Source of the DNA: a bacterium
GTDB taxonomy: Bacteria > Sysuimicrobiota > Sysuimicrobiia > Sysuimicrobiales > Segetimicrobiaceae
Length of the DNA: 64,000 bases
Direction of reading: 5' to 3'
Assembly (NCBI GenBank): GCA_035945995.1
Contig: DASYZR010000166.1
Coordinates: 4,855-68,854 of the forward strand
Part shown: one piece after another, positions 1-64,000 of the stretch
Layout of the letters: the number at the start of each line of letters is the position of its first letter
How positions within the stretch are numbered: the stretch's first letter is position 1
Program-made: the position numbers and the translations under genes
Notes under the pieces: model-generated
Told to the model about the DNA's origin: nothing
Database searches by the model: none
What the model saw: only the letters and a program-made list of their open reading frames with translations

Positions 1-229
1 GCTGGGCATGGCACGCCAAATCGGCACGCTCCGCGTAGGCGCCTGGGGCGACGCGGTCGCCTTCGAGTTGCGGGAGGGACAGTTCGCGCTGGAGGACTCC
101 CACGGCGAGGTCCGGACCGGCCGGCAGCGCCTCGTGCCCACGACCGTCGTGCGCGGCGGCAATGTGTACCGCGAGACGGCCGGGGTCCCATCATCACCAC
201 CACGTCGGCTAGCCGGCGACCCGGGCTAA
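1..229 (+). CDS. hypothetical protein, probably the C-terminal fragment of a gene that starts before the window
   Basis: ORF 8..229 is in frame back to position 2, so it likely continues upstream. Its composition is not the Arg/Ala-only bias seen in the artifact ORFs. It lies convergent to dppC. No recognisable domain. Confidence 0.25.
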   Translation, partial: LGMARQIGTLRVGAWGDAVAFELREGQFALEDSHGEVRTGRQRLVPTTVVRGGNVYRETAGVPSSPPRRLAGDPG

Positions 230-1143
230 CGCCCCTGGGTGTGCGGGTCCAGGATCTCGCGCATGCGTTCGCCGAGGAGATTGACGGCCAGCACCAGCAC
301 GAGGAGCGCGAGTCCGGGAATGGTGCTCACCCACCAGGCGACGAAGAGCACGCTGCGGCCGTCGCTGATCATCGACCCCCAGGCCGGGATGCTCGGCGGG
401 ATGCCGACGCCGAGAAACGAGAGCGACGCCTCGAGCACCATGAAGTAGCCGAGCCGCAGGAGCGCCACCACCGTCACGGTGTTCACGATGTTGGGCAGGA
501 TCTCGCTCACGAGGATCCACGAAGTCGGATAGCCCATCGCCCGCGCCGCCTCCACGTACTCGCGGTTCGACTGCGCGAGCGTCTCTCCGCGGGCGAGCCG
601 GTAGAACTCGATCCAGCCTTTGAGCGCGAGCGCCCAAATCAGGTTCCAGAAACCCGGGCCGAGAAACGCCATCATCGCGATCGCGAAGATCAGGTACGGG
701 AACGCCTGCAGCAGCTCGACGACCCGGGCGCCCACCATGTCGAGGGCGCCGCGGAAGTACGCGCCGGCCATGCCGAGCGCCGTCCCGATCACCGCGGAGA
801 TGCCGACCGTGAGCGCGCCGACGAGCAGGCTCACCCGTGCGCCGTAGATCGTCCTGGAGAGCACGTCCCGGCCGAGCGCGTCCGTGCCGAACCAGTGGGC
901 CGCCGACGGCGGCGCGAGCCGCGCGGCGAGATCCGTGACCGCCGGACTGTACGGTGCGATCGCGGGCGCCAGGACGGCGCCGAGCACGTAGACGAGCATC
1001 AACACGGCCGCCGCGGCGCCGACCGGCTCCGCGCCGAGTCCCCGCACGACGCGCCGGAGCGACGACAAGGCGCGGACACCGTGGCGCCGGACGGGATACA
1101 GGATCGGCGGCATGCCGGCGGGCAGCGGCCGGGCGCCCATCAT
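226..1143 (-). CDS. ABC transporter permease, DppC/OppC family (peptide/nickel type)
   Basis: C-terminal 305 aa of ORF 226..1767 is a typical DppC-like membrane protein (multiple TM helices, EAA-like region). The start, a double ATG at 1143, overlaps the upstream dppB stop as ATGA. Confidence 0.9.
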   Translation of the reverse strand: MMGARPLPAGMPPILYPVRRHGVRALSSLRRVVRGLGAEPVGAAAAVLMLVYVLGAVLAPAIAPYSPAVTDLAARLAPPSAAHWFGTDALGRDVLSRTIYGARVSLLVGALTVGISAVIGTALGMAGAYFRGALDMVGARVVELLQAFPYLIFAIAMMAFLGPGFWNLIWALALKGWIEFYRLARGETLAQSNREYVEAARAMGYPTSWILVSEILPNIVNTVTVVALLRLGYFMVLEASLSFLGVGIPPSIPAWGSMISDGRSVLFVAWWVSTIPGLALLVLVLAVNLLGERMREILDPHTQGR

Positions 1144-2150
1144 GCCACGTCCATTTGCGGGTCGAGCACGGTGTACGCGATGTCGACGGCCAGGTTGGCG
1201 GCGACGTAGGTGATCGCGTAGAGCATCACCGCCGCCTGGACCACCACGTAGTCGCGGGCGAAGATCGAGTTCACGACGAGGCGCCCGAGCCCCGGCCACG
1301 CGAACACGGTCTCGACGATCATGTTGCCGCCGAGCAGTTCGCCGATCTGCAGCCCGGCGACCGTGATCGCGGGAATCAGCGCGTTGCGCAGCGCGTGCTT
1401 GATCACGACCGCGGTCTCGGGGAGGCCCTTCGCGCGGGCCGTCGTCACGTACCGGCGGTGCAGCACCTCGATCATGGAAGAGCGGACCGTCCGCGCGAGC
1501 ACCGCGGCGAACACCACGCCCAGCGTGAGCGCCGGCATGAGCAGGTGGCGCAGCACGCTCGCGAGCGCGGCGCCGCTTCCGGCGAGCAGGCCGTCGACGA
1601 GGAGAAAACCGGTCGCCGGCGGCACGGCGATCGTCGGGTCGATCTGTCCGGACGTCGGCAAGAGGCGCGCGTTCACCCCGAAGAAGAGAATCAGCAGCAG
1701 CCCGAACCAGAACGCCGGCATGCTTGCGCCGAGCAGCGACGTCGAGAGCACCGCGCGATCGATCCACGAGCGCGGCCGCAGCGCGCTCGCGAGGCCCATC
1801 GGGACCGCGATCAGGACCGCGATGACGATCGTCGCCGCGGTGAGTTCGATCGTGGCCGGGAGCGCGCCGGCGATCAGCGCCGCCGCCGGCCGGTGCTGGA
1901 CGATCGAAGTGCCGAGATCGCCGCGCGCGAGCTGGGCAAAGAACAGCTCCAACTGGACGGGCAGCGGTTGGTCGAGATGCAGTTCGTGCTGCGCCGCCCG
2001 GATCGTCGCGGCGCTCGAGTTCGTATCGCCGAGCATGATCTCGACCGGATCGCCGGGCAGCAGGTGCAGCGAGAAGAACGCCAGCACGGCGACGCCCAGC
2101 GCCACGGGCACGGCGAGCAGCACCCGGTGAACGATTCTCAGCCAGCGCAT
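1140..2150 (-). CDS. ABC transporter permease, DppB/OppB family
   Basis: 336-aa ORF with the characteristic DppB N-terminus (LHLLPGDPV) and ABC permease TM topology. Confidence 0.9.
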   Translation of the reverse strand: MRWLRIVHRVLLAVPVALGVAVLAFFSLHLLPGDPVEIMLGDTNSSAATIRAAQHELHLDQPLPVQLELFFAQLARGDLGTSIVQHRPAAALIAGALPATIELTAATIVIAVLIAVPMGLASALRPRSWIDRAVLSTSLLGASMPAFWFGLLLILFFGVNARLLPTSGQIDPTIAVPPATGFLLVDGLLAGSGAALASVLRHLLMPALTLGVVFAAVLARTVRSSMIEVLHRRYVTTARAKGLPETAVVIKHALRNALIPAITVAGLQIGELLGGNMIVETVFAWPGLGRLVVNSIFARDYVVVQAAVMLYAITYVAANLAVDIAYTVLDPQMDVA

Positions 2151-2181
2151 TTCGGCACCCGCGCGCCCCGGCGCGCGGGTC

Positions 2182-3699
2182 TTAGTACCCCGCCTGCTTG
2201 AGGAGTTCCCGCGCCTTCATCGGATCGTACGGATACGGTTTGAGCGACGGGTCGTACCCGAAGCCGTTCGGCAGGAACGCCGTGCTGAGCCGCGTCCCGT
2301 AGCCGTGGTAGATGTCGCGGAGGATCGGGGCCCAGTTGATCGCGTAGTTCACTGCCTGCCGCACCCGCGGATCGGTGAACGGGTCCGCCTTGGTGTTGAA
2401 CTCGATCTCGTAGGAGCGCGTGCCCTCGGCGGTCTTCACCTGCACGTTCGGGCTCGCCTTCAGGCGGTCCACGAGATCCGGCGGTACTTCCTGGATGATC
2501 TGCACCTCGCCGGACAGCAGCGCCGCGATCCGGCCGGACGGCTCCGGGATCATCCGGAAGATGACCTGCCGCAGTTTCGCCGGGCCGGCCCAGTAGCCGT
2601 CGTAACGCTCGAGGACGATCTCGGAGTTGAGGGCGCCCCGCACGAACCGGAACGGGCCGGCACCGACCGGCTTCGCGATGAATCCGGCCTCGCCGGCCTG
2701 CTGCGTGTACTTCTGCGGCACGACCTGGAAGTGGACGAGCGACTGCAGCATGAGCGCCTCCGGAAACGAGGCGCCGTAGACGAACCGCACGTGCGAGTCG
2801 TCCCGTTTCTGCACGCGGAGGATCGGTCCGAGCAGATCCTTCCGCGTGGTGGAGACGCCGCTGATCGCGCCGGGCGTCAACACCCGCTGAAACGTGAAGA
2901 CGACGTCGTCGGCGGTGACCGGATCACCGTTTTGGAATTTGACGCCGGGACGAAGCGTGAAGTCGTACACCGCCGGCCCGACCTTGCGCCACGACGTGGC
3001 AAGCTGCGGGACGACCTTTCCGTCCGGGCTGTGGCCCACCAGTCCGTCGTAGATGTTGCGCAGCACCGCTTCCCGGTCGTTCGGGGGAATGCCCGGATCG
3101 AGCGGCGCGATCGAGTCGTTGCGCATGCCGACGATGATCGTATCGCCGCCCCGCACGCTCGCCGGATACATCGTCTCGCTGTTGTCGGCCGCCGGGACCC
3201 AACCGGCCACCGCGGAGGACTGCGCCTCGATGTTCTGCAGCACGTATCCGAACGCCCAGGGCGCGTCGGCGTAGATCCTCCGCTGGGCGTCGTAGTACGC
3301 GGCCTGCCGCTGCGCGTCGTTCGGGGTGCCGGAGGCCACCGCCATGTCGTGATCCACCGCGGGGTTCGAGTAGAACGAGAAATTGCCGCGTGCTTGGGTC
3401 ACAAACTTCGGCACGGCGAGATCGTAGGGATCGAAGTAGGCGCTCCCCCAGTCGGTCGTGTAGGCGGCCCGCTGCCCGGCCCGGACCTGCGCGATCAGCA
3501 CCGACAGCTGCCACGCGCGCACCTGCGCGGTGATCCCGGCCCGGCCCAGTTGCGCGGCGATCGCCTGGGCTTCCGTGGCTCGGTTCGGCGTCGTGTCCAG
3601 GACGAACGACAGCGCCCGGGCCGCGTCGCCGCGCGTCCCGCCGAGGAGCGAGACGCCGAGCAGCGCCGTGGCCAGCACGGCGGAGATCCGTTTCTTCAT
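2182..3699 (-). CDS. ABC transporter substrate-binding protein, family 5 (DppA/OppA-like)
   Basis: 505-aa ORF with an N-terminal signal peptide (MKKRISAVLATALLGVSLLGG) and family-5 substrate-binding composition. A strong GGGGGG ribosome-binding site precedes the ATG. Confidence 0.9.
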   Translation of the reverse strand: MKKRISAVLATALLGVSLLGGTRGDAARALSFVLDTTPNRATEAQAIAAQLGRAGITAQVRAWQLSVLIAQVRAGQRAAYTTDWGSAYFDPYDLAVPKFVTQARGNFSFYSNPAVDHDMAVASGTPNDAQRQAAYYDAQRRIYADAPWAFGYVLQNIEAQSSAVAGWVPAADNSETMYPASVRGGDTIIVGMRNDSIAPLDPGIPPNDREAVLRNIYDGLVGHSPDGKVVPQLATSWRKVGPAVYDFTLRPGVKFQNGDPVTADDVVFTFQRVLTPGAISGVSTTRKDLLGPILRVQKRDDSHVRFVYGASFPEALMLQSLVHFQVVPQKYTQQAGEAGFIAKPVGAGPFRFVRGALNSEIVLERYDGYWAGPAKLRQVIFRMIPEPSGRIAALLSGEVQIIQEVPPDLVDRLKASPNVQVKTAEGTRSYEIEFNTKADPFTDPRVRQAVNYAINWAPILRDIYHGYGTRLSTAFLPNGFGYDPSLKPYPYDPMKARELLKQAGY

Positions 3700-3774
3700 C
3701 CCGCACCCCCCGTTGTGTCTCCCAGCGCCGGCGCAGGGATTCTTCGCGGAGAAATACCGCCTGCCGCCGGCCGG

Positions 3775-4098
3775 TCAGTCGAGCGGCACTTCGAGGTCGA
3801 GGAGCGGCGCGTACTGCTGCGCCCCGAAGATGTCCGGGTCGCCGGGACTGCCGCTCGGCCGGCTGCGGTACACCGTGAACTTGATCGCGCACCCGGGATC
3901 GAACGCGACGAAATCCGAGATGCGCGTCTCCGGGATGTCGTAGAGGCGCGCGACCGACGCTTTGGTCACGGCGCCGCTCTTCAGCGTGCGCTCGTAGGTG
4001 TCCCGGTCGGCGAAGATGATGTCGAAGGTGATCTTGTCGACCCCGGCGTTCTTGCTGCGCACGACCTTGGCGAGGCTCGAGAGCTTGGCGGTTTTCAT
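3775..4098 (-). CDS. DUF4387 domain protein (partner of DUF1446/AtuA-like)
   Basis: 107-aa product (MKTAKLSSLAKVVRSKNAGVDKITFDIIFADRDTYE...) matches the DUF4387 pattern. Its ATG overlaps the upstream DUF1446 stop as ATGA. Confidence 0.75.
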   Translation of the reverse strand: MKTAKLSSLAKVVRSKNAGVDKITFDIIFADRDTYERTLKSGAVTKASVARLYDIPETRISDFVAFDPGCAIKFTVYRSRPSGSPGDPDIFGAQQYAPLLDLEVPLD

Positions 4099-5504
4099 CG
4101 CCGGCTCACCGCCTCGCCGGCGCCGCGTCCGGCGGGGGTGCCTGTTCCCACGTCGATCAAGTGCAGCGGGAACAGCTCGAGCGGATCGCTCACCCGGAGC
4201 GTATGGTTCACGGTCCACCGGTAGGCCGCGCTGGCCGGCAGCACTTCGTCGAGCGGGAACGCCACGCCGCCGGCGGTGCCCTTCACCTCGGGCAGGCGCG
4301 CGTAGAAGAGCTGGCGCGTGCCGATCATGCACACTTCCTCGGCCATCTCCTTGCTGGGGGCCACGCCGTAGACCACAAGGCCGAGCTCGTGCGCCGGCGT
4401 CCGGACGGGCTCGAGATCGCCCATGACGCCGTTGCGGCCGAACACCTGGTAGTGCAGCTCGTAGCCGGCGGTGCCGAACTTTTCCTCGACCGCGTGACGT
4501 GCCCAGCCGATGACGCCGTCGATGTTCGCGATCGTGTAGGGATCGCGGATTCCCGCGATGCCGACGTAGCGCTCTCCGACCTTGCCGGCGCCTTCCAATT
4601 TGACCCGCGGCTCGGCCGCCGGGTTCCAGACCGGGCCCGTGATCCGCGTCGTACGCGCGTCGAACTGTTCGTACCGGCACCCCCGCATGTCGAGCTCACC
4701 GCCGAGCGCGTACTCGAAGAACGGGTTCGACCGTTCGTACATCGCATGCCCGGCGACCGACGCGATTGTGCAGCGCTGGTCCGGGTGCATCGCCGTAACC
4801 TTCACGTCCTCCATCGAAATCTCGCCGATCACGCTTTCCTTGGCGCCGTAGGGCTCGGCGCAGAAGGAGGCGCACTCGAGCACCTTGCCGAGATAATAGG
4901 ACAGCGCCTCGGGGAAGCCGGCGCTGATTGCCGGGCCGGCGCAGATCGCGAGGTCGCTCGAGCGGCCGCCGATGATGACATCGGCGCCCCGATCGAGCAG
5001 CGTGTTGTAGGGGTGGATCCCCGCCATCGCGACGATCCGGTCCGTCGCCTCGAGCTCCGCGAGCGTCAGGTCGGCACGGCCGTTCAGCCCCGCGACCGTC
5101 TCGCCGGCGGCGATGCGCCGGCGCACCAGATCCTTGGGGACCTCCGAGTAGAAGTAGCCGAGGCGGAAGGGCGCGAGGTGACGGCGCGAGGCGATCTCGC
5201 GGATCATCTCGACGTACATGTCGACCCGGCTGTTCGACCCGGTGTCGCCCGCGGAGCCGATCAGCATCGGCACCCCGAGCCTCCGAGACGCCAGCAGGAT
5301 GTGCTCGAGGTCGTGACGCTGCCATTCCTTCGGGCTGGTGCAGGTGTCGGAGCCGAGCGGGCCCGGCCCGATGTCGTCGCTGCCCGAGTCCGAGACGATG
5401 AAGTCGGGGTGGGCCGCCACCCCCAATTCGAAGCTGCCGAGCCTGAGCGGCGCAAAGCCCAGATGCCCGTTTGGGGCCAAAAAGCGCAGTGTCTTGCCAC
5501 CCAT
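4095..5504 (-). CDS. DUF1446 family protein (AtuA-like, acyclic terpene utilisation-related)
   Basis: 469-aa ORF with real-protein composition (Y/F/K/I/M-rich). Shows AtuA/DUF1446-like N-terminal features and the conserved pairing with DUF4387. Confidence 0.8.
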   Translation of the reverse strand: MGGKTLRFLAPNGHLGFAPLRLGSFELGVAAHPDFIVSDSGSDDIGPGPLGSDTCTSPKEWQRHDLEHILLASRRLGVPMLIGSAGDTGSNSRVDMYVEMIREIASRRHLAPFRLGYFYSEVPKDLVRRRIAAGETVAGLNGRADLTLAELEATDRIVAMAGIHPYNTLLDRGADVIIGGRSSDLAICAGPAISAGFPEALSYYLGKVLECASFCAEPYGAKESVIGEISMEDVKVTAMHPDQRCTIASVAGHAMYERSNPFFEYALGGELDMRGCRYEQFDARTTRITGPVWNPAAEPRVKLEGAGKVGERYVGIAGIRDPYTIANIDGVIGWARHAVEEKFGTAGYELHYQVFGRNGVMGDLEPVRTPAHELGLVVYGVAPSKEMAEEVCMIGTRQLFYARLPEVKGTAGGVAFPLDEVLPASAAYRWTVNHTLRVSDPLELFPLHLIDVGTGTPAGRGAGEAVSRR

Positions 5505-5517
5505 TCGTCTGCCTCCA

Positions 5518-6324
5518 TCACGCCACGATGTGGGCCAAGCGCTCGATGTTGAACTTGTACCGGTCGCCGCGGTACACGGTGCGGCGGTACTCTACCGGCT
5601 CACCGCCGGGTGCCGAGATCAGCGAGGTCACGTTGAAGACCGCCGCGGGCCGGTCGAGCGAGAGCAGCGCGGCCTCCTCGGCGGTCGCGAGACGCACTTC
5701 AAACGTCTGCTCGGCCCGCAGCTCGGGGAGGCCCGTGCGCTCCGCGTAGAGTTCCGAGAGCATCCGCGGCCTCCCGGAGGCCGCGGCCCGGCAAAAGATC
5801 TCAACGGTCTCCGCCGCCTTGGCGGCGGGGAAATAACTCCGGTAGATGGCGAGCGGCTCGTCGTCCCCGAGCCCGAGACACACGAGATGCAGCAGCGGTG
5901 TGTCCGGCGGGATACCGAGCAGCCGGCTCAACACCACATCGCCCGGCTCCTGCGTCCGGCTCACGACACGCAGTCCCGGGATCATGCCCTGCGCGGCGAG
6001 CGCCTCGCGAAAGGCCGTGACTCGTCCGAGGGGCTGGGTAATCGGCCCGTGCGCCGCGACGAACGTGCCGCGCCCTTGAATCTTCTTGAGCAGCCCCGCG
6101 CGCGCGAGATGCTCGAGGGCCTGCCGGACCGTCGACCGGCTGACACCGAACTGCTCGGAAAGATCGCGCTCTGAGGGCAGCTGTCCGCCGGCGCCCCAAT
6201 CGCCCTTGCGGATCCTGGCGTTGATGGATCCGAGCAGCTGCCGGTAGAGGGGTCCGCGGCCTCGGGCGTAGACACCCGGGCCCATCTTCCGCCCGTGCCT
6301 CGCGACGTCCGGACGCTGCGCCAC
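5518..6324 (-). CDS. GntR family transcriptional regulator (HutC subfamily, HTH + UTRA domain)
   Basis: Has the GntR winged helix-turn-helix motif (LPSERDLSEQFGVSRSTVRQALEHLARAGLL) followed by a UTRA-like effector domain. Confidence 0.85.
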   Translation of the reverse strand: MAQRPDVARHGRKMGPGVYARGRGPLYRQLLGSINARIRKGDWGAGGQLPSERDLSEQFGVSRSTVRQALEHLARAGLLKKIQGRGTFVAAHGPITQPLGRVTAFREALAAQGMIPGLRVVSRTQEPGDVVLSRLLGIPPDTPLLHLVCLGLGDDEPLAIYRSYFPAAKAAETVEIFCRAAASGRPRMLSELYAERTGLPELRAEQTFEVRLATAEEAALLSLDRPAAVFNVTSLISAPGGEPVEYRRTVYRGDRYKFNIERLAHIVA

Positions 6325-6362
6325 GCGACTCCCACTCCCCGCTGGTTCATACCTGATAGCTA

Positions 6363-6379
6363 TGTGGTACGTACCAACA
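6363..6379. promoter_or_regulatory. candidate HutC-type operator: perfect 12-bp palindrome TGGTACGTACCA about 40 bp upstream of the GntR start
   Basis: The palindrome is seen directly in the sequence and resembles dre-like GTGGT-N-ACCAC operators of HutC/DasR regulators. It sits in the lower-GC intergenic region upstream of the GntR gene. Confidence 0.35.
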
Positions 6380-6508
6380 TCGGATTCGCCCTGGCGTCTT
6401 AGCTTCCCTGCCTCATCAAGTGGATCTGATGGGTCTATCGGAGTCTAAATTCGATCCCGCCGTTGTCGAGGCGTTTCGTGCGTTCGTGACCGTGGCGGGC
6501 TCTGGACG

Positions 6509-7726
6509 TTAGTCCTCTTCGTCCATCTTGAACTCGGCGTGCAGGATCCGGACCGCCGCCTCGACCTCGTCCGCGCGGACCACGCATGAGATCTTGATCT
6601 CCGACGTGGCGATCAGCTCGATGTTGATGCCGCCCCGGGCCAGCGCGCCGAACATCCGCGCCGCGACCCCCGGGTTGGTGATCATCCCGGCCCCCACGAG
6701 GCTCACCATCGCGACGCCGTCGTCCGCGAGAATATCCCGGGCGCCGATCTCCTCGGCGACGGAGCGGGCGGCCTCGACCGCGGCGGTCATGTCGGTCCGC
6801 GCCACGGTGAAGGAGATGTCCGCTCCCTGCGCCTTCGGAACGCTCTGGATGATCAGGTTGACGTTGACGTGGCGGTCCGCGATCGCTTGAAACAGCGTGT
6901 GGGCGATGCCGGGTCTGTCTTGGATCCCCGTCGCCGCGATCTTGGCCACGTTGCGGTCGTGGGTCACCGCCGTGACCAGCCGGCGCCGTTCACTCGCGTT
7001 GTCCGTCACCACCGTTCCCCCCCGGTCCACGAACGTGCTGCGCACCTCGAGCGGTACCTGGTACTGCTTGGCGAGCTCGGCCGCGCGCGTCTGAAGCACC
7101 AGCGCCCCGGTACTCGCCATCTCGAGCATCTCGTCGTAGGAGATCTCGCGGAGTTTCCGCGCCGTGGGCACGACGCGCGGGTCCGCGGTGAAGACGCCTT
7201 CGACGTCCGTATAGATCTGGCAGATCTCCGCGCCGAGCGCCGACGCGAGGGCCACCGCGGTCGTGTCCGAGCCGCCCCGCCCCAGCGTCGTGATCTCCCC
7301 GGCTTCCGTCGTTCCCTGGAACCCGGCCACGATGACGATGCGGCCGGCCGCCAGTTCGCGCTCGAGGCGGCCGCGGTCGACGCGGAGAATGCGCGCCCGC
7401 AGGTGGACCGGTTCGGTGCGGATCTGCGCCTGCCCGCCGGTCAGCGACACCGCCGGGTAGCCGCGCGTCTGCAGCGCCATGGCCAGCAGCGAGATCGAGA
7501 CCTGCTCGCCGGTCGAGAGCAGCATGTCCATCTCGCGCGCGTCGGGGGTCGTCGTGATCTGGCGCGCCATGGCGATGAGGTCGTCGGTCGTGTCGCCGGG
7601 CGCGGAGACCACGACCACCACGTCGTGGCCCCGGTCCCGCGCCGCCGCGACGCGGCCGGCCACATGCTTGATCAGGTCCGGCGTGGCGACGGAGCTGCCG
7701 CCGAACTTTTGGACGACCACGCTCAC
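6509..7726 (-). CDS. lysC: aspartate kinase
   Basis: Product begins VSVVVQKFGGSSVATPD and ends with ACT domains. GTG start overlaps the thrB stop as GTGA. About 405 aa. Confidence 0.9.
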   Translation of the reverse strand: MSVVVQKFGGSSVATPDLIKHVAGRVAAARDRGHDVVVVVSAPGDTTDDLIAMARQITTTPDAREMDMLLSTGEQVSISLLAMALQTRGYPAVSLTGGQAQIRTEPVHLRARILRVDRGRLERELAAGRIVIVAGFQGTTEAGEITTLGRGGSDTTAVALASALGAEICQIYTDVEGVFTADPRVVPTARKLREISYDEMLEMASTGALVLQTRAAELAKQYQVPLEVRSTFVDRGGTVVTDNASERRRLVTAVTHDRNVAKIAATGIQDRPGIAHTLFQAIADRHVNVNLIIQSVPKAQGADISFTVARTDMTAAVEAARSVAEEIGARDILADDGVAMVSLVGAGMITNPGVAARMFGALARGGINIELIATSEIKISCVVRADEVEAAVRILHAEFKMDEED

Positions 7727-8640
7727 GGTGCCGTCTCCACGACGGTCCCGTCCGTGTCGATCTCCGCGTCGATGGCCCGGCACGGCGCCCCCGCCGTCTC
7801 GAACGCCCGCCGCATCGCGTCGCCGATCCCCGGCGCACCACCGAACGCCACCACCGTGGGACCGGATCCGCTCAGGGCGACGCCGTGGGCGCCGGCCTCG
7901 CGCGCCGCCGCGAACACCGCCTCGAGTCCCGGGACGAGACGGGCGCGGTACGGTTGGTGCAGGCGATCTCGCGTCGCCTCGTCGAGCAGATCCATCCGGC
8001 CCTCCACCAGCGCCGAGACGAGCAGCGCGGTCCGCGTCAGGTTGAAGACCGCGTCGCGAAACGGGACCGCCTCCGGCAGGAGCCGCCGGGCGTCCGCCGT
8101 CGAGACCGCAAATTCCGGGATCGCGATCACCACGCGCAACCGTCTGGGGATCAGGCGCACCCACCGGATTTTCCCCGCCTCCGTCGTCGCGCATGCGACC
8201 AGCCCGCCGGCGAGCGCCGGGGCGACGTTGTCCGGGTGCCCCTCGATCCCGGCGGCGAGATCGAGCAGCGCCTGCCGGTCGAGCGGACCGCCGAGGAGGG
8301 CGTTGGCCGCGGCCGCGCCGCCGGCGATGGCCGCGGCGCTGCTGCCGAGTCCGCGCGCGAGCGGGATCCGGTTGTACTGCTTCAGGTGAAACGCCCGCGG
8401 CATCGGCCGCCGCTCCGGCCGCTCCGGGCCGCGCACCCGCTCGGTGACCGCGAGCGCGGCCCGATATGCGAGGTGGGTTGGATCGCGCGGCAGGGTCTCC
8501 GCGCCTTCGCCGTCAATCTCGATCCGCGGCGTCTCCGCGGCGTCCAACTCGACGGTGTTGTGCAGGCGGAGGGCCAGGCCGAGCGCGTCAAACCCGGGCC
8601 CGAGGTTCGATGTGGTGGCGGGCACGCGGACGCGGATCAC
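7723..8640 (-). CDS. thrB: homoserine kinase
   Basis: GHMP kinase motifs (SNLGPGFD, PLARGLGSSAA). Start chosen at GTG (VIRVRVPATTSNLGPGFD); the listed ORF extends to 8721 (MWPARL...), an alternative start that would overlap thrC. Confidence 0.8.
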   Translation of the reverse strand: MIRVRVPATTSNLGPGFDALGLALRLHNTVELDAAETPRIEIDGEGAETLPRDPTHLAYRAALAVTERVRGPERPERRPMPRAFHLKQYNRIPLARGLGSSAAAIAGGAAAANALLGGPLDRQALLDLAAGIEGHPDNVAPALAGGLVACATTEAGKIRWVRLIPRRLRVVIAIPEFAVSTADARRLLPEAVPFRDAVFNLTRTALLVSALVEGRMDLLDEATRDRLHQPYRARLVPGLEAVFAAAREAGAHGVALSGSGPTVVAFGGAPGIGDAMRRAFETAGAPCRAIDAEIDTDGTVVETAP

Positions 8641-8680
8641 CGCACGCCCACCGGTCGCGCCGCTCCCCCGAGGTGTTCGT

Positions 8681-9784
8681 TCATGAACGTCCGCGAGGCG
8701 CCGCAGACGCGCCGGCCACAAGCGGCTCCCCGATGACGCCCTCGATGGCCTCGAACGTCGCCGGCACCGGCTCGGGCCGGCGTTCCGTTCTGAGCACCGC
8801 TTCCGGATCTTTGAGCCCGTGTCCGGTCAGGATGCAGACAATGACGATGCCGTCCGGCACCCGGCCCTCGCGCGCGCGCCGAAGGACGCCGGCCACCGGC
8901 GCCGCCGACGCCGGCTCGACGAAGACGCCTTCCTCCTGTGCGAGCAGCGTCCGGGCGGCGAGAAGTTCCTCATCCGTGACGGCCTCGAAGGCGCCGCCCG
9001 ATTCCTTGACCGCGGCCACGGCGCCGTCCCACGAGGCCGGCCGGCCGATCCGGATCGCCGAGGCGACGGTCTCCGGACGATCGACGGGGCGGCCGTGGAC
9101 GAGCGGCGCCGCGCCGGCGGCCTGGAATCCCCACATCGCCGGCCGGGAGGCCACGATATCGCGGGCGCGGTACTGCACGAAACCCCGCCAGTACGCCGTG
9201 ATGTTGCCGGCGTTGCCGACCGGGATGGCCACGACGTCGGGTGCCTTGCCGAGCTCGTCGCAGATCTCGAATGCGCCGGTCTTCTGGCCTTCGATCCGGT
9301 AGGGATTGACCGAGTTGACCAACGTCAGCCGGAGCCGGGGCGCCCCCTCGCGGACGAGGCGCAGGGCCTCGTCGAACGAGCCCTCGATCGACACGATGCG
9401 GGCGCCGTGCGCCAGGGCCTGCACGATCTTGCCGAGGGCGATGCCGCCGGCCGGCACGACGACGAAGCACTGGATGCCCGCGCGCGAGGCGTAGGCCGCG
9501 GCCGACGCCGACGTGTTGCCGGTGCTCGCGCAGATGACGCCCCGGCTGCCCTCCTCGACGGCCTTGGTGATCGCGAGCGTCATCCCGCGGTCCTTGAAGG
9601 ACCCGGTCGGATTGACGCCTTCGTTCTTGAGATAGATCGTGGTGCCCGGCACGCGGCGCTCGAGCCGCTCGGCGTGCAGCAGCGGGGTATCGCCTTCCCG
9701 CAGCGTCACGACCGGGGTCCCGTCCGCGACCGGCAGGAACCGGCGGTACTCCTCGATGACCCCGCGCCAGACCGTCCGGCTCAC
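8681..9784 (-). CDS. thrC: threonine synthase
   Basis: PLP-dependent fold with the SFKDRG lysine motif. 367 aa. Confidence 0.9.
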   Translation of the reverse strand: MSRTVWRGVIEEYRRFLPVADGTPVVTLREGDTPLLHAERLERRVPGTTIYLKNEGVNPTGSFKDRGMTLAITKAVEEGSRGVICASTGNTSASAAAYASRAGIQCFVVVPAGGIALGKIVQALAHGARIVSIEGSFDEALRLVREGAPRLRLTLVNSVNPYRIEGQKTGAFEICDELGKAPDVVAIPVGNAGNITAYWRGFVQYRARDIVASRPAMWGFQAAGAAPLVHGRPVDRPETVASAIRIGRPASWDGAVAAVKESGGAFEAVTDEELLAARTLLAQEEGVFVEPASAAPVAGVLRRAREGRVPDGIVIVCILTGHGLKDPEAVLRTERRPEPVPATFEAIEGVIGEPLVAGASAAPRGRS

Positions 9785-9838
9785 GGCCCGCCCGGCGCGC
9801 CGGCCCGCCGCCCCCTCGCCTCCGCCCGGCCCGCGGCG

Positions 9839-11134
9839 CTACGCATCGTCGACCACGCGGATGACGTTCCGGACGGCGCTCACGACCTCGAGCGCTTCGA
9901 TGCGCCGCAGCACGCGCCGCATCTGGCCCTCCCGCGCCGTGTGGGTGATCATCACGATGTCGGCGCTCGTCCCGCGGCTCTTCTGCGAGATCGCCGAGAT
10001 GCTGACGCCTTCTTCGCCGAAGATCGTCGCGATGCGGGCGAACACGCCGGGGCGGTCCGTCACCTGCATCAGCAGGTAGAACGGCGTCTCCACGTCGTCC
10101 ATCGGCCGCAGCGGGCGCGGTTCGAGCGCCTCCCATCCGACGCGGCCGTGGCCTCCGGAGGCGTGATTGCGCGCCACGTCGACGAGATCCCCGACGACGG
10201 CGCTCGCCGTGGGATCGCCGCCCGCGCCGCGGCCGACGATCATCACTTCGCCGGCGGCGTCCCCGCGCACGAAGACGGCGTTCAGCTCGTTGCGCACGGC
10301 GGCGAGCGGATGCGCGCGGGGCAGGAACGCCGGGTGGACGTGCGCTTCCACGCGGCCCTCGTGCTCGCGCGCGATCGCCAGGAGCTTGAGCACGTAGCCG
10401 AGCTCGGCGGCGTACTGGATGTCCTGCGCCGTGACGCGCGCGATGCCCTCCCGGTACACGTCGTCGGCGTGGAGCGGCGTGTGGAACGCGATCATCGCCA
10501 GAATGGCCAGTTTCGCCGCGGCGTCGTGGCCCTCGACGTCGTCGGTCGGATCGGTCTCGGCGAAGCCCCGGCGCTGCGCGTCCTCGAGCGCCCCGCCGAA
10601 CTCCGAGCCCCCTTCGGCCATCCGCGTCAGGATGTAGTTCGTGGTGCCGTTGAGGATGCCGGTCACTTCCTGGATGCGGTTGGCGGCGAGCGACTCCTTG
10701 AGCATCTGGACCACCGGCACGCCGGCGCCCACGCTCGCTTCGAGCCGCAGATCGACGCCCGCCCGGGCGGCCGCGGCGAAGAGCTCCGGGCCGTGCCGCG
10801 CAATCAGCTGCTTGTTGGCCGTGACCACGTGCTTGCCGTGCTCGATCGCGTCGAGGAGCAGGGTGCGCGCCGGCTCGAGCCCGCCGATGACCTCGACGAC
10901 GACGTCGATCGCCGGATCGGCGACGACCGCCGGCCCGTCGTCCGTGAGGACCCCGGGATCGAAGACGAAGCCCCGGGGCCGGTCGGGGCGCGCCACCGCG
11001 ACGCGCGCGAGCCGCAGCGTCGCCCCGGTCCGGCGCCTGATCTCCGCGCCGTTCGTGCGGAGCAGCCGGACGACCGCGCCGCCCACGGTTCCGCAGCCGA
11101 GCAGGCCGACGGCGACCCCCTCCGGGCGGGTCAC
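9839..11134 (-). CDS. hom: homoserine dehydrogenase
   Basis: C-terminal 431 aa of ORF 9839..11983: VGLLGCGTVGG Rossmann motif, catalytic domain and C-terminal ACT domain. GTG start overlaps the dapA-like stop as GTGA. Confidence 0.85.
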   Translation of the reverse strand: MTRPEGVAVGLLGCGTVGGAVVRLLRTNGAEIRRRTGATLRLARVAVARPDRPRGFVFDPGVLTDDGPAVVADPAIDVVVEVIGGLEPARTLLLDAIEHGKHVVTANKQLIARHGPELFAAAARAGVDLRLEASVGAGVPVVQMLKESLAANRIQEVTGILNGTTNYILTRMAEGGSEFGGALEDAQRRGFAETDPTDDVEGHDAAAKLAILAMIAFHTPLHADDVYREGIARVTAQDIQYAAELGYVLKLLAIAREHEGRVEAHVHPAFLPRAHPLAAVRNELNAVFVRGDAAGEVMIVGRGAGGDPTASAVVGDLVDVARNHASGGHGRVGWEALEPRPLRPMDDVETPFYLLMQVTDRPGVFARIATIFGEEGVSISAISQKSRGTSADIVMITHTAREGQMRRVLRRIEALEVVSAVRNVIRVVDDA

Positions 11135-12324
11135 GGCGCGGCGCCCCCCGTCTGCGCGGGGCCTCGAGGCCGGGCGGCGCCCACGCCCAGCGTCCACAGC
11201 CCGCGCCGGAGCGACCGCCGCTCGTCCTCGGTCAGCGGCAACGCCGGCGGGCGGGTCGTCGCGTGGCGGATCAGCCCGGCGATGACCATCGCTTCCTTCA
11301 CGACCACGAAGGCCGGCGCGTCCACGGCAAAGAGCTGCGGGATCGCGGCGAGCGCCCGCGCGCGCTCGGCGGCGTCGCCGAGGCGCCCGTCCCCGACGCC
11401 GCGGTAGATTTCGACCAGCGGATCGGGCGCGAAGTTGGCCGTGCCCGGCACCGCGCCGTCCCCGCCCAGCAGCAGGGTGTTGAGCAGATGGTAGTCCATG
11501 CCGCACAGCACGACGAAGTCGGGCCGCGCCGGCCGCACCGCGGCGATGATCTCCTGGATGTGGGCGATGCTGTCGATCGTGTCTTTGATCCCGGCGATGT
11601 TGGCGTGGTCCTGGGCCAATTTCAAAACCACCCGCGCGGGGATGCTGCGGCCGGTGAGCGCCGGGAAGTTGTAAATGTACACTGGGAGGCGCGTCCCCAC
11701 GGCCAGGAGCCGGAAGTGCTCGTGGATCGACCGGTCCGAGGCAATCCAGTAATACGGCAGGACGCAGGCGGCGCCGGCCGCCCCGATCTCCTCCGCGTGC
11801 TCGGCGTAGGCGACGGCTTCCTCGGTCCACGGACTCCCGCATCCCACGAGCACCGGGACGCGGCCGCGCGCGGTGCGCACGACGAGCTCGGCGAGCGCGC
11901 GCCGCTCCTCGCGCGACAGCGAGGTGAACTCTCCGGTCGTGCCGAGCGCCAGGAGCCCGTGCACGCCGTGCGCGATGAGCCACTCGACGTGCCGGACGTT
12001 GGCGTCCTCGTCGATCCGGCCCCGCTCGTCAAAGAGCGTGGGGATCGGGACGACGATCCCCGCGACGCCCTTCCCGGCGGCGCTACCCGGGTCGGCGGCC
12101 GGCCGCCGCTGGGCGGCAAGAAACTCGTGCACGAGCGCTTCGGCGTCGCCGGCCCGTTCGTCCGGGACGAGCAGGTCCCCCCAGACGCCGGTCGCCTTTT
12201 CCAGGACCTGCCCGTAGCCCGGCACCTGCCTGGAGCGGAGGACGACCGGAATGCCGGCCTGCTCCAATAGACCCTGGAGCATCAGCGCCTCGACCTCATC
12301 GCCGGCGGTATGGATGGCCTTCAT
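11131..12324 (-). CDS. DUF2007 domain fused to a 4-hydroxy-tetrahydrodipicolinate synthase family protein (DapA-like)
   Basis: N-terminal MKAIHTAGDEVEALMLQGLLEQAGIPVVLRS matches the DUF2007 signature. Followed in frame by DapA motifs (LALGTTGEF, GIKDT active-site Lys, VLPYYW). The ATG overlaps the rsmI stop as ATGA. Confidence 0.75.
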   Translation of the reverse strand: MKAIHTAGDEVEALMLQGLLEQAGIPVVLRSRQVPGYGQVLEKATGVWGDLLVPDERAGDAEALVHEFLAAQRRPAADPGSAAGKGVAGIVVPIPTLFDERGRIDEDANVRHVEWLIAHGVHGLLALGTTGEFTSLSREERRALAELVVRTARGRVPVLVGCGSPWTEEAVAYAEHAEEIGAAGAACVLPYYWIASDRSIHEHFRLLAVGTRLPVYIYNFPALTGRSIPARVVLKLAQDHANIAGIKDTIDSIAHIQEIIAAVRPARPDFVVLCGMDYHLLNTLLLGGDGAVPGTANFAPDPLVEIYRGVGDGRLGDAAERARALAAIPQLFAVDAPAFVVVKEAMVIAGLIRHATTRPPALPLTEDERRSLRRGLWTLGVGAARPRGPAQTGGAAP

Positions 12325-13202
12325 CGCTCCGCCTCCTGCCTGACCGTGAGCCACAGCCGGTACACTTCGTTGCGTCTGAGGCCCGTCGCTTCCACCGCGC
12401 GCCGCACCGACTCCTGGCCCGGGCGTCCTTCGGCGGCGGCCCGGCGCAGCACGGCGCGCGCCGTCTCGCGCGCGGCGTCCGCCGCGGCGTCGGCGTCCAC
12501 CCCAGTGGGACCCCGGTCCGGCGCTCCTTCGATGACGAGCGTGAATTCCCCACGCGGCGCGTGGGCGGAAAAGCGCCGGACGGCTTCGTCGAGCGTCGCC
12601 CGGTACACCTCTTCGTGCACCTTGGTCAACTCGCGCGCGACCGCGATCCGGCGGTCGCCGAACGCCTCCTTTAAGTCTTCGAGCGTCTCGCGCACCCGGT
12701 GGGGGGATTCGAACAGCACGAGGGTGTGGGGCAGGTCGCGGAGCGTCGCGAGCGCGCGACGGCGCGCCGCGCGGTCCGGCGGAAGAAATCCCACGAACGT
12801 GGCGGGCTGGGTCGCGAGTCCCGAGGCGACCAGCGCGGCGAGCGCGGCGCTGGGGCCGGGCACCGGCACCACCGGCACGCCGGCGTCCGCGGCGGCCCGC
12901 ACGAGCGTCGTCCCGGGATCGCTGAGCCCGGGCGTGCCGGCGTCGGAGACCACGGCGATCGAGTCTCCGTCCAGCAGACGCCGGACGAGCGCGGGGGTGC
13001 GCGCCCGCTCGTTGTGCTCGTGCAGGCTGACGAGACGGGCCGGAATGCGGTGATGCGCGAGCAACTTGCGCGTATGCCGGGTGTCCTCCGCGGCGATCAC
13101 CGCGGCATCACGGAGAACGCGAAGCGCACGAAGCGAGATGTCCTCGAGGTTGCCGATCGGGGTCGCGACGAGGTAAAGCGTCCCTGTCCGGCCTGGCGTC
13201 AC
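12321..13202 (-). CDS. rsmI: 16S rRNA (cytidine1402-2'-O)-methyltransferase
   Basis: TP-methylase fold with the LYLVATPIGNLEDIS N-terminus. 293 aa. Confidence 0.85.
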   Translation of the reverse strand: MTPGRTGTLYLVATPIGNLEDISLRALRVLRDAAVIAAEDTRHTRKLLAHHRIPARLVSLHEHNERARTPALVRRLLDGDSIAVVSDAGTPGLSDPGTTLVRAAADAGVPVVPVPGPSAALAALVASGLATQPATFVGFLPPDRAARRRALATLRDLPHTLVLFESPHRVRETLEDLKEAFGDRRIAVARELTKVHEEVYRATLDEAVRRFSAHAPRGEFTLVIEGAPDRGPTGVDADAAADAARETARAVLRRAAAEGRPGQESVRRAVEATGLRRNEVYRLWLTVRQEAER

Positions 13203-13214
13203 GCCCTCACTATA

Positions 13215-14207
13215 TCACGGCGTGGGTGCCGCCACGGCGAGGCCGCGGCGAAAGCCGTCCCGCCAGGTCGGGTAGAGGGGCCCAAAGCCGAGCACGCGCT
13301 TCGCCTTGGCATTCGACGAACCGCGCGCGCTCGTCATCATCACGAGCAGCGCGTCCCCGATGAGCCCGCGCGCGAGCCACGCCGGCACCCGGAACGGCGG
13401 CTTGGCACCGATCGCCCGCGCCAGCTCCGGCAGCCACGCCGATACCTCCGCCGGCTCGTCGTCGACAATGTTGTAGATCCCGGCCGGCCCTCCCTCCGCG
13501 GCGAGCCGTGCCGCGGCCGCCGCGTCGTCGATGTGCGTGAACGACCACACGCCGCGTCCGCCGCCGACGATCGGAAACTTGCGTTGACGCACCAAACGCA
13601 GGATGTCGCCCGCGTCCGCGCCGTTCCCGGCGCCGAGCGACGTGCCGGGACCGTAGAAGCTGCCGTAGCGCAGCACGATGCCCGTCATGTCCGGCGCGCC
13701 GGAGACCGCGGCCTCGAGGAGCCGGATGGCGTCGAGGGTCTGTCTCATCGCGGCCGGCGGAGCCGGATCGAGCGGGTCGTCTTCGGTCTTCACGCGGCCG
13801 CCCTCGCGGATGTTGGGCCAGCCCGTGTAACTCTGCGCGATGAACCTCGTCGCGCCGGCGGCGCGCGCCGCCGCGAGCAGATTCGCCGTGCCTTCGGTGC
13901 GCAGCAGGTTGGTGACGGCGAACTCCCGATCGAAGTTCCTGAGGCGGCGCACGCCGGCCAGCGCGGTGACCTGGTGGATGACGACGTCCGGGCGCGCGGA
14001 GACGACGGCGCGGACGACGGCGTCGCGGTCCAGCGCGTCGACGATGACGGCTTCGGCGCCCGCGGTCCGCAGGCCCTCCGCGCGGGCGGACGTACGCGTC
14101 GCCCCGACCACCTCGTGGCCGCCGGCCACGAGCAGCGGCACGAGCCGCCTGCCGACGGCCCCCGTGGCGCCCGCGAGAAAGATCTTCAGCGGACCATCAG
14201 TCCCCAT
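13215..14207 (-). CDS. NAD-dependent epimerase/dehydratase family protein (SDR)
   Basis: Rossmann motif KIFLAGATGAVG near the N-terminus. The ORF is listed to 14222; an internal ATG at 14207 gives an 11-nt overlap with the upstream CGNR gene stop. Confidence 0.75.
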   Translation of the reverse strand: MGTDGPLKIFLAGATGAVGRRLVPLLVAGGHEVVGATRTSARAEGLRTAGAEAVIVDALDRDAVVRAVVSARPDVVIHQVTALAGVRRLRNFDREFAVTNLLRTEGTANLLAAARAAGATRFIAQSYTGWPNIREGGRVKTEDDPLDPAPPAAMRQTLDAIRLLEAAVSGAPDMTGIVLRYGSFYGPGTSLGAGNGADAGDILRLVRQRKFPIVGGGRGVWSFTHIDDAAAAARLAAEGGPAGIYNIVDDEPAEVSAWLPELARAIGAKPPFRVPAWLARGLIGDALLVMMTSARGSSNAKAKRVLGFGPLYPTWRDGFRRGLAVAAPTP

Positions 14208-14838
14208 GTTTGTGCCGGGCATAGTAGCGGTGGGCCTTGGCCCGGTTGCCGCAGGTCTTCATGTCGCACCAACGCCGGCTGTGGTTGCGGCTCGTATCCA
14301 GGAACAGCCAGTCGCACGTGGGGCTCTCGCACTTGTGGATCCGCTCGCGCTCGTCGTCCGAGGTGAGCAGGTCCATCGCCGAGCGCAGCACGGGCCAGAG
14401 CATGCGGTCCATCGCCTCCGCACCGCCGGCCCAAACCCGCACGCACCCCTCCGCGGTCGCATCGAGCCGGACCTGGCCGAGCGCGCGGCTCAGCATGGCG
14501 TTGAGGATGTTCATGTCGCCGGGCCGCTGGGCCCGGCACTCGGCCGCGCCGCAGAAGATCCTGAACATCGCTTCGCGCAGCTGTACCGCGTCCGCGAGGA
14601 TCCTGCCGGCCTCGCCGGGGCGGCGCTTCGCGAGCTGACCCAGACGCTGCGCTTCGCGCTCGCCGAGCACGCCGGCCTGCCGGCCCCAGGCGACGAGATC
14701 GGCATACGTCGTGAGACGCTCCTTCGGCTCGGCCCGCGTCCCGCTCACCGTGTTCACGAAGTCGAGGCACAGCCGCCCGCCGGTGAACTCGAACGCATAC
14801 TCCGGCCCGGCCGGCGGGTCGGCCTCAGCACTTGCCAT
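14197..14838 (-). CDS. CGNR zinc-finger domain protein (putative stress/regulatory, ABATE + CGNR)
   Basis: C-terminal C-x-C ... CGNR motif (CESPTCDWLFLDTSRNHSRRWCDMKTCGNRAKAHRYY). 213-aa product starting MASAEADPP. Confidence 0.8.
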   Translation of the reverse strand: MASAEADPPAGPEYAFEFTGGRLCLDFVNTVSGTRAEPKERLTTYADLVAWGRQAGVLGEREAQRLGQLAKRRPGEAGRILADAVQLREAMFRIFCGAAECRAQRPGDMNILNAMLSRALGQVRLDATAEGCVRVWAGGAEAMDRMLWPVLRSAMDLLTSDDERERIHKCESPTCDWLFLDTSRNHSRRWCDMKTCGNRAKAHRYYARHKHGD

Positions 14839-14849
14839 ATAACCACCTA

Positions 14850-14935
14850 CTTGAAGTTGACAAGTTAGATCGCCTATGGTACAGTTCTGACTGTCAAAAA
14901 TATTATAGTAGGTTATACGGGCGGGCGCAAGCGCG
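14850..14935. promoter_or_regulatory. divergent sigma70-like promoter region between the CGNR gene and the CBS gene, with an ACAGT-N4-ACTGT inverted repeat
   Basis: Plus strand: TTGACA (about 14857-14862), a 17-nt spacer, then TACAGT. Minus strand: TTGCGC, 17 nt, then TATAAT (complement of about 14902-14907). Local GC is sharply lower and an inverted repeat overlaps the -10 element. Confidence 0.35.
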
Positions 14936-15081
14936 GGCTCGAGCGAGGCGGCGGGCGGCCAACCGATGGACCCGCCGACACGACGGTGCCTGGCCGGTTT
15001 GAGTGACAGGAGCGGATAGATGCGGCGCCCCGTTCCACCTACGATGGGAGCGTCGGAAACAGCCCGAAGGGAGGACGGAAG

Positions 15082-15480
15082 ATGATCGGAGTGCGCTCGT
15101 CTAGGCTTCGAAGTGCCGTTGTCTCGTCGCCGGTGATCACTCCCCGAACGACCGTGGCCACCGCGCTGCGGCTGCTGCGGGAACACGACGCCGCGGCGCT
15201 GCCGGTGTGCGACGGCGAGCGGTTCGTCGGCCTGGTGTCCGAGAAGGGGCTGCTGCGGCTCACGCCGTCGGACGTCACGACGCTCGACGTGTACGAGTTG
15301 CGCAACGTGCTCGACCGGCTGACCGTGTCGCGCGTCGTGGAGCCGGTCCCCTCGATTTCCGCGGACGCGTCCCTCGAGGACGCCGCGGTGCTGATGCGGA
15401 CCGGACGGCACGAGGCGCTCCCGGTGCTCGACGGCGGACGTCTGGTTGGATTGCTGCCCTGGACCGCGGTGCTCCCGTAG
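15082..15480 (+). CDS. CBS domain pair protein
   Basis: 132 aa with two CBS-like repeats (ALPVCDGERFVGLVSEKGLL ... ALPVLDGGRLVGLL). Confidence 0.75.
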   Translation: MIGVRSSRLRSAVVSSPVITPRTTVATALRLLREHDAAALPVCDGERFVGLVSEKGLLRLTPSDVTTLDVYELRNVLDRLTVSRVVEPVPSISADASLEDAAVLMRTGRHEALPVLDGGRLVGLLPWTAVLP

Positions 15481-15507
15481 GCCCGTCCGGCGCAGGAAAG
15501 GGGTCTC

Positions 15508-15762
15508 GTGATGTGGAGCGCAAGGATGTATGAATGGTTGGCGACGGAACGTCTCGCGTCATACCGCCGGGAAGCGGAGCGGGACCGCCGGGCAAGCTCC
15601 GCCGCGCGGCAGGACGTTCTTGCGCGGCGGGGTGGTGCGGAGCGGCCCGCCCACGCCGCGGCCGGGCGCCCGTCCTCCTGGGAGTGGGTACCGACCCGCC
15701 GGGTGCTGGCGGCGACATTCATCGGCCTCGCGGCGATCGGCGCCCTGCGCCGGCGGCGGTAG
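15508..15762 (+). CDS. hypothetical small protein with a C-terminal transmembrane helix
   Basis: 84-aa ORF with a charged helical N-terminus and a hydrophobic C-terminus (VLAATFIGLAAIGAL). No known domain. Confidence 0.35.
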   Translation: MMWSARMYEWLATERLASYRREAERDRRASSAARQDVLARRGGAERPAHAAAGRPSSWEWVPTRRVLAATFIGLAAIGALRRRR

Positions 15763-15787
15763 GCGGCGCCTCCCGGAGCCGCCTGAG

Positions 15788-16558
15788 GTGAAATTGACCC
15801 TGATCGGCGGACCGACCGTCCTGATCGAAGCGGGCGGATTCCGCCTGCTGACCGACCCGACCTTCGACGGTCCCGGCGAATATCGCCTGCCGCATACGAT
15901 GCTCGTCAAGACGTCGGGGCCGGCGCTCGATCCGCAGGCCCTCGGGCCCGTGGATGTGGTGCTGCTCAGTCACGACCAACACGCCGACAACCTCGACACG
16001 GCCGGGAGGGCCTGCCTGGGTACCGCCGGCCGCGTGCTGACGACGCAGGCCGGCGCGGCGCGCCTCGGTGGACGGGCGGAGGGCCTGGCGCCGTGGGACA
16101 CAACCGACGTTACGAAACCGGACGGGCGGGCGCTTCGGGTCACCGCCACCCCGGCGCGGCATGGCCCCGCAGGGATCGAGCCGCTGGCCGGCGACGTCAT
16201 CGGATTCGTCGTCACGGTCGGTGATCAGCGCGGGTCTGCGATCTACATCACCGGGGACACGGTCTGGTACGAGGGCGTGGCGGAGGTCTCCCGCCGGTAT
16301 CGCGTCGGTCTCGTGCTGGTGTTTGCCGGCGCCGCCCGCACGCGCGGGGCGTTTCATCTCACCATGGACGCCAACGACGTGATTGAAACCGCGTCCGCCT
16401 TTCCGGACGCACTCATCGTGCCGGTGCACTGCGACGGGTGGGCGCACTTCTCGGAGGGCTGCGGGGACGTGGTGCAGTCCTTCGCCGCGCTCGGGATCGG
16501 CGGCCGCCTGCAGCTGCTCCGGCCGGGCGTCGCCACGGCCATCACCGGGTCGTCGTGA
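15788..16558 (+). CDS. MBL-fold metallo-hydrolase
   Basis: GTG start (VKLTLIGGPTV...) with GGAG upstream. Shows the HxHxDH-like metallo-beta-lactamase signature (LLSHDQHADNLD). Confidence 0.75.
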   Translation: MKLTLIGGPTVLIEAGGFRLLTDPTFDGPGEYRLPHTMLVKTSGPALDPQALGPVDVVLLSHDQHADNLDTAGRACLGTAGRVLTTQAGAARLGGRAEGLAPWDTTDVTKPDGRALRVTATPARHGPAGIEPLAGDVIGFVVTVGDQRGSAIYITGDTVWYEGVAEVSRRYRVGLVLVFAGAARTRGAFHLTMDANDVIETASAFPDALIVPVHCDGWAHFSEGCGDVVQSFAALGIGGRLQLLRPGVATAITGSS

Positions 16559-17184
16559 GCGCGATGCGGATCGAGCATCTGGGGAAACGGCCGCACGTGG
16601 ATGAGAGCGCCTGGGTGGCCCCCAACGCCGTGCTGTCGGGTCCGGTGCAGGTGGGACCGCATGCGCGCGTCCTGTACGGCGCGGTGCTGACGGCCGAGGG
16701 CGGGGCGGCGCTCACGGTCGGCGCGGAGTGCGTCATCATGGAGCAGGCGGTGTTGCGCGCCGCCGGCCGGTTTCCGCTCCGGCTCGCAGAACGCGTTCTC
16801 GTGGGACCGCATGCCTACCTGGCGGGGTGTACCGTGGGGGCGCGCAGCTTCATCGCCACCGGCGCGATGATCTTCAACGGCGCCGTCCTGGGTGAAGCCT
16901 GCACCGTGGCGTTGGGCGGCAAAGTGCACGTCGACACCGAGCTGGCCGGCGGCACGCGGGTGCCCATGGGGCACATCGCCTTCGGGCGTCCCGGCCGGAT
17001 CTATCCACCCGGGCGGGCCCCGTCGGTCCACGACGAGCTCGGCCGCCTCGACTTCATGCGCTATGTCTTTGGCGTCGCCTCGGCGGGGAGGACGCGTGCG
17101 AGCGTCATGGACGACGTCATGCGCAAGTACGTCCGGGCCTTGGGCGCGCATCGAGCCGACAAGATCCTGCGTGGCAACCGCTGA
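16555..17184 (+). CDS. gamma-carbonic-anhydrase-like / hexapeptide-repeat (LbH) family protein
   Basis: Left-handed beta-helix repeats (VLSGPVQVGPHARVLYGAVL...). GTG start overlaps the MBL hydrolase stop as GTGA; an in-frame ATG at 16564 is an alternative start. Confidence 0.75.
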   Translation: MSAMRIEHLGKRPHVDESAWVAPNAVLSGPVQVGPHARVLYGAVLTAEGGAALTVGAECVIMEQAVLRAAGRFPLRLAERVLVGPHAYLAGCTVGARSFIATGAMIFNGAVLGEACTVALGGKVHVDTELAGGTRVPMGHIAFGRPGRIYPPGRAPSVHDELGRLDFMRYVFGVASAGRTRASVMDDVMRKYVRALGAHRADKILRGNR

Positions 17185-17285
17185 CTGCCGACGGCGCGTT
17201 CGAGTTCCCCCTTGCCGGTCCGGACGGCGAGCCGATTGACCTGTGGCGGACCTGCCTGTCGCACGGGCTCACCGAGCTGCCGCCG

Positions 17286-18128
17286 ATGCGGGTCGACGCG
17301 GCCTCGCGCGCGTTCGAGATGACGCTGCCGGTCAACGGGGGACGGCCGCGCCTGATCCGGATCACCGAGGGCGGTCCCGGATTCGGCCTCGTACGGATTC
17401 TCGGGCCGGCCACGGGTCCGCGGATCGCCGGGCGGGTGGTCGCGGCGGTGCGCCACGTGCTGCGGCTCGACGAGCCGCTGGCCGAATTCTACGCGCTCGC
17501 GGCGGACGATCCCGATCTCGCCTGGGCGTGCGCCGGCGCGGGGCGGCTGATCCGCAGCCCCACCGTGTTCGAAGACGTCGTCAAGACGGTCTGCACGACG
17601 AACTGCTCGTGGGCGCTCACGCGCCGGATGGTGACGGCGCTCGTGGAGCACCTCGGCGCGCCCGTTCCCGGCGCGCCCGTCCGTGGGTGGATCGGCCGGG
17701 CGTTTCCCTCGCCGGCGGCGATGGCGGCGGCGCGGCCGGCCTTCTACAAGAACGTCGTCCACGCCGGCTACCGCGGACCGTACCTCTTGGCGCTGTCACG
17801 CCGCGTCGCGCGCGGCGAGGTGGACCTGGAAGCGCTCGGCCGCCGTCCCGGCACGCCCGGGGCCCTGACGGACGAGGAGGTGGCCGAGCGCCTCGGGGAC
17901 CTCCCCGGCGTCGGGCCGTACGCGGTCGCCCACATCATGCTGCTCGTGGGACGATACTCGCGCCTCGTCTTCGACTCGTGGACACGGCCGGCGTTCGCCC
18001 GCCTCTCAGGACGCCGGCGGCAGGTCGCGGATCGGACTATCGCCAGGCGATTCCGTCGCTACGGCCGGTACGCCGGACTGGCGTTCTGGCTGTACCTCAC
18101 GCGGCACTGGGTCGAGCCGGCATCGTGA
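17286..18128 (+). CDS. DNA-3-methyladenine glycosylase II / HhH-GPD base-excision repair protein (AlkA-like)
   Basis: HhH-GPD motif region (LGDLPGVGPYAVAHIMLL). Conserved-looking in-frame sequence upstream (...DLWRTCLSHGLTELPP) suggests the true start may be an upstream non-ATG codon. Confidence 0.75.
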   Translation: MRVDAASRAFEMTLPVNGGRPRLIRITEGGPGFGLVRILGPATGPRIAGRVVAAVRHVLRLDEPLAEFYALAADDPDLAWACAGAGRLIRSPTVFEDVVKTVCTTNCSWALTRRMVTALVEHLGAPVPGAPVRGWIGRAFPSPAAMAAARPAFYKNVVHAGYRGPYLLALSRRVARGEVDLEALGRRPGTPGALTDEEVAERLGDLPGVGPYAVAHIMLLVGRYSRLVFDSWTRPAFARLSGRRRQVADRTIARRFRRYGRYAGLAFWLYLTRHWVEPAS

Positions 18129-18132
18129 AGAC

Positions 18133-18396
18133 CTAGGGTTCAACGGCCAGCGGCGGCCCAAGGAGCTCCATGCCGTGGGCGCGCCAGAGCGCCGGGTCCT
18201 GCGGCGGCATTGCGTTGGCCCTCGTGACTTCGCGGAAGAACGCTTCCATCTTGCCGGCGGGCGTAAACGCGATCAGGATTTTGCCGCGCGAGTCACCGAC
18301 GTGCGCCCAGACATGGGGCACCTCCCGCGGCGCAAGCACAGAATCGCCCGGCCGCAGCGTGAACCGTTCCTGTCTGAGCAGCGGGGGATTCCGTGC
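18133..18396 (-). pseudogene. cupin-domain gene remnant (C-terminal half only)
   Basis: The minus-strand frame reads LRPGDSVLAPREVPHVWAHVGDSRGKILIAFTPAGKMEAFF, which is cupin motif 2. A stop sits immediately upstream and no motif-1 half is present. Only 343 bp separate the flanking genes. Confidence 0.4.
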
Positions 18397-18471
18397 TCAC
18401 CGACGCTGTCCTGCCCGCCCAGGCGAAAAAACTGAAGAGGCCATCCCGCCGGCAACGGGGAAAGATGTAGA

Positions 18472-20580
18472 TTGATGCCCAAGACCGTTCACGTCATCCT
18501 GGCTTTCCATGCCCACGAACCGCTTTGGGACCTGCCCGCGCACCTGCAAAGCGCCGTCCCGGACATGCGCATCGCGCAGGCGGTGCCCCCGGAGAACTAC
18601 CTGCGGCGGCGGGCCAAAGAAGGCCGCAACATCTACCGCGATCTCATCGCGTTCGCCAGCGGGATGGGCGTCCGGGTGACGGTCGACATCTCGAACGATC
18701 TGTTCTTTCAGATCCGCACGATTCTCCCGCGCACGTTCGAAGAGCTGCGGCGCGCGTACCGCGATCATACGATCTATCCGCTGTACACAACCGCGCATCA
18801 CACGCACGCGGTGCTGCTCGAGCCGGGAGAGCTGGTCGAGGAGCTGCGCCTGAACCAGGAGGCCCTCCACGATCTCGTCGGCGCGCCCAAGCCGCGGCAC
18901 CGCGTGTTCTTCTTCACCGAATGCTCGGTGCACCCGCGGTTTGCGCCGGCCCTCGAGGACGCCGGCATCGACGCGATCGTCCACCCGCACCTGAGCAACC
19001 GCAAGGGCGTCTACACGACCTCCGATCCGTCGCACGACTACGTGCACCGCCCGTTTCTCATCGGGCGGCGGATCATCGCGCTGCCGCGGCACTTCCGCGT
19101 CTCGCAGGAGATCTGGCGCCCGGTCACCCGCATGTACCCGCAGGAGGTGCGCTCGCAGGGCTACATGATGGGCTCCTATTACGTGTTCGACACGGAGTAC
19201 CGCGAGCACCGCTACCTCGATTTTCCGATCGATCGCGCCCGCGGCGTCGAGGAGTACGCGACCACCCTCCGCGAGGCGCTGGCGGCCGCGCCGGACGGAG
19301 GCTTGATCCTGTACATTCAGGATCTCGAATTGATGGACTTCGGCGATGTCGCGCTCGACGTGCTGCAGGCGGCGTGGAAGCAGGTGCTCGGGTCGTCCGA
19401 CGCGACCGTCAATTTCTCCACGCCCGACGAGTATCTCGAGACGCTGCCCGGCCCCCCCGAAGCGCGCGTCGAGCACCAGGGCATGGGGTGGGCGCCGGAG
19501 ACCCGCGTGCTGCTCCGCTCGGACGGCCAGTACCCGCCGCTGTACGCGGGCGAGGCCGGGGGGGTCGACGTGGTGCCGGCGATCTTCCGGCCGCATCCGT
19601 TCATCTACTGGGAGCCCGGCAAGTACGTCGTGGGGCTGTTTGGATGGCTGCTGCGCGCGTTCGGGCTGCTGTCGCCCGTGGGCATCCACGCGTCGGTGCT
19701 CTGTGACGAGGGCTATCTGCTCTACCGCTTCCCGATCGAGAAGCGGATCGCGGTCGGCTTCCGCCTGCTCAAGCAGGCCGACAACTGGGGCTGGCAGCCG
19801 AGCGAGGCGCTCAACAAGCGGCCCTACCTGTACGGGCTCATGCTGGCCGACGCGCTCATGGTCATGCTGCAGTTCTATCCGGAGCGCTATCCGGCGACCG
19901 AAGACCGGGTCGACCCGCGGATTCTCGTCGGGCTCGGCCGGTTGCCGGAAGGCCTGCTCGACACGCGGATCGCGTATCTCCGCTTCGCGCTCGAACGGCT
20001 CCGTGAGGAGCGCCACGACTACGATCCGAGCGAGGCGTTCCGGCAGCTCGACTACGCGACGGACTTCCGCGACAAGGCGGGGCGCGGCGCGGAGCAGCTG
20101 CTCGACGCGTACCGCGCGCTCGACGAGGATTTCCGCAACGCGGCCCGCTGGCGGCGCGTGCTGCTCGAGGCGCGCGAGCACTGCCGCAACGTCTTTCTCT
20201 GTCTCGACCACGTCCAGCGGACGTGGATGGCGGCCGGCGACGTCGACTTCCTCATCGACGCGATGTACCGGTACCTGTACGACCTGTACCCGCCGCGTTT
20301 TCCGGAAATCCTGGACCAGGTGGACCGCGGGACCGCGGCCGAACGCGTCTATCTCGGCACCCGGCTGGTGCACTTCGCGATCCCCTCCGAGTCGCCCGTG
20401 GCCGGCCGTCCGCTGAGCGCGCTAACGGTCTCGCCCGACAGTCTCGTCATCGCGCTGCGCCGGGGCACGCGGATGCTGGTCCCCCGGGGCGACACCGTGC
20501 TGCACGGCGGCGACCACATCACCGTCGCCACGACCCGGGGAGACAGCGTGCGGCTGGACGACATCATCGCGCTCCGGTGA
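18472..20580 (+). CDS. GH57-like glycoside hydrolase domain protein fused to a C-terminal TrkA_C (RCK_C) domain
   Basis: 702-aa ORF with real-protein composition. N-terminal HxHxP-like motif (ILAFHAHEPLW), a YPLY region, FFFTECSV (GH57 nucleophile-Glu context) and QDLELMDFG (a DGEKFG-like region). The C-terminal about 80 aa match TrkA_C (GRPLSALTV...GDTVLHGGDHITV). Stop at 20580 lies 13 nt before glgE. Confidence 0.8.
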   Translation: MMPKTVHVILAFHAHEPLWDLPAHLQSAVPDMRIAQAVPPENYLRRRAKEGRNIYRDLIAFASGMGVRVTVDISNDLFFQIRTILPRTFEELRRAYRDHTIYPLYTTAHHTHAVLLEPGELVEELRLNQEALHDLVGAPKPRHRVFFFTECSVHPRFAPALEDAGIDAIVHPHLSNRKGVYTTSDPSHDYVHRPFLIGRRIIALPRHFRVSQEIWRPVTRMYPQEVRSQGYMMGSYYVFDTEYREHRYLDFPIDRARGVEEYATTLREALAAAPDGGLILYIQDLELMDFGDVALDVLQAAWKQVLGSSDATVNFSTPDEYLETLPGPPEARVEHQGMGWAPETRVLLRSDGQYPPLYAGEAGGVDVVPAIFRPHPFIYWEPGKYVVGLFGWLLRAFGLLSPVGIHASVLCDEGYLLYRFPIEKRIAVGFRLLKQADNWGWQPSEALNKRPYLYGLMLADALMVMLQFYPERYPATEDRVDPRILVGLGRLPEGLLDTRIAYLRFALERLREERHDYDPSEAFRQLDYATDFRDKAGRGAEQLLDAYRALDEDFRNAARWRRVLLEAREHCRNVFLCLDHVQRTWMAAGDVDFLIDAMYRYLYDLYPPRFPEILDQVDRGTAAERVYLGTRLVHFAIPSESPVAGRPLSALTVSPDSLVIALRRGTRMLVPRGDTVLHGGDHITVATTRGDSVRLDDIIALR

Positions 20581-20593
20581 GACGGTTGCCGGT

Positions 20594-22641
20594 ATGAGCC
20601 CGCGGACGCCTCGGCACGAGTCCGCCATGAAGGACCGACCCGGACGGGTCGCGATTGAGGGCGTGACGCCTGAGATCGACGGCGGGCGGTTCCCCGCGAA
20701 GCGGACCGCCGGGGACACCGTTGTCGTCGAGTGCGACGCGTTCGCCGACGGCCACGAGCTGCTGGCCGGTGTGCTGCGGTACCGGTGGGAGGGCGATGCC
20801 GTCTCGCGCGGGGGCTGGAGCGAGACGCCGCTCCTCCCGTTGGACAACGACCGCTGGCGGGGCATCTTTGTCGCGGCACGGGCCGGCCGGTACCGCTTCA
20901 CGGTGGAGGCGTGGGTCGATCCGTTTTCGACGTGGGCGCACGATCTCACCAGACGGGTCGAGGCGGGGCAGGACGTGCGGGTGGATCTGCGGATCGGCGC
21001 CGAGATGGTCCGGGCCGCGGCCGGGCGCGCGCCGAGCCGGCGGCGCGGGCCACAGACGCCCTCGGACCGTGCGCGGCTGACCGGGTGGGCCGGGCGTCTC
21101 GAGACGGGTGATGAGGAGGCGGTCCGGATGGCGCTCTCGGCGGAGCTGGCCGACACGATGCGCCGGCACCCCGCGCGGGACGGCGCGTCGCGCTACGCCC
21201 CCGAGCTCACCCTCGTCGTGGACCGTGAGCGCGCGCGCTTCGGCGCGTGGTACGAGATGTTTCCGCGGTCGACCTCGCCGGAGCCGGGCCGCCACGGCAC
21301 CTTTGCCGACTGCGAACGGCGCCTGCCGTACGTCGCCGGCATGGGGTTCGACGTGCTGTACCTGCCGCCGATCCATCCGATCGGCCGCGCGCACCGCAAG
21401 GGCCGCAACAACTCCGAGACGGCCGGTCCGGAGGACCCGGGGAGCCCCTGGGCGATCGGCGCCGCCGAAGGCGGCCACACCGCGATCCATTCCGACCTCG
21501 GGACGATCGACGATTTTCGCCGCCTCCTCGCGCGCGCCCGCGAGCACGGACTGGAGATCGCCCTCGATCTCGCGTACCAGTGCGCGCCGGACCATCCGTA
21601 CGTCCGCGAGCACCCGGAGTGGTTTCGCCGGCGGCCCGACGGCACCGTCCAGTACGCCGAAAACCCGCCGAAGAAGTATCAGGACATCTACCCGTTCGAC
21701 TTCGACTCGGACGACTGGCGGGGGTTGTGGAAAGAGCTCCTCGGCGTCGTGCGGTTCTGGATGCGCGAGGGCGTGCGCATTTTCCGCGTGGACAATCCCC
21801 ACACGAAGCCGTTCGCGTTCTGGCAGTGGTTGATCGCGGAGATCCACCGCACCGACCCCGACGTCATCTTCCTCGCGGAGGCGTTCACGCGCCCGAAGGT
21901 GATGTACCGGCTTGCGAAGGTGGGCTTCACGCAGTCGTACACCTACTTCACCTGGCGCACCACCAAGGCCGATCTGACGGCATACTTCACGGAATTGACC
22001 CGCCCCCCCGTGCGCGACTTCTTCCGGCCCAACCTCTGGCCCAACACGCCGGACATCCTCCACAAGTACCTCCAGGACGGGGGCCGGCCCGCGTTCGCGG
22101 TGCGCCTCGTGCTCGCGGCCACGCTCGGGGCGAACTTCGGCATCTACGGGCCGGCCTTCGAGCTCTTTGAGCACCGGTCGGCCGCCCCGGGAAACCCGCC
22201 CCCGGCCAGCGAGGAGTACCTCAACGCCGAGAAATACGAGATCAAGCGCTGGGACCTCGACCGGCCGGACAGCCTGCGCGGCCTGATCGCCCGCGTCAAC
22301 GCGATCCGGCGGGCCCACCCGGCGCTGCAGCGCGACGACACGCTCGTGTTTCATTCGGTGGACAACGACCAATTGCTCTGCTACAGCAAGACGGCGCCGG
22401 CTGGCGGCGCGGGGCAGGCAGGCGGCGCGGCGGTGCTCGTCGTCGTGAACCTCGATCCGGCGTTCGCACAGTCGGGTTGGACCACGCTGTCGCTGCCCGC
22501 CCTCGGCCTGGGTCCGGACGACCCGTATGCCGTGACGGACCTGCTGACGGACGCGCGCTACACCTGGCGCGGCCGGCGGAACTACGTCGTGCTGCGTCCG
22601 GCCGAGCAGCCGGCGCACATCTTTCGCCTGGACCGGGCGCC

Positions 22642-22645
<4 letters not shown>
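20594..22645 (+). CDS. glgE: alpha-1,4-glucan:maltose-1-phosphate maltosyltransferase
   Basis: Classic GlgE signature ([52 protein letters not shown]). 683 aa. Confidence 0.92.
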
Positions 22646-26127
<3,482 letters not shown>

Positions 26128-26131
<4 letters not shown>

Positions 26132-27981
26132 GCGACGGCACGCCGGGCGCCGTCCTGCTCCCCGGCGGCCGCTGCCGGTTCCGCGTTTGGGCGCCGCGGG
26201 CCAGCGCGGTCGAGGTGTACCTGGTCACCCCGCGCAGCCGGCGCGTCGCGCTCGCATCCTGCGACGGGGGCTACTACGAGGCCGTGGTCCCGGATGTCGA
26301 GGCCGGGGCGCGATACCGGTACGTGCTCGACGGCACGGTCGATTACCCCGATCCGGCGTCCCGCCTGCAGCCGGACGGCGTCCACGGGCCGTCGCAGGTC
26401 GTCGATGCGGCGTTTGCGTGGAAGGACGCCGGGTGGCGCGGGCTCCCGCTCGCAGAGTACGTCATCTACGAACTGCACGTCGGCGCGTTTTCCGCGGCGG
26501 GCACGTTCGACGGAGTGATGGGCGAGCTCGAGGCGCTCGCCGACCTCGGGGTGACCGCGATCGAGCTGATGCCGGTGGCGCAGTTTCCCGGCCGGCGCAA
26601 CTGGGGATACGACGCCGTGTATCTCTACGCCGTGCATCCGGAGTACGGCGGGGCGGAGGGGCTGAAGCGCCTCGTGGACGCCTGCCACCGCCGGGGGCTC
26701 GCCGTTGTGCTCGACGTCGTCTACAACCACCTCGGTCCCGAAGGGAACTACCTCGGAGCATTCGGCCCGTACTTTACGGACCGCTACCGGACGCCCTGGG
26801 GGGACGCGATGAACTTCGACGGCCCCGACAGCGATGCGGTGCGGCAGTTCGTGGTCGACAACGCGTGCTGGTGGGTCGAGGAGTTTCACGTCGACGCGCT
26901 GCGCCTCGACGCCCTCCACGCGGTCGTCGACCAGTCCGCGCGCCACATCTTCGAGGAACTGGCGGGCGCCGTCCACGACCGTGCGCGGGCGGCCGGCCGC
27001 GCGGTGCACGTGATCGCGGAGAGCGGTCTCAACGATCCGCGCCTGCTGCGGCCGCCGGACCGCGGCGGGTACGGCCTCGACGCGGACTGGAACGACGATT
27101 TTCACCATGCGCTCCACGCGCTGCTCACGGGCGAGCGAATGCGCTACTACATGGACTTCGACGGCGCCGCGGACCTGGCGCGGGCGTGGACCGACGGGTT
27201 CGTGCTCGCGGGCCGGTACTCGCCCTATCTCCGGCGCCGGTTCGGGGCGCCGTCGCTCGATATCCCGGCCGAGCGGTTCGTCGTCTTCGCCCAGAATCAC
27301 GACCAGGCCGGCAACCGGGCGCTCGGCGAGCGGCTGACGGCGCTCGTCGGGTTCGAGGCGCTCAAACTGGCGGCGGGGACGGTGTTGCTCTCGCCGTTCG
27401 TGCCGCTCCTCTTCATGGGCGAAGAGTATGGGGAGACGGCGCCGTTTCTCTACTTCACCGACCACGGGGACCCGGGCCTCGCGGCGGCCGTCCGGCAGGG
27501 CCGGTACGAAGAGTACCCGGAGAGTGAGCCGCCCGATCCCCAGTCGCCCGAGACGTTCGAACGGTCGCGGGTCGCGCGCGGCCACGCGCGCGAGCCGCGC
27601 CACCGCGTGCTGCTCGATCTCTATACCGCCCTGATCCGGCTGCGCAAGACGGATCCCGCGCTGGCCAACCTCAGCAAGGGAACCATGGACGTCCGCGTCT
27701 GGGACGACGCCCGCGTTCTCCTGGTCCGCCGCTGGCACGAGCGGAGCGCCGTCGTCGCCGCGTTCAATTTCTCCGCGTCTCCGGCGATGGTCGAGGCGGC
27801 GGTGCCGGCCGGCCCGTGGAAACTCGTGATCGACTCCGCGGACGCGCGGTGGGCCGGCCCCGGCCGCGCGGCGCCCGAGATCCTCGAGTCCCGCGGCACG
27901 GTGATGCTCACGCTCGCACCGTGGTCCTTCGCGCTGTTCGGGACGGACGTGGACCCGGGCGCCGAAGGAGGCCGCCCGTGA
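26128..27981 (+). CDS. treZ: malto-oligosyltrehalose trehalohydrolase (GH13)
   Basis: N-terminal E-set region (RFRVWAPRA) and a GH13_10 catalytic core (YELHVGAFSAAGTF, GVTAIELMPVAQFPGRRNWGYD, VLDVVYNHLGPEGN). The ATG overlaps the treS-mak stop as ATGA. Confidence 0.85.
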
Positions 27982-29036
27982 CCCCGGAACGCAAACCCGT
28001 TGTCGCGCTGACGTTCGGCGATCCGGCCGGGATCGGGCCGGAGCTCATCGCAAAACTCGTGGCGCGCGGCGATCCGGTGCGGCAGGCGACCGCCGTCGTG
28101 GTCGGCGACCGGTGGGTGTGGGACGACGGGCAGCGCGTGGCCGGCACGCGGACGGCGCTCCACGAGATCGCGTCCATCGCCGAGGCGCGGACCCGGGAGA
28201 AGCCGGGCGCACCGTTCTTCCTCCCGATCGACACCGTGACGCCGCACGACGTGCGGCGCGCAACGGCCACCGCCGGGGGCGGCGCCTCGGTCCTCCGCGC
28301 GCTGGCGATCTGCCTGGATGCCGCGCGCGCCGGCCAGATCGACGCGATCTGCTTTGCGCCCCTCAACAAGCTCGCGATGAAACAGGGGGGACTCGCCTTC
28401 GAGGACGAGCTGCACTTCTTCGCCGACTATCTCGGGGTACGGACCTACTTCTGCGAGCTCAACGTGCTGGACCCCGACGGCCGCGGGACAGGCGGGCTGT
28501 GGACCACGCGCGTCACGTCGCACATTCCGCTCCGGGACGTCGCCGCAGCACTCAGCCGCGACCGCATCAAGGACGCGGCCCGGCTGCTCTATCGCGCGCT
28601 CGAGGCGGCGGGGGTCGGGCGGCCGCGGGTCGCCGTGGCGGCCCTCAACCCGCACGCCGGCGAGGGCGGCACCTGCGGGCGGGAAGAGATCGACATCATC
28701 GAGCCGGCGGTGCGCGAGGCGCGCGCCGAAGGCCTCCCGATGGACGGACCGTTTCCGGCCGACACGATCTTTTTGCGGGCCCGCGCCGGTCTCTACGACG
28801 GCATTCTCACGATGTACCACGACCAGGGGCAGATCGCGATCAAGTTGATGGGCTTCGAGCGCGGGGTGACCGTCCAGGGCGGCCTGCCCGTCCCGATCAC
28901 CACGCCGGCGCACGGTACCGCGTTCGACATCGCCGGCCAGAACAAGGCCGGCGTAGAGGCGCTCACCCGGGCCTTCGCGATCGCCTGCCGGATGGGCGCC
29001 TCCAGCCGTGCCGCGGGAACCGTGCGCGCACCCTGA
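27978..29036 (+). CDS. PdxA family dehydrogenase (4-hydroxythreonine-4-phosphate dehydrogenase-like)
   Basis: PdxA signature regions (ALTFGDPAGIGPE, ALNPHAGEGG, YHDQGQIAIK). GTG start overlaps the treZ stop as GTGA. Confidence 0.85.
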   Translation: MTPERKPVVALTFGDPAGIGPELIAKLVARGDPVRQATAVVVGDRWVWDDGQRVAGTRTALHEIASIAEARTREKPGAPFFLPIDTVTPHDVRRATATAGGGASVLRALAICLDAARAGQIDAICFAPLNKLAMKQGGLAFEDELHFFADYLGVRTYFCELNVLDPDGRGTGGLWTTRVTSHIPLRDVAAALSRDRIKDAARLLYRALEAAGVGRPRVAVAALNPHAGEGGTCGREEIDIIEPAVREARAEGLPMDGPFPADTIFLRARAGLYDGILTMYHDQGQIAIKLMGFERGVTVQGGLPVPITTPAHGTAFDIAGQNKAGVEALTRAFAIACRMGASSRAAGTVRAP

Positions 29037-29076
29037 GACGCGGGTCGGCGGCGCCTTACCAGCGGGCCCGGCGTTC

Positions 29077-29709
29077 TTAGCCCAACGCCGCTTCCAACGT
29101 CCGGTTCAGTCCCGCCAATCGCTCTGCCGGCAGTCGCGCGATGAATTTATGCAAGGCCGCCGCGAGATCGGGAGCGTCGTGCTCCATCTCCTGCAGCTTG
29201 CCGGTCGATAGACGGTAGAACGTGCTGGGAGAGAGCGCAACCACCGACGCGGTGCGCACACCGCCGATGTACATGGGCACCTCGCCCACGACCGTGCCGC
29301 CGCGCATCGTCCGCAGACGCGTGATCCGGCCATCGGGCAACTCAACCTGGGCCGTCAACTGACCGGACTCGATGAAGTACATCGCGTCGGACGGATTGCC
29401 CTGCCGCACGAGATAGTCGCCTTCGCCCACCTGGTGCTTCTCGAGATACGTCATCAACCGGTAGTTGACGACGAACAGCACAATCGCCACCACCACGCCC
29501 ATGCCCACACCTGCCAGAAAGTTCACCGCGCCGACGGCGGCGAGAATCAGCAGCACCAGCACATAATCGGTGCGCGGCAGTTTGAACCACGCGTCGTACA
29601 GCCACTCCACGAGGAACGAGAGGCCGAGAAAAAAGAGAAAACCGCCCAGTACCGGTTTGGGGAAGAATGACAGGAGCCCTGCGCCGAAGAAGAGCACAGC
29701 GGCGCACAC
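29077..29709 (-). CDS. membrane protein with a C-terminal cyclic-nucleotide-binding domain, probably a truncated SulP-like transporter
   Basis: The N-terminal about 100 aa contain two or three TM helices. The C-terminal cNMP-binding fold reads GEGDYLVRQGNPSDAMYFIESG...RTMRGGTVVGE. The hydrophobic frame stays open upstream of the GTG start with no upstream ORF, suggesting the N-terminal transporter part has been lost. Confidence 0.6.
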   Translation of the reverse strand: MCAAVLFFGAGLLSFFPKPVLGGFLFFLGLSFLVEWLYDAWFKLPRTDYVLVLLILAAVGAVNFLAGVGMGVVVAIVLFVVNYRLMTYLEKHQVGEGDYLVRQGNPSDAMYFIESGQLTAQVELPDGRITRLRTMRGGTVVGEVPMYIGGVRTASVVALSPSTFYRLSTGKLQEMEHDAPDLAAALHKFIARLPAERLAGLNRTLEAALG

Positions 29710-30024
29710 GGCGGCCGCGAAGAGCCGGCCAGCCGGCTGTTCGCTCCCAAACGGTATGCCAGGGCCGACAGGCTCAGCGTGTGGTAGCCGCGAGATTGGC
29801 CAGGCCCGCCGATTCGAGTTCGCGATTCAGATCGGTGTCCTGACGGATCGTCAATTCGAGTCCACTGGGATCCCTGTGAGGAAAGCAACCGTAGTTCGGG
29901 TGCGTGTACTCCGGCACGCATGGTCGAGGGCAACGTCGCATCGTCAGGCTTGTTATGCGGTTTCTAGTACCTTCCTGTACCCTGATTACCGCCTCTTACC
30001 ACACAACTCGTTGGCACGACATTA

Positions 30025-30060
30025 GCAAAAGGCCGGGCGGCTGTGGCGACCGCCCGGCCT
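30025..30060 (-). terminator. rho-independent terminator (10-bp GC stem GGCCGGGCGG/CCGCCCGGCC, 9-nt loop, followed by UUUUGCU on the minus strand)
   Basis: Perfect inverted repeat seen directly in the sequence, about 20 nt downstream of the small ORF's stop codon. Confidence 0.5.
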
Positions 30061-30078
30061 CGTGGAGCAGCCTGTCGC

Positions 30079-30267
30079 CTACGCCCTACGACTCCAAGGC
30101 CACCGCACGTTCCCGAAGGCGAGCCACAGGCCGAAGGGGATGAGGATGGCATCGGTTGTCAGGTTGATTACCCCGAGTGTCCCGCCCGGCTTCGGAATCC
30201 AGACGTAGACGCCTATAGCCAGAGCAAGCCATCCCCTTACGTCTTTCAGACCAAGGGACATCTTCAT
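30079..30267 (-). CDS. small hydrophobic membrane protein (62 aa)
   Basis: Product MKMSLGLKDVRGWLALAIGVYVWIPKPGGTLGVINLTTDAILIPFGLWLAFGNVRW. AGGGGGGG ribosome-binding site 8 nt upstream. Start is 16 nt downstream of the secreted-protein gene, and the terminator follows. Confidence 0.45.
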   Translation of the reverse strand: MKMSLGLKDVRGWLALAIGVYVWIPKPGGTLGVINLTTDAILIPFGLWLAFGNVRWPWSRRA

Positions 30268-30283
30268 GGCCGACCCCCCTGCC

Positions 30284-31066
30284 TTAATGGGATGCGCCGG
30301 CTTCGTGCGTGGCGGCGCCGGCGAGATCGGATAACCCCTTGCCCAAGAGAAACAATCCGCCCATGATTTGGTTAATGGTAACGGGCGAACTTGACGGAAA
30401 GGAGATGCCCATGACCCCCATCGCCAGAATGATTTCCGAGTAGCCAACGAATGACTGACCGACATTCCAAAGTGAGATGGAGCCGCAGCACGGGTCCAAC
30501 GCATTTCCGCCGCCTTGGGCGAAAAGGTCCACCGGCTTGTCGCAACTGTAGCAGCCAGCGCCACCCTGGTATGACGGGTCTGGGTCCAGTTCCAGCGGAC
30601 CCGTGTTGAAGTTGCCCACCTGAGCCAACTCTTCCTCGGCTACGACATGCAGCCCCGAGCCATTGAGGAACGCGACGATGGATCGGGTGCAGTCCGCGCC
30701 GCGTGCGAGGATGAGGCGGTGACCGAGGAAGATGAGATACCGTCGATACATCTTCGCGGCATAAGCCGTGATCGCCGGCCGAGCGTCGGATGACATGAGG
30801 AAGGCGTTTTCGTTTGGTGCGATGCCGCGCTGCTTCGCGTAGTGCTGCGTCGCCTTATTAAGCGCGAGTAGCGCAACCGCGTTCCGCAGCGTCGTTTTCT
30901 CATCGGGACTGATGCAGCCGGCGCGTCCCTTGGCTGCCTCGAAGTCCGACTGGGCCTGTGCGGGCGTAATCGTGAGAATCGCCGCAGAACCTGCCTGCGC
31001 CAAGGGAACCGTCACTGCGACCGCCACGAGCACTATCCCAACGAGTAATTTCCGGGCCATACGCAT
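30284..31066 (-). CDS. secreted hypothetical protein (Sec signal peptide; Cys- and Gly-rich C-terminal region)
   Basis: Signal peptide MRMARKLLVGIVLVAVAVTVPLAQA|GS. AGGGGGAGG ribosome-binding site upstream. Lower-GC coding sequence with real-protein composition. No recognisable domain. Confidence 0.6.
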   Translation of the reverse strand: MRMARKLLVGIVLVAVAVTVPLAQAGSAAILTITPAQAQSDFEAAKGRAGCISPDEKTTLRNAVALLALNKATQHYAKQRGIAPNENAFLMSSDARPAITAYAAKMYRRYLIFLGHRLILARGADCTRSIVAFLNGSGLHVVAEEELAQVGNFNTGPLELDPDPSYQGGAGCYSCDKPVDLFAQGGGNALDPCCGSISLWNVGQSFVGYSEIILAMGVMGISFPSSSPVTINQIMGGLFLLGKGLSDLAGAATHEAGASH

Positions 31067-31231
31067 CCTCCCCCTCTTTCCGGCGAGGGCCGGGAATGAT
31101 AGCGGCCCGATGATACGGACAGTCTGCCGGGGAGGCAGTCAAGGTGGAGACACATAGACCGTCGCGTGCGAGACAAGAGCACGATGCAAATCGAACGTTA
31201 CGACGCCGGGCGCCGGAACGGGTTGGGAACC

Positions 31232-31864
31232 TCATAAGGCTGCCGGGGAAAGAATTTTGATGGCGCCTCCCCGCAACTCGACGACGCCGGCGCGCCGGAG
31301 TGCCATGAGCGCTGAGTTCACGCGCTGGCGGCTCGCCCCGGCGAGCGCCGCCAGGTCGCCCTGCGTCAGGTGCAGGGACGCCGGTCGCCCGTCGGCGAGC
31401 TCGCGTTCCGCCAGCGTCTGCAACGTGCGTCTGACGCGCACGGCGAGGCCTTCCAGCGCCAACGTCTCGGCGTGACCGGCAAGAAAGCGCACGCGATCGC
31501 TGAGATAATTCATGATCGCGAGCGCGACGGCGGGGTCGGCGCGCAGGGCACGTTGAACCTCGCCGACCGGCAGGCCCTGCACCGTGGATTCCACCGTCGC
31601 GCGGCACGAGGACTCGCACGGCCCTCCGCGGATCGCGTTCTCCAGTCCGACCAGGCCGCCCGGCCCCACCCAATCCGTGGCGATGTACGATCCGTCCTCG
31701 CGTTCCGACACGAGAATAAGGCCTCCGGCCTGCACGCGAAAGACATAGCTGCTGGGATCACCGTCGCGCGTCAGGAATTCGCCCTTGCGGAGGGCGCGTC
31801 TTCGCAGGCGCGAAGCGCAGTTCGGCCCGAACAACATCGCGGCAACGGCAGTCGAGTTGGTCAT
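31232..31864 (-). CDS. Crp/Fnr family transcriptional regulator
   Basis: N-terminal cNMP-binding domain and a C-terminal helix-turn-helix (TQGDLAALAGASRQRVNSALMALRRAGVV). Confidence 0.85.
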   Translation of the reverse strand: MTNSTAVAAMLFGPNCASRLRRRALRKGEFLTRDGDPSSYVFRVQAGGLILVSEREDGSYIATDWVGPGGLVGLENAIRGGPCESSCRATVESTVQGLPVGEVQRALRADPAVALAIMNYLSDRVRFLAGHAETLALEGLAVRVRRTLQTLAERELADGRPASLHLTQGDLAALAGASRQRVNSALMALRRAGVVELRGGAIKILSPAAL

Positions 31865-31991
31865 CGTCGCGCCAGGCCGGCCCCGACCGCATCCCTGTGA
31901 GACGTGACTGCTCGGGTATCGTTTGCGAACGAGCGGGGGTGGATTCCTTCAGACGATTACTAGTAGCGGGGCTTGCGATCGTCCGCCGGAT

Positions 31992-34115
31992 TTAGCCCGT
32001 GGCGTCCGCCACCCCGGCGTGGGTCGTCTGCTCCCAGGGTGTCCCGGCGGGGAGCGCGAGCTCCCAGCGGAGCACCAGCATCGCCCCCTGGTGATTCCGC
32101 TCGAGCCCGGCCTCCGAATTCGAGATCGTGAAGACGGGGAGGCTCCAGACGTCCGCGGGCCGCTCGAGGGCGAACGCAAGCCTGAGGCCGGAGTACGTCT
32201 CGCCGGCGTGCACGCCGGTGGTCGGGGGGAGATCCGCCGGCTCCCACAACGAGACGCGCGTCCCGTCCGCTGCGGCCCACACCTGCTCCGGTCCCCCGAA
32301 CAGCCCGAGGCTCCACTGTTCCGCGAGCACGGCGCGCAGGACGCCCGGCCCATCCCACATGAGACGCACGGCGTGGGTGAGCCCCCGGCGGCGTATGTCC
32401 ACCTCGATCCGGCGCCCGAGGGTCACCTGCCCCTCGCCAACCGGCGCGCGCCGTGTCAGCGCGGCCGCGGCGCCCGTCCCGGTCTCCTCGAGACGCCACG
32501 CGTACCGGCCGGAGCCGAATCCGCCCAGATCCTCCGCGGTGTCGCGCCACGCTTCGTCGCGCAACACCTCCGCCGGCCAGAGCCACGTTCGCATGGTCGC
32601 CCGGCGCACGCGATCGTACATGAGCAGCCGTTCGAGGCCCGGTTCCTTGGCGTGGTCGCCCGCCGCGTGAATCGAGACGGCTCCCTCGATCGGAGGCGCC
32701 TCGTGGCGCACGCGCGCATGGTAGGCTTCCGCCCGCCTCGTCAGCACGTTGCCGAGATGACGCCGCGCGGTCCGATCGTCCCACTCCACGACGCTGCCGC
32801 CCCGCGCCGGGTCCACCGTGCACACGTCCAGCTGGGTGGCCAGGTACAGTTCGGGCTGCCCGTCCCCGTTGAGGTCTTCGGCCGACGTCTCGGCGTACGG
32901 TTCCGGGTGCCGGATGAGGTCCGCGTCCGCTTCCGCGGCAATGAGGCGCTCAAACGCCGCGCTCCGAATGTGCGGCAGATAGATGCCGCCGAAGACGCCG
33001 TGCCAGTAGGTGCAGTTGCACTCGCCGCTCCAGAGCTCATCGAGCGCCCGCTCCCGGTCCGGCCCGGGCGGCATCGCGTGGACCTTGCGTCCGGCGCGGA
33101 GCGCCAGGTGGTGCAGCGTGTTGGCCTCCGGATATCGCACGAGGAAGTGCCGCCAGAATCCGCCGCGCACCAGCGACGCGAGGTCCTCGCGGCCCCCGGT
33201 TTCGAGGTCGTGCCGGAAGGTCGCCCGCGCCTCGGCGCGCTGCGGCGGGAGCGCCCATTCCGCCATCTCGTCGTACGTGGCCGTCGGCAGGTAGATCGCG
33301 CCGGCCGGGTCGTGGGTGCGCCGGTAGTCGCCCGGAGGCACCACGTCGATCCACGGCGTCGCCTCCAGCGTGTCGAAGAACCGATCCACCCACCCGCGCT
33401 CCCAGCAGTGCGCGTACGTGGTCGGCCACATCCCGAACTTCTCCCCGTCGTCGCCCATCAACGCGAGATCGAGCGGCGCGTCGCGGCCCTCCGGCCGGAC
33501 CTCCGTCTCCGCGAGCGTGCGGAGGTAGGCCACGACGTCCTCCGGCGACACCCACGGAATGAGATACCGCAGGCGCCGGAGGCTCGGGAACAGCGCGAGC
33601 GAGACGCCCTCCTCTTCGGTCACGTAATAGCCGAGCAGTTGTCGGTCTTCGAGCCCGACGGCGTGGAAGTGCGAGTCATCGACGATGGTGTACTTCACGC
33701 CGGCCTCGCCGAGCGGGCGCGCCAGATGCGGCTCCCAGACGCGCTCGGCCAGCCATAGCCCGTCCGCGGAGTACCCGAACCCGTCCCTGATCGCGCGCGT
33801 CATCTTCACGATCTGGCCGCGCTTGTCCGCGTCGGGCACGATCGGGAGGATCGCCTCGTAGTAGGCGCCGGTGAGCATCTCGATCTGTCCGCGCGCCACG
33901 AGCGCCCGCAGCCGCGCGATGAGCTCGGGGCGGTGCGCGCGCAGCCAGTCGAGCAGCGGGCCGGAATAATGCAGCGCGAGGCGGATGCCGGGGTGGCGCT
34001 CGAGCGAGGCGATCATCGGCGCGTACGATCGCTCGGTCGCCTCCGCGAAGACGTGGTCGAAGTTGCCGACCGGCTGGTGGTTGTGCAGCGCCAGGGCGAG
34101 TGCGAGCCGATGCAT
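31992..34115 (-). CDS. glycoside hydrolase family 57 protein (4-alpha-glucanotransferase / alpha-amylase type)
   Basis: Canonical GH57 motifs LALHNHQP, GQIEMLTGAYYEAILP and LMGDDGEKFGMWP. 707 aa. Confidence 0.9.
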   Translation of the reverse strand: MHRLALALALHNHQPVGNFDHVFAEATERSYAPMIASLERHPGIRLALHYSGPLLDWLRAHRPELIARLRALVARGQIEMLTGAYYEAILPIVPDADKRGQIVKMTRAIRDGFGYSADGLWLAERVWEPHLARPLGEAGVKYTIVDDSHFHAVGLEDRQLLGYYVTEEEGVSLALFPSLRRLRYLIPWVSPEDVVAYLRTLAETEVRPEGRDAPLDLALMGDDGEKFGMWPTTYAHCWERGWVDRFFDTLEATPWIDVVPPGDYRRTHDPAGAIYLPTATYDEMAEWALPPQRAEARATFRHDLETGGREDLASLVRGGFWRHFLVRYPEANTLHHLALRAGRKVHAMPPGPDRERALDELWSGECNCTYWHGVFGGIYLPHIRSAAFERLIAAEADADLIRHPEPYAETSAEDLNGDGQPELYLATQLDVCTVDPARGGSVVEWDDRTARRHLGNVLTRRAEAYHARVRHEAPPIEGAVSIHAAGDHAKEPGLERLLMYDRVRRATMRTWLWPAEVLRDEAWRDTAEDLGGFGSGRYAWRLEETGTGAAAALTRRAPVGEGQVTLGRRIEVDIRRRGLTHAVRLMWDGPGVLRAVLAEQWSLGLFGGPEQVWAAADGTRVSLWEPADLPPTTGVHAGETYSGLRLAFALERPADVWSLPVFTISNSEAGLERNHQGAMLVLRWELALPAGTPWEQTTHAGVADATG

Positions 34116-34138
34116 GGCCGTGCCCTACCTCACGCGCC

Positions 34139-35740
34139 TCACGCGTCGTCCTCGCCGGCGGCGGCTTCGTCCCCTCGCGGCGACCGACCGGCGGCCGCCG
34201 TCTCGGACGCATGGTCGGCCACGCTGCCGGAGGGCATGTACAGCACGACGGCCGCGAGCCCCAGCGCGACGAACCCCAGTCCCAGCACGAAGGCGCCGTG
34301 GATCCCTTGGGCCAGCGCCTGCCGGAGCACTTCGTGTCCCGCCGGACCCAGCCGCGCCTGCGATCCCGCATCGAGCATCGCCTGCGGGTCGCCGATCGTG
34401 GGCAGGCCGAGCCGCACGCGCGCCGGCAGGTGCGCCAGCCGCGCGTCGAGGATGCCGACCAGCACCGCGCCCTGCGCGCTCACGCCGATCGCGCTGCCGA
34501 GATTGCGCGTAAAGATGTTGATCGACGTGACGATGCCCCGCAGCGGGCGCGCGACCGCGTTCTGCATCGCGATGATGAACATCGTCGCCGTGAGCCCCAT
34601 GCCGCTGCCCAGCACGATCATGTCGGCAAAGACGACGGTGGCCGTCGCGTGGACGTCCAGGCGCGTCAGGAGCAGCGACCCGGCGGCCAGCAGGGTCATC
34701 CCGCCCGTGGTCACCGGCCGGTAGCCCCACAGGAGCGCGAGGCGGCCGCCCACGATGCTCGACACGGTCCACATCACCATGTAGGGCATCAGCGCTTCCC
34801 CGGCGGTCGTGGCGCTCTTGCCGGTCACGGCCTGGACGAACAGCGGCACGTACGCCGTGGTCCCAAAAATACTTATGCCCAGCAGGAACCCGCCGAGGCA
34901 CGCCACGGCGATGATCCGGTTGCGGAACAGGCTGAACGGCAGGAACGGCTCTTCGGCGCGCATCTCTACGCGCGCGAAGAGCAGCAGGAGCGCCACGCAG
35001 AGGACGGCCAGCCCGGCCGCCTGCACGGAGAGCCACGCGAACTCGTGGCCGCCCCAAAACATCAGCAGCAGCAGGACGATCGAGGCGGCGGAGAGCAGGC
35101 TGATGCCGGCGTAGTCGATCGACGCGCGGGCGGCGGTCCTGGACTCGTGGAACGCCAGCGTGAGGATCAGCGTCGCGACGAGACCGGCCGGCACGTTGAT
35201 GAAGAAGATCCACCGCCACGCCCCGTGGTCGGCGAGAGCGCCGCCGACCAGGGGCCCGACGACGGCGGCGAGGCCCCACACCCCGCTGAACATGCCCTGG
35301 ATGCGCAGCCGCTGTTCGAGCGGGAAGAGGTCGGCGATGATCGTGAGCGCGATCGGGAGGACCGCGCCGCCGCCGATGCCCTGCAGCAGCCGGAAGAACA
35401 CGAGCTGCCCCATCGATTGCGAGAGCCCGCAGAGCGCCGAGGCCCCGATGAAGCCGAGGATGCCGATCAGGTACACGCGCTTGCGGCCGTGGATGTCCGC
35501 GAGGCGGCCGAAGATCGGCGTCGTCACCACAAAGGCGATCTGGTAGGCCGCGAAGACCCACGAGTAGAGGGCCAGGCCGCCGAATGCGCCGACGATCGTC
35601 GGCAGGGCCGTCCCCACGGCCGTGGCGTCCATCGCCGCGAGGAACATGCCGAGCATCGCCGCGACCGTGACGACGGCCCGGCGGCTCGGCGCGGGCGATC
35701 CGGCCTCGTCGCGGCCGCGGCCGGCGGTTACGACAGCCAT
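34139..35740 (-). CDS. MFS transporter (DHA2-like, 14 TM)
   Basis: Lower 533 aa of the run-on ORF 34139..36994. Has MFS motifs (GRLADIHGRKRV, LQGIGGGAVLP). Start MAVVTAG overlaps the glcE stop by 13 nt. Confidence 0.85.
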   Translation of the reverse strand: MAVVTAGRGRDEAGSPAPSRRAVVTVAAMLGMFLAAMDATAVGTALPTIVGAFGGLALYSWVFAAYQIAFVVTTPIFGRLADIHGRKRVYLIGILGFIGASALCGLSQSMGQLVFFRLLQGIGGGAVLPIALTIIADLFPLEQRLRIQGMFSGVWGLAAVVGPLVGGALADHGAWRWIFFINVPAGLVATLILTLAFHESRTAARASIDYAGISLLSAASIVLLLLMFWGGHEFAWLSVQAAGLAVLCVALLLLFARVEMRAEEPFLPFSLFRNRIIAVACLGGFLLGISIFGTTAYVPLFVQAVTGKSATTAGEALMPYMVMWTVSSIVGGRLALLWGYRPVTTGGMTLLAAGSLLLTRLDVHATATVVFADMIVLGSGMGLTATMFIIAMQNAVARPLRGIVTSINIFTRNLGSAIGVSAQGAVLVGILDARLAHLPARVRLGLPTIGDPQAMLDAGSQARLGPAGHEVLRQALAQGIHGAFVLGLGFVALGLAAVVLYMPSGSVADHASETAAAGRSPRGDEAAAGEDDA

Positions 35741-37104
35741 CCCAACCGTCCCGGGACCATGATGCTCCGCGGATCGTATTGCGCCCGCAGGCGGCGCATC
35801 AGGTCGACGGCGGGCGGCGCGGCTCCCCACACCGGCAGGCGCGGCTTGAGCGCGGGCGGCGCGACTTCGACGACGGCGTAGCCCTCGGGCGCGTCCGGTA
35901 CTTGGCCGTCGGCGGCCCGCCCGAGGGATTCGGCCAGCGCCGTCGCCCGGTCCGGCCCGGCCGCCACGTAGGTGAGTCCGATACCGGCGTGCGCCAGCAC
36001 CGCGGCGGGCGGATCCCCGGGGACCGCGTGGGCCGCGCCGGCGACGTCGATCCATCGCGTGATCGGCGTACCGACGCGGAAGACGACGCCGCCCGGATGC
36101 GTGGCGGGCGACGGAAATCCTGCCACGGCCCGCCACAGCGCCTCGTGCGCCGCGCCGGAGTGCACCTCGAGGACGGCGTCCGGCCCCCCGGCGGCCGCGG
36201 TCAGCGCGCGCATCTCCTCGACGTGGCGCCGGCGGCTCTCTTCGAGGCCTTCGGCCAGGAGCAGCACCCCCCATCGCCCGGCCCGCGCCTCGATCCCCGC
36301 GGCCCGCCCCAGCATGACGAGGGTTTCCGGGCTCGCGGCCTCGAGCGCGGAGGGGAGCAGGTACGACCGCATCACCGCGGTGGTGAGCGCGTGCGCCGCC
36401 GCGGCGCTCGGCAGGGTGACGAGGACCGTTACGCCGTCGCCGGGCAGCGGCAGGATCTTGAACGTCACGTCGGTGATGACCCCGCACGAGCCGAGCGAGC
36501 CGATGAACAACTTGCCGAGGTCGTACCCGGCGACGTTCTTCACGACCTTCCCGCCGGCCTTGATCACCTCGCCCGTGGGCAGCGCGACGCGGATGCCGAT
36601 GACGAGATCGCGGATCGCGCCCCACAAGAGGCGGCGGGGACCGTTGCGGTTCGCCGCGACGAGGCCGCCGATCGTGGCCGCCTCCGCGCCGGGCGGATCG
36701 AGCGGGAGCCACTGCCCGTTCGCCGCGAGGGCCCGCTGCACGTCGCGGAACGGCGTGCCGGCGCGGACCGCGACGACGTAGTCGGCCGGCGTGTAATCCG
36801 TGATCCCGGTGAGGCGCGTCGTCTCGATGACGAGGTCGGCGCGCTCGGGTGGATTGCCGAGATGCTGGTGCGCCCCGCCGCCGCGCGGGATCACGCCCGC
36901 GTTGGTGTCCGCGGCTGCGGTCAGGAGGGCGGCGACCTGCTCGGGATCCGCGGGCGCCGCCCCCAGCGCGGGGCGTACGCCGTCGATCTGCCATCCGTCA
37001 AGGCGGCCCGGGTCTGTGGTGACGTGGGCGTCCCCGACGATGCCGCGGACGCGCGCGGCCAGGGCGCCGCCGACCGCGTCTTGGGTGTGAGACACGCCGG
37101 TCAC
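35728..37104 (-). CDS. glcE: FAD-binding oxidoreductase, glycolate oxidase subunit GlcE-like
   Basis: FAD-binding PCMH domain (GVIPRGGGAHQHLG). GTG start overlaps the glcF stop as GTGA. Confidence 0.8.
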   Translation of the reverse strand: MTGVSHTQDAVGGALAARVRGIVGDAHVTTDPGRLDGWQIDGVRPALGAAPADPEQVAALLTAAADTNAGVIPRGGGAHQHLGNPPERADLVIETTRLTGITDYTPADYVVAVRAGTPFRDVQRALAANGQWLPLDPPGAEAATIGGLVAANRNGPRRLLWGAIRDLVIGIRVALPTGEVIKAGGKVVKNVAGYDLGKLFIGSLGSCGVITDVTFKILPLPGDGVTVLVTLPSAAAAHALTTAVMRSYLLPSALEAASPETLVMLGRAAGIEARAGRWGVLLLAEGLEESRRRHVEEMRALTAAAGGPDAVLEVHSGAAHEALWRAVAGFPSPATHPGGVVFRVGTPITRWIDVAGAAHAVPGDPPAAVLAHAGIGLTYVAAGPDRATALAESLGRAADGQVPDAPEGYAVVEVAPPALKPRLPVWGAAPPAVDLMRRLRAQYDPRSIMVPGRLGWLS

Positions 37105-38468
37105 GCCGGGCCGGGCGGCCCCGGGGCGCGCTCCGGATCGCCGGCGGCGTACGCCCGGTCGAGCAGGTCCACGACGTGGCAGGCTTCCATCGGCAGGCCC
37201 CGGGCGCGGATGCCGGCCGCGAGCTGCAGGAGGCATCCGGGGTTCGGGGCGACGAGGAGATCGGCGCCGGTCCGGGCGACGGCGCGCATCTTCTCCTCGA
37301 GAATCTGCCGCGAGTAGCCGGGCTGCACTACGTTGTAGATGCCGGCGCTGCCGCAGCAGCGGTCGGCCCCCTCCATCTCGACCAGCTCGAGCCCGGGGAT
37401 GCGGCGCAGCAGATCGCGCGGCTCGCGGCGGATGCGCTGGCCGTGGGCGAGGTGGCAGGGGTCCTGATAGGTGGCGCGCGCCCGGATCTCACCGAGGGAG
37501 CCGGTGAGGCCCAGGTCGGCGAGGAACTCCGTCGCGTCCCGGCACAGCCGGCTGTACGCGTCCGCCCGCGCCATGTACGCCGGGTCGTCGTCGCGGAACA
37601 GCACCGGATATTCCTTGCTCGCGACCCCGCAGCCCGCCGCGTTGATGACCACGGCGTCGACGCCCGCGCGCAGGAACACCTCGATGTTCCGGCGGGCCAT
37701 CTGCTGCGCGGCCGTGCGTTCGCCGTTGTGGATGTTGAGGGCGCCGCAGCAGGTCTGCTCCCGCGGGACGACGACCTCGCACCCGTTCCGCCGCAGCACG
37801 CGCACGGTGGCCTCGTTCGCCCCCGGAAAGAGGACGCTCATCGCGCAGCCGCTCAAGAAGCCCACGCGCGCGCGCCGCGGCCCGATCGCGGGGAAGACTT
37901 CCTGCGCCGGCGCAAACGGGGCATCCGGGACTTCCGGCAGCAGGGCTTCCATTTCTCCGAGCCGCTTCGGCATGAGGTGCAGCCGGCGGAGCGCGCGGCC
38001 GAGCCCGCTCCGCTGGTAGAGACGGAGCAGCCCCGCCGCGGCGCGCAGCCGCCGGGGGTGCGGCATCAGGTGCCGCAGCGCCGCGAGCGTTACGCGGCGG
38101 GCCAGCGGCGAGCCGGTGGGGCCGATCTCCGCGCGCGCCGCTTCGATGATCGTGCCGAAGTGGACGCCGGCGGGGCAGGCGGTCTCGCAGGCGCGGCAGC
38201 CGAGGCAGACGTACATGTGCTCCTCGAGCCGCGCATCGATCGGAATGCGTCCCTGCGCCGCGGCCTCGATCAGATGGATCCGGCCGCGCGGCGACTCGGT
38301 CTCCACGCCCAGCATCCGGTACGTCGGGCACGCCGGCAGGCAGAACCCGCACTGAATGCACTTGTCGAGCTCCGGGATCAGCAGCCGCGGGATCGGCTGG
38401 GCGGCCGCCCGGCCGTGCGGGCCGCCGTCACGCGGCGCGGTCCTGCCTGCGCGGGCGGGGGACGCCAT
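37101..38468 (-). CDS. glcF: (Fe-S)-binding protein, glycolate oxidase iron-sulfur subunit GlcF-like
   Basis: Two 4Fe-4S ferredoxin Cys clusters (CIQCGFCLPACP, CLGCRACETACP) and CCG domains (CCGSAG). The listed ORF extends spuriously upstream; the ATG at 38468 lies 6 nt after the glcD stop. Confidence 0.85.
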   Translation of the reverse strand: MASPARAGRTAPRDGGPHGRAAAQPIPRLLIPELDKCIQCGFCLPACPTYRMLGVETESPRGRIHLIEAAAQGRIPIDARLEEHMYVCLGCRACETACPAGVHFGTIIEAARAEIGPTGSPLARRVTLAALRHLMPHPRRLRAAAGLLRLYQRSGLGRALRRLHLMPKRLGEMEALLPEVPDAPFAPAQEVFPAIGPRRARVGFLSGCAMSVLFPGANEATVRVLRRNGCEVVVPREQTCCGALNIHNGERTAAQQMARRNIEVFLRAGVDAVVINAAGCGVASKEYPVLFRDDDPAYMARADAYSRLCRDATEFLADLGLTGSLGEIRARATYQDPCHLAHGQRIRREPRDLLRRIPGLELVEMEGADRCCGSAGIYNVVQPGYSRQILEEKMRAVARTGADLLVAPNPGCLLQLAAGIRARGLPMEACHVVDLLDRAYAAGDPERAPGPPGPA

Positions 38469-38473
38469 CGCGC

Positions 38474-39946
38474 TCAGATCCACAACCCCGACGCCGCAAG
38501 GCGCGGCGGGCGGCGGGTGAGGAGTTCCCCACAGGAGACGGGGGTCGGGAACACCTTGAAGGGGTTCATGCAGTCCTCCGGGTCGAACGCCGTCTTCAGC
38601 CGCCGCTGCGCGCCGAGGTCGGCCTCGGTGAAGATCCACGGCATGTAGTTGTTCTTTTCGAAGCCGATGCCGTGCTCTCCGCTCAAGGTCCCGCCCGCCG
38701 CCACGCACGCGGTGAGCATCTCCTCGCTGGCCCGCATCACCCGCTCGGTTTCCCCGGGGGCCGCCGCGTCGTAGGGGATGAGCGGGTGCAGGTTGCCGTC
38801 GCCGGCGTGAAACACGTTGGCGACCCGGATGCCGTGGCGCCGCGCGATCTCGACGATCTGATGCATGATCGCCGGCAGTTGGCTCCGGGGGACGACGGCG
38901 TCGTGGAGGAAGTAGTTGGGGGCCAGGCGCCCCATCGCCCCGAACGCGCCCTTGCGGGCCGCCCAATACAGAAGCCGTTCCTGGTCGGTCCGCGCCGTGC
39001 GGACCTCACGGGCGCGATTCGCGCGGCACAGGTCCTCGACGGTGCGGGTGCACCGTTCGAGGCCTTCCCGGACGCCCTCCACTTCGATCAGCAAGACCGC
39101 GCCCGCGTCGAGGGGGAGCCCCGCGTGCACCGCGGGCTCGACGGCCTGCGCCGTGAGCTGGTCGATCATCTCGAGCGAGGTGGGCCCGATACCCGAGGCG
39201 ATGATGTCCGCCACGGCCTGGCTGGCGTCCTCGATCGTCTCGAAGATGCCGAGCATCGTCCGGACCGTCTCGCGGCGCCGCAGCAGCCGGACGGTCGCGG
39301 CCGTCACGATGCCGATCGTGCCCTCCGACCCGACGGCGAGGCCGGTGAGATCGAGCCCCGGCTCGTCCGGCCCACGGCCGCCCAGCCGCGCGACCGAGCC
39401 GTCCGCCAGCACCATCTCGAGCCCGAGCACGTGGTTGGTCGTCACGCCGAAGGCGAGCGTGTGCACGCCGCCGCTGTTGTTGGCCACGTTGCCGCCAATG
39501 CTGCACGCGGACTGGCTGCTCGGGTCGGGCGCGTAGAAGTACCCGTCGCCCTCGACCGCGCGCGTGACGTCGAGGTTGATCACGCCCGGCTGCACGACCG
39601 CGGTCCGGTTCTCGAGGTCGACGGCGAGGATCCGGCGCATCTTGCTCATCGCGACGACGATGCCGCCGATCGGCGTGATCGCCCCGCCGGACAGCCCGGT
39701 GCCCGAGCCGCGGGCCACGAGGGGGACGCCGAACCGGCCGGCCGCGCGCACGAGGGCGGCCACGTCGTCCGTCGACTCGGGGAACACGACGAGGTCCGGC
39801 AGGGCGGCCAGGACCGACCCGTCGTACTCGTAGGCCAACAGGTCGACCGGCTGCGCGAAGACCCGCTCCCGGCCCAGCGCGTCGACGAGGGCGCCGATGA
39901 GGGCGTCGCGGTCGGCAATACGGCAGCGCAACTCGGCGAGGCTCAC
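38474..39946 (-). CDS. glcD: FAD-linked oxidase, glycolate oxidase subunit GlcD
   Basis: FAD-binding domain (GSGTGLSGGA) and a C-terminal oxidase domain. 490 aa. Confidence 0.9.
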   Translation of the reverse strand: MSLAELRCRIADRDALIGALVDALGRERVFAQPVDLLAYEYDGSVLAALPDLVVFPESTDDVAALVRAAGRFGVPLVARGSGTGLSGGAITPIGGIVVAMSKMRRILAVDLENRTAVVQPGVINLDVTRAVEGDGYFYAPDPSSQSACSIGGNVANNSGGVHTLAFGVTTNHVLGLEMVLADGSVARLGGRGPDEPGLDLTGLAVGSEGTIGIVTAATVRLLRRRETVRTMLGIFETIEDASQAVADIIASGIGPTSLEMIDQLTAQAVEPAVHAGLPLDAGAVLLIEVEGVREGLERCTRTVEDLCRANRAREVRTARTDQERLLYWAARKGAFGAMGRLAPNYFLHDAVVPRSQLPAIMHQIVEIARRHGIRVANVFHAGDGNLHPLIPYDAAAPGETERVMRASEEMLTACVAAGGTLSGEHGIGFEKNNYMPWIFTEADLGAQRRLKTAFDPEDCMNPFKVFPTPVSCGELLTRRPPRLAASGLWI

Positions 39947-39982
39947 GGTCCACTCAGTATAACAAACGCGGGCGCGCGGAGG

Positions 39983-40891
39983 TCACGGCAGGAGGCGCAT
40001 CAACGTCTCCGCGCACGCCACGGCGGATCCCCACCCGGCGCCACCCTCCTCGTAGTGCCACCACGCGGACAGCACCGCCTGGGCGACGCCCCAGCCCGCA
40101 ACGCGGTGCCGGTCCAGGCCGAGCTCGGCGGCCAGCAGCTCGACGCGGCGCTGCTGCACGGCCGAGTTCAGATAGAGGTCCGGGGACGGGTTGCGCAGCA
40201 GCGCGCCCACGTCGTACGCGGGCTCCGCGGCGAGGCCCTTGGGATCGATCGCGAGCCAGGAGCGCCGCGTGGCCGACAGGATGTTGAAGTGATGGAGGTC
40301 GCCGTGCACGAGCACCGCGGGTGCTGCGGACGCCGGCAATTCCTCGAACAACGCCTCCGCCGTCTCGACGAGCCGCGCATCGAACGGACCGGTGCCGCCG
40401 TCGAAGCGCCGGCGCAGGCGCCGCAGTCCCGCGGCCCAATGCGCCGCCGCCGGAAAGGTATGCCCGGCCGGCAGCGGCCGCCACAGATCGCGCATTACCC
40501 GGGCGGCGATGACCGTCGCCTGGTCGTCGTCCACGGCGTCCGACAGTTTGGACGCCGGCCGCACGCGCTCCAGCAAGAGCATCCCCTGTTGTTCGTCCGC
40601 GTCGAGCAGCTCCACCGCGGCCCCGCCCGCGTACACTCGAAGGGTCCGGATCTCGCTTTCGAGCTCCGGACGCGGCACGCCGATCTTGACCACGACGTCG
40701 CGGCCCTGGGCGGTGAGGGCGGGGGCCACGTAATTAAAGGAAAGTTCGAACGATTCCTCGGCGATGCGAACGTGCCACCGGCGCTCGCACTCCTCGATCA
40801 GCGACGGAAGGGACTCCAGCCACGCGGCTCCTTCCGGGAATGCGCCGCGCACGGTCCGCCGGAATCCTTCCGGGAGGTTGTGGTCCGGCAT
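39983..40891 (-). CDS. aminoglycoside phosphotransferase family protein, APH(6)/StrB-like kinase
   Basis: Protein-kinase-like fold with the HGDLHHFNIL catalytic motif and a DPKG region, typical of streptomycin 6-kinase-like APH enzymes. Confidence 0.8.
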   Translation of the reverse strand: MPDHNLPEGFRRTVRGAFPEGAAWLESLPSLIEECERRWHVRIAEESFELSFNYVAPALTAQGRDVVVKIGVPRPELESEIRTLRVYAGGAAVELLDADEQQGMLLLERVRPASKLSDAVDDDQATVIAARVMRDLWRPLPAGHTFPAAAHWAAGLRRLRRRFDGGTGPFDARLVETAEALFEELPASAAPAVLVHGDLHHFNILSATRRSWLAIDPKGLAAEPAYDVGALLRNPSPDLYLNSAVQQRRVELLAAELGLDRHRVAGWGVAQAVLSAWWHYEEGGAGWGSAVACAETLMRLLP

Positions 40892-40986
40892 CTCCGGTAA
40901 GACATTCCGTGACGCCGGGCCGCGTTCATGCCGGGACCCGCCGCCCGGAAGGAGACCCGGCCGGCCGACTCGGAAACTCTGCCGCG

Positions 40987-41625
40987 ATGCGGATCTTCAC
41001 CATCGGTCACTCGACGAGCTCCTTCGACGAACTCGTCGCGGCGCTGCGCGGGTTCGGGGTGCGCACGCTCGTCGACATCCGGACGGTGCCGCGCTCGCGC
41101 CACGTGCCGCAGTTCAACGCCGAGACCTTGCGTCGGACGCTGCCCAACCGGCGCATCCGCTACCGGCACGTGCGCGCGCTCGGCGGGTTGAGAAAGGCCC
41201 GCGCGGACTCGAGCAACACCGCGTGGCGGAACGCGAGTTTCCGTGGGTTTGCCGATTACATGGAAACGCCGGAGTTCGCGGAGGCGGTCGACGGGCTGCG
41301 CGCGCTGTCCCGCGAGGCCGGCCCGGTCGCCATCATGTGCGCCGAGGCGGTGCCCTGGCGGTGCCACCGCTCGCTCGTCGCGGATGCGCTGGCGGCCGGG
41401 GGGGACGAGGTCGTGCACATCATGGGTCCCGGCACCGGGCGTCTGCACTCTCTGACGCCGTGGGCGCGGGTGGCGGGCGGGCGGGTCACCTACCCGGGAC
41501 CGCCGCCTCCGCCCGCGCGGGCCACGCGCCGTCCGTCATCTCGCCGCGACGCCCGCGTGCCGCGCGCCGGCCCAGGTGCGTCAGGCGGGCGGGCGAAGGC
41601 GAAGCAGGGTGCGCTTTGGAAATAG
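40987..41625 (+). CDS. DUF488 family protein
   Basis: Characteristic N-terminus MRIFTIGHSTSSFDELVAALRGFGVRTLVDIR and a CAEAVPWRCHRSL motif, followed by a Pro/Arg-rich tail. Confidence 0.75.
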   Translation: MRIFTIGHSTSSFDELVAALRGFGVRTLVDIRTVPRSRHVPQFNAETLRRTLPNRRIRYRHVRALGGLRKARADSSNTAWRNASFRGFADYMETPEFAEAVDGLRALSREAGPVAIMCAEAVPWRCHRSLVADALAAGGDEVVHIMGPGTGRLHSLTPWARVAGGRVTYPGPPPPPARATRRPSSRRDARVPRAGPGASGGRAKAKQGALWK

Positions 41626-41666
41626 ACCGGCGAGTTCCATTCGAGCGCGCAATGCGGGAGGCTCCC

Positions 41667-42038
41667 ATGGAGACCGAACATTCCTACGCGATCGATCTCG
41701 ACGCACGGTTTGGACCGCTGGAACTGATCGACGTGCAGGCGCTGGTCGATACGTGCGCGCAGCCCTGGTACAACCAGACGCTCTGCCGGGTCAACGACAG
41801 CGTCGTGCGACTCGGCGTGGTGCACGGCGATTTCCACTGGCACAAACACGACCGGGACGACGAGTTCTTCTACGTCGTCGACGGGCGATTCGTCATCGAT
41901 CTGGAGGGCCGCAGGGTCGAACTCGCCCCCCGGCAGGGCTTCATGGTGCCGAAGGGCGTGCTCCACAGGACCAGCGCGCCGGAGCGTACGGTGATCCTCA
42001 TGGTCGAAAACGCCGGGATCAGGCCGACGGGCGACTGA
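41667..42038 (+). CDS. cupin domain protein
   Basis: GGGAGG ribosome-binding site 7 nt upstream of the ATG. Cupin motifs present (GVVHGDFHWHKHDRDDEFFYVVDGRF ... MVPKGVLHRT). Confidence 0.7.
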   Translation: METEHSYAIDLDARFGPLELIDVQALVDTCAQPWYNQTLCRVNDSVVRLGVVHGDFHWHKHDRDDEFFYVVDGRFVIDLEGRRVELAPRQGFMVPKGVLHRTSAPERTVILMVENAGIRPTGD

Positions 42039-42057
42039 CGCCTTCGGCCGGCGCACG

Positions 42058-43044
42058 ATGCGGCAGGTCCCCGCAGGTCTGGCGATTCTGATCGCGATCG
42101 GTCTGGGGCTTGGTCTGTCGGGTCCGGCGCCACGGTCGGGAGCGGCTTCGCCGGACGCCGCGACGATCGGCCGGTGGGAGCCGCGCCCGCCTGCCCTCAC
42201 CGATCGGTCCGAGGTCGCGGGCGCGGCGCTCGGGGATCACATCTACGTCGTGGGCGGCCTCACCGCGATCGGCGTGACGGCCGACGTTCAGGAATACGAT
42301 CCGGCCGCAAACCGGTGGCGGGCGGTCGCACCGCTGCCCCAGGCGGTCCACCATCCCGCCGCCGCTGCGCTTGACGGACGGCTCTATGTGATCGGCGGCT
42401 TCGTCGCCCGCGACCGTTCGATCTGGCATCCCATCAACACCGTGTACGAGTACGATCCCCGCACGGACCGGTGGCGCACGCGGGCGTCGATGCCGAGCGC
42501 ACGGGGCGCGCTCACGGCGGTTGCCGCCGGAGGGCGCATCTACGCCGTAGGCGGTACGGCCGGCCGCGATACCGGTGCGATCGAAACCTATGATCCCGCG
42601 ACCGACACGTGGAAGCGATTGCGCTCCATGCCGACGCCGCGCAATCATCTTGCCGCCGTTGCGCTGGACGGACGAATCATCGTCTTCGGCGGCCGCGTCG
42701 GCGAGCCGGCGCGGAACGTCGGTACGGTTGAAGCGTACGATCCCACGACCGACACCTGGCAGACGCGGGCGCCGCTCCTCACGCCGCGCAGCGGACTCGG
42801 CGCGGCGGCCGTCGCCGGACGCGCGTACGTCATGGGCGGCGAATTGGGTCGCCCGGGCACCTATCCGGAGAACGAGGAATACGACCCAACGACGGACCGA
42901 TGGACGCCTCGCGCGCCGATGCCGTCGCCCCGCCACGGCCTGGCCGTCGTCGGCGTCGGCGGACGGATTTACGCGCTGAACGGCGGGCCCCGTCCGGGCG
43001 GCACCTACAGCAACGTGAACGAGGTGTACTTCCCGCCGCGATAA
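42058..43044 (+). CDS. Kelch-repeat beta-propeller protein, secreted
   Basis: Signal peptide followed by six repeats of the Kelch pattern (GxxxYVxGG...YDPxTxxW). Confidence 0.8.
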   Translation: MRQVPAGLAILIAIGLGLGLSGPAPRSGAASPDAATIGRWEPRPPALTDRSEVAGAALGDHIYVVGGLTAIGVTADVQEYDPAANRWRAVAPLPQAVHHPAAAALDGRLYVIGGFVARDRSIWHPINTVYEYDPRTDRWRTRASMPSARGALTAVAAGGRIYAVGGTAGRDTGAIETYDPATDTWKRLRSMPTPRNHLAAVALDGRIIVFGGRVGEPARNVGTVEAYDPTTDTWQTRAPLLTPRSGLGAAAVAGRAYVMGGELGRPGTYPENEEYDPTTDRWTPRAPMPSPRHGLAVVGVGGRIYALNGGPRPGGTYSNVNEVYFPPR

Positions 43045-43592
43045 TCCGCTCGATCGTGCGCTTCCACGTCCGCGCGCGTGATGCGCATGAGATACACGGC
43101 CGGGGAGGCATCCGGCGGGGCCGCGGCCGGAACACGCCGGAACCCCGCCTTCTCGTATGCCCGAATGGCGACGCGGTTCCGGGGCGACGGGTCCACGTAG
43201 CACGCGTCGACGGCCTCGTCGGCGAACACGATCTTCCGGAGGAAGGCCTCGAGGATGCGCGGCCCGAGCCCGCGTCTCACGTAACGGGCGTCGCCGATGA
43301 AGAGGTCCAGGCCGACGCCGGACCCCGTGTCGTGCAGGCCCCACGTGCCGCCGGCGATGCGATAGAGTTGGATGTAGCCGATCGGTGTCTCGTTCCGGTC
43401 GATGAGGTACGGCACCGCGTCGTGCGTCCCGCTCACCCGAGGGAGGTATTTCGCGCGCACCTCGTCGAGCGTCGGACCCGGGCGGTCCCACCACTCGAGC
43501 ACGTGCGGCGTGTTCAGCCAGCGATGAAGCAGCGGCAGATCGGATTCGGCGAGGCGCCGAAACGAGATCCGGTCGGGCGTATCGTGAGACAT
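43005..43592 (-). CDS. GNAT aminoglycoside N-acetyltransferase, AAC(6')-Ib-like
   Basis: 195-aa product alignable by eye along its length with AAC(6')-Ib: LHRWLNTPHVLEWW vs LYEWLNRSHIVEWW, YLP, PIGYIQLY, DPSPRNRVAIRAYEKAGF, ASPAVYLM. Confidence 0.8.
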   Translation of the reverse strand: MSHDTPDRISFRRLAESDLPLLHRWLNTPHVLEWWDRPGPTLDEVRAKYLPRVSGTHDAVPYLIDRNETPIGYIQLYRIAGGTWGLHDTGSGVGLDLFIGDARYVRRGLGPRILEAFLRKIVFADEAVDACYVDPSPRNRVAIRAYEKAGFRRVPAAAPPDASPAVYLMRITRADVEAHDRADYRGGKYTSFTLL

Positions 43593-43710
43593 GGCAACTC
43601 CACCTGGACCGCGCGATCGGCGCCGCGGGCGCGCGACGGCGGTGCCGGGAAATTTCCCACGCGGCGCGGCATGGCCTGCCTGGCGGCGCGGGCCCGAGGA
43701 GGCGTCCCAC

Positions 43711-44125
43711 ATGGACGTGAGCATCTGGGAGGCCATGGCGGCCTGGTATGACGCCAAGCAGGGCGACGACGGCGATCTCTGGCACCGGACGCTCATCGAT
43801 CCCGCGCTGCTGCGGGTGGTCGGCCCGGTGGCCGGCCGGCGCCTGCTGGACCTGGCCTGCGGGAACGGATATCTGGCGCGCCGGCGAGGACCACGTCGCG
43901 AACACGCCGGCCTACCACCGGCTGCTCTCGTGGTACGTCCGGACGCTTCGGACGGCCGGATTCGTCATCACCGCGTTTGAAGAGCCGGAGCCGACTGAGG
44001 AGTTCCTGGCCGGCTCTCCCGCGGGACCGTGGATTGCGGAGATTCCGTTGCACTGTGTGCTCGAAGCGCGCCTGGAGGCGACGACTCCCGAACGCGCGAC
44101 CGACGGCGGGGCCAGCGCGGAATAG
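43711..44125 (+). pseudogene. class I SAM-dependent methyltransferase remnant (frameshifted, internally deleted)
   Basis: Frame A holds motif I (LLDLACGNGY) after a GAGGAGG ribosome-binding site. Only about 12 codons later the frame +1 continues with a methyltransferase C-terminal region (PAYHRLLSWYVRTLRTAGFVITAFEEPEP). The middle roughly 100 aa are missing. Confidence 0.5.
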
Positions 44126-44230
44126 CGCCCGGCCAAGGCCCGGATAGACGTCGGGGACCGCGGGGCGGTGGAGACCCGGCCGGCGTCGAATCTCCGCCGC
44201 GCTCAGGATGCCTGCTCAGGGGGGAACGAC

Positions 44231-44863
44231 ATGCCGTCGAACGCCTACCGGCGGTCTGCGGGGTCCGCCGCGCTTGCCGCGGCGGTCACCACGTTTGTGT
44301 ACTCGGTCGCATTCGTCGTGGTCACGCCGGCCGCGCCGCACGCCGGCCGGACGCTGGCCGCCCTGTGTCTCGGGCTCGGCGCCATCTTCTCGACCGCCGT
44401 CCTGGTCGGCATCTACGAGGCCGTGCGGGAGATCGATCCCGCCAAGGCGTTATGGGGCCTGCTGCTCGGGATCATCGGGGCGGCCGGCGCGCTCGTCCAC
44501 GGCGGCTACGATCTCGCGGTCGCCGTCGGCCCCGCCTCCGGCGCCGGTGTTCCGGCCGGCGCGCTGAGCCCGGTCGATCCGCGCGGTCTGCTCACCTTCG
44601 GCGCGAGCGGAGTCGGGCTCGCGGTCCTGGCCGGACTGATGGCGCAGACGTCGTCCGGGAGCCGGGCCGGCGCGTTTCCGGGGCCCCTTGCCGGGCTCGG
44701 GTATCTGCTCGCGGTGCTGGAGATCATCTTGTACGTCGGCCGGCTCTTGATCGTGACGCCGGCCAACCCTCTGATCGTGGTCCCGGCGCTTCTCGCGGGG
44801 TTCGTCGTCGGGCCCGCCTGGTATCTCTGGCTCGGGGTGGTCTTCCGCCGCGCGCGCGCGTAA
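44231..44863 (+). CDS. hypothetical integral membrane protein (about 5 TM, DUF4386-like composition)
   Basis: GGGGGG ribosome-binding site 7 nt before the ATG at 44231. The ORF is open from 44168. Product is Ala/Gly/Leu/Val-rich with multiple hydrophobic helices. Confidence 0.55.
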   Translation: MPSNAYRRSAGSAALAAAVTTFVYSVAFVVVTPAAPHAGRTLAALCLGLGAIFSTAVLVGIYEAVREIDPAKALWGLLLGIIGAAGALVHGGYDLAVAVGPASGAGVPAGALSPVDPRGLLTFGASGVGLAVLAGLMAQTSSGSRAGAFPGPLAGLGYLLAVLEIILYVGRLLIVTPANPLIVVPALLAGFVVGPAWYLWLGVVFRRARA

Positions 44864-44897
44864 ACGCCGAATGTTGCAGGGGCGGCGGGCCCGGTCG

Positions 44898-45668
44898 TCA
44901 GGCGCCCGAGCCGGCCAGGGCTCCGGTCGCGATCATCTGCGCGAGGCGCTCGATCCGCTCCGCGAACATCTTCTCACCGAGCTCCGCAGTCGACCCGCGC
45001 GCGTCCCCGAGGATGCCGGTCGGGCTCATGGTGTCCATCGGCGGCGGCACCTTCGATCGCCACCGGATCGACGCGTCTCCGGTGAAGCCTTCGCAGGCCT
45101 TGTCCATCTGCACGAGATCGGGGCGATGGGCCAGCATCAGGGACGTCTCTCCCTGGGCCGCGTGCACGCCCAGTTTTGTCATGTCGAGGCCTTCGCGCGC
45201 CGCGAACGCCCGCGTGTGCTGCAGCCATTCGTCGAAGTCGGTCACCGCGGAGATCCGTAGGGCCGCGTGCTCGTCCCGCAGGCGCGGCAGCGCGCCGCGC
45301 AGCGCGCGGTAGTTGCCGCCGTGGCTGCACAGCAGGATGATCTCGCGGAACCCGTGGCGGGCCAGCGAGCGGCAAACGTCCTGGATCACGGTCTCGAGGG
45401 TCGCCTCCTCGATGCTCACGGTTCCCGCCATCGGGAGATGCCCGGCGGAGTACCCGAGCGAGACGACGGGTGCGACCAGCGCGTCGCCGAGCCGGCGCGC
45501 GAGTCGGACGCCGGTCGCGTACCCGAGGTAGGTGTCGGTGCCGATCGGCAGGTGCGGCCCGTGCTGCTCCATCGCTCCGAGCATCACGATCACGCGGCGT
45601 TTGCCCGCGGCGATGGCGTCCCGTACTTCCGGCCAGGTCATCTCCTCGATCAGCACCGTGTCGCGCAT
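44898..45668 (-). CDS. creatininase family protein (creatinine amidohydrolase-like)
   Basis: Creatininase motifs (GAMEQHGPHLPIGTD, GYSAGH, CSHGGN). Start placed at MRDTVLIEEMTWPE. Confidence 0.8.
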   Translation of the reverse strand: MRDTVLIEEMTWPEVRDAIAAGKRRVIVMLGAMEQHGPHLPIGTDTYLGYATGVRLARRLGDALVAPVVSLGYSAGHLPMAGTVSIEEATLETVIQDVCRSLARHGFREIILLCSHGGNYRALRGALPRLRDEHAALRISAVTDFDEWLQHTRAFAAREGLDMTKLGVHAAQGETSLMLAHRPDLVQMDKACEGFTGDASIRWRSKVPPPMDTMSPTGILGDARGSTAELGEKMFAERIERLAQMIATGALAGSGA

Positions 45669-45794
45669 CTCCGAGTCCTCCTGGGGCCGGCGCAGGCATC
45701 GGTCCGGCACTCACGAACACGACTTCGCGACGGCCGCGCATCACTCCCCGCGTCCGCGGCCGGCCGTGACCCCGAGATTCTCGAGGAGGCGCGC

Positions 45795-47360
45795 ATGACG
45801 GACGGTAGGCGAGATCGGGCGGTGGCGGCGCTTCGGGCGCATCTTGCGACGATCGCCGACCTCCGGGCGGCGACCGCGATTCTGCGGTGGGATCAGGAGA
45901 CGCAGATGCCGCCGGGCGGGGCGGAAGGCCGCGCCCTCCAGCTGGCGACGCTCGCGCGCCTCGCGCACGAACTCCTCGTGTCGGACGAGACGCGCCGGCG
46001 GCTCGACGCCGCCTCCCGCGCCGCCGACGGCGCCGAGCCGGGATCGGACGAGGCCGCCCTTGTCCGGGTCACCCGCCGCGATCTCGACCGGGCCGCGAAG
46101 CTGCCGGCCGACTTCGTCGCGGAACAGCGGCGCGTGACGGCGGTCGCGACGCACGTGTGGCAGGAGGCGCGGCGGGCCGACGACTTCGCCGTGTTTCGTC
46201 CGCACCTCGAGCAGGTCGTGACGCTTGCGCGGCGCGAGGCGGACTACATCGGGTACGCGGACCATCCCTACGACGCGCTGGTGGACCGGTACGATCCTGG
46301 AATGACCGCGCGGGAGCTCGAAGCGCTGTTTCGCCGCCTGCTCGACGTGATCGTGCCGCTCGTTCGGGCGATCGCGGCGCGGGCGGGCGCGGTCGACGCC
46401 GGCGTCCTGGACGCGGACTTCGACGAGGACGCGCAGCGGGCGTTCGCGCTCGAGATCGTGCAGACCTTCGGCTACGAGACCCGCCGCGGGCGGCTCGACC
46501 TGTCGGCGCATCCCTTCTCCACCAAGTTCCACCGCGACGACGTACGCATCACCACGCGGTTCGGGCGGCGCTTATCGGCCGTGTTCGGCACCTTTCACGA
46601 GTCGGGGCACGCGATGTACAGTCAGGGAACGGCGCCGGCCCTCGAACGCTCGCCGTTGTCGGAGGGCGCCGGCAGCGGCATCCACGAGTCGCAATCCCGG
46701 ATGTGGGAAAACCTCGTGGGCCGCAGCCGCCCGTTCTGGCAGTACGCGTTCCCCCGGTTGCGCGAGACGTTTCCGGCGCAGCTCGGCCGGACCGACGCCG
46801 AGGCGGTGTACCGGGCGGTCAACCTCGTGGAGCCGGGACTGATTCGGGTCCGCGCCGACGAAGCCACCTACAACCTGCACGTCATTCTTCGGTTCGAGCT
46901 TGAGAAGGCGCTGCTGACCGAGGAGCTCGCGGTGCGGGATCTGCCGGAGGCGTGGGGCGGCAAGATGCGCGCGTACCTCGGCGTAGTACCGCCCACCGAT
47001 ACGGACGGCGTGCTGCAGGACATCCATTGGTCTAGCGGCCTCGTGGGGTCGTTCCCGTCGTACACGCTCGGCAACGTGGCGTCGGTGCAGTTGTTCGAAG
47101 CGGCCTGCCGGGCGCATCCCGCCGTTCCGGCGGAGATGCGCGAGGGCCGGTTCGAGACGCTCTATGGGTGGATGCGCGAGCACGTCTATGTGCACGGGCG
47201 CAAGTTCCTGCCTGCCGAGCTGCTGGAGCGCGCCACGGGCCGCGCGCTGACCCCGGAGCCGTACCTCCGCTATCTGCGCGCCAAATTTGCCGAACTCTAC
47301 GGCCTCGAATCCGCGCACGGCGGGGACGACAAGCCGTCGGGGCCCGGTGCTCCAGAGTAA
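45795..47360 (+). CDS. carboxypeptidase M32 (thermostable carboxypeptidase Taq-like)
   Basis: HESGHAMY zinc motif and a conserved HPF/IRVRADE region. GAGGAGG ribosome-binding site precedes the ATG. Confidence 0.9.
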   Translation: MTDGRRDRAVAALRAHLATIADLRAATAILRWDQETQMPPGGAEGRALQLATLARLAHELLVSDETRRRLDAASRAADGAEPGSDEAALVRVTRRDLDRAAKLPADFVAEQRRVTAVATHVWQEARRADDFAVFRPHLEQVVTLARREADYIGYADHPYDALVDRYDPGMTARELEALFRRLLDVIVPLVRAIAARAGAVDAGVLDADFDEDAQRAFALEIVQTFGYETRRGRLDLSAHPFSTKFHRDDVRITTRFGRRLSAVFGTFHESGHAMYSQGTAPALERSPLSEGAGSGIHESQSRMWENLVGRSRPFWQYAFPRLRETFPAQLGRTDAEAVYRAVNLVEPGLIRVRADEATYNLHVILRFELEKALLTEELAVRDLPEAWGGKMRAYLGVVPPTDTDGVLQDIHWSSGLVGSFPSYTLGNVASVQLFEAACRAHPAVPAEMREGRFETLYGWMREHVYVHGRKFLPAELLERATGRALTPEPYLRYLRAKFAELYGLESAHGGDDKPSGPGAPE

Positions 47361-47399
47361 CGCGGCCCTCCGAGAGAGCGTCCGGCCGGGCCGGCCGGT

Positions 47400-48308
47400 T
47401 TAGATCTTGAGGCGCGGGTCGAGCACGTCGCGCAGGCCGTCACCCAGCATGTTGACGCCGAGGACGGTGAGCATGATGGCGAGGCCGGGAAAGGTGGCGA
47501 TCCACCAGGCGTCGCGCAGGTAGTCGCGGCCCTCGCTCAGCATCCGGCCCCACTCCGGCGTCGGCGGCTGGCTGCCGAGCCCGATGAACGAGAGGGCGGC
47601 GGCCGCGAGGATCGCCGTCCCCATGCCGAGCGTGCCCGCGACGATCACCGGCGCCACGACGTTCGGCAGAATGTGGCGGACGAGGATGATCGGGACCGGG
47701 ACCCCGGTCACCCGCGCGGCCTCCACGTACAGCTGTTCCTTCGCGACCAGGACCGACCCGCGCACCAGCCGCGCGTACACCGGGATGCCCGCGATCCCGA
47801 CGGCGATCATGAGGTTGCGCAGGCTCGGGCCCAGCACGCTGACGATGCCGAGCGCGAGCAGGATGCCGGGAAACGCCAGCATCACGTCCACGGCCCGCAT
47901 GAGGAGCGCGTCCGCGAGCCTGCCGTAGTAACCGGCGAGGAGGCCGATCGCGGTGCCGGCCGTCGCGGCGATGCCAACCGAGATGAGCCCGATCGTGAGC
48001 GAGATGCCGGAGCCGTGCACGACGCGGCTGTAGACGTCGCGGCCGTACTGGTCCGTGCCCATCGGATGCCCGGGGCCCGGCGCGGCCAGTGCGTTGGCGA
48101 CGTCGATGCGGATCGGGCTCACCGGTGCAAACGCGTATTGGAAGACCGCGATCACGACCAGCGACCCGACGATGACGAGGCCCGCGACCGCCCCTTTGTG
48201 CCGGCGGGCGCGCCGGACGGCCACCTGCCAGCGTGCGCGCGGCAGGCGTCCCCGCGCCCCGCCGGCGGGCGCCCGGACCGCGTCCACCGCGGCGAGCGGT
48301 CTACCCAT
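47400..48308 (-). CDS. ABC transporter permease, DppC/OppC family
   Basis: C-terminal 302 aa of ORF 47400..49049. Typical DppC topology with an N-terminal extracellular loop (HPMGTDQYGRDVYSR). Confidence 0.9.
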   Translation of the reverse strand: MGRPLAAVDAVRAPAGGARGRLPRARWQVAVRRARRHKGAVAGLVIVGSLVVIAVFQYAFAPVSPIRIDVANALAAPGPGHPMGTDQYGRDVYSRVVHGSGISLTIGLISVGIAATAGTAIGLLAGYYGRLADALLMRAVDVMLAFPGILLALGIVSVLGPSLRNLMIAVGIAGIPVYARLVRGSVLVAKEQLYVEAARVTGVPVPIILVRHILPNVVAPVIVAGTLGMGTAILAAAALSFIGLGSQPPTPEWGRMLSEGRDYLRDAWWIATFPGLAIMLTVLGVNMLGDGLRDVLDPRLKI

Positions 48309-48334
48309 CCGACCGGCGCCCGGCGTGCGCGCGA

Positions 48335-49258
48335 TCACCCGTAGCGAATCCGGGGATCGATCGCGGCATACACCACATCGACGGCCAGGTTGATGAGCAC
48401 GTAGGCGACCGCGACGAACAGCACGATGCCCTGCACCAGCGGAAAGTCCTTGTTGAGAATCGCGTTGACGAGCAGCCGCCCGACGCCGGGCCGGCCGAAG
48501 ACGGTCTCGATGACCACGGTGCCGGCGAGCAGCTGCCCGGCCTGCAGTCCGAAGATGGTGACGATCGGAATGAACGCGTTGGCCAGCCCGTGACGCAAGA
48601 TCACGGAGGCGCCGGCAAGGCCCTTGGCCCGCGCGGTGGTGATGTACTCCATCCGCAGCACCTCGAGCATGCTGGACCGCGTGAGCGCGGCCGTGATCGC
48701 CGCGGCGCCGGTGCCGAGCGCCACGGCCGGCATAATGAGGTGCTGCAGGCCGCCTCCGCCGGTGGCCGGCAGCAGCTCGAGGTGCAGCGAGAAGACGAAG
48801 ATCAACAAGAGGCCCAGCCAAAACGACGGCATGGAGACCCCGAGGCGCGCCGCCATCATCGCCCCGACGTCGGCCCAGGAGTTCTGGCGGATCGCGGCCA
48901 CGAGGCCGAGCGAGACGCCGAGGGTGCCGGACAGCACCAGCCCGGCGACGGCGAGCTGCAGTGTGGACGGGAACAACTCCATGATCTCGGTCGTGACGGG
49001 CCGCCGGTCGCGAATCGACTCGCCGAGGTCCCCCCGCGCGGCATTCCACACGAACCGGCCGTACTGCTGCGCGAACGGCTCGTTGAGGTGCAGTTGCGCC
49101 CGCATACGGGCGATCTGCTCCGGGCTCGTCACGAATTCGCTCAGCATCATCTTGACCGGATCGCCGGGGATGAGGTACAGCATCGAGAACACGGCGAGCG
49201 TGACGCCGAAGACGACGGGGACCGTCGCGAGGAGCCGTGCGGAGATGTAGCGGAACAC
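48335..49258 (-). CDS. ABC transporter permease, DppB/OppB family
   Basis: GTG start. N-terminus FRYISARLLATVPVVFGVTLAVFSMLYLIPGDPV. Confidence 0.9.
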   Translation of the reverse strand: MFRYISARLLATVPVVFGVTLAVFSMLYLIPGDPVKMMLSEFVTSPEQIARMRAQLHLNEPFAQQYGRFVWNAARGDLGESIRDRRPVTTEIMELFPSTLQLAVAGLVLSGTLGVSLGLVAAIRQNSWADVGAMMAARLGVSMPSFWLGLLLIFVFSLHLELLPATGGGGLQHLIMPAVALGTGAAAITAALTRSSMLEVLRMEYITTARAKGLAGASVILRHGLANAFIPIVTIFGLQAGQLLAGTVVIETVFGRPGVGRLLVNAILNKDFPLVQGIVLFVAVAYVLINLAVDVVYAAIDPRIRYG

Positions 49259-49260
49259 GC

Positions 49261-50526
49261 TTACGTGTTGCGGACGACGGGGTTGCCGCCGAGGAGAACC
49301 ATCGCCGGACGCCGCAGGACCGCGAGGTTCTCGAGCGGATCCCCGGCGACCGCGATCATGTCGGCGTGGAGGCCTTCCCGCAGCGCGCCCACCTCATGGG
49401 CGATCCCTATGGCCGCGGCCGCCCCGGACGTCGCCTCGGTGAGCGCCTCTGCCGCGGACGCCCCGGACTCGTGCAGCAGCTCGAGCTCGGTCACGAGGCC
49501 GTCGAACGGGGTGAAGCGCCAGCCGGCATCGGTGCCGGCGACGTAGCGCACCCCCGCCCGCCGCATGCGCCGGGCATGATCGAGGTTGGCATCGTTCATC
49601 CGCCGCCACCGTTCCACGGCGGCCCGGTCTTCCCCCGTCGCCTCCGCCCGGGTCGAGAGTGCGCCGACCAGGAAGTGTCCGACGCACAGGGTCGACGTCA
49701 CCGCCACCTCCCGCTGCGCGACGGCGTCGGCCACGTCGGCCTCGAACCGCGAATGCCCCTCCGCGTCGGTGATGAAGAGCGCGTGTTCGATGTGGTCCGT
49801 CCCCGCGGCGATCGCGTTCCGGGTCGCCTGGGCGCAGGTGCAGTGGATGCCGACCCGGCGGTTGAGCCGGTGGGCCTCGTCCACGGCGGCGCGGAGCTCC
49901 TCGACCGTGTACGACGGCCGGGACGAGTCCGTCCCGCGGGTGCCGCCGCCGCTCCCCATGATCTTGATGTAATCGACGCCGGCCTTGGCGAGCGCGCGGA
50001 CCATCCGGCGCATGCCCTCGGGGCCGTCCGCCTCTCCGCCGAAATACCAGCAGTGCCCGCCGGTGATCGTGACGGGACAGCGGCACAGGTGCAGCCGGGG
50101 GACCTGGACGTACCCGAGGCGCTGGGCCCGCCGGAGATGCAGTGTGGTGTCGCGCATGCCGCCGCAGTCCCGCAGCGTGGTGATCCCGGCGCGCAGCGCG
50201 GCCTGGGCGTTCCGGAGCGCCGTCGCCAGCAGCACGCCGTCCGGCTCCCGCACGGAGTCTTCGAACGGCGTCCCGTCGCCGGGCAGCACCAGGTGTACGT
50301 GCGCGTCGATCAGCCCCGGCAGCAGCGTGTGGCCGGAGAGGTCGAGATGGGGCGTCCCGGCGGGCCAATCGCCGGGCGGCCCCGCACCACCCAAGACGCT
50401 GTGGATCATCCCGCCCCGCACGACGACCGTGGGATCCTCAATGGGCGGGCGGCCTGTCCCGTCGATCAGGCGGGACGCGCGGACGACCAGCCACCCGGGG
50501 GGAGCGGTCACGGCGCTATTCGGCAA
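49261..50526 (-). CDS. amidohydrolase family protein (metal-dependent hydrolase, TIM-barrel)
   Basis: Metal-binding HxH motif (LIDAHVHL) and further His/Asp ligand regions. 421 aa. Confidence 0.85.
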   Translation of the reverse strand: MPNSAVTAPPGWLVVRASRLIDGTGRPPIEDPTVVVRGGMIHSVLGGAGPPGDWPAGTPHLDLSGHTLLPGLIDAHVHLVLPGDGTPFEDSVREPDGVLLATALRNAQAALRAGITTLRDCGGMRDTTLHLRRAQRLGYVQVPRLHLCRCPVTITGGHCWYFGGEADGPEGMRRMVRALAKAGVDYIKIMGSGGGTRGTDSSRPSYTVEELRAAVDEAHRLNRRVGIHCTCAQATRNAIAAGTDHIEHALFITDAEGHSRFEADVADAVAQREVAVTSTLCVGHFLVGALSTRAEATGEDRAAVERWRRMNDANLDHARRMRRAGVRYVAGTDAGWRFTPFDGLVTELELLHESGASAAEALTEATSGAAAAIGIAHEVGALREGLHADMIAVAGDPLENLAVLRRPAMVLLGGNPVVRNT

Positions 50527-50547
50527 CGACCGTGTCGCTCACACGGC

Positions 50548-52152
50548 CTACTTGCCGATCGTCACATCGCCGAGCACGGGGTACGTCGAGAAGTTGTATT
50601 TCGTATCGTGCACGGTGTTGCGGATCACCCAGACGGACAGCTCGTCCACGAGCGGGATCGAGACGGCGTCGTTCATGAGGATCGTCTCCATCCGGTCGTA
50701 GATCACGCGCCGCTTCGCCGGATCGAACGCCGCGCGGCCATCGGCGATCAGCCTGTCCACTTCCGGATTCGCGTAGCACGACCAGTTGAAGTTGCCGCCG
50801 ACGTTTTGCGAGGCGAACAGCGCGTACAGCCCGTCCCAGTCCGTGGAGCGCAGGAACATCACCGGGCCGTTGGTGGCGCAGTGGTAGTTGTCCTCGTACC
50901 ACGGCGGCCGCGCCTGGCTCTTGATCTTGGCGTCGACGCCCAGCTGGAGCAATTGCCCCTGCAGCAGCTCGATCTCGGGCAGGTTGCCGCTGCCGTAGTT
51001 GATCGAATTGATCTCGATCGTGAGCGGCTGGCCGTTCTTGGTCCGGATGTTGCCGGGGCCCATCTTCCACCCGGCTTCGTCGAGCAGCGCCGCCGCCTTC
51101 TTCGGATCGTACTTGTACTTGGCGCACAGCGCCGGGGTGCCGAGCGTGTGCTGGGTGAGGGGCGCGCACGCCGCGGTGCCGGTTCCCCGGAAGACCGAGT
51201 CGACGAACGCGGCGCGATTGAGCCCGTAGAGGAGCGCCTGCCGCACCTTCACGTCGTTGGTCGGCGGCCTGCGGACGTTCAGGAGCCAGATCCGCGGCGC
51301 GCCGGGATACGGGTTCTTCTCCACGCGCAGGGCCTTGTTGCCCTCCAGGCGCCGGAGCACCGAGGCCGGCGTGTTGAGGAAGCTGATCATCTGCGTCTCG
51401 CCCGATTCCACCGTCGTGACGCGCGTGCCGGACTCCGGGATGAACTTCCACACGATCCGGTCGACGGCCGCCGGGCCCTGGCGGGTGCTGTACGGCGGCT
51501 TGCGGTTGTACTCGGCGTTGCGGACCAGCGTGACGTGGTCCTTGGCGACGTACTCGCTGACGGTGAACCGTCCGCTCCCCACCGGCTTCTGGTTGACCGC
51601 GTCGCCCTGCCCCGGCGTGGTCTTCGGCGAAATGAGCGACAGGGTCCCCCCGGAGACGTAGGTGAGGAAGGGCGCGTAGGGTTCTTTGAAGTTCACCCGG
51701 ACCGTGTAGGGATCCACGACCGTGGACCCGGCGTAGCCCGTCAGCGCGAGCAGCGCGCCGCCCGCTTTGAAGTTCGGGTTGACGATGCGGTCGAAGTTCC
51801 ACTTCACGGCCGCCGCGTCGACCGGAGCGCCGTCCGAAAACTTCGCGTCCTTCCGCAGCGCGAACGTGAACGACTTGCCGTCGGGCGCGGCCTTGTACCC
51901 GGTGGCCAGCCACGGGAGCAGCTTCCCGCCCAGGTCCTGGTACAGCAGGTTCTCCGCGACGTCCGTGATGATCTGGTAGGTCACGGCCGACGGCGACGCG
52001 GCCGGATCGAGCGTGGGCGGCTCCTGGTCCAGGCCGACGGTCAGCGTGCCCGGCGCGGCGCCGAGCGCCGGCGGACCGGCGCCGACGGCGGCGAGGGCGA
52101 GCAGCGTGAGGCAGAGCACGACGTGTCGCCACGCCGCGGGCAATCGACTCAA
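50548..52152 (-). CDS. ABC transporter substrate-binding protein, family 5
   Basis: Signal peptide (LSRLPAAWRHVVLCLTLLALAAVGA). Putative TTG start with a GGGAGG ribosome-binding site 7 nt upstream, overlapping the galT-like stop as TTGA. The listed ORF extends spuriously to 52263. Confidence 0.85.
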   Translation of the reverse strand: MSRLPAAWRHVVLCLTLLALAAVGAGPPALGAAPGTLTVGLDQEPPTLDPAASPSAVTYQIITDVAENLLYQDLGGKLLPWLATGYKAAPDGKSFTFALRKDAKFSDGAPVDAAAVKWNFDRIVNPNFKAGGALLALTGYAGSTVVDPYTVRVNFKEPYAPFLTYVSGGTLSLISPKTTPGQGDAVNQKPVGSGRFTVSEYVAKDHVTLVRNAEYNRKPPYSTRQGPAAVDRIVWKFIPESGTRVTTVESGETQMISFLNTPASVLRRLEGNKALRVEKNPYPGAPRIWLLNVRRPPTNDVKVRQALLYGLNRAAFVDSVFRGTGTAACAPLTQHTLGTPALCAKYKYDPKKAAALLDEAGWKMGPGNIRTKNGQPLTIEINSINYGSGNLPEIELLQGQLLQLGVDAKIKSQARPPWYEDNYHCATNGPVMFLRSTDWDGLYALFASQNVGGNFNWSCYANPEVDRLIADGRAAFDPAKRRVIYDRMETILMNDAVSIPLVDELSVWVIRNTVHDTKYNFSTYPVLGDVTIGK

Positions 52153-53231
52153 GGCGCACCTCCCTGGGCTCCGGTGGGACTGGCCACCGGGATCTTCGTC
52201 TCCCGGAGATACCGGGCCGCGTCCTCGGGCGGCACCGTATTGATGTAGAACCCGGACCCCCACTCGAACCCCGCGACCTGCGAGAGGCGCGGCAGCACCT
52301 CGATGTGCCAGTGGTAGAAGTGGTCAACCCTGGCGTCGTACGGGGCGGTGTGAATGATGTAGTTGTACGGCGGGTTGGCGAGACAGGCGTGGATCCGTCC
52401 CAGGACGGCCTGCACGGTCTCGGCGAGCGGCCGCAACTGCACGTCTTCGAGCGCGCCGAAGCTCGCGGTGTGGCGGCGGGGAAGGATCCAGAGCTCGAAC
52501 GGGCACCACGACGCGTACGGCGCGAAGGCGACGAACTCGTCGTTCTTCCACACGAGCCGCCGACCGTTCCCTTCCGGCCCTTCTCCCACCTCCTGACGGA
52601 GGATGTCGCAGAAGACGCAGCGGCCTTCGCGCGCGAAGTAGGCCTGGGCGCCCTCCAGTTCTTCCTCCGCCCGTTTCGGCACGATCGGCATGGCGATCAA
52701 CTGCGAGTGCGGATGCGCGAGCGACGCGCCCGCCTGCCGGCCATGGTTGCGGAACAGCAACAGGTACTTGAAACGCGGGTCGCCGTCGAGATCGCGGTAG
52801 CGCTCGCGGTACATCCACAGGACCGACGCGAACTGATCCGGACTCATCACCCCGGGATGCGCCGCGTGCTCGGGCGTCTCGATGATGACCTCGTGGGCGC
52901 CGACGCCACCCATGCCTTCGAACATGCCCTCCCAGGTGACGTCTGTCGATCCCTCGATGCGGAGCGCCGGGTACTTGTTCGGGACGACCCGCACCTGCCA
53001 GCCCGGCGTGTCGGGTGCGGTCCCCGGCCGGCGAATCGCGACGATCTCCGGCGGGGTGGTGCTCTCGTGGCCTTCGCAGAACGGACACGTCGATGACGGC
53101 GCGGCGAGCGGCTCGTTCTTGGCGAAGTCGCTCGGGCGGGCCGCCCGCTCGTTGGCGACGATCACCCACCGGCGGGTGATCGGATCTTTGCGCAGCTCGG
53201 GCACGGCATCCCTCCGTGGTTGGGACGGCAT
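52149..53231 (-). CDS. galT: galactose-1-phosphate uridylyltransferase family protein (GalT-like, HIT-like)
   Basis: HPH active-site motif (AHPHSQLIAMP) and Zn-binding Cys/His (CPFCEGH). Confidence 0.85.
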   Translation of the reverse strand: MPSQPRRDAVPELRKDPITRRWVIVANERAARPSDFAKNEPLAAPSSTCPFCEGHESTTPPEIVAIRRPGTAPDTPGWQVRVVPNKYPALRIEGSTDVTWEGMFEGMGGVGAHEVIIETPEHAAHPGVMSPDQFASVLWMYRERYRDLDGDPRFKYLLLFRNHGRQAGASLAHPHSQLIAMPIVPKRAEEELEGAQAYFAREGRCVFCDILRQEVGEGPEGNGRRLVWKNDEFVAFAPYASWCPFELWILPRRHTASFGALEDVQLRPLAETVQAVLGRIHACLANPPYNYIIHTAPYDARVDHFYHWHIEVLPRLSQVAGFEWGSGFYINTVPPEDAARYLRETKIPVASPTGAQGGAP

Positions 53232-53249
53232 CGGGTGCGGCGCGGAGGC

Positions 53250-54737
53250 CTAGGTGGGCGCGCCGGCGCGTTTCGCGGCGATCGCGCGCCGGTACGTCTC
53301 CACGTACCGCCCGGCCGCGCGCCCCCACGAGAAATCTTGCCGCATTCCGGTCTGCATGAGACGCGTCCACACCCCCCGGTTGCGGAACGTCGCCAGCGCG
53401 CGCTCGAGCGTCGCGCGCAGCGCCTCCGCGGCGTAGGCCTCGAAGACGAAGCCGTTGGCCGTCCCGCGGGCGACGGCATCCGGCGCGGCGTCCACGATGG
53501 TGTCGGCCAGTCCGCCGGTCTTGCGCACGACCGGGACCGTGCCGTAGCGTAGACTGTACAGCTGATTCAGACCGGACGGCTCGTACCGCGACGGCATGAG
53601 GAACATGTCCGCGCCGGCCTCGATCCGGTGGGCCAACGCGTCGTCGAACCCCAGGGTGACCGAGACGCGGCCGCGATGGCGCTCGTGGAACGCTTGGAAG
53701 ATCTCGTGATACTTGGGCTCGCCGGTGCCGAGCAGCGCGAACTGCGCTCCGCGCGCGACGAGCCGGTCGAGGACGGCGGCGACGAGGTCGAGGCCTTTCT
53801 GGTCGGCGAGCCGCGTGATCATGCCGACTGTGGGGACGTCCGGGGTCTCGCCGAGGCGCAGGGTGCGCTGCAGGTCCTGCTTGCAGACCGCTTTGCCCGC
53901 GAGGTCGTCCGGCGTGTAGCGCGCCGCGAGGTGCCGGTCGGTCGACGGATCCCATGCGCTGTAGTCCACGCCGTTGAGAATGCCGGTGAGATCGGCGGCG
54001 CGGTCCCGCAGCACGCCGTCCAGGCCGCAGCCGAACTCCGGCGTCTGAATCTCGCGGGCGTACTGTTCGCTCACGGTACTCAGCAGGTCGGCGAAGACCA
54101 GCCCGCCTTTGAGGAGGTTCACCTTGCCGAAAAACTCGAGGCCCTGCGGCGTGAAGACCCGCCGCGCGAGGCCGGTGACCGGGAAACGGTCGGGTGGAAA
54201 CAGCCCCTGGTATGCGAGGTTATGAATGGTAAACAGGGTCGCCGTGCGCTCGAGGCCGGGGGCCCGGGGCTCCTCGCGCAGCCACACCGGCAGCAGGGCC
54301 GTCTGCCAGTCCTGGCAATGCAGGACGTCGGGGCTCCATCCGAGGTGCCGGAGCAACGCGAGCACGCCGCGGCCGAACACGGTAAACCGCTCGAGGTTGT
54401 CCTCGTAGTCGGTCCCGCCCTCGCCGTAGAGGCCCGGGCGTCCGAACGACGGGTCGTGCGCGATGAGATACACCGGGACGGCGGTCTCCGGCAGCCGCCC
54501 TTCGAGCAGTGTGACGTCGGCCGAGGTACCGCCGAGTGATACGGCGGCGCGGCCGATCGTTTGAAAGGCGAAGCGGGTCCGGTCGATGGACCGGTAGCCG
54601 GGCAGCACGATCCGCACGTCGCAGCCCCGCTCGGCCAGCGCCCGCGGCAGCGCGCCCGCCACGTCGGCGAGCCCCCCGGTCTTGGCGAACGGCACCGCCT
54701 CCGACGTGCAGAAACAAACGCGGACGTTCTCGTTCAC
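53250..54737 (-). CDS. glgA: glycogen synthase (GT5, ADP-glucose type)
   Basis: KTGGLADVAGALPRAL motif near the N-terminus. GTG start overlaps the upstream small-gene stop as GTGA. 495 aa. Confidence 0.9.
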   Translation of the reverse strand: MNENVRVCFCTSEAVPFAKTGGLADVAGALPRALAERGCDVRIVLPGYRSIDRTRFAFQTIGRAAVSLGGTSADVTLLEGRLPETAVPVYLIAHDPSFGRPGLYGEGGTDYEDNLERFTVFGRGVLALLRHLGWSPDVLHCQDWQTALLPVWLREEPRAPGLERTATLFTIHNLAYQGLFPPDRFPVTGLARRVFTPQGLEFFGKVNLLKGGLVFADLLSTVSEQYAREIQTPEFGCGLDGVLRDRAADLTGILNGVDYSAWDPSTDRHLAARYTPDDLAGKAVCKQDLQRTLRLGETPDVPTVGMITRLADQKGLDLVAAVLDRLVARGAQFALLGTGEPKYHEIFQAFHERHRGRVSVTLGFDDALAHRIEAGADMFLMPSRYEPSGLNQLYSLRYGTVPVVRKTGGLADTIVDAAPDAVARGTANGFVFEAYAAEALRATLERALATFRNRGVWTRLMQTGMRQDFSWGRAAGRYVETYRRAIAAKRAGAPT

Positions 54738-55165
54738 GGCAGTCGCACCCGTATCGATCCGGCCGCGGCGCGGCCGTCGCCGGCGAGGTACGTCCCCGGC
54801 CGGAGAAACGTGACGTCGAGCGTGCCGCTGCTCCCATCCCGGAGCACGCCGGTGGAGGTCTCGATCCCGGGTCCCGTGATGGTCAACGCGCGCGGCACCC
54901 CCGACGTGTTGCGGACAACGAACCGCACCGAGCCCGGAAGCAGCAGCATGACGGCCGGATCGATGACGTCCGCGCCGAGGGTGATCTCGATTCGCTGTGA
55001 TTCGGCGGCTCTGACGGGCGGTTTCCAGACGCCGCGGCCGGCGGCGAGCGCCGCGAGGCCGACAATGCCCGCGCACAGGACGCCGCGGAGCACGCCGCGG
55101 AGCACGCGCACTGCCGGCCGCCGCACCCGCCGCTCCGCCGTGGCCGATACTTGATGCGGAGCGCT
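54734..55165 (-). CDS. hypothetical membrane-anchored protein with a beta-sandwich (cupredoxin-like) C-terminal domain
   Basis: GTG start. N-terminal TM helix (VLCAGIVGLAALAAG) and a beta-rich C-terminus (IEITLGADVIDPAVMLLLPGSVRFVVRNTS...). A 12-bp tandem repeat encodes VLRGVLRGVL. Confidence 0.5.
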   Translation of the reverse strand, partial: SAPHQVSATAERRVRRPAVRVLRGVLRGVLCAGIVGLAALAAGRGVWKPPVRAAESQRIEITLGADVIDPAVMLLLPGSVRFVVRNTSGVPRALTITGPGIETSTGVLRDGSSGTLDVTFLRPGTYLAGDGRAAAGSIRVRLP

Positions 55166-55385
55166 CACGGCCTCGTGGCTTCGTCGCCACGCGGGGGCGG
55201 TCCTCCACCATTCACCATGCGCCAGTGTCGAGGTTGTTCCCATGGCAACCCGGCCGCAGCGTCCCACTCCGGACTGAGACGCGCCCGGAGAGCAGGAGGT
55301 TCTCCCCGCCGGACGTAAGGATACGCCGCGGCTCGGCGCGCGGGCAGGCAAGACAGGGGCCGGGGGGCCACCGGGGGGACCAGTC

Positions 55386-56615
55386 ATGCGACAGGGTATG
55401 CGCGCGGTGGTAGGCGCGCTGATCGTGCCGGTGCTGTTGTTTGCGCTCGTCACGCCAGGCCGGCCGGCGGCAATGCCGGAGATCAAGATCGGTGCCGTCC
55501 TGCCGCTGACCGGCGCGTTCGGATCATCCGGCGGGTATTTCAAGCAGGGCTATACCCTGGCGATCGACGACGTCAACAAGGCCGGCGGCCTCGCGGTCGG
55601 ATCGCAGAAATACCGCCTGACCCTCGTCATCCTCGACGACGGCAGCGACGGCACGCGCTCGCGCAGCCTGGTCGAGAAGCTCGTCACCGACCAGCACGTG
55701 AACTTCCTGCTCGGCGGTTACGATACGTCGCTCGTCGAGGCTCAAGAGGTCGTGCCCGACCAGTACAAGATCCCCTACGTCGAGGGCGGCGGCGCGGCGT
55801 CCTCGATCTTCAAGCGCGGCTATAAGTACATCTTCGGGACCCTGGCGACGGTCTACGATCTCGGCGCGATCACGATGAACTTCATCTCGGCTCAGATCGC
55901 GGCCGGACACCTGCCGAAGCCGCTCACGATCGCCGCGGTGTGGGAGAATACGGACCACGGCAAGGACTACATCGACGCGATCACGGATCAGGCGAAGGCG
56001 CACCCGGATCTGTTCAAGGTCGTGCTCAATCAGTCGTTCCAGCTCAACGGCAGCGACTTTTCGCCGCTGCTGCAGCAGGTCAAGGCGTCGAACGCGGCGG
56101 CGTTCCTCTCCGACGCGCACCTGCCGGATTTCATCACGATGCACCGCCAGTATCTCCAGGCCGGCCTCTACCACCAGTTCGTGTCGTACGGCGCGCGCGG
56201 GCCGGATCAGAAGGGCCGGCAGGCGCTCGGGCCCGGCGCCGACTATCTCGTCGCGGGGCTGTGGTGGACCCCCGCCCTCAAAGACCCGGCGTCGCAGCTG
56301 TTCACGGAGCGGTGGACGAAGGAGTATCACGTGACCCCGGACTGGTTCCAGGCGCTCGCGTTCGAAACGGCCCGGGCGCTGCTCGCCGGCATCGGCCAGG
56401 CCGGCGCGGTGGACGGCCCGAAGGTCCGCGACGCGCTCGCGCATCTTGTGCTGCGCTCGATGCTCCCCGGCGGCGTGATCAAGTTCCAGCCGAACGGCCA
56501 GGTGGCGACGCCCTACGTGATGGTGCAAAACATGCCCGGCAACACGGTGCGGATCATCTGGCCCCGGAACCTGCCGGAGACGCGGGCGGCGCTTCTGCCG
56601 ATGCCGAAGCCGTAG
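55386..56615 (+). CDS. branched-chain amino acid ABC transporter substrate-binding protein (LivK/LivJ family)
   Basis: Signal peptide and a periplasmic-binding-protein type I fold (IKIGAVLPLTGAF..., FLLGGYDTSL). Confidence 0.9.
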   Translation: MRQGMRAVVGALIVPVLLFALVTPGRPAAMPEIKIGAVLPLTGAFGSSGGYFKQGYTLAIDDVNKAGGLAVGSQKYRLTLVILDDGSDGTRSRSLVEKLVTDQHVNFLLGGYDTSLVEAQEVVPDQYKIPYVEGGGAASSIFKRGYKYIFGTLATVYDLGAITMNFISAQIAAGHLPKPLTIAAVWENTDHGKDYIDAITDQAKAHPDLFKVVLNQSFQLNGSDFSPLLQQVKASNAAAFLSDAHLPDFITMHRQYLQAGLYHQFVSYGARGPDQKGRQALGPGADYLVAGLWWTPALKDPASQLFTERWTKEYHVTPDWFQALAFETARALLAGIGQAGAVDGPKVRDALAHLVLRSMLPGGVIKFQPNGQVATPYVMVQNMPGNTVRIIWPRNLPETRAALLPMPKP

Positions 56616-56637
56616 CCCGGCGCTCGCCCGGCGCGAG

Positions 56638-57519
56638 GTGTTCACCGCTCAAAACCTGATCTCGATCTGCATCACGTCGATTTTGACGGCGGGCCTGTAC
56701 GCGGTCATGTCGTACGGTCTCGCCATCATTTACGGCGTCATGAAGGTCATCAACCTCAGCAACGCGGGTTTTCTCATGCTCGGGAGCTTCATGGCGCTCG
56801 TCTACTTCCAGGCGTGGCACCTCGATCCGATCGCCGGTGCGTTTCTCAACATGCCGCTCTTCTTCGCCGCCGGCTGGCTCGTGTACGTGGCGCTGGTGCG
56901 GCGCGTGCGCCAAGCGCTCCCGATCGCGTCGCTGCTCATGCTGTTCGGGCTGTGGCTCGTGCTGCAGAACACCGCGCTCGCGGTGTGGGGCAGCGAAGAC
57001 CAGTCGATCATCACGCGGTACACCTACAAGGCGCTGCCGTTCTTCGACTTTCGGGTCGCGTTGACGCGGCTCGTGGTCTTCGCCGTCGCGCTCGCCGTGA
57101 TGGCGGTGCTCCATGTCCTGATCAACCACACCTACGTCGGCAAGGCGCTGCGGGCGACCGTGCAGGACCCGCAGGCCGCGCTGCTCGCCGGCATCGACAC
57201 GGAGCGGATCAGCGCGCTCGCCTTCGGCGTCGGCACCGCCTTCGCCGGGTTCGCCGGCGGCCTCATGACCCTGCTGTTCAGCTTCACCCCCGACTTCGGC
57301 GCCCCGTTTCAGTTGAAGAGCTTCACGATCATCGTGCTCGGCGGGCTCGAGAACCTCGCCGGCGTGACGGTCGGGGCGGCGATCCTGGCGTTCGCGGAGT
57401 CGTTCGCGGTGCTCTTCATGCGGGCCAGCTTGCAGAACGTCGTCGCCTACGCGCTCCTCGTCGTCGCGCTCATCGTCATGCCGGGCGGCGTCGCCTCGCT
57501 GTTCGGGCGGCGCTCGTGA
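56638..57519 (+). CDS. livH: branched-chain amino acid ABC transporter permease
   Basis: LivH-like 8-TM permease. GTG start. Confidence 0.9.
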   Translation: MFTAQNLISICITSILTAGLYAVMSYGLAIIYGVMKVINLSNAGFLMLGSFMALVYFQAWHLDPIAGAFLNMPLFFAAGWLVYVALVRRVRQALPIASLLMLFGLWLVLQNTALAVWGSEDQSIITRYTYKALPFFDFRVALTRLVVFAVALAVMAVLHVLINHTYVGKALRATVQDPQAALLAGIDTERISALAFGVGTAFAGFAGGLMTLLFSFTPDFGAPFQLKSFTIIVLGGLENLAGVTVGAAILAFAESFAVLFMRASLQNVVAYALLVVALIVMPGGVASLFGRRS

Positions 57520-58613
57520 CCCCGTCTGACGCGGGGCGGGCGGCCCCGTCTGACGCGGGGCGGACGGCCCCGTCCGGCGCGGGGCCGCGGATCCGCCCGG
57601 CGGCGTTTGCGGCCCCGGCCCTCGGGATCGCGCTCGCGCTGGTGCCGGTCTTCGCCCCGCGGAACATCACGCTGCTGAACCTCGGGTTCTTCACGTTCCT
57701 CTACGTCGCCCAGGGCCTCGCCTGGAACATCCTCGGCGGGTTCGCCGGGTACGTGTCGTTCGGCTACGCCGCGTTCTTCGGGCTCGGCGCGTACACCACC
57801 GCGCTCTTGTGGCTCGGCGGCTGGACGCCGGTGCTGACGTTTCCCCTCGCCGGCCTCGTCGCCGCGGCGTTCTCGCTGGTCGTGGGCGTGCCGACGCTGC
57901 GGTTGGCCGGGCCCTACTTCTCGATCGCCACGATCGGCGTCGGCGAGGCGATGCGGATCCTGATGCTCAACCTCGACCGGTTCACCGGGGGCGCCTCCGG
58001 GCTCAATCTGCCGACGGTCGTGCCGTCCAAGGCGTGGTTCTATCTCGCGGCCCTGGTCATGGCGGCGGTCGCCTACGTCACCGCGACGTGGATCCGCGGC
58101 TCGCGATTCGGCCTCGGGCTGGCGGCGCTGCGGATGGATCTGGAGGCCGCGGAGACGCTCGGCGTCCGCACCGCCTTGTTCAAGAATGTGGCGCACGTGA
58201 TCAGCGCGTTTCTCGTGGGCGTCTGCGGCGGCCTCTTCGCGACCTATTTCCAGTACCTGCACCCCGACACCGTCTTCAGCTTCACGGAGAGCATCAGTCT
58301 CGTCCTGATCGCCCTCATCGGCGGCCTGGGGACGATATGGGGACCGATTCTCGGCGCCGCGGTGTTCTACGCGGTGCAGGACTACCTGCAGACCTCGTAC
58401 CCTACGTTTCACCTGCTGGCCTACGGCGTGCTGCTGATCGTGATCCTGCTGTTCGAACCGCGGGGCCTCGCCGGGCTGGCGGCGCGGCTCTGGGGGCGAC
58501 GGCGGGCCCCGGTCCCCATAGCGGTGGCGCCGCCGCTGCCCGGGATGATTGCTCCGCCATCGGCGGCCGCCGCCGTGCCCGGCGAAACCGGAAGCCACGA
58601 GCGGCCGGCATGA
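57516..58613 (+). CDS. livM: branched-chain amino acid ABC transporter permease
   Basis: LivM-like permease. GTG start overlaps the livH stop as GTGA. The N-terminal tail is encoded by tandem 21-24 bp repeats. Confidence 0.85.
   Translation: MTPSDAGRAAPSDAGRTAPSGAGPRIRPAAFAAPALGIALALVPVFAPRNITLLNLGFFTFLYVAQGLAWNILGGFAGYVSFGYAAFFGLGAYTTALLWLGGWTPVLTFPLAGLVAAAFSLVVGVPTLRLAGPYFSIATIGVGEAMRILMLNLDRFTGGASGLNLPTVVPSKAWFYLAALVMAAVAYVTATWIRGSRFGLGLAALRMDLEAAETLGVRTALFKNVAHVISAFLVGVCGGLFATYFQYLHPDTVFSFTESISLVLIALIGGLGTIWGPILGAAVFYAVQDYLQTSYPTFHLLAYGVLLIVILLFEPRGLAGLAARLWGRRRAPVPIAVAPPLPGMIAPPSAAAAVPGETGSHERPA
57520..57590. repeat. three tandem copies of a GC-rich hairpin unit GCCCCGTCTGACGCGGGGCGG (variants), embedded in the livM 5' coding region
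   Basis: Seen directly in the sequence: CCCCGTCTGACGCGGGG twice, then CCCCGTCCGGCGCGGGG. Each unit is a 5-bp stem (CCCCG/CGGGG) with a 7-nt loop. Confidence 0.7.
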
Positions 58614-59365
58614 CGGAGTCGCTCGTGCTGGAGCACGTCACCGTGCGGTTCGGCGGGCTCGTGGCCGTGGACGCCGTCAGTGTGGCGGTCGAACCCGGCA
58701 AGATCACCGGCCTCATCGGCCCGAACGGCGCCGGCAAGACGACGATCTTCAGCGTGATCAGCGGCCGGCTCCGCCCGACCGCCGGCCGGATCGTGGCGTT
58801 GGGCCGCGACATCACCGGCTGGTCGCCGCACGCGGTGTGCCGGCACGGCGTGTGCGTGACGCATCAGATCGTACGCCCGTTCGCCGACCTCTCCGTGCTG
58901 GAGAACGTCATGGTCGGCGCCGCGTTCGGCGGCGGCGCCCGCGTCGAGGCCCGGTCGGTGCAGACGGAGGCGATGGCCGTGCTCGAATTCGCCGGGCTGG
59001 CGGCGCGCGCCGATCTGCCCGCCGCGTCGCTTACCCTGGCGCAACGCAAGCGCCTGGAGATCGCCCGGGCGCTCGCGACCCGGCCGGCGGTCCTGCTGCT
59101 CGATGAGGTCCTCGCCGGCCTGACCCCCGCCGAAGTCGCGCAGGCGGCCGGACTCGTGCGCCAGATCTCGGCCCGCGGCACCACCATCGTGATGATCGAG
59201 CACGTGATGCACGCGGTGATGAATCTCTCGCACCGCGTGCTGGTCCTCAACTACGGCCGGCTGATCGCCGACGGGACGCCCGCCGAGGTGACCGGGAACC
59301 CCGAAGTGATCGAAGCCTATCTCGGCGTCGGCGCGCAGACGGGAGAGGAGCCCCTGCATGACTGA
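58610..59365 (+). CDS. livG: branched-chain amino acid ABC transporter ATP-binding protein
   Basis: Walker A GPNGAGKTT, signature and Walker B motifs. The ATG overlaps the livM stop. Confidence 0.9.
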   Translation: MTESLVLEHVTVRFGGLVAVDAVSVAVEPGKITGLIGPNGAGKTTIFSVISGRLRPTAGRIVALGRDITGWSPHAVCRHGVCVTHQIVRPFADLSVLENVMVGAAFGGGARVEARSVQTEAMAVLEFAGLAARADLPAASLTLAQRKRLEIARALATRPAVLLLDEVLAGLTPAEVAQAAGLVRQISARGTTIVMIEHVMHAVMNLSHRVLVLNYGRLIADGTPAEVTGNPEVIEAYLGVGAQTGEEPLHD

Positions 59366-60128
59366 GCCTCCATCGAACGGCGCCGCGTCGTCCGTCCGGG
59401 ACGCGGGGGCGGGGGGGGAGCCGCTGCTCGAGGTCAACGGGGTCGCCGCGGCGTACGGTGAGGTCCGCGCGCTGTGGGACATCTCGTTTGCCGTGCGCGA
59501 AGGCGAGATCGTGACGCTGCTCGGCGCGAACGGGTCCGGCAAGACCACCACGATGCGCGTGATCTCCGGGCTGCTCCGTCCCCTGGTCGGCGACGTTCGC
59601 TTCGGGGGCCGGCCGATTCACCGGCTGCGCGCCCCGGCCATCGTCGAGGCGGGCGTCATTCAGATCCCCGAGGGCCGCCGGCTGTGGCCGCGGATGACGG
59701 TGCTCGAGAACCTGGAACTCGGCGCGTACCTCCCGCAGAGTCGCGCCCGTCGGCACGAGACGCTGGCGTGGGTGCTGTCGCTCTTCCCCCGTCTCGCGGA
59801 GCGCCGGATGCAGCTTGCCGGCACGCTCTCCGGGGGCGAGCAGCAGATGCTCGCGATCGGGCGGGGCCTTATGGGGCTGCCGCGCCTGCTCATGCTCGAC
59901 GAGCCCTCCCTCGGCCTCGCGCCGATCCTCGTCAAGGAAGTCTTTCGCATCGTGCGCCAGATCAACGCCGAGGGGGTCACCATTCTGCTCGTGGAGCAAA
60001 ACGTGCACCAGGCCCTCGAGCTCGCGTCGCGGGGCTACGTGCTCGAAACCGGCCGCATCACGCGGTCGGGGTCCGCGGCGGACCTGCTGCAAGACCCCGA
60101 GATCAAGCGCGCGTATCTCGGCCGGTAG
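59358..60128 (+). CDS. livF: branched-chain amino acid ABC transporter ATP-binding protein
   Basis: Walker A GANGSGKTT, LSGGEQQ signature and LLMLDEPS Walker B. Confidence 0.9.
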   Translation: MTEPPSNGAASSVRDAGAGGEPLLEVNGVAAAYGEVRALWDISFAVREGEIVTLLGANGSGKTTTMRVISGLLRPLVGDVRFGGRPIHRLRAPAIVEAGVIQIPEGRRLWPRMTVLENLELGAYLPQSRARRHETLAWVLSLFPRLAERRMQLAGTLSGGEQQMLAIGRGLMGLPRLLMLDEPSLGLAPILVKEVFRIVRQINAEGVTILLVEQNVHQALELASRGYVLETGRITRSGSAADLLQDPEIKRAYLGR

Positions 60129-60189
60129 AGGATTCCCTTCCCGGCGGACGAACTCCAGGGCACCGATGGAAACCGCGCAAGGGGGGACC

Positions 60190-61539
60190 ATGATGTCCGA
60201 ACGCCAGACCGCCCGGCTCACCAGGCGGCAGTTCGTCACCGCCGGCGGGGTGCTCGCCGGATCGTTGGCCGCGGCGCGCCTCGGCGGACGGCCCGCCTTC
60301 GGGGCGGCTGCGCCCGAGATCGTCTTCACCACCGACCAGCTCATTCCGCTGCAGGAACAGGAGTGGGCGCGCACGAGCCTGATGGCGGGCTTCACGAAGG
60401 CGTCCGGCATCCCGGTCCGGTTCATCGCGGAAGGGGACGGCCCGTACGTCGACCGGATGGTCGCGGAGGCCAAGGCGGGGCGCGGAACGATCAGCGCGAC
60501 CGGCGCGCTGCACGGTCTCTACCCCATCCTCCTCAGCGCCAATCTGATCCGGGACATGGCGCCGGTGCAAAAACAGCTCGGGGGGCTGAAGGACCGCACG
60601 TTTTACAAGGACCTGCTCGCGGTGTCGCACATGGGCGGCATCCAGGCGTTCATACCCTGGATGCAGGCGACCTACGTCTTCGCGGCCGCCAAGTCGTCGC
60701 TGCAGTACTTCCCCAAAGGCCGCAACCCGATGCGGATGACCTACGACGATCTGCTGCAATGGGGACAGAACATTCGGCAGGCCGCCGGGCAGCGCCGGCT
60801 CGGCTTCCCCGTCGGGCCGAACGGCCTGTACGGCCGCTTCCTGCACGGCTACGCCTATCCGTCGTTTACCGGAGCGCAGGTCAAGCGGTTCAAGTCTCCC
60901 GAGGCCGTCGCGATGTGGCAGTACCTGCGCCGGCTCTGGGGCGTCACGCATCCGTCGTCGTTCACGTACGAGTTCATGTACGAACCCCTCCTGTCCGGTG
61001 AGGTCTGGGTCGCGTGGGACCACACGGCCCGGCTGATTCCCGCCCTCCGCCAGAAGCCGGACGACTTCGTGGTGCTGCCCTCGCCGGCGGGGCCGCGCGG
61101 CCGGTCCTTCATCTCGGTGATCGTGGGACTGTCGATTCCCAAGAACGCCCCCGACCCGGACGGCGGCGTCAAGCTGATCGAGTACCTGACCCGCCCGTCG
61201 ACGCAGCTCCTGACGCTCGTGGGCGACGGGTTTTTCCCGGTGTCGCCCGAAGTGGCGAAGTCGGCGACCAGCGGATGGGTCAAGGTCGTGGCGGACGGGG
61301 TGTCCGCGCAGGCCGGGGCGCCGGACGCGCACACCGCGCTGCTCCCGGTGGGGTTGGGCGCCCGAACCGCGGAATTCGTCCCGATCTACGCCGACACGTT
61401 CCGGCTGATCGCGATTCAGGGGAAGAGCATTCCGGACGTGCTCACGGCGCAGGCCGGCCGGCTCGCGGCGCTGTACCAGGCGGCGAACGCGGTGTGCCCG
61501 CCGCCGGATCCCGCGATCACGCCCTGTAAGCCGGACTAG
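60190..61539 (+). CDS. ABC transporter extracellular solute-binding protein, family 1 (carbohydrate type), Tat signal
   Basis: AAGGGGGG ribosome-binding site. Twin-arginine motif (TRRQFVTAGGVLAGSLAAA). Family-1 substrate-binding composition. Confidence 0.85.
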   Translation: MMSERQTARLTRRQFVTAGGVLAGSLAAARLGGRPAFGAAAPEIVFTTDQLIPLQEQEWARTSLMAGFTKASGIPVRFIAEGDGPYVDRMVAEAKAGRGTISATGALHGLYPILLSANLIRDMAPVQKQLGGLKDRTFYKDLLAVSHMGGIQAFIPWMQATYVFAAAKSSLQYFPKGRNPMRMTYDDLLQWGQNIRQAAGQRRLGFPVGPNGLYGRFLHGYAYPSFTGAQVKRFKSPEAVAMWQYLRRLWGVTHPSSFTYEFMYEPLLSGEVWVAWDHTARLIPALRQKPDDFVVLPSPAGPRGRSFISVIVGLSIPKNAPDPDGGVKLIEYLTRPSTQLLTLVGDGFFPVSPEVAKSATSGWVKVVADGVSAQAGAPDAHTALLPVGLGARTAEFVPIYADTFRLIAIQGKSIPDVLTAQAGRLAALYQAANAVCPPPDPAITPCKPD

Positions 61540-61558
61540 GACCCCGCCGGGCCGACGG

Positions 61559-62425
61559 GTGGCGAAGTCGCGCCGCGCCGCGTGGGCGCCGTACCTTCTG
61601 GCGGTGCCCACGCTGGTGTTTCTCGGCGTGTTCGTCGCCTATCCGATGGTCCAGGCGTTTCTGCTGGGCATCACCACGCCGGACACAGGACGGGTCACCC
61701 TCGACAATGTCCGGCGGATGACGTCGGACCTTTACTTTACTCCGGCGGTCCGCGACACCCTGGTGATCACGGCGGTCGCGATTCCCCTGCAGGTCGCGCT
61801 GGGACTGGCGATGGCGCTCCTCGTGCAGACCCGCTTCGCGGGGCATTCGATCTTTCTGTACCTCTGCGCGGTGCCGATCGGGATTTCCGATCTCGCCGCG
61901 GGGCTGATCTGGCTGTCGATCTTCACGGAGCGCGGGTACCTCAACGCGCTGCTGTTCGGCCTCGGCCGGATCACCCAGCCCGGGCCGTTCCTCACGTACG
62001 ACCGGCCGGGGTGGCTCCTTGCGGCCGTCGTGCTGACGGAGGTCTGGCGGGCCACGGCGATCGTGATGCTGATCCTGCTGAGCGGCCTGCAGTTGATCCC
62101 CAAGGACTACCTCGAGTCGGCCCAGGTGTTTGGGGCCGGTCCCTGGCAGACCCTGCGGTGGGTGACGCTGCCGCTGCTGCGGGCCAGCCTGCAGACGGCG
62201 CTGATCATCCGGACGATCCTCGCCTTCGAGGTGTTTGCGCCGGTGATGATGCTCACGGGCCGGCTGCTGCCCGTGCTGGCCGGCGAGTCCTACCTTTGGT
62301 ACTCGCTGTACCGCAACCCCAACGTCGCGAGCGCCTACGGCGCCCTGATCCTCCTGCTGTCGGGGGCGTTCACCTGGACGTACCTGCGCGTGCTCCGGCC
62401 GCGCCCGGGGGAGGTGCAGGGGTGA
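61559..62425 (+). CDS. carbohydrate ABC transporter permease (MalF/UgpA-like)
   Basis: 6-TM permease with an EAA-like motif region. 288 aa. Confidence 0.9.
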   Translation: MAKSRRAAWAPYLLAVPTLVFLGVFVAYPMVQAFLLGITTPDTGRVTLDNVRRMTSDLYFTPAVRDTLVITAVAIPLQVALGLAMALLVQTRFAGHSIFLYLCAVPIGISDLAAGLIWLSIFTERGYLNALLFGLGRITQPGPFLTYDRPGWLLAAVVLTEVWRATAIVMLILLSGLQLIPKDYLESAQVFGAGPWQTLRWVTLPLLRASLQTALIIRTILAFEVFAPVMMLTGRLLPVLAGESYLWYSLYRNPNVASAYGALILLLSGAFTWTYLRVLRPRPGEVQG

Positions 62426-63237
62426 CATTCCGCCGGCTGAGCGTCTACAGCGCCGCGGTCGTGATCGCGGCGTGGGTGGTCTTTCCGATCGTGCTGATCG
62501 CGCTCGCCGCCTTCACGCCCCGGGAGGCGCTCTACGCGTGGCCGCGTCCCCTCTGGCCGGCCCGCTTCACGCTCGCCACCATGCGCACGTTTCTCGAGTC
62601 CACCGACGTGCTGCGATCCACCTGGAACAGCCTGCAGGTCGCGGGGATGACGATCGGGATGGCGTTTCTGATCTCCGCCCCCGCGGCGTACGCGCTGGCG
62701 CGCTACCGGTTCCGCGGGCGCGAGGCGCTGCAGTTCCTCGTGCTCGCGACGAAGATGTTCCCGGCCGCGATCCTGGCGGTCCCCCTGGCCGTCGCCTTCA
62801 TCCGATGGGGGCTCTACGACACGCTCTTCGGCGTCGCGCTCGTCCACACGGCGCTGGCCGTGCCGTTCGTGATGACGATGGTGACCGGGATTTTCGTGGC
62901 GATCTCCTACGAGCTGGAAGAGGCCGCGATGACCCTGGGGAGCAGCCGGCTCGGCGCGGTGATCCGAATCACGCTGCCCATGGCGCTGCCGGGCCTCGCC
63001 GCGGCCGGCATCTTCACGTTCATCACGTCGTGGAACGAGGTGTTCGCGGCGTCCATCCTCACGGTCGACCACCGGACGCTGCCGGCGCTCATCCTCAACG
63101 CCGTGGTGGGCAGCGGCGCCGGCGCGCCGCTTGATTACCGGTTCGCCGGCGGCTTTTTCATGATCGTCCCGGCGCTGGTGATCATGCTGCTCATCCGCCG
63201 CTACCTGCTGACGCTGTGGGGGGTCGCGCTGCGCTGA
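62422..63237 (+). CDS. carbohydrate ABC transporter permease (MalG/UgpE-like)
   Basis: GTG start overlaps the preceding stop as GTGA. C-terminal 271 aa of ORF 61582..63237. Confidence 0.9.
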   Translation: MTFRRLSVYSAAVVIAAWVVFPIVLIALAAFTPREALYAWPRPLWPARFTLATMRTFLESTDVLRSTWNSLQVAGMTIGMAFLISAPAAYALARYRFRGREALQFLVLATKMFPAAILAVPLAVAFIRWGLYDTLFGVALVHTALAVPFVMTMVTGIFVAISYELEEAAMTLGSSRLGAVIRITLPMALPGLAAAGIFTFITSWNEVFAASILTVDHRTLPALILNAVVGSGAGAPLDYRFAGGFFMIVPALVIMLLIRRYLLTLWGVALR

Positions 63238-64000
63238 TGGCGGAGGTCCGGCTCGAGCACCTGCGCAAGACCTACGGGAAGGTAACCGCCATCGACGATG
63301 TGTCGCTCGCGGTCGACGACGGGGAGTTTCTGGTCCTGCTCGGCCCGTCCGGATGCGGCAAGACGACGGTGTTGCGGGCCGTGGCCGGCCTCGAGGAACT
63401 CGACCGGGGCCGAATTTTCATCGGCGGCCGCGACGTCACCCGGCTCCCGCCGGGCCGGCGCCGGATCGCGATGGTGTTTCAGTCCTACGCGGTCTTCCCG
63501 CACCTCCGCGTCTACGACAACATCGTCTTCGGGCTGCGCATGGCGCGGGAGCCGGCCGCCGAGCAGCGCCGGCGCGCCCAGGATGCCGCGGAGTTGCTGC
63601 AGATTCAGGATCTGCTCGACCGGTATCCCGCCCAGCTGTCCGGAGGCCAGCGGCAGCGCGTCGCGGTGGCGCGGGCGATCGTGATGCGGCCGGACGTCCT
63701 CCTGATGGACGAGCCGCTCAGCAACCTGGACGCGCTGCTGCGGCTGCACATGCGAACGGAGCTCAAGCGCATCCACCGCGAGCTGCGGGCGACGACGATC
63801 TACGTCACCCACGATCAGGTCGAAGCGCTGAGCCTCGGCCAGCGCATCGCGGTCATGTACGCCGGCCGGATCGTGCAGCACGATACCCCGTTGCGGGTCT
63901 ACGATGCGCCCGCCAGCCGGCTGGTCGGCGCGTTCATCGGCAATCCGCCCATGAACTTTCTCGAGGGACTCGCGCAGGCGACCGGCGGCGGAACCGCCCT
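63237..64000 (+). CDS. sugar ABC transporter ATP-binding protein (MalK/UgpC-like), 3' end outside the window
   Basis: Reading frame from the ATG at 63237 gives [44 protein letters not shown]...[14 protein letters not shown]...[11 protein letters not shown]. It is not in the ORF track because no stop occurs before the window end. Confidence 0.85.

Follow-up and report, generated by a model that had tools for sequence, protein, structure and literature searches.

A bacterial DNA stretch of 64,000 nucleotides (hereafter the window) carries a GntR/HutC-family regulator gene followed by a DUF1446/DUF4387 gene pair and parts of an ABC importer, which raises the questions of what these genes take up and break down and how they are controlled. 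We approached these questions through the gene content, the homologies, the conservation of the operator, its co-occurrence with the regulator and the conserved neighbourhoods, all of which were observed directly. Genes were located by ORF calling and Pfam, and independent gene calls on the identical public contig agree, confirming the gene placement and order of an earlier sequence-only reading, with all of these genes on the minus strand. The regulator (268 aa, with a winged HTH and a UTRA effector domain; Pfam GntR and UTRA) is encoded at 5518-6324, the large subunit of a CmlAB-like pair (DUF1446/AtuA family, 469 aa; Pfam) at 4095-5504, and its small subunit (DUF4387, 107 aa; Pfam DUF4387, 116 bits) at 3775-4098. 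They are followed by a family-5 ABC substrate-binding protein (SBP_bac_5, 505 aa; split Pfam and NCBIfam matches) at 2182-3699, a DppB-type permease (336 aa; Pfam BPD_transp_1 and BPD_transp_1_N, and gene call) at 1140-2150, and a DppC-type permease (305 aa; Pfam BPD_transp_1 and OppC_N) at 226-1143. The regulator stop codon lies 13 nt from the ATG of the DUF1446 gene, and because this gap holds a GGAGG, we take the regulator gene as the first gene of the operon. The ATG of DUF4387 overlaps the DUF1446 stop codon, as the previously noticed ATGA coupling implied, and the DppC start likewise overlaps the DppB stop. The gap before the binding-protein gene is 75 nt long and contains no site of the types O1 and O2 described below. 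Downstream of dppC follow a convergent Amidohydro_1 metallohydrolase gene on the plus strand (PRK09237/EF_0837 type, 397 aa on the full contig), of which the window holds the 3' end at 1-229, and then metG. The best explanation is that the six genes gntR(hutC-type)-cmlA'-cmlB'-sbp-dppB-dppC form a predicted operon under one control site.

The first question concerns the chemistry of the gene pair. The biochemistry of DUF1446 and DUF4387 had been called unresolved in the sequence-only reading, a view that is out of date because PDB entries 9ERQ and 9EVF assign both families to the citramalate lyase CmlAB, as its subunits A and B. CmlAB of Raoultella planticola is a two-subunit, CoA-independent lyase that splits citramalate into pyruvate and acetate, 9ERQ being the complex with AMPPNP and citramalate. 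The window pair is homologous in sequence and fold to the solved CmlAB over the full length, with 32% identity for the large subunit and 44% for the small one (E 3e-21 against 9erq_B), and the motifs DxGSxDxGP, GGRxxD, GK(V/I)LECA, YExSxP, KLEGA, RDP and NGVMG are common to both. By tblastn, 78 of 80 orthologous loci have the DUF4387 gene immediately after the large-subunit gene; of the two exceptions, one is a contig that stops at this point and one a degenerate cluster. The cmlA' and cmlB' products would form a heteromeric enzyme homologous to CmlAB, which most likely would act on a 2-hydroxy (di)carboxylic acid by breaking a C-C bond, with a 2-oxo acid and acetate or a similar small acid as products. 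The CmlAB-type family comprises about 1,700 clusters at 50% identity.

The automatic name "AtuA family", which public records carry for these proteins, implies a different role, namely the utilisation of acyclic terpenes such as citronellol and geraniol. AtuA of Pseudomonas and Thauera belongs to the same Pfam family (PF07287) as the large subunit, which matches this profile above its cut-off (54.4 bits against 22.8) over profile positions 87-408 only. AtuA has tentatively been described as an acetate-releasing lyase of a 3-hydroxy-3-substituted acid, formally the same chemistry as citramalate cleavage. However, a match of 54 bits is weak, and AtuA consists of one chain of about 600 aa (615 aa in Thauera) that is encoded in an atuABCDEFGH cluster and acts on a CoA ester, whereas the window encodes a split pair of 469 and 107 aa. 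Moreover, recurrent atu-type carboxylase, hydratase and dehydrogenase genes occur in none of the 80 orthologous neighbourhoods. A role in terpene utilisation is thus exceedingly improbable.

A more serious question is whether the window pair has the same function as CmlAB and is a genuine (S)-citramalate lyase, in which case the operon would import and degrade citramalate or a precursor such as mesaconate. In favour of this reading, full-length homology links the two subunits to chains A and B of 9ERQ, and many motifs are kept. Furthermore, beta-proteobacterial orthologues are accompanied only by a TctC carboxylate receptor and a regulator, as would be expected if a free dicarboxylate were broken down to central metabolites in one step. 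The identities, however, are only 32% and 44%, compared with 91% and 84% to 9ERQ for an E. coli pair located in a glmS-glmL-glmE-mal-...-gltP-fumarase cluster; the same E. coli pair is 32% and 45% identical to the window proteins. Among plasmid matches, orthologues of the window pair are 67-71% identical and all other family members at most 39%, and this gap sets the orthologues apart as a separate clade, which is conserved at 67-92% across Bacillota, Deinococcota, Desulfobacterota and Proteobacteria. The genomic settings differ as well. CmlAB is flanked by genes for glutamate mutase, methylaspartase and mesaconase (glmSLE, mal, fumD), none of which was found beside the window pair or in the 80 orthologous loci; the window clade is instead associated with importers and amide hydrolases. 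A Dpp-type importer and amide hydrolases would be an odd setting for a free dicarboxylate, and neither a mesaconase nor a fumarase gene lies nearby. We consider isofunctionality with CmlAB unlikely. Judged by sequence comparison, the window pair is a distinct paralogous clade and not the orthologue of CmlAB, and its substrate may differ substantially from citramalate because of the 32% identity to CmlA and the lack of cmlAB-type flanking genes.

Further clues to the substrate came from the neighbourhoods of the pair, which we surveyed in the 80 orthologous loci from several phyla. Such profiling had been proposed as a check, and it links the pair to transporters across phyla: 44 of the 80 loci have Dpp-type importers, 16 have TctC carboxylate receptors, and a few have importers of the TRAP, SSS or Fbp-like kinds. 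Where the importer is of the Dpp type, amide hydrolases from differing families usually occur with it. Of 51 full-length loci, 30 have such an enzyme (C26, C45/AAT, amidase-signature, M20 or S15), and 12 of the 21 full-length loci that have none carry TctC. The combination of importer and amide-hydrolase neighbours suggests, at the level of gene context, that the substrate is a hydroxy acid, either imported as such or released from an amide conjugate. In the lineage of the window, the Amidohydro_1 gene is a possible candidate for the amide-hydrolase partner of the operon, as it also lies beside DppC in three orthologous loci (L001, L002 and L003) and is co-directional in L003. Against this partnership, the gene is convergent in the window and lies outside the operon. 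If it were the partner, the adjacent amidohydrolase would split an amide-linked precursor.

The importer itself is unusual. It had been described as a peptide-type ABC importer, and SBP_bac_5, DppB and DppC components are indeed present, but "peptide-type" rests on the family name only, and the binding protein is circularly permuted. Its residues from about 27 to 183 correspond to the C-terminal third of a canonical binding protein (canonical residues 352-512), and residues from about 177 to 505 correspond to the N-terminal two thirds (canonical residues 16-351). The permutation is seen in the split Pfam and NCBIfam matches and in BLASTP comparisons with the canonical binding proteins of alpha-proteobacterial orthologous loci. 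The AF2 model of the protein has a pLDDT of 91, and a Foldseek search with it against the PDB aligned only 340-360 columns at TM scores of at most 0.56. The ligands of the closest solved folds are peptides, glutathione, opines, sialic acid and nickel chelates, and the best weak NCBIfam and Pfam matches are GsiB, NikA and DppA; because all NCBIfam scores are far below their cut-offs, the ligand is not transferable by homology. This permuted family-5 clade comprises at least 120 clusters at 90% identity, and we found neither a literature report nor a solved structure of a permuted family-5 topology. A precedent for natural permutation of the periplasmic binding-protein fold is provided by Tp0684 (MglB-2) of Treponema pallidum, described as a naturally circularly permuted binding protein (PMC4990184), which is of the glucose/galactose type and not of family 5.

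Like importers of the Dpp/Gsi/Nik type (family 5/cluster C), the window encodes one SBP_bac_5 protein and permeases of the DppB/DppC type. Dpp/Opp-type importers, in contrast, have the canonical domain order in the binding protein and two ATPase genes, whereas the binding protein of the window is permuted and its ATPase genes are missing. Genes for DppD/F were found neither in the cluster nor elsewhere in the 64-kb window, nor in the loci L001-L005, L010 and L081, the last being a copy of the window's own contig; L007, L012, L018 and the alpha-proteobacterial loci do carry them. The absence of these genes means that the module is not self-contained, contrary to what had been supposed. The ATPase subunits would be supplied from elsewhere in the genome, and the Dpp-type permease together with the permuted binding protein would import the substrate or possibly an amide-linked precursor of it.

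We then considered the regulator. Its assignment as a HutC-subfamily GntR protein holds: the N-terminal winged HTH matches PF00392 with 72.8 bits (cut-off 27) at residues 26-89, and the C-terminal UTRA domain, which has the chorismate-lyase fold, matches PF07702 over the full model length with 87.9 bits at residues 111-257. The N-terminus MAQRPDV is kept in the orthologues. The protein aligns over its whole length with the structures of its best solved relatives, NagR/YvoA of Bacillus subtilis (E 4e-33) and DasR of Streptomyces (E 6e-26), with which it has the GntR winged HTH and UTRA domains in common, and its recognition helix and wing (LPSER..EQFGVSRSTVRQAL..GRGTFV) are nearly as in NagR. 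Overall identity to NagR and DasR is nevertheless about 30-35%, and their orthologues control nag, pts or chitin genes, whereas the genes downstream of the window regulator are cmlAB-like and dpp-like. No NCBIfam equivalog cut-off is reached by the regulator, the best scores being 126 against 156.8 for PhnF and 115 against 220 for HutC. The downstream genes, the missing equivalog assignment and the centre of the operator box (see below) set the regulator apart from the orthologues of NagR and DasR, and an amino-sugar phosphate is an unlikely effector.

HutC-subfamily operators are palindromic, with GT...AC or TGGT-N4-ACCA half-sites beside the regulated genes, and those of NagR and DasR have the TGGT-N4-ACCA frame in common. 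A 12-bp palindrome had been noticed about 40 bp before the regulator, and the perfect palindrome TGGTACGTACCA (O1, 6365-6376), usually flanked as in cACTGGTACGTACCAC, indeed lies 40 nt upstream of the GTG start codon at 6324. Whereas the sequence-only reading named one palindrome, the candidate operator is a tandem pair of boxes. The second box, O2 (6343-6354, minus strand), reads AGGTATGAACCA (consensus NGGTATGNACCA). Its start is 22 nt from that of O1, 18 nt separate its end from the GTG, and the Shine-Dalgarno sequence GGGAG follows it directly. Both boxes have half-sites of the TGGT-N4-ACCA type beside the regulated genes. The likeness to the DasR/NagR dre boxes (consensus ACTGGTCTAGACCACT) that had been drawn earlier applies to the outer TGGT...ACCA half-sites and to the usual O1 flanks ACTGG...CCAC, which resemble this consensus, but it does not extend to the four central bases, which are ACGT in O1 and ATGN in O2 as compared with CTAG or ATAG in dre.

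Is the palindrome the operator of the adjacent regulator? It could instead be a chance occurrence, a site of another DNA-binding protein or a hairpin in the transcript. O1 is the sole copy in the 64-kb window even when two mismatches are allowed, and a match at up to two mismatches is expected by chance (0.71 expected; at least one match in 52 of 100 shuffled sequences). The lone occurrence in the window is therefore not significant by itself, and its significance comes from conservation. Each of the 11 fetched loci that have the orthologous regulator and its upstream DNA contains the exact O1 12-mer once, in the same position, and none of the 143 remaining loci contains it. These 11 loci include L081 and represent eight non-redundant sequences besides the window, with regulators of 68-85% identity; the palindrome, whose absence before orthologous regulators had been named as a refutation of its role, is identical in all eight. 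When the nine upstream regions are aligned, the only invariant columns are the 12 of O1 (9/9 sequences) and 10 of the 12 of O2, and mean pairwise identity is 0.94 in the boxes compared with 0.34-0.40 in the flanks and spacer. The starts of O1 and O2 are 20-22 nt apart in all loci. The genes upstream of the conserved O1 vary among the loci (aspartokinase, M20 peptidase, PAS/GAF/HD-GYP protein). In L001, the lyase genes are 92% identical to those of the window, and both the regulator and the box are missing.

This conservation in eight independent loci with different upstream genes and diverged flanks, the strict co-occurrence of O1 with the regulator gene, and the fit of the TGGT-N4-ACCA frame to HutC-family operators, together with an HTH close to that of NagR, make the non-operator explanations very improbable. 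A 6-bp stem without a loop is also not credible as a hairpin. The palindrome thus behaves, in these alignments, as a candidate operator of the adjacent regulator. Additional sites of the O1/O2 type in the 64-kb window amounted to four half-quality matches with one mismatch (25509, 28436, 48049 and 49793; 1.9 expected), and an Rfam scan of four orthologous loci found nothing. In L016, a distant HutC paralogue is divergent from the cmlAB-like genes, and GTGGTATATACA and GTGGTTAATACCAC are found in the shared intergenic region. We also considered the regulators of the Moorella group (36-38% identical) as support for the operator and rejected them, since their intergenic repeats ACGTTATAAC and ACGTGATAAC contain no TGGT-N4-ACCA box.

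The arrangement of the boxes suggests how control might work. Dimers of the HutC-type regulator most likely occupy O1 and O2, which stand in tandem about two helical turns apart. Binding immediately 5' of the ribosome-binding site would repress its own gene and the genes downstream until a small-molecule effector, probably the transported compound or its breakdown product, binds to the UTRA domain. Those members of the HutC family whose mechanisms have been solved or studied (NagR, DasR, HutC, PhnF and TreR) are repressors released by pathway metabolites. Alternatively, the regulator might activate the operon, or its signal might have nothing to do with the transported compound. Additional GGTATATAC-like boxes, located farther upstream in L083, point in this direction, as does the control of orthologous lyase genes elsewhere by activators (sigma-54 EBPs, LysR), and the scan of the upstream region fixed no promoter position. 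The only sigma-70-like match in the promoter consensus scan, TCGACA-16-TAGACT at 6469-6442, lies about 65 nt upstream of O1, a distance that is not conserved in the orthologues, and inspection by eye gave no consistent -35/-10 elements across the loci. Activation is nonetheless at odds with the repressor role of the studied family members, and in most orthologues O2 abuts the ribosome-binding site at 11-18 nt from the start codon, a placement that is usual for repression. We regard activation, or an unrelated signal, as improbable and favour repression.

The overall explanation, in which the regulator and its operator control an operon for a CmlAB-like lyase and an importer, is in our judgement somewhat probable. 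A broader proposal is more tentative and may well prove wrong. The clade of CmlAB paralogues, 67-92% identical in at least four phyla, might be the core of a widespread catabolic module for another hydroxy-(di)carboxylate than citramalate. Many bacteria would import an amide or isopeptide conjugate of this acid by a Dpp-type system, several lineages using a permuted family-5 binding protein, and a lineage-specific amidase (C26, C45, amidase-signature, M20, S15 or Amidohydro_1) would hydrolyse the conjugate. The acid would then be cleaved without CoA by the nucleotide-binding lyase.

As a whole, the locus is a sound new instance of parts whose kinds are already known. O1 and O2, with their strict phylogenetic footprint, and the orphan HutC-family regulator make up an operator-regulator pair that is ready to test, and, if the conjugate-import proposal is true, the regulator would sense a class of metabolites for which no regulator is known. 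A clean natural case in which the topology changes and the transport function is kept is offered by the permuted family-5 binding protein. The formerly anonymous "AtuA family/DUF4387" pair is now tied to the CmlAB lyase as a separate, very conserved clade with a genomic logic of its own, and this clade is well suited to the search for a second substrate of the CmlAB enzyme family.

Gene coordinates were taken from open reading frames and Pfam matches together with independent gene calls on an identical public contig, and they bear out the earlier description of the named genes as minus-strand and of DUF1446 and DUF4387 as ATGA-coupled. The genes encode a GntR+UTRA regulator (5518-6324, minus, 268 aa), an AtuA/DUF1446-family protein (4095-5504, minus, 469 aa), a DUF4387 protein (3775-4098, minus, 107 aa), an SBP_bac_5 binding protein (2182-3699, minus, 505 aa), and permeases of the DppB (1140-2150, minus, 336 aa) and DppC (226-1143, minus, 305 aa) types. 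Stop and start codons overlap as ATGA between DUF1446 and DUF4387 and likewise between dppB and dppC, only 13 nt, with GGAGG inside, lie between the regulator stop and the DUF1446 ATG, and the 75-nt gap 5' of the binding-protein gene contains a Shine-Dalgarno sequence and no operator-like box. The six genes therefore form one operon, with the regulator gene first. The G+C content of the window is ~70%, public metagenome contigs labelled "bacterium" contain an identical stretch, and the nearest relatives, identified by scanning genomes for the DUF1446 protein, are Bacillota MAGs.

The same-strand upstream neighbour is a threonine-pathway block with aspartokinase last. It is a complete aspartate-family block directly upstream of the regulator (minus strand, 6509 to about 14000; 1283-8996 in L081, the public copy of this contig), comprising DHDPS-like, homoserine dehydrogenase, threonine synthase, homoserine kinase and aspartokinase genes. 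About 130 nt separate the operator from the aspartokinase stop codon; read-through into the operon is conceivable because no terminator was detected between the two. Downstream lie a convergent Amidohydro_1 gene and then metG. The former encodes a metallohydrolase of the PRK09237/EF_0837 type (1-229, plus; L081 15276-16469; 413 bits), and its stop codon overlaps that of dppC by 4 nt. Its product may serve the operon as an amidase partner, because the gene's position beside dppC is kept in two related loci (L001 and L002) and it is co-directional in a third (L003).

The sequence-only reading had placed a perfect palindrome about 40 bp upstream of the regulator, and box 1, TGGTACGTACCA, indeed lies at 6365-6376, 40 nt upstream of the GTG start codon (6324). 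Its single occurrence in 64 kb is no proof in itself, and a shuffle control at ≤2 mismatches was unremarkable. Searching genomes with the DUF1446 protein yielded 80 loci, and searching metagenomes with the regulator yielded 8 orthologous loci (68-85% identity). The exact 12-mer recurred at the same position in every locus having an orthologous regulator and upstream DNA (L002, L004/L087, L082, L083, L084/L085, L086, L088 and L089), which was the check proposed for the palindrome, and nowhere else in the 154 loci. A second box, NGGTATGNACCA, begins 20-22 nt past the start of box 1; its version in the window is AGGTATGAACCA (6343-6354). In the nine-sequence alignment, all 12 columns of box 1 and 10 columns of box 2 are invariant, and no others, with a mean pairwise identity of 0.94 for the boxes versus 0.34-0.40 for flanks and spacer. 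The genes 5' of the operator vary by locus (aspartokinase, an M20 peptidase, or a PAS/GAF/HD-GYP protein), and box conservation is therefore not inherited synteny. Where the regulator is absent, in L001, whose lyase genes are 92% identical, the box is absent too.

NagR and DasR operators have the frame TGGT-N4-ACCA, as do the boxes here. The recognition helix and wing of NagR are almost those of the window regulator; the commonest flanks (cACTGGTACGTACCAC) are similar to the dre consensus, whereas the central four bases differ. We conclude that boxes 1 and 2 are the predicted operator of the adjacent regulator, arranged in tandem with a spacing of about two helical turns, so that the palindrome described earlier stands as one half of the operator rather than as its whole. 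In most loci, 11-18 nt separate the end of box 2 from the start codon, which places it directly at the ribosome-binding site, and binding at the tandem boxes should, given their placement, repress. Neither a consensus scan nor the orthologous upstream regions located a promoter. Three orthologous loci share a conserved element of ~45 nt (AGTAATGTTRCACAATTG..GGTTTACAGACATC) 100-190 nt upstream of the operator (L084, about 2790-2850; L086, about 2390-2450, in the divergent intergenic region beside the PAS/GAF/HD-GYP gene; L088, about 300-350); it matched nothing in Rfam, and the window lacks it. In L004/L087 the cluster is degenerate: regulator and operator are intact, but the large-subunit gene is truncated, encoding about 400 aa, and neither DUF4387 nor transporter genes are present.

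The view that DUF1446/DUF4387 biochemistry is unresolved is outdated. PDB entries 9ERQ and 9EVF name both families as subunits of citramalate lyase, the AtuA-family chain as "citramalate lyase, subunit A (cmlA)" and the DUF4387 protein as "subunit B (cmlB)"; 9ERQ, an AMPPNP-citramalate complex, was released in October 2025. A 2026 preprint mentions the use of citramalate lyase from Raoultella planticola, received as a gift. This identity closes a gap recorded in a 2015 account, which placed a DUF1446 gene of E. coli O157 downstream of methylaspartate ammonia-lyase when the fate of citramalate was unknown. The window pair aligns end to end with CmlAB (32% identity over 452 aa for A, 44% over 98 aa for B) and has many motifs in common with its chains. 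An E. coli pair, set in glmS-glmL-glmE-mal-DUF1446-DUF4387-gltP-fumarase, shares 91% and 84% identity with 9ERQ, but only 32% and 45% with the window proteins. Plasmid matches split into two groups, 67-71% versus ≤39%, with none between, the 79 orthologues from the fetched loci all share 30-37% identity with 9erq_A (chain A), and the family overall comprises about 1,700 clusters at 50% identity. As judged from sequence, the window pair are not CmlAB orthologues. The namesake AtuA is described, tentatively, as an acetate-releasing lyase of 3-hydroxy-3-substituted acyl-CoA, formally the same chemistry as that of CmlAB. End-to-end homology to CmlAB without orthology, together with the like chemistry of AtuA, leads us to assign the pair as a putative CmlAB-like C-C lyase of a hydroxy acid.

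Profiling of neighbourhoods, which had been suggested for inferring the substrate class, was carried out by clustering the ORFs of 80 loci and naming recurrent clusters with Pfam. In the genome scan, the clade (67-92% identical) spans Bacillota, Deinococcota, Desulfobacterota, and Alpha-, Beta- and Gamma-proteobacteria. The lyase genes are side by side in essentially all loci, and transporters almost always adjoin them: 44 loci have Dpp-type systems and 16 have TctC carboxylate receptors (chiefly in Achromobacter and Cupriavidus), a few have TRAP or SSS carriers, and Terrarubrum has an Fbp-like ABC system. Regulators differ in type, with sensor-less sigma-54 activators in 37 loci, RpiR in 13, GntR/HutC in 9, and also LysR. 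At about 290-390 aa, the sigma-54 activators (L021, L030, L039, L045 and a further 33 proteobacterial loci) are short, with an AAA+ domain and HTH_8 in the same layout as PspF; they lack an N-terminal sensor domain, and a partner protein must therefore supply their signal. Also recurrent are amide hydrolases from no fewer than six unrelated families: C26 (14 loci), C45/AAT (24), amidase-signature (8), M20, S15 and the Amidohydro_1 gene that is syntenic in the window's own lineage. They occur in 30 of 51 full-length loci, and 12 of the 21 without one have TctC instead. The Desulfarculaceae operons are the most compact (sbp-dppBCDF-C26-cmlA'-cmlB'-rpiR). The profile points to a carboxylic acid as the simplest reading of the lyase substrate, which would be imported as such or freed intracellularly from an amide conjugate after uptake.

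The binding protein (2182-3699, minus) has a circularly permuted family-5 fold. Its residues from ~209-228 to 505 match the first two thirds of the Pfam and NCBIfam models, and the canonical C-terminal third comes first, immediately past the signal peptide. Against the binding proteins of alpha-proteobacterial orthologous loci as the canonical reference, residues 177-505 correspond to 16-351 and residues 27-183 to 352-512; the break falls at the inter-lobe boundary, after ...LL.EAG(F/Y), and the former termini are fused directly. Orthologues in Deinococcota, Desulfarculaceae and Moorella share the colinear permuted order, as do all of the best 120 database clusters (hence at least 120) from several phyla, including Carboxydichorda subterranea. 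The AlphaFold model is confident (pLDDT 91); Foldseek against the PDB aligned only 340-360 columns at TM ≤0.56, and no solved structure with the permuted family-5 order was found in that PDB search. Tp0684 is reported as a natural permutation in another binding-protein family (PMC4990184).

No DppD/F ATPase genes were detectable in the operon, elsewhere in the 64-kb window, or in the closest relatives and Deinococcota versions (L001-L005, L010 and L081). Two ATPase genes are present in the Desulfarculaceae, Moorella and alpha-proteobacterial versions. The importer's ATPases must therefore act in trans, and the module, contrary to the earlier proposal, is not self-contained. A second Dpp-like set at about 47400-52300 (minus; binding protein 27%, DppB 41% and DppC 43% identical to the first) likewise lacks recognisable DppD/F genes beside it; weak one-mismatch operator-like matches inside it, at 48049 and 49793, are probably due to chance.

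The original observation is thus confirmed and strengthened, and its interpretation is right in part. The locus is a HutC-type, probably autoregulated catabolic and uptake operon made of parts of known kinds, whose enzyme belongs, by homology, to the just-characterised CmlAB family. Its interest rests on the substrate, the effector, the role of the nucleotide and the permuted binding protein.

Follow-up and report, generated by a model that had tools for sequence, protein, structure and literature searches.

The stretch of DNA analysed here, 64,000 nucleotides in length and called the window below, carries on its forward strand a tight operon of four genes, X-glgE-treS/mak-treZ, with the gene of interest, X::RCK_C, in first position (Table 1). 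The initial annotation had placed this gene directly upstream of glgE; the gap is 13 nt, and X heads the glgE operon. The treS-mak fusion probably starts at a GTG, in a 4-nt overlap with the glgE stop, and a promoter and terminator scan over positions 17800-29400, otherwise uninformative, found no forward-strand terminator inside the operon. The last co-directional gene, pdxA, keeps its place in the gene order of a relative, L083, and is listed for context only. A TTG at 18472 lies one codon 5' of the ATG start of X::RCK_C, and residue numbers are counted from that TTG (702-aa numbering). Candidate features upstream were rejected: a 101-aa ORF at 18170-18475, which fails the GC3 pattern, and a riboswitch or other structured RNA, since an Rfam scan of the whole window, including the ~340-nt region 5' of X::RCK_C, returned no match. 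The canonical GH57 gene of the window aligns to 1K1W with an E-value of 8.5e-115 and is syntenic in relatives, being present in L002 and L005. A second alpha-glucan locus of the window, at 52149..55211, consists of the GalT-like gene and glgA.

Table 1. Genes, domains and predicted catalytic features of the window.
Feature	Position	Strand	Basis or remark
Gene X::RCK_C	18475..20580	+	701 aa from ATG 18475
GH57-type (beta/alpha)7 catalytic barrel of X	18484..19506	+	about residues 5-345
CSR1-like F-H13-A-H15-E-P17 motif	18508-18522	+	in the GH57 barrel
E150 codon, predicted catalytic nucleophile (FFFTEC motif)	18919..18921	+	hhalign and conservation
D284-L285-E286 codons, predicted acid/base Asp and conserved Glu (CSR4-like YIQDLELMDFG)	19321..19329	+	motif and secondary structure only
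All-helical C-terminal domain of the enzyme part of X	19570..20325	+	about residues 367-618; secondary structure of the model
TrkA_C/RCK_C domain	20362..20577	+	residues 631-702
glgE, maltose-1-phosphate maltosyltransferase	20594..22645	+	Pfam GlgE_dom_N_S, GLGE_C, Alpha-amylase
treS-mak fusion, trehalose synthase and maltokinase	22642..26031	+	TIGR02456 911 bits, TIGR02457 383 bits
treZ, maltooligosyltrehalose trehalohydrolase, GH13 with CBM48	26074..27981 (putative start)	+	TIGR02402 708 bits, cut-off 538.8
pdxA	27984..29036 (putative start)	+	Pfam PdxA
Canonical three-domain GH57, 4-alpha-glucanotransferase/AmyA type	31992..34115	-	Pfam PF03065, AmyA-A_glucT_m, AmyA-gluTrfs_C
GalT-like nucleotidyltransferase	52149-53249	-	Pfam
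glgA, GT5 glycogen synthase	53250-55211 (putative start)	-	Pfam

The product of X::RCK_C is a real and very divergent enzyme of predicted GH57 fold, joined to a TrkA_C/RCK_C sensor domain. It scores 32.9 bits against Pfam Glyco_hydro_57 (PF03065; cut-off 21.2, E 5.5e-8) over positions 1-173 only of the 291 in the model, and for many unfused homologues the precomputed domain assignments do not include PF03065. In the predicted structure a (beta/alpha)7 barrel is followed by a helical domain, as in GH57, and a linker of lower confidence (about residues 620-630, pLDDT 59) leads into the final domain, which exceeds the cut-off for TrkA_C (PF02080) and has the RCK_C fold. The Pfam search of the ORF, proposed in the initial annotation as a check, thus places both domains above cut-off, and with the GH57 fold of the model the fusion it had claimed stands. 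A search of PDB by sequence, using the X protein and the family profile, matched the RCK_C domain only and no GH57 chain.

On sequence grounds, X is predicted to be a retaining glycosidase or transglycosylase of the GH57 fold whose catalytic site appears not to be degenerate. By hhalign, the segment GLFFTEC pairs with GLWLAER of the canonical GH57 protein of the window, which itself pairs with WLTER (E123) of 1K1W; the hhalign probability for placing E150 on the WLAER/WLTER Glu is 34-82%. Position 150 is Glu in 72 of 73 homologues and Asp in the other. Alignments of the X family with three GH57 groups are confined to the N-terminal half, so the acid/base is not mappable by profile, and D284 is assigned from motif and secondary structure rather than from superposition or profile alignment. 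The motif YIQDLELMDFG lies at the end of the strand 277-284 in the model, like DDGEKFG in 1K1W, and its D284-L-E286 matches the D-G-E pattern of GH57; residues D284, E286, D289, F290 and G291 are invariant (73/73 homologues). This conservation, together with that of E150, gives no support to the earlier description of the acid/base motif as degenerate or to the suggestion, drawn from it, of a non-catalytic binding protein.

GH57 conserved regions 1, 2 and 5 are recognisable in X, yet altered. CSR1 reads HEP where the canonical form is HQP, with H13, H15, E16 and P17 invariant among homologues. The Glu of CSR2 (canonical GQxE) aligns to Tyr or Pro of X (IYPLY). The CSR5-like motif, A436-D-N-W-G-W441 in the helical domain, takes the form A(C/D)NWGW in the family, without the Asp of canonical CNDxYWH; A436, G440, E445 and K449 are invariant. 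A protein without catalytic activity, serving in glucan binding or regulation, would be compatible with the loss of the CSR2 Glu and with the identity of only 12-16% to characterised GH57 enzymes. We consider it extremely unlikely, with the predicted nucleophile, the predicted acid/base and some 65 other positions invariant across phyla in a pattern typical of an active site. X is very probably an active GH57-fold enzyme, predicted to act on alpha-glucan or trehalose and bearing a regulatory RCK_C module.

Family X is small and, so far as its sequences tell, isolated: of 1.84e9 representatives, 121 match at E<=1e-3, and some 11 of these matches are full length. A typical member has ~630 aa and is unfused. 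The RCK_C fusion forms a single monophyletic clade and is retained down to 54% identity, and in 3 of 3 fused lineages X has glgE or glgB, both genes for building glucan, as an immediate neighbour; on these grounds the fusion is under selection. Relatives at loci L001-L005 keep both the fusion and the glgE linkage, the comparison that the initial annotation had recommended. When the RCK_C domain by itself served as query, the homologues retrieved were all fragments of the fused proteins just described. Literature searches on GH57 with TreZ, TrkA, maltooligosyl and Dehalococcoides/trehalose gave no account of family X or of the fusion, and within that literature the earlier remark that no GH57 enzyme was known to carry an RCK_C module has met no precedent against it.

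Gene neighbourhoods were surveyed at 80 species-level genome loci, within 10 kb on either side of each gene; sources of X in all number 87, namely 86 loci (L001-L086) and the window. The conserved partner of family X is TreZ, or else a short GH57 protein, and not GlgE. X adjoins TreZ in 28 of the 80 loci and the short GH57 in 37, the two never occurring together. Proteins taken as TreZ score 670-737 against the NCBIfam equivalog model, above its cut-off. The loci with TreZ span Bacillota, Thermodesulfobacteriota, Elusimicrobiota, Pseudomonadota and the lineage of the window itself, in differing arrangements, and the gap between X and TreZ is below 1.1 kb in 21 of 29 (the 28 genome loci and the window). 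Where the short GH57 occurs, mainly in Dehalococcoidia, it precedes X and TreZ is lacking.

TreY was found beside none of the 87 X sources within 10 kb, the only signals being cross-matches of at most 60 bits on other GH13 genes. It is present at 0 of 18 well-flanked loci with X and TreZ, against 24 of 28 TreZ loci that lack X and have 3 kb or more of flank (Fisher P = 2.6e-9, phylogenetic non-independence ignored). The common operon is glgE-treS-mak-glgB-treZ-[GH57+DUF3536]-treY. In L038 a tight operon reads [GH57+DUF3536]-treZ-X, with X at the position of TreY; in L084, which has glgB-X::RCK_C, treZ and GH57+DUF3536, TreY is the sole operon member absent. The TreZ partnership and the steady absence of TreY therefore suggest a TreY-like transferase role for X.

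The initial annotation had proposed an alpha-glucan-processing enzyme, possibly a branching enzyme or a transferase. The transferase half of that proposal gains from the linkage to TreZ without TreY, while the branching half loses ground. A branching enzyme of the GlgE pathway, replacing GlgB in this lineage, would be quite improbable: at L084 and L086, both fused relatives, X begins inside the end of a GH13 GlgB gene, and this translational coupling disfavours a branching role; at 11 unfused loci a neighbour of X encodes a true GH57 branching enzyme, BE_C domain included; X has no Pfam match to BE_C/DUF1957; and hhalign against branching-enzyme-type GH57 proteins of related loci gives a probability of 0.2%. 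The operon in the window does lack both glgB and the GH57+DUF3536 gene of the common operon, so X could stand in for either of them in this lineage. Disproportionation is improbable to a like degree. As a 4-alpha-glucanotransferase, X would recycle short maltooligosaccharides from TreZ or GlgE, but a canonical GH57 of that type already lies near X in the window and in relatives, X has no Pfam match to AmyA-A_glucT_m or AmyA-gluTrfs_C, and the exclusion of TreY would be left unexplained. A hydrolase of amylopullulanase, debranching or alpha-amylase type, trimming or debranching stored glucan to maltooligosaccharides for the TreZ-linked or GlgE-linked steps in the manner of TreX, is unlikely but worth keeping in view.

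Further trehalose-related genes cluster with X: a TreT-like GT4 in 39 of 80 loci, and OtsA/OtsB, GH65 and MscS. Trehalose-forming genes of all kinds (TreZ, TreT-like, OtsAB, TreS) thus occur near X, as would suit a trehalase or a trehalose:glucan transglucosylase that turns over the osmolyte, and an osmotic sensor domain fits a trehalose-consuming enzyme. Such an activity is nevertheless very unlikely; it leaves the specific lack of TreY beside TreZ unexplained, and we know of no GH57 enzyme that cleaves an alpha,alpha-1,1 bond.

Gene neighbourhood and elimination lead us to favour, with slightly less than even confidence, the reading that X may be a non-homologous analogue of maltooligosyltrehalose synthase (TreY), with RCK_C gating the flux from glucan to trehalose. 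X would act at the reducing end of a maltooligosaccharide or alpha-glucan and cut the final alpha-1,4 bond, and the glycosyl-enzyme intermediate would be resolved by rejoining the terminal glucose in alpha,alpha-1,1 linkage; TreZ would next free trehalose from this product. X, TreZ, TreS, Mak and GlgE would then make up a whole trehalose-glucan cycle, running either way, within one operon. With both directions of the pathway co-transcribed, the direction of flux would have to be set post-translationally. The RCK_C domain probably dimerises, as other RCK proteins do, and may bind a small ligand (K+, for instance, or some other signal of osmotic or energy state) that switches X on or off. The conversion of stored glucan to trehalose, an osmoprotectant, would be gated in this way. 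Such regulation is not obligatory, since both directions operate without RCK_C in many canonical operons. Because 37 of the 80 loci lack TreZ, the TreY-like reading needs either an added assumption, that the short GH57 is a TreZ analogue, or a wider role for X. A broader form of the TreY-like reading is doubtful, though conceivable: X would be the founder of a group of GH57-fold maltooligosyltrehalose synthases, the short GH57 would serve as TreZ analogue in an all-GH57 route in Dehalococcoidia/Elusimicrobia, and RCK_C would have been acquired in the lineage of the window, where an ionic or nucleotide signal (K+ after osmotic upshift, for example) would switch glucan to trehalose.

RCK_C is an established c-di-AMP receptor. 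In L086, cdaA-DHH lies directly upstream of amylase-glgB-X::RCK_C; cdaA co-occurs at 2 of the 86 X loci (L001-L086), which is near chance. The c-di-AMP signature of RCK_C binders of the KtrA/KhtT/CpaA/CpeA type, (I/L)(I/L)X2DX1RX5N(I/L)(I/L) in the form in which PMC10117811 quotes it from Schrecker et al. 2019, is absent from X::RCK_C and finds no match in the 15 fused proteins, even with 3 substitutions. With that quoted form of the signature absent from all fused proteins, c-di-AMP was dropped as the ligand and kept as a lead only.

Should the broader form of the TreY-like reading hold, X would be the first carbohydrate-active enzyme gated by RCK_C. The fusion would take this domain beyond its known settings, K+ transport and one transcription factor, into the direct allosteric control of a metabolic enzyme. 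Stress survival depends centrally on the interconversion of trehalose and alpha-glucan by GlgE, TreS and TreY/TreZ, a pathway that in actinobacteria is a drug target. In many anaerobes with TreZ, from Bacillota, Elusimicrobiota, Thermodesulfobacteriota and the uncultured lineage of the window, no TreY lies beside treZ, an apparent pathway hole. If X, with its GH57 fold, fills that hole, the GH57 clan gains a new activity, and the annotation of hundreds of proteins now called 'hypothetical' or 'TrkA C-terminal domain' would be corrected.

The solved GH57 structures compared are Aquifex amylopullulanase 9JLR, Staphylothermus SmApu 7E1Y, Thermotoga AmyC 2B5D, the Thermus TT1467 branching enzyme 1UFA and Thermococcus litoralis 4-alpha-glucanotransferase 1K1W, the set to which X shows the low identity given above. 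CSR4 of X is longer than theirs by two residues (DLELMDFG vs DGEKFG). None of these enzymes carries RCK_C, and X lacks the branching-enzyme and AmyA accessory domains. The GH57+DUF3536 proteins (~810 aa, encoded between treZ and treY) resemble X in being uncharacterised GH57 relatives within TreZ operons, and co-occur with X in L008, L009, L038 and L084. They form a separate family, marked by Pfam DUF3536 and a full-length PF03065 match where that of X is partial; because they are found together with TreY, and do not exclude it, they presumably have another role than X.

TreY (GH13_26, TIGR02401) and X share a genomic niche, beside TreZ and often with a debranching-type enzyme and GlgE/TreS/Mak, and next to TreZ they are mutually exclusive. 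In fold and family they are unrelated, TreY being a (beta/alpha)8 GH13 enzyme and X a (beta/alpha)7 GH57 enzyme by prediction; since X has a GH57 fold and gave no match in a search with the NCBIfam TreY model TIGR02401, it is not a member of the TreY family, and the analogy is functional only. Because GH57 and the TreY family are both retaining, intramolecular transglycosylation would be chemically feasible for X.

RCK_C domains were compared with those of TM1088A/B (3JXO/3L4B), TrkA (4G65), CpaA (4YS2), KhtT (7AGV) and BusR (7WJG). In the K+ transport proteins and BusR the domain sits on a channel, a transporter or a transcription factor, whereas in X it sits on a soluble, predicted carbohydrate-active enzyme; X::RCK_C also has no RCK_N domain. 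Post-translational control of storage-glucan mobilisation or synthesis by a small ligand, as proposed for X, has parallels elsewhere. In Streptomyces, c-di-GMP binds GlgX, and the glucan then feeds trehalose formation by TreY/TreZ (PMC9530166); in cyanobacteria, c-di-AMP and SbtB act on glycogen metabolism (PMC8654305). There the ligand binds a GH13 enzyme directly or acts through a separate PII-like protein, whereas in X the putative sensor, RCK_C, is fused to the enzyme itself.

Translation of 18472-20580 (+) gives an open reading frame containing every motif that the initial annotation had quoted for it. A TTG codon at 18472 is followed directly by an ATG at 18475. Because homologues begin MPK... 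and the exact product on deposit (HEV2359801.1, 'TrkA C-terminal domain-containing protein [bacterium]', MAG contig) is 701 aa long, the gene, here called X, is assigned the second start; residues keep the 702-aa numbering of that annotation. Beyond the deposited name, the public record of the protein is unannotated. The GH57 and TrkA_C assignments were right, as both Pfam domains scored above cut-off in an HMM search of the ORF, while NCBIfam matched the TrkA-like tail only. The structure list for X comprises the amylopullulanases 9jlr (25.9) and 7e1y (25.2), AmyC (2b5d, 23.7), a branching enzyme (1ufa, 23.1) and a 4-alpha-glucanotransferase (1k1w, 22.3).

A word-indexed search with X returned 384 clusters, named 'hypothetical protein' or 'glycoside hydrolase'; about 20 carry TrkA_C, and the others are unfused proteins of about 630 aa. 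When 1.84 billion representatives were searched exhaustively by HMM, no more than 121 passed E<=1e-3, of which about 11 were full length; classical GH57 proteins gave weak partial matches only, and the X family profile matched no GH57 chain by sequence in the PDB. Given so few HMM matches and no such chain, X is a small branch of the GH57 fold, isolated in sequence. In the catalytic-domain tree the 15 fused sequences (54-92% identity to the query) group as one clade, and their RCK_C domains share 15 invariant positions, a pattern that fits one fusion event maintained by selection. Our literature searches found no paper on the X family or on a GH57-RCK_C fusion; X::RCK_C, the fused form, is probably a GH57-fold enzyme whose sensor fusion is without precedent and whose specificity is likely new.

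In a 73-sequence alignment of X, residues H13, H15, E16, P17, W19, D284, E286, D289, F290, G291 and about 55 further positions are invariant, and the E150 position has Glu in 72 of the sequences and Asp in the remaining one. Profile-profile alignment with the window's canonical GH57 enzyme, which extends to no part of the second half of X, pairs FHAHEP with HNHQP and GLFFTEC with GLWLAER, whose Glu is equivalent to E123, the WLTER nucleophile of 1K1W. The initial annotation had called the acid/base motif degenerate. The alignment does not support this, since D284-L-E286...F290-G291 reproduces the GH57 D-x-E...FG pattern with a two-residue insertion and lies at the end of strand 277-284 of the model, as DDGEKFG does in 1K1W; motif and secondary structure together predict the acid/base in the D284 region. 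Compared with classical GH57 enzymes, the site has HEP for HQP, lacks the Glu of conserved sequence region (CSR) 2 and carries a CSR5-like ACNWGW. A site so altered yet so rigidly kept suggests an active enzyme with a specificity of its own.

TreZ depends on maltooligosyltrehalose, for which TreY is the only known source. As a comparison set we used 80 metagenome TreZ loci, none containing X, with TreY recognized by TIGR02401 (938 bits) and the view limited to 10 kb on either side of each gene. The recurrent operon there is glgE-treS-mak-glgB-treZ-[GH57+DUF3536]-treY. Among treZ loci with at least 3 kb of sequence on each side, TreY occurs within 10 kb in 24 of 28 without X, mostly adjacent or one gene off, and in 0 of 18 with X (Fisher P = 2.6e-9, shared ancestry ignored). 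Searches with 26 TreY queries found no TreY within 10 kb of X in any of 87 sources (86 loci plus the window), cross-hits reaching at most 60 bits on other GH13 genes. Replacement of TreY by X is explicit in two loci: L038 has a tight [GH57+DUF3536]-treZ-X operon, and L084 has GlgB, TreZ, GH57+DUF3536 and X, every member of the common operon except TreY. The GH57+DUF3536 protein, of about 810 aa and with no NCBIfam name, has treZ on one side and treY on the other in 22 of the 80 TreZ loci and probably assists the TreY/TreZ route as a debranching or trimming enzyme.

In the window, X heads the order X - glgE - treS-mak - treZ - pdxA, within which a terminator scan found no plus-strand terminator-like site. 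The fusion and the glgE linkage pointed out initially are both kept, together with treS/mak and treZ, in L001, L002, L004 and L005, all the relatives with enough downstream sequence (L003 stops within glgE). Two deeper fused lineages differ in arrangement: L084 has glgB-X::RCK_C plus a divergent treZ / GH57+DUF3536 pair, and L086 has cdaA-DHH-amylase-glgB-X::RCK_C, with the stop of glgB overlapping the start of X in each. Fused X adjoins a glucan-building gene (glgE or glgB) in 3/3 lineages, whereas unfused X adjoins TreZ or a short GH57 protein, a suggestive pattern seen in just three fused lineages.

Features of the window, of protein X and of compared loci
Feature	Location	Strand	Remarks
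X	18475-20580	+	first gene of operon
Glyco_hydro_57 in X	residues 9-173		Pfam, 32.9 bits, cut-off 21.2; first 173 of 291 model positions only
TrkA_C in X	residues 633-691		Pfam, 47.7 bits, E 1.4e-12
glgE	20594-22645	+	13 nt after X stop
treS-mak fusion	probable start GTG 22642	+	overlaps glgE stop
treZ	after treS-mak	+	TIGR02402, 708 bits, cut-off 538.8
pdxA		+	last gene of operon
Canonical GH57 4-alpha-glucanotransferase	31992-34115	-	three-domain
glgA and GalT-like pair	52149-55211	-	Pfam
68-aa ORF	18133-18339	-	in gap of about 340 nt upstream of X
Overlapping long ORFs	17243-18136, 17286-18128	+	different frames, upstream of X
GH57+DUF3536 at X loci	L008:6216-8756, L038:5472-8081, L084:11886-13865
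GH57+DUF3536 at a TreZ locus	L089:11822-14245
Short GH57	L016:8756-9979, L035:914-2206, L081:7462-10001		one or two genes
745-aa GH13 + CBM48	L059:7729-9969		immediately upstream of X
Gene island after X cluster	L081:12255-21899		Chloroflexota
cdaA to X::RCK_C	L086:3968-12205	same strand

Upstream of X, the 68-aa ORF (…PREVPHVWAHVGDSRGKILIAFTPAGKMEAFF…) resembles by eye the C-terminal part of a cupin-type protein, possibly a gene remnant, and has no Pfam match. Neither of the overlapping ORFs has a Pfam family; the 297-aa frame is Arg/Gly/Ala-rich, typical of a high-GC shadow frame, and the 280-aa frame, which begins with ATG, has the look of a genuine protein and matches in position a 320-aa gene of L083. 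Elsewhere in the window, a GT5 glycogen synthase has as its partner gene the GalT-like nucleotidyltransferase (GalP_UDP_transf/DUF4921). In Chloroflexota locus L081 a member of this GalT-like family stands ahead of the GT4-GH57 genes, which suggests that the family forms NDP-glucose for glucan synthesis, in place of or alongside GlgC.

Neighborhoods were compared by tblastn and ORF clustering in 80 loci of species-representative genomes. A short GH57 protein (410-430 aa, with canonical HxxQP, GQIEF and PPEM motifs) lies directly upstream of unfused X in 37, in many cases with its stop overlapping the start of X (Dehalococcoidia, other Chloroflexota, Elusimicrobiota, Melainabacteria), and a TreZ equivalog is near X in 28 (Bacillota, Thermodesulfobacteriota, Elusimicrobiota, Pseudomonadota and the window's lineage); the two are mutually exclusive (0/80). 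The short protein may stand in for TreZ as a GH57-type analogue, or it may be a subunit that partners X. Other neighbors are TreT-like GT4 (39/80), GlgC-like (17), GH57 branching enzyme (11), GlgE/TreS (9) and OtsA (6), besides GlgP-like, MscS and GH65 genes. L008 and L009 have a trio of GH57+DUF3536, short GH57 and X, with otsAB next in L008. In L059 and 11 other Bacillota loci, a GH13 + CBM48 protein with an N-terminal extension of about 200 aa, below cut-off for TreZ, GlgB and GlgX, is possibly their TreX-like debrancher, from a GH13 group without assignment. In L081, a TetR regulator, two MscS-type channels, otsA, otsB, another TreT-like GT4, a TrkH fragment and a cation P-type ATPase follow the X cluster, an apparent osmoadaptation island.

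The window lacks TreY, GlgB and any GH57 branching enzyme throughout its 64 kb, and the missing glgB would suit the branching-enzyme role first suggested for X. Three observations contradict that role: in fused relatives GlgB is translationally coupled to X, unfused X can have a true GH57 branching enzyme next to it, and X has no BE_C domain. As a 4-alpha-glucanotransferase, X would duplicate the canonical GH57 enzyme close by; less likely still are a trehalose-cleaving enzyme and a dead enzyme. What the data show is the fold, the conservation of the catalytic residues, the fusion, the operon, the coupling to TreZ and the exclusion of TreY. X is very probably an active GH57-fold alpha-glucan/trehalose enzyme with a regulatory RCK_C.

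Roles may be assigned by elimination from the make-up of the trios and operons. Debranching (TreX) would be the task of GH57+DUF3536 or, among Bacillota, of the 747-aa GH13/CBM48 protein, and the TreZ role would fall to TreZ itself or the short GH57, leaving that of TreY to X. X would then turn the alpha-1,4 bond at the reducing end of glucan chains into an alpha,alpha-1,1 bond, for which the retaining GH57 mechanism is chemically adequate as an intramolecular transglycosylation, and TreZ would free trehalose from the product. TreS, Mak and GlgE would run the opposite direction, all these genes being co-transcribed in the window, and RCK_C, probably working as a dimer like other RCK proteins, would give post-translational control over the committing step to trehalose. 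Neighborhood and elimination make this TreY-like activity a tentative proposal, one that takes an extra assumption in the 37 short-GH57 loci; if true, it would close a gap in the pathway across several phyla.

RCK_C is well established as a receptor domain for c-di-AMP (PMC8517857, PMC10117811). The published c-di-AMP signature (I/L)(I/L)X2DX1RX5N(I/L)(I/L), in the form quoted in PMC10117811, occurs in 0 of the 15 fused proteins, which speaks against c-di-AMP as the ligand. In L086, amylase-glgB-X::RCK_C is immediately preceded by genes for a c-di-AMP synthase (CdaA_N+DAC) and a phosphodiesterase-like DHH/DHHA1 protein, and L008 has a cdaA homologue within 10 kb of unfused X; two of 86 loci is close to chance. 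The closest sequence relative of the domain is the TrkA-type domain of Thermotoga TM1088, and K+ or another osmotic or energy signal is an equally possible ligand. Second-messenger control of glucan enzymes has precedents in c-di-GMP with GlgX (PMC9530166) and c-di-AMP with SbtB (PMC8654305); those systems have no fused RCK_C.

Follow-up and report, generated by a model that had tools for sequence, protein, structure and literature searches.

The window analysed here, a 64-kb stretch of DNA, carries a variable segment of 2955 bp (~2.95 kb; 29037–31991) between the convergent 3' ends of two genes: PdxA on the + strand, with its stop at 29036, and a GH57 4-alpha-glucanotransferase on the − strand, with its stop at 31992. 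Four ORFs lie within it, all on the minus strand (29077–29709, 30079–30267, 30284–31066 and 31232–31864). Read in the direction of transcription, they correspond to a Crp/Fnr-type regulator, an exported protein, a 62-aa membrane protein and the remnant of a transporter. The ORFs, ribosome-binding sites and terminator were found where the initial annotation of this DNA had placed them.

The first gene of the triad (31232–31864, − strand) encodes a transcription regulator of 210 aa. Both the cNMP-binding beta-barrel (PF00027; 2.2e-10, 40.8 bits against a cut-off of 27.5) and the C-terminal Crp-type helix-turn-helix (PF13545, HTH_Crp_2; 1.2e-12, 48 bits against 27) are present at full length, as in the Crp/Fnr regulators GlxR, Mtb Crp, Vfr and Clr-like proteins. 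Its best solved relatives in the PDB are generic Crp/GlxR/Vfr proteins (E down to 9e-11), and it is co-linear with 7pza. Unlike these regulators, however, the window protein has, by our own reading of the 7pza alignment, a Cys at the canonical cAMP phosphate-binding Arg position and a shifted Gly-Glu motif, and the N-terminal Cys cluster of the FNR type is absent from it. It also scores far under every NCBIfam equivalog cut-off. The regulators immediately upstream of the homologous gene pair in loci L001 and L003 are 54–55% identical to it and read ‘GRSSRA’ at the phosphate-binding position, and an uncalled Crp ORF occupies the same place in locus L017. The intergenic region that follows (31067–31231, − strand), as read from the sequence, contains small palindromes and the ribosome-binding site GAGGGGGAGG of the exported-protein gene. 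No match to the sigma-70 consensus was seen in this region; a common Crp box was not found across the loci, and the palindromes differ from locus to locus.

The exported protein is encoded by a 260-aa ORF (30284–31066, − strand). Since GGAGG abuts the first ATG, translation likely starts at the second one (31060, 6 nt downstream), giving a protein of probably 258 aa. This start matches independent gene calls and the N-termini of the homologues; NCBI calls the gene at 247 aa, with another start. In ORF numbering, residues 1–25 (30992–31066) form a Sec-type signal peptide with a basic n-region, a 16-residue hydrophobic core and an AQA/GS site. The hydropathy peak lies at residues 1–18 and the N-terminus is conserved among the homologues. 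The export signal to be looked for in a putative toxin is present, and export is predicted. The signal peptide is followed by a conserved alpha/beta N-domain (residues ~35–150; 30617–30964) with conserved Cys51 and Cys126, a Gly-rich disordered linker with a CC motif (residues 151–197) and a moderately hydrophobic helical hairpin with a Gly-rich tail (residues 198–260; 30287–30475). The C-terminal helices are borderline hydrophobic (KD19 1.2–1.5 in the window protein), and conservation is highest in the extracytoplasmic N-domain and lower in the hairpin. Searches of Pfam, NCBIfam, PHROGs, PADLOC and the PDB (sequence and fold) gave no domain or fold match, in agreement with the initial annotation, which had seen no recognisable domain. 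The housekeeping domain it had named as possible counter-evidence was not found either.

The third gene (30079–30267, − strand), coding for a 62-aa two-helix membrane protein, begins 16 nt past the stop of the exported-protein gene, with AGGGGGG as ribosome-binding site ahead of it. Its product has the signature (D)WR - helix - (I/L)PKPGG - N..(T)DAIL..(G)LWL..WP - basic tail, which it shares with the products of the small genes that follow the big gene in L001, L003, L017, L021, L022 and L108. The protein is identical on 20 contigs of sister strains and matches no family in Pfam, NCBIfam, PHROGs or PADLOC. Adjacency of the big and small genes is kept in at least 7 loci, with a 4-bp overlap in L108. 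The triad is closed by an intrinsic terminator (30025–30062, − strand), a G+C-rich hairpin of 13 pairs with a 7-nt loop (30029–30061) followed by UUUU. The 71-nt stretch around it folds at −37.9 kcal/mol (z = −3.19 versus shuffles). Because of the 16-nt gap and the common terminator, the two genes are predicted to be co-transcribed, and a small membrane-protein gene lies directly downstream of the putative toxin gene. A simple terminator scan missed the hairpin. Beyond it, a spacer (29867–30024) showed no match to the SulP gene of locus L014, the other module loci or the rest of the window, and no Rfam family. About 300 bp had initially been described as free of ORFs. They are not empty: 29710–29866 is frameshifted SulP coding sequence, and the spacer alone is without a match.

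The order Crp, ~258-aa exported protein and ~62-aa two-helix membrane protein recurs in other lineages at 39–55% identity, with HD and HD-MFS genes as neighbours; in the more distant loci L021 and L108, the big and small pair stands behind XRE regulators. Members of the family are very rare and patchily distributed, and some have decayed: a set of 1.8 billion representatives contains 12 clusters of the exported protein, and the GTDB species representatives have no homologue of the module. One sequence, P0028, was considered as a Rosetta-stone fusion and rejected, being a 5'-truncated decayed copy. High-GC DNA holds many spurious ORFs and the NCBI start differs, which might suggest that the frames are open merely by chance, in DNA that is non-coding or degraded. 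This is hardly credible, as the observed conservation contradicts it: homologues of both proteins occur in at least 7 divergent loci, where motifs and gene order are preserved. In addition, both genes have good ribosome-binding sites and a common terminator, and the strain differences are synonymous (3/3 in the exported-protein gene among the sister strains of the window's population). The three-gene module is intact and looks selectively maintained, and there is good reason to regard it as one functional unit. L001 and L017 are 75–82% identical in their flanks and only 39–44% in the module; in L021 and L108 the regulator DNA is 80–97% identical and the pair only 35–60%. These comparisons point to a module history independent of the flanks and to replacement of the whole pair behind conserved regulators.

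Downstream of the spacer lies the fourth feature, a SulP-STAS-cNMP transporter pseudogene (29077–29866, − strand), delimited by tblastn and blastn to homologues. Its longest open part (29077–29709, 210 aa) matches cNMP_binding at 1.7e-16, and its homologues share a Sulfate_transp + STAS + cNMP architecture, found in SulP anion transporters with C-terminal STAS and cyclic-nucleotide-binding domains. An intact SulP transporter, with Sulfate_transp followed by STAS, is not encoded by 29077–29866: Pfam Sulfate_transp scores 12.1 bits (cut-off 23.2) and aligns only over the final ~50 positions of the profile. The anatomy was established by tblastn, with P0015 and P0010 as intact homologues. The gene has lost ~235 codons at its 5' end, and two frameshifts split the coding sequence into pieces in frame −1 (29783–29872), frame −3 (29724–~29795) and frame −2 (29461–~29715). 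Around 177 codons of STAS are deleted where VNY joins RLM (29460/29461), and the cNMP-binding domain is kept at 29080–29460. Using blastn, L014 aligns in two blocks (87% and 81% identity), with 524 bp of L014 skipped. Judging from these alignments, the region descends from the SulP family and is now a pseudogene. While 81–87% identical to its relatives, the window copy differs from intact SulP transporters in being 5'-truncated, twice frameshifted, devoid of STAS and shrinking. The remnant is decaying and still losing sequence in sister strains, which have an extra 131-bp deletion (29165–29295) and a 12-bp indel at 29786; the substitutions in it are 4/4 non-synonymous.

The initial annotation proposed that the island had interrupted the transporter gene. 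In its strict form, a cassette inserted into a resident or earlier-acquired SulP-cNMP gene and destroyed the 5' half. The breakpoint at 29866 is indeed only ~160 bp from the module terminator, the GC3 of the remnant (0.81) lies between that of the core (0.89) and the module (0.72), and the intact-length SulP homologue in L014 is unlinked to the module, which indicates that module and transporter have separate histories. However, the lost 5' ~235 codons are found neither across the module nor anywhere in the window, so no simple insertion took place. Moreover, a SulP gene is present at the site in none of the relatives examined, and two frameshifts and a 177-codon internal deletion are unrelated to the module. 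Insertion into the transporter is therefore regarded as improbable.

Composition sets the segment apart from its surroundings. Its GC content is 63.6% against 70.9% elsewhere. The drop extends over ~29.1–31.3 kb, with a 300-bp minimum of 0.567 at 30200–30499 between flanks of 0.70–0.76, and the two 1-kb bins across 29001–31000 (0.633 and 0.614) are the two lowest of 64. A lower-GC island at 29700–31250 had been reported at ~57%; the dip is real and the lowest in the window, but the mean of that interval is 61.5%, compared with an average of 70.9% (sd 1.9, minimum 65.6%) for windows of its length outside the segment. Compared with 32 long ORFs elsewhere in the window (GC3 0.885 ± 0.042), GC3 is 0.72–0.73 in the exported-protein and 62-aa genes, the value of 0.72 lying ~3.9 sd under the window genes, and 0.81 in both the Crp gene and the cNMP fragment. 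DNA homology to three close relatives (L024, L025 and L030, GTDB genomes whose GH57 is 81–86% identical) stops at window positions ~29002–29006 and ~32005–32023, and no piece of 29037–31991 was found again elsewhere in the 64 kb. The Crp gene, initially taken as a flank, is co-conserved with the pair. Because this gene and the truncated transporter are both within the segment that the relatives lack, the island extends over 29037–31991, not 29700–31250.

As for the classical island criteria, atypical composition and absence from relatives are observed, whereas integrase, tRNA and direct repeats are not. The suggested search for a nearby integrase or tRNA found none. Neither an integrase nor a transposase was seen among the neighbours, which are alpha-glucan enzymes, an MFS transporter and glycolate-oxidase-like genes; the whole 64 kb contains no tRNA, no repeats flank the segment, and plasmid and phage collections gave no match to it. 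The route of arrival is unexplained by any mobility gene, tRNA or repeat at the locus.

In the three close relatives, which share the order MFS-GH57-[gap]-PdxA-TreZ-TreS/Mak, both flanks are kept and the gap at the GH57/PdxA site measures 92 bp (L030), 435 bp (L025) or 1052 bp (L024); homologues of the island genes are absent from all three gaps. Four more distant relatives have other cargo at the same position. The islet sits at a variable spot within an otherwise conserved alpha-glucan/trehalose gene cluster. Every island gene is missing from 7/7 relatives examined. Horizontal acquisition, as proposed initially, is upheld by the empty-site check and by the recurrence of the triad in unrelated contexts. 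Alternatively, the segment might be ancestral and lost from the relatives, its low GC reflecting weak expression or relaxed codon selection. The cargo at the GH57/PdxA or GH57/TreZ junction differs in every relative examined, which implies that turnover, loss included, is frequent there, and the L001 module genes also lie below their neighbours in GC3, maybe as an intrinsic gene property. Nevertheless, ancestry appears very improbable given the seven relatives without any island gene, the lack of homologues among GTDB species representatives, nearest triad homologues that are only ~50% identical and in other genomic contexts, and the GC3 of 0.72. Gain was weighed against loss by parsimony over the seven relatives. 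On balance, 29037–31991 is very probably an acquired or variable islet.

A hypervariable stretch was seen in one pair of ~94%-identical alleles, L001 and L003. From Crp to about codon 195 of the big gene, their DNA is 93–97% identical; identity drops to ~55% (48–65%) for ~330 bp and then returns to 77–95%. This ~330-bp stretch encodes the C-terminal ~60 residues of the big protein (the hairpin) and, in the small protein, residues 1 to ~33 (the first helix). Between both alleles, dS is 0.22 in the N-domain, 2.0 in the C-terminus and 0.89 in the small gene. Omega in the hypervariable stretch is ~0.16, indicating import of an old allele and not demonstrated positive selection. In this one pair, the pattern is that of a polymorphic locus, with a conserved N-terminal part and a C-terminus co-varying with the adjacent gene.

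Taken together, the best overall explanation, put forward tentatively, is a gene-gain islet made up of an intact regulated triad of the effector/protector type and a decaying transporter remnant. Expression of the pair would be turned on by the Crp/Fnr-type regulator. After export of the large protein, its alpha/beta N-domain, which probably has a disulfide bond, would remain outside the cytoplasm, while its C-terminal hairpin, rich in small residues, might insert in a membrane. There, the first helix and loop of the 62-aa partner, presumably an inner-membrane protein, would recognise it. Since the hairpin and first-helix segments co-vary between alleles, the pair would most likely be a cognate effector/protector (a bacteriocin-like membrane toxin and its immunity protein) or an allele-specific recognition pair. 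Pfam, NCBIfam, PHROGs, PADLOC and the PDB (sequence and fold) gave no homology to a known bacteriocin, immunity, defence or secretion family, so a function can be proposed from the architecture and the evolutionary pattern. On these grounds, a cognate toxin/immunity or recognition role would be plausible, and the toxin/immunity hypothesis, raised in the initial annotation, gains indirect support from the hypervariable stretch. That the hairpin physically pairs with the small protein is slightly more probable than not, whereas an antagonistic toxin/immunity function is possible but less likely than not.

The pair could also be a non-antagonistic envelope module, i.e. a membrane-tethered extracytoplasmic sensor or structural protein with a stabilising or signal-relaying partner. 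A dedicated regulator always adjoins the pair, of the Crp type in four loci and as an XRE pair in two. Conservation peaks in the extracytoplasmic N-domain and not in the hairpin, and HD and HD-MFS membrane proteins of the signalling type are neighbours in four loci. A precedent exists in the SdpI family, where a membrane partner can be both protector and signal transducer (PMC2910880). In a variant of this explanation, the small partner might feed back on the adjacent regulator, as membrane-bound SdpI sequesters SdpR in Bacillus. However, a local hypervariable stretch over both proteins and whole-pair replacement are more typical of conflict or recognition loci than of housekeeping parts of the envelope, and the great rarity, patchy distribution and occasional decay of the family also speak against it; an envelope role is considered rather unlikely.

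Returning to the effector/protector reading, a bolder proposal, offered with considerable doubt, is that the triad represents an undescribed class of Sec-exported, allele-specific membrane effectors of uncultured soil bacteria. The N-domain would deliver or anchor the hairpin, whose specificity would be mirrored in the first helix of a two-helix protector of ~60 aa, and hairpin and first helix would be exchanged together as a ~330-bp cassette behind interchangeable Crp/XRE switches. Such a module would be a minimal polymorphic toxin/immunity or kin-recognition system without specialised secretion machinery. As a genome feature, the locus is nothing unusual: a turnover hot spot has gained a small islet, which lies beside a dying pseudogene. 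Still, gain and decay in an uncultured unclassified lineage can be followed cleanly here, from the empty site, from the anatomy of the pseudogene and from the deletions continuing in sister strains. If the pattern reflects cognate recognition, a minimal Sec-dependent toxin/immunity or self-recognition system would be at hand and, with it, a tractable two-protein model of allele-specific helix-helix recognition in membranes; if not, this is one more orphan accessory operon.

Among the closest known systems are Sec-dependent bacteriocin or cannibalism-toxin operons with a small membrane immunity protein and a linked regulator. Compared with one of these, B. subtilis SdpC/SdpI/SdpR, both are small patchy accessory loci combining an exported disulfide-containing protein, a membrane protector/signaller and a regulator, these roles being deduced here from sequence. 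There is no sequence or fold similarity between them, however. The regulator is of the Crp or XRE type instead of the ArsR type, processing genes are absent here, and the partner has 2 helices in ~62 aa, while SdpI family members have 3–12 TMS (PMC2910880). In Proteus mirabilis IdsD/IdsE, variable subdomains overlapping predicted membrane-spanning helices set allele-restricted binding (PMC4471559). Likewise, the module consists of adjacent genes, its variable stretch comprising the hairpin of the exported protein and the first helix of its membrane partner. This likeness, drawn from the module's sequence alone, does not extend to homology. IdsD, a T6SS substrate, has ~1000 aa and IdsE 312 aa (PMC4471559), and T6SS genes were not found near the module. 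Neither the exported protein nor its neighbours contain a dedicated secretion/trafficking domain or a recognisable toxin domain.

Polymorphic toxins such as Cdi, Rhs and colicins have a conserved N-terminal region and a variable C-terminal toxin domain that is swapped as a cassette together with its immunity gene. In contrast to these, the export signal of the module is of the plain Sec type, with T5SS, T6SS, T7SS, Rhs, VENN and PAAR absent, and what varies in the exported protein is a hydrophobic hairpin of ~60 residues instead of an enzymatic domain. In the partner, variation is limited to the first half, as seen in a single allele pair. What the module has in common with them is a conserved N-terminal two-thirds followed by a divergent C-terminus of ~60 residues and a divergent adjacent small gene, with dS saturated, besides whole-pair replacement behind conserved regulators and one decayed copy.

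The DNA homology to relatives ends at about 29002-29006 on one side and at 32005-32023 on the other, so the variable segment is placed at 29037-31991. It is thus wider than the 29700-31250 of the initial annotation and takes in both the Crp/Fnr gene and the remnant of a SulP transporter. Its flanks are housekeeping genes, with GH57, GlgE, TreS-Mak, TreZ and PdxA on one side and a GH57 4-alpha-glucanotransferase, an MFS transporter and glycolate-oxidase-like genes on the other. The same flank order is kept in GTDB genomes with a GH57 of 81-86% identity. As suggested in the initial annotation, the relatives were checked for an empty site, and the GH57-PdxA gap, 2955 bp in the window (triad of regulator, exported-protein and small-protein genes plus SulP remnant), is 92 bp and empty in the close relative L030. 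In two other close relatives it is 435 bp with one 75-aa secreted ORF (L025) and 1052 bp with an unrelated 156-aa cNMP-binding ORF and a 77-aa secreted ORF (L024). More distant relatives carry ArsR/ArsM-like genes, an MFS transporter, or VIT1-like and PNPOx-like genes at this junction, a hot spot whose cargo differed in each genome examined.

None of the seven relatives searched carries any islet gene, supporting the proposed horizontal acquisition. The segment is an acquired or variable islet of 2.95 kb; acquisition is the parsimonious reading, and an ancestral islet lost repeatedly in the relatives is considered very unlikely. A nearby integrase or tRNA had been suggested as a further check, and neither was found to explain the arrival route: the islet has no flanking repeats and no integrase near it, the window has no tRNA, and plasmid and phage collections returned no match. 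As a genomic phenomenon, such an islet is ordinary.

The islet sits within a conserved alpha-glucan/trehalose cluster (18472-34115) comprising a GH57-like protein with a TrkA_C domain (18472-20580), an unusual pairing, the GlgE maltosyltransferase (20594-22645), a TreS-maltokinase fusion (22477-26031), a TreZ-like CBM48 amylase (26074-27981), a PdxA-like protein (about 27978-29036) and the GH57 4-alpha-glucanotransferase (31992-34115). Further along, a homologue of APH(6)-type aminoglycoside/hydroxyurea-resistance kinases (39983-40891, minus strand; PF04655, 8e-42) adjoins glycolate-oxidase-like FAD and Fe-S genes (35728-39946). The 75-77-aa secreted ORF at the GH57/PdxA junction of L024 (10362-11118) and L025 (about 10140-10370) is a coiled-coil protein (AEDVAKLRRSLEEVRAQLAALNRRLNAIEEQLNSMQK-like), and the 156-aa cNMP-binding protein of L024 stands alone.

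In 300-bp windows, the GC content is 0.57-0.63 across about 29.1-31.3 kb versus 0.70-0.76 around it, with the lowest value (0.567) at 30200-30499. The two 1-kb bins within 29001-31000 (0.633 and 0.614) are the lowest of the 64. The reported dip at 29700-31250 is therefore real, with a mean of 61.5% instead of about 57%; for windows of equal length elsewhere, the mean is 70.9% (sd 1.9, minimum 65.6%). The next-lowest regions, 65.6% over 1.55 kb from 55501 (about 55501-57050) and 66.7% in the bin 18001-19000, are far milder dips. GC3 sets the genes apart more sharply than total GC, with 0.72 for the 260-aa ORF, 0.73 for the 62-aa ORF and 0.81 each for the Crp gene and the cNMP fragment, compared to 0.87-0.91 for the flanking TreZ, PdxA and GH57 genes and 0.885 +/- 0.042 for 32 long ORFs elsewhere in the window. 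The four ORFs were recovered where they had been annotated, all on the minus strand (Crp/Fnr, 31232-31864; exported protein, 30284-31066; 62-aa protein, 30079-30267; 210-aa ORF, 29077-29709), as were the ribosome-binding sites and the terminator. In the 260-aa ORF, GGAGG abuts the first ATG and is spaced 6 nt from the second, downstream ATG, so the exported protein probably starts at 31060 (258 aa), matching the gene calls on sister contigs and the homologues.

What had been annotated as a truncated membrane protein and 300 bp without an ORF turned out to be a single SulP pseudogene (29077-29866, minus strand). The 210-aa ORF has as its homologues SulP transporters that carry STAS and cNMP-binding domains, and tblastn with two of these homologues was used to map the anatomy of the remnant. 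Upstream of the ORF, SulP coding persists at 29783-29872 in frame -1 and from 29724 to about 29795 in frame -3, while frame -2 encodes the last SulP membrane helices from 29461 to about 29715. The STAS domain, about 177 codons, is deleted at the junction VNY|RLM (29460/29461). At the DNA level, the remnant is 87% and 81% identical to L014, the locus with the closest full-length homologue, in two blocks skipping 524 bp, and this homology stops at 29866. The L014 gene (971-3019) is itself split across four reading frames on its contig, either by an assembly error or as a second pseudogene, and has a GC content of 61% versus 69% in the adjoining enolase-superfamily gene.

Contigs from sister strains match the window at 99.4-100% identity. 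In five (L004-L008), the cNMP domain has lost a further 131 bp (29165-29295), a 12-bp indel at 29786 occurs in most of the whole set, and all four substitutions in the SulP fragment are non-synonymous; the transporter remnant is a gene decaying freely. A strict form of insertion, in which the islet interrupted a resident transporter gene, is improbable because the other half of that gene is missing (its first ~235 codons were searched for across the whole window) and SulP genes are absent from the GH57/PdxA site of every relative examined.

The triad is intact and conserved. Only three relatives of the exported protein were found at E<=0.01 among 5.8 billion clusters, one being this very protein, from an NCBI MAG whose label is just 'bacterium', and a family profile run over all 1.84 billion representatives gave 12 members. 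GTDB species representatives yielded no homologue, a metagenome scan recovered only further copies of the known loci, and the alignment of the whole family was too diverged to serve for scanning loci. In L001/L002/L016 and L003, loci with homologues 48-52% identical to the exported protein, a Crp-family gene (54-55%) lies upstream and a gene for a 71-aa membrane protein (39-48%) follows, in the same order and orientation as in the window. In L017/L018, this upstream position is taken by a 210-aa Crp ORF that is missing from the gene calls, followed by a homologue with 39% identity and a partner of 66 aa. At L021 and L108, which are more distant, a divergent XRE regulator pair precedes the big and small genes. 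The small proteins share a signature across loci (DWR, a helix, (I/L)PKPGG, N..DAIL..LWL.WP and a basic tail). Because gene order and signature recur, the conserved core consists of a regulator, an exported protein and a two-helix partner. The Crp/Fnr gene, previously taken as the right-hand flank, is instead the first gene of the module.

An HD-domain membrane protein (about 410-450 aa) and an HD(HD_5/HDOD)-MFS fusion (about 840-850 aa) adjoin the module in L001 (5170-9086), L003 (1674-5545), L017 (2379-6168) and L019 (3442-7253); both were sought in the window and are absent. L001 also has an HTH_3-TPR gene about 2.5 kb downstream of the module. In the XRE-type loci, the partner is followed by another small hydrophobic ORF of 60-67 aa (L021 7286-7468; L108 2062-2265), which has no equivalent in Crp-type loci, the window included. 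In L015 (658-876), two TPR-protein genes enclose the gene of a 72-aa small-protein homologue (P0007), which has no exported-protein gene alongside and may be an orphan partner. A distant member, P0033 (232 aa; L023 1-2984), has the ...SAGDRER tail of the L001 and L003 proteins. Its contig has a lower GC (60.5%) and contains small basic and Ala/Pro-rich ORFs around the gene, which lacks a two-helix partner downstream; these surroundings could be phage-like. The copy in L019/L020 has neither Crp gene nor 5' end of the big gene, and what remains of the big gene is fused at its C-terminal end to the small gene's second half. Its in-frame product in L019, P0028, was considered as a Rosetta-stone fusion and rejected, since this copy lacks Crp, signal peptide and gene start and is decayed; the decayed module (L019 7254-8672, GCA_035945255.1, and L020) includes about 750 bp of low-GC non-coding DNA.

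Between L001 and L017, the HU and PFOR flanks are 75-82% identical at the protein level versus 39-44% for HD, HD-MFS, Crp, big and small proteins. Between L001 and L003, Crp (92%), big (86%) and small (68-70%) proteins are set against 47% for the adjacent HD and 57-58% for HD-MFS. Between L021 and L108, DNA identity is 80-97% in the regulators versus 35-60% in the big and small pair. Judging from these identities, the module has an evolutionary history of its own. The HD and HD-MFS genes diverge as fast as the module (39-58% versus 75-82% in the flanks), and in L001 the GC3 of module and HD genes is below that of the flanks. The window's big gene differs from those of sister strains at three positions, all synonymous, which argues that it is selectively kept in this population.

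The exported protein has four parts (260-aa numbering): a Sec-type signal peptide (basic n-region, hydrophobic core, AQA|GS), a conserved N-domain (residues ~35-150) predicted as three helices and a three-stranded sheet (pLDDT 75-85), a Gly-rich linker with a CC motif, predicted disordered, and two moderately hydrophobic, small-residue-rich helices with a Gly-rich tail. Cys126 is invariant in the family and Cys51 occurs in every member covering that position, making a Cys51-Cys126 disulfide plausible. Identity to the closest homologues is 54-56% in the N-domain versus 25-30% in the C-terminal region. In line with the initial annotation, no known domain is recognisable: Pfam, NCBIfam, PHROGs and PADLOC searches with both proteins and 13 family members gave nothing above noise, and a fold search with the exported protein assigned no fold. 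A PDB match to microplusin in the family-profile sequence search (E = 0.07) was treated as chance, and paralogy of the small protein with the C-terminal hairpin was dismissed (hhalign probability 0.3%, E = 0.2). Among Crp/Fnr proteins the regulator is ordinary, although its cyclic-nucleotide pocket does not look canonical from its residues. Alignment and palindrome searches for a conserved Crp operator between regulator and pair found locus-specific palindromes only; sigma-70 promoter and Rfam searches found nothing.

Under the proposed mechanism, the regulator would control the pair, the big protein would be exported with its hairpin entering a membrane, and the small protein would recognise this hairpin. 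A cognate effector/protector or recognition pair is the most likely role. That the pair acts antagonistically, as toxin and immunity protein, is a tentative possibility, and a non-antagonistic envelope or signalling module is another, about equally likely.

The alignment of L001 and L003 bears on this recognition role. DNA identity is 93-97% from the Crp gene to codon ~195 of the big gene, falls to 48-65% over about 330 bp (L001 10720-11040) and returns to 77-95% in the remainder of the small gene and downstream. The low-identity stretch takes in the ~60 C-terminal residues of the big protein that follow its CC motif, the intergenic spacer and the small protein's first ~33 residues. The dS is 0.21-0.25 in Crp, signal peptide, N-domain and linker, about 2.0 in the big protein's C-terminal region and 0.89 in the small gene, with omega at 0.12-0.30 everywhere. 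Rather than local positive selection, this resembles an old, divergent allele confined to the two segments and set in a recently shared background. The hairpin and the first helix of the small protein thus vary together, as seen in one allele pair. The module is a rare, uncharacterised family with an unusual pattern of variability, and the earlier toxin/immunity reading is strengthened but unproven. The same pattern is known from polymorphic toxin/immunity loci, the evidence for the module being that one allele pair. The variable hairpin/helix-1 stretch also recalls Proteus IdsD/IdsE, in which variable subdomains overlapping membrane helices determine allele-restricted binding (PMC4471559).

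Follow-up and report, generated by a model that had tools for sequence, protein, structure and literature searches.

Within the window (the whole 64,000-nucleotide stretch of DNA analysed here), a low-GC island carries a compact cassette encoding a transcription factor, a Sec-exported protein of ~26 kDa that ends in a predicted helical hairpin, and a 62-residue predicted membrane protein (Table 1). Under either of the two main readings weighed below, this yields two hitherto undescribed protein families and an island of 3 kb with clear boundaries. The exported protein and its small neighbour appear to be functional, and probably also physical, partners, judging from the way their sequences diverge together between related loci. 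We tentatively interpret them as a pro-toxin and its membrane immunity protein, analogous to the SdpC system of Bacillus subtilis rather than homologous to it. The first-pass annotation had proposed a two-gene module; as a transcription factor is always found upstream, the module comprises three genes instead.

Table 1. Positions in the window of the cassette, its parts and the surrounding island
Feature	Position	Strand	Basis or remark
Low-GC island, ~3.0 kb	29003..32000	no strand	blastn against L027/L028, GC, GC3
Crp/Fnr-family transcription factor, 210 aa	31232..31864	minus	First gene of the cassette; Pfam domains
Intergenic leader, 165 nt	31067..31231	minus	Presumably holds promoter and operator of the big gene
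Big gene, exported protein	30284..31066	minus	260 aa from first ATG; probable start 31060, giving 258 aa
Sec (signal peptidase I) signal peptide, aa 1-26	30989..31066	minus	AQA/GS cleavage motif, read from sequence
Conserved extracytoplasmic domain, aa ~33-150	30617..30970	minus	Alignments, AF2
Gly/Pro-rich linker, aa 151-200, poorly conserved	30467..30616	minus	AF2 pLDDT <40
C-terminal Gly/Ala-rich helical hairpin, aa ~201-250	30317..30466	minus	AF2 helices, hydrophobicity
Small gene, 62-aa partner	30079..30267	minus	Two predicted hydrophobic helices; G-rich SD precedes
Intrinsic-terminator-like hairpin	about 30027-30062	minus	GC stem 10-13 bp, loop 7-9 nt, then UUUU
Truncated SulP-cNMP ORF, 210 aa	29077..29709	minus	Last SulP-type TM helices and cNMP-binding domain

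The big and small genes are strictly adjacent, the small ORF beginning exactly 16 nt past the TAA of the big one, and they are apparently translationally coupled. A Shine-Dalgarno sequence (GGAGG) directly adjoins the first ATG of the big ORF; the second ATG is most likely the start, because homologues begin MGRKLL or MLRKLL and independent gene calls on same-species contigs (n=10) give 258 aa. One terminator is common to both genes, confirming an earlier call at this position. Its GC hairpin, GGCCGGGCGG-N9-CCGCCCGGCC followed by UUUUG, folds with -34.9 kcal/mol over a 63-nt stretch (z = -4.06; 0 of 200 shuffles equally stable), and was missed by a consensus terminator scan because the loop has 9 nt and only four U follow. 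The leader upstream of the big gene gave no match in a sigma-70 consensus scan and no Rfam family, riboswitch or sRNA. Equivalent leaders in relatives contain inverted repeats (GTCAC-N5-GTGAC in L002/L003, GACAC-N5-GTGTC in L013); a common Crp operator was considered on this basis and rejected, as the window has no convincing counterpart of these palindromes.

On the evidence of their substitution patterns, both ORFs are real genes under purifying selection. Codon-position GC fits coding sequence (GC3 0.72 versus GC2 0.48), dN/dS among orthologues is 0.215 for the big gene and 0.30 for the small one, and same-species population variants comprise two to three synonymous and no non-synonymous changes. 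That the ORFs are spurious, or decaying remnants of an insertion, is hardly credible: a truncated SulP-cNMP remnant in the same island and damaged copies in two relatives (truncated and fused in L008, frameshifted in L004) would suit such an explanation, but it conflicts with this purifying selection, with intact frames preceded by Shine-Dalgarno sequences and followed by a common terminator, and with synteny kept over deep divergence.

The cassette is a horizontally acquired island. In the sister genomes L027 and L028 a 334-nt spacer between the genes for GH57 4-alpha-glucanotransferase and PdxA lies where the window has the island, and blastn alignments to both are collinear at ~80% over window positions 22421-29002 and 32001-39974, with no match between. 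GC content of the island is 60% versus 70.6%, 10 points below the genome (locally 0.59-0.63 versus 0.70-0.75 in the flanks), and GC3 is 0.72-0.81 versus 0.87-0.91; the module is also lower in GC than its flanks in six of seven other loci. Apart from the Crp, big and small genes the island contains only the SulP-cNMP ORF, which matches Pfam cNMP_binding at 1.7e-16 and Sulfate_transp only at profile positions 327-378 of 380, has a GC of 0.63 with 317 nt of non-coding DNA upstream, and is probably a truncated remnant brought in with the island. The island holds no SdpA/SdpB-like processing genes, protease or dedicated exporter. Among possible signs of a mobile element, no tRNA was found and flanking direct or inverted repeats did not exceed chance, and neither tblastn against phage and plasmid collections nor viral contigs yielded relatives. 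A 441-459-aa gene downstream in L001 and L013, considered as a maturation factor, proved to be a RumA-like RNA methyltransferase without an equivalent close to the cassette in the window.

Neither protein, nor any member of either family, had a significant match in Pfam, NCBIfam, PADLOC or PHROGs. Profile comparisons with PDB sequences (whole family, N-domain alone, small family) gave microplusin as the best match at E 0.03-0.24, which we judged to be chance, and a Foldseek comparison of the big protein with PDB folds returned nothing significant. The earlier view that the proteins belong to no recognisable family therefore holds across all of these resources as well as phages and plasmids, and the fold and profile searches gave no confident assignment to a housekeeping lipoprotein or periplasmic enzyme family. 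The big-protein family is very rare, with 12 clusters among 1.84 billion representative proteins; a profile search of a 5.8-billion-protein set, in which low-complexity words probably swamped the prefilter, added only two members, and scans of genome and metagenome contigs added only L010-L012. Its hosts are uncultured bacteria of high GC content from soil and thermal soil.

Nine distinct loci share the gene order regulator, big gene, small gene, down to ~25-30% identity. As anticipated in the first-pass annotation, the big and small genes co-occur elsewhere: the pair is kept in every relative with sufficient downstream sequence except one, P0012 (L016), which has no obvious downstream partner. 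An HMM of the small gene, built from three close members and run on 2007 ORFs, gave as its top matches the downstream ORFs of L014 (2e-6), L004 (3e-6), L005 (0.007) and L011 (0.016), and the homology that these matches suggest among the downstream small genes is statistically supported. L010 has an additional, truncated paralogue of the partner. Two candidates were discarded. P0006 was left out as "Rosetta-stone" evidence of fusion because its locus, without signal peptide, 5' part of the gene and regulator, looks like a deletion remnant; a downstream ORF of L011 (5552-6031) with CC and a hydrophobic tail is a look-alike with an hhalign probability of 0.4%.

The signal peptide originally predicted for the exported protein is upheld in full. 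The N-terminus (MRMARKLLVGIVLVAVAVTVPLAQA/GS) has a basic n-region, an h-region of 15 residues and AxA at -3/-1, n/h/c regions ending in AxA-like motifs are present in 10 of 10 full-length family members, and on a crude Hessa scale no other segment of the protein has a negative free energy of insertion. A lipobox (L-[AS]-[GA]-C) is absent at its end, where the cleavage region reads PLAQA/GS and the first Cys is residue 51. The conserved domain consists of three helices, a three-stranded sheet and a short helix in an AF2 model built from 13 sequences, which is of moderate confidence only (pLDDT 70-83 for aa 40-130, mean 58). It is the best conserved part of the protein (dN/dS 0.09 and 95% identity between L002 and L003), and C51 and C126, near-invariant and the sole family-wide Cys, presumably form a disulfide within it.

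The linker of the window protein contains CYSC at 172-175 and CC at 193-194. Both motifs had been pointed out before and are present, but "Cys-rich" overstates a content of six Cys, all in the mature protein, in 260 residues, and the CxxC that had been stressed is not conserved in the window protein's own branch. A CC or CxxC pair ahead of the hydrophobic tail occurs in 11 of 13 members, and both together only in the window protein. The hairpin itself is laid out as a helix, an S/T/N-x-T-P-x-T turn, a second helix, D-L-x-x-A and a short Gly-rich tail, with AF2 helices at 202-218 and 231-257. By a crude calculation the hairpin is only marginally hydrophobic (+2 to +5 kcal/mol), on a level with the SDP segment of SdpC and well short of a signal or anchor helix. 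The C-terminus had been described as glycine-rich and hydrophobic; glycine is indeed enriched in the last 110 residues and only there (17% versus 6%), while the hydrophobic character is slight. GxxxGxxxG does not occur in these 110 residues of the window protein and occurs 0-2 times across the family, with no Pfam Gly-zipper match.

The partner has two short hydrophobic helices separated by a W-I-P-K-P-G-G turn, a conserved D-A-I-L-I-P-F-G-L-W-L motif and basic N- and C-termini, with a predicted N-in/C-in topology. Its ORF and spacing are as first described; the two transmembrane helices stand as a prediction only, because their hydrophobic cores are short (12-16 residues).

Comparison of closely related loci links the partner to the hairpin. 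L002 and L003 are 90-96% identical outside a block reaching from residue ~202 to the end of the big protein and over residues 1-48 of the small one, which is 40.6% divergent versus 9.0% in both flanks (maximum chi-square 237; 0 of 200 permutations as extreme). The block also has a raised dS (0.78-0.89 versus 0.23) with a dN/dS below 0.3, a combination that indicates an allele of old or recombinant origin and not decay. The pattern recurs independently in L004 and L005, which are 86-97% identical in the 5' part up to a break at residue ~124 of the big protein; in the 3' part and the small gene, identity is 31-62%. From this co-divergence we infer that hairpin and miniprotein make contact in the membrane with an allele-specific fit.

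The toxin/immunity reading may account for these features as follows. The big protein would be exported by Sec, its C-terminal helices being too weakly hydrophobic for stop-transfer, and the hairpin, perhaps cleaved near the Cys pair and locked by a disulfide, would partition into the membranes of adjacent cells, dissipating their membrane potential. The producer would escape because its own membrane contains the co-expressed miniprotein, which would bind the cognate hairpin there, and the upstream Crp/Fnr or XRE factor would set the timing of the pair's expression; the mechanism would work like Bacillus SdpC-SdpI or YitM-YitQ. With a little more reserve, we hypothesise that the proteins represent an undescribed family of Sec-exported modular pro-toxins on small islands, each with a hairpin warhead and an allele-matched, co-transcribed immunity miniprotein of ~60 residues, and without dedicated secretion or maturation genes. 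In favour of a toxin and its immunity protein we count the pair and its order at the nine loci, the divergent blocks of both locus pairs, the low-GC island with its empty site in sister genomes, the rarity of the family, the decayed copies, the additional partner paralogue of L010, the SDP-like hydrophobicity of the hairpin and the design shared with SdpC/YitM. Several observations run against it: neither sequence nor fold resembles any family of toxins, bacteriocins or immunity proteins or a colicin pore domain, the island has no genes for processing or dedicated export, P0012 is without an obvious partner, and the mosaicism of L002/L003 extends beyond the block to upstream HD-domain genes, which are also divergent. 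The most conserved part of the protein, the N-terminal domain, is given no role by this reading.

The main rival is that the big protein is an envelope component without toxicity, whose dedicated partner sits in the membrane. Its N-terminal domain would then work outside the cytoplasmic membrane in binding or catalysis, the hairpin would merely tether it via the helices of the miniprotein, and co-divergence would reflect co-evolution of the interface. Such a protein would suit the strong conservation of the N-terminal domain, the flexible Gly-rich linker between domain and hairpin, which is typical of tethered surface proteins, the adjacency, apparent coupling and common terminator of the genes, and the absence of a toxin-family signal. 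We nevertheless consider it rather unlikely, since it is hard to see why an anchoring interface should be replaced by a 41%-divergent allele within 91%-identical flanks, the helices of the hairpin are weakly hydrophobic, and both the presence/absence polymorphism of the sister genomes and the decay in some lineages would go unexplained.

The regulator has Pfam cNMP_binding (PF00027, 2.2e-10) followed by HTH_Crp_2 (PF13545, 1.2e-12), the arrangement of Crp/Fnr factors. A Crp/Fnr gene occupies the same position in L001-3, L011 and L013, Crp identity tracks big-protein identity across loci, and cassettes of relatives come after HD-GYP/HDOD cyclic-nucleotide genes. Together with a first gene that always encodes a DNA-binding regulator and a weak, non-significant resemblance to the helical sensor CnrX (Foldseek probability 0.41-0.44), these features would be compatible with three-component signalling across the envelope, likened to the sequestration of SdpR by SdpI or to CnrX-CnrY, in which the exported domain senses an extracytoplasmic cue, hairpin and miniprotein relay it across the membrane, and the adjacent Crp/Fnr or XRE factor is controlled through the miniprotein's basic cytoplasmic ends. 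This appears improbable. One branch uses a Crp/Fnr factor and another an XRE factor while the big and small proteins are still homologous, a swap that speaks against signal transfer to the regulator through a conserved protein-protein relay. The miniprotein has short cytoplasmic tails of low conservation, and presence/absence polymorphic islands are unusual for sensors. The allele-like divergent block within conserved flanks might also be expected of a non-toxic surface pair for self or kin recognition, its allelic combinations of hairpin and partner marking sibling identity. We give this little credence: what varies is a membrane-embedded or weakly hydrophobic segment and not a domain exposed at the surface, known alleles are very few, and adhesion or transfer machinery does not accompany the pair.

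If the toxin/immunity reading is correct, the cassette would be among the simplest polymorphic antagonism systems known, consisting of one Sec substrate and one 62-residue protector, and the variable interface would comprise two short helices per side, a compact model of specificity by intramembrane helix-helix recognition. It would extend to unrelated proteins and uncultured lineages the SdpC-like principle of an exported pro-protein whose hydrophobic C-terminus is the warhead, which would suggest that such systems are under-detected for want of family signatures. If the tethered envelope protein is correct, the result would be an ordinary orphan family.

Among known systems, the pore-forming colicins are characterised by a 10-helix bundle domain that the big protein does not have. 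As in CdiA-CT/CdiI, Rhs and colicin/pyocin systems, a conserved N-terminal part is joined to a variable C-terminal part that varies together with an adjacent cognate partner, recombination breakpoints lie within the putative toxin gene, and extra or orphan partner genes occur; unlike in those polymorphic toxins, the protein is far smaller and leaves the cytoplasm through Sec alone, its variable part forms a hydrophobic hairpin and not an enzymatic domain, and known pre-toxin or trafficking domains are absent. With class II bacteriocins and class IIa microcins (colicin V) the cassette shares a Gly/Ala-rich, weakly hydrophobic segment, a sporadic island-like distribution and a small membrane protein gene directly downstream of the structural gene (at nine distinct loci here), but the precursor is a 26-kDa protein with a large conserved domain instead of a peptide of <10 kDa, has a Sec signal and no double-glycine leader, and comes without a C39-peptidase ABC exporter in the island or a Pfam bacteriocin or immunity match. 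Caulobacter CdzC/CdzD with CdzI likewise combine small-residue-rich hydrophobic helices, proposed to act on membranes, with a membrane immunity protein (PMC5380434); they differ in size and domain structure, and the present cassette has no regular GxxxGxxxG zipper and no type I secretion system.

Our comparison system is SdpC/YitM of Bacillus subtilis, with the antitoxins SdpI/YitQ and the regulators SdpR/YizB (TIGR04032 toxin_SdpC; PMC6818787, PMC2910880). SdpC and YitM have a Sec signal, conserved N-terminal three-quarters and a group-specific C-terminal hydrophobic toxin starting at a Cys, along with non-homologous membrane antitoxins, a local regulator and insertion as an island (PMC6818787). 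There is no sequence relationship: TIGR04032 matched none of nine family members at E<=5 (an SdpC sequence as positive control gave 7.8e-53), and hhalign of SdpC against the family profile gave a probability of 0.4%. The cassette further differs in having no maturation genes of the SdpA/SdpB type, in a hydrophobic part that forms a helix-turn-helix followed by a Gly-rich tail, in its uncultured high-GC hosts, and in a putative protector that is a 62-aa two-helix miniprotein encoded immediately downstream in the same operon, whereas the SdpI family has 3-12 TM and SdpI is encoded in a separate sdpRI operon. The likeness lies in the overall design, namely a precursor of ~200-260 aa with a typical Sec signal and family-conserved N-terminal three-quarters, a branch-specific hydrophobic C-terminal segment beside Cys (here the CC pair ahead of the two hairpin helices), a nearby gene for a would-be cognate integral-membrane protector, varying from one toxin variant to the next, a transcription factor encoded locally, and insertion of the locus as an island in some strains only.

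The large gene and the 62-aa ORF downstream lie on the minus strand, and the codon-position GC of the two is coding-like. The large protein begins with a textbook signal-peptidase-I signal without a lipobox (MRMARKLLVGIVLVAVAVTVPLAQA followed by GS), bearing out the Sec signal peptide proposed in the first-pass annotation, whose description of a two-helix small protein followed by a terminator also holds. The second ATG (31060) is likely the start, because the Shine-Dalgarno sequence abuts the first ATG, homologues start with MGRKLL or MLRKLL, and ten independent gene calls from the same species give 258 aa. The 63-nt stretch with the terminator hairpin has a folding energy of -34.9 kcal/mol (z = -4.1); with a loop of 9 nt and no more than four U, this GC hairpin escaped a simple terminator scan.

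Features of the cassette, its surroundings and related loci (window positions unless a contig of a relative, L001 to L028, is named)
Feature	Position	Strand	Description
Large ORF	30284-31066	minus	260 aa; sequence reading
Small ORF	30267-30079	minus	62 aa, MKMSLGLKDVRGWLALAIGVYVWIPKPGGTLGVINLTTDAILIPFGLWLAFGNVRWPWSRRA; start 16 nt past large-ORF TAA, behind G-rich Shine-Dalgarno
Terminator-like hairpin	~20 nt past small ORF	minus	GGCCGGGCGG-N9-CCGCCCGGCC, then UUUUG; sequence reading and folding
SulP/cNMP ORF	29077-29709	minus	210 aa; last transmembrane helices of SulP-type transporter fused to cNMP-binding domain
Conserved alpha-glucan (GlgE-pathway) cluster	18472-29036 and 31992-37000		GH57 with TrkA_C domain, GlgE, TreS-Mak fusion, GH13/CBM48 enzyme, PdxA, GH57 4-alpha-glucanotransferase, MFS transporter
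Empty-site ORF	L027/L028 9202-9435		77 aa; signal peptide and coiled-coil tail (MARTAAIAVVLVLMAL...LNAIEEQLNSIQK)
Divergent block	L002 6731-7086		large-protein C-terminal hairpin and tail, spacer, small-protein residues 1-48
HD and MFS-HDOD-HD genes	L002 vs L003, 590-5260		40-70% identical
Degenerate copy (P0006)	L008 5001-5672		also in L009
Extra small-gene paralogue	L010 5077-5199		truncated (MGYRWVALDVHGVPWVVRGIVAAIILPFGLWLTEYHRWWRH), after first copy
Possible further small-gene copy	L010 about 5497-5787		apparently frameshifted (one frame reads MYRPWRDGGWRDH…, a different one gives hydrophobic helices)
42-44-aa ORFs	L001 9404-9538; L013 5944-6072 and 6127-6255		signal-peptide-like N-terminus, Gly-rich tail (MRTILAI..LGGITG...GGNGAGG)

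When 1.84 billion cluster representatives were searched exhaustively with HMMER, only 12 clusters belonged to the large-protein family; NCBI annotates the window's member as 'hypothetical protein' and names its source MAG simply 'bacterium'. Consistent with the earlier remark that no similarity to known families was detectable, the large protein, the small protein and all relatives had no match in Pfam, NCBIfam, PADLOC or PHROGs, and profile searches of PDB sequences reached a best E of 0.03; a search for phage and plasmid relatives found none. The two proteins each define an undescribed family, and the cassette is cleanly delimited.

All full-length members of the large-protein family share one architecture, in which a signal peptide is followed by a conserved domain with two near-invariant cysteines (C51 and C126) and the motif Y-R-x-Y-L...G-x-R-x-[IV]-L-[AS]-R-G-x-x-C-T-R-x-[IV]-V-A-F...E-E-E-L, a variable Gly-rich linker, and a C-terminal hairpin in which a [STN]-x-T-P-x-T turn separates a Gly/Ala-rich helix from a second helix, followed by D-L-x-x-A and a Gly/Ser-rich tail (ending in SAGDRER in three members). 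An AlphaFold2 model based on the 13 available sequences predicts, with moderate confidence, a core (aa 40-130, pLDDT 70-83) in which three helices are combined with a three-stranded sheet and one short helix; after it come a disordered linker and two C-terminal helices. In 11 of 13 members the linker contains a CC or CxxC pair, and only the window protein has both Cys pairs; the earlier emphasis on a Cys-rich, CxxC-bearing protein was overstated. Conservation is strongest in the N-terminal domain, which is better explained by the main rival to the toxin-like reading developed below, a non-toxic envelope protein tethered to a dedicated membrane dock; we nevertheless consider this rival the less likely of the two.

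The large gene is directly followed by a small ORF encoding two hydrophobic helices in the window, L001/L002 and L003, L011, L004, L005-L007, L010/L012 and L014, and by a longer form of 119 aa in L013; L016 (family protein P0012) is the sole locus without a clear downstream partner. The partners share W-x-P-K/R-P in the turn, basic ends, D-A-[IV]-[LI]-x-P...L-W-L in helix 2, and W-P behind that helix motif. An HMM trained on the three closest members only and searched against 2007 six-frame ORFs returned the small ORFs of L014, L004, L005 and L011 as best non-training matches (E 2e-6 to 0.016). The suspected two-gene module does recur elsewhere. A transcription-factor gene is always found upstream of the large gene, of Crp/Fnr type in the window, L001-L003, L011 and L013 and of XRE type in L004, L005 and L010; in the Crp branch, the identity of the regulator follows that of the large protein. 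The swap of regulator class between branches weakens a sensor-relay model, which we regard as quite improbable. In L001, L003, L008 and L013 the cassette is preceded by two genes, one for an HD-domain protein and one for an MFS-HDOD-HD_5 (HD-GYP-like) fusion, a hint that cyclic nucleotides control the Crp-like regulator; both are absent beside the window's copy. In L001 and L013, some 2-3 kb past the cassette and just upstream of an HTH+TPR regulator, lie 42-44-aa ORFs that could encode signalling or bacteriocin-like peptides and have no counterpart within the window.

The cassette genes are under purifying selection: L002 compared with its orthologous locus L003 gives dN/dS of 0.215 (large gene), 0.30 (small gene) and 0.18 (regulator). 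Across ten contigs of the window's own species the large gene shows 2-3 synonymous and 0 non-synonymous differences, and the small gene is identical.

The cassette sits in the alpha-glucan cluster between PdxA and the GH57 4-alpha-glucanotransferase, an arrangement repeated in about 20 contigs that stem from two groups of sequencing runs, and its GC content is 59-63% vs 70.6% for the window. Sister genomes, including MAG GCA_035308905.1 (L028), are collinear on both sides at ~80% nucleotide identity (GH57 protein at least 90% identical), and their GH57-PdxA spacing is 334 nt compared with 2,998 nt in the window (29003-32000); the cassette and the SulP/cNMP ORF therefore form an island that was either acquired or lost. 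Its ends in the window are marked by no repeats, tRNA or integrase. The SulP/cNMP ORF lacks ~350 residues at the N-terminus compared with a normal SulP, has 317 nt of non-coding DNA upstream and is called as 140 or 210 aa in sister contigs; most probably it is a truncated remnant carried along with the island. The empty site in the sister genomes holds a gene for a protein with a signal peptide, which suggests that genes for small secreted proteins tend to collect in this spacer as a hot spot.

Hairpin and partner diverge jointly. L002 and L003 are 88-98% identical from the Crp gene through large-protein residue ~200, fall to 48-72% over the divergent block, and return to 80-97% downstream (divergence 40.6% vs 9.0% in the flanks; maximum chi-square 237, 0 of 200 permutations as extreme). 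Rather than a decaying stretch, the block resembles a functional allele that is old or was imported, since synonymous divergence is 3-4 times higher (0.78-0.89 vs 0.23) yet dN/dS stays below 0.3. In a second, unrelated pair, L004/L005, identity is 86-97% through large-gene residue ~124 and only 31-62% over the rest of that gene and the small gene. The tethered envelope protein accounts less well for this allele-like block and for the presence/absence polymorphism. Mosaicism or recombination is frequent in the L002/L003 lineage and not confined to the block, as the HD and MFS-HDOD-HD genes diverge strongly in contigs otherwise ~90% identical. The L008 copy, of a type present in two independent samples, lacks the regulator, signal peptide and first ~70 residues, and fuses the 5'-truncated large gene in frame to the partner's second helix; the in-frame deletion joins the Gly-rich tail to the small-protein loop (…AAGVGG, then PINLTVDAILIPFGLWL…). 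This fusion, a frameshift within the hairpin turn of L004 and the extra paralogue in L010 are consistent with an accessory system.

The hairpin helices have values of +2 to +5 kcal/mol on a crude Hessa-type scale, similar to the SDP segment of SdpC (+1.8) and different from the signal peptides, which score below 0. Being weakly hydrophobic, the helices are probably not stop-transfer anchors, so the whole large protein should be exported. Hairpin and miniprotein may interact within the membrane. The general kind, an exported protein with an adjacent small membrane partner and polymorphic-toxin-like behaviour, is already known. Bacillus SdpC/YitM have a Sec signal, are conserved over their N-terminal three-quarters and carry at the C-terminus a hydrophobic toxin that is specific to each group and starts at a Cys; their membrane antitoxins are non-homologous, their regulator is local, and the locus is inserted as an island (PMC6818787). 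Because the modular cassette matches this logic, we tentatively favour a pro-toxin/immunity pair, by analogy and at somewhat less than even odds. The family has no homology to SdpC and no SdpA/B genes, and thus it would work like SdpC rather than be a member of its family.
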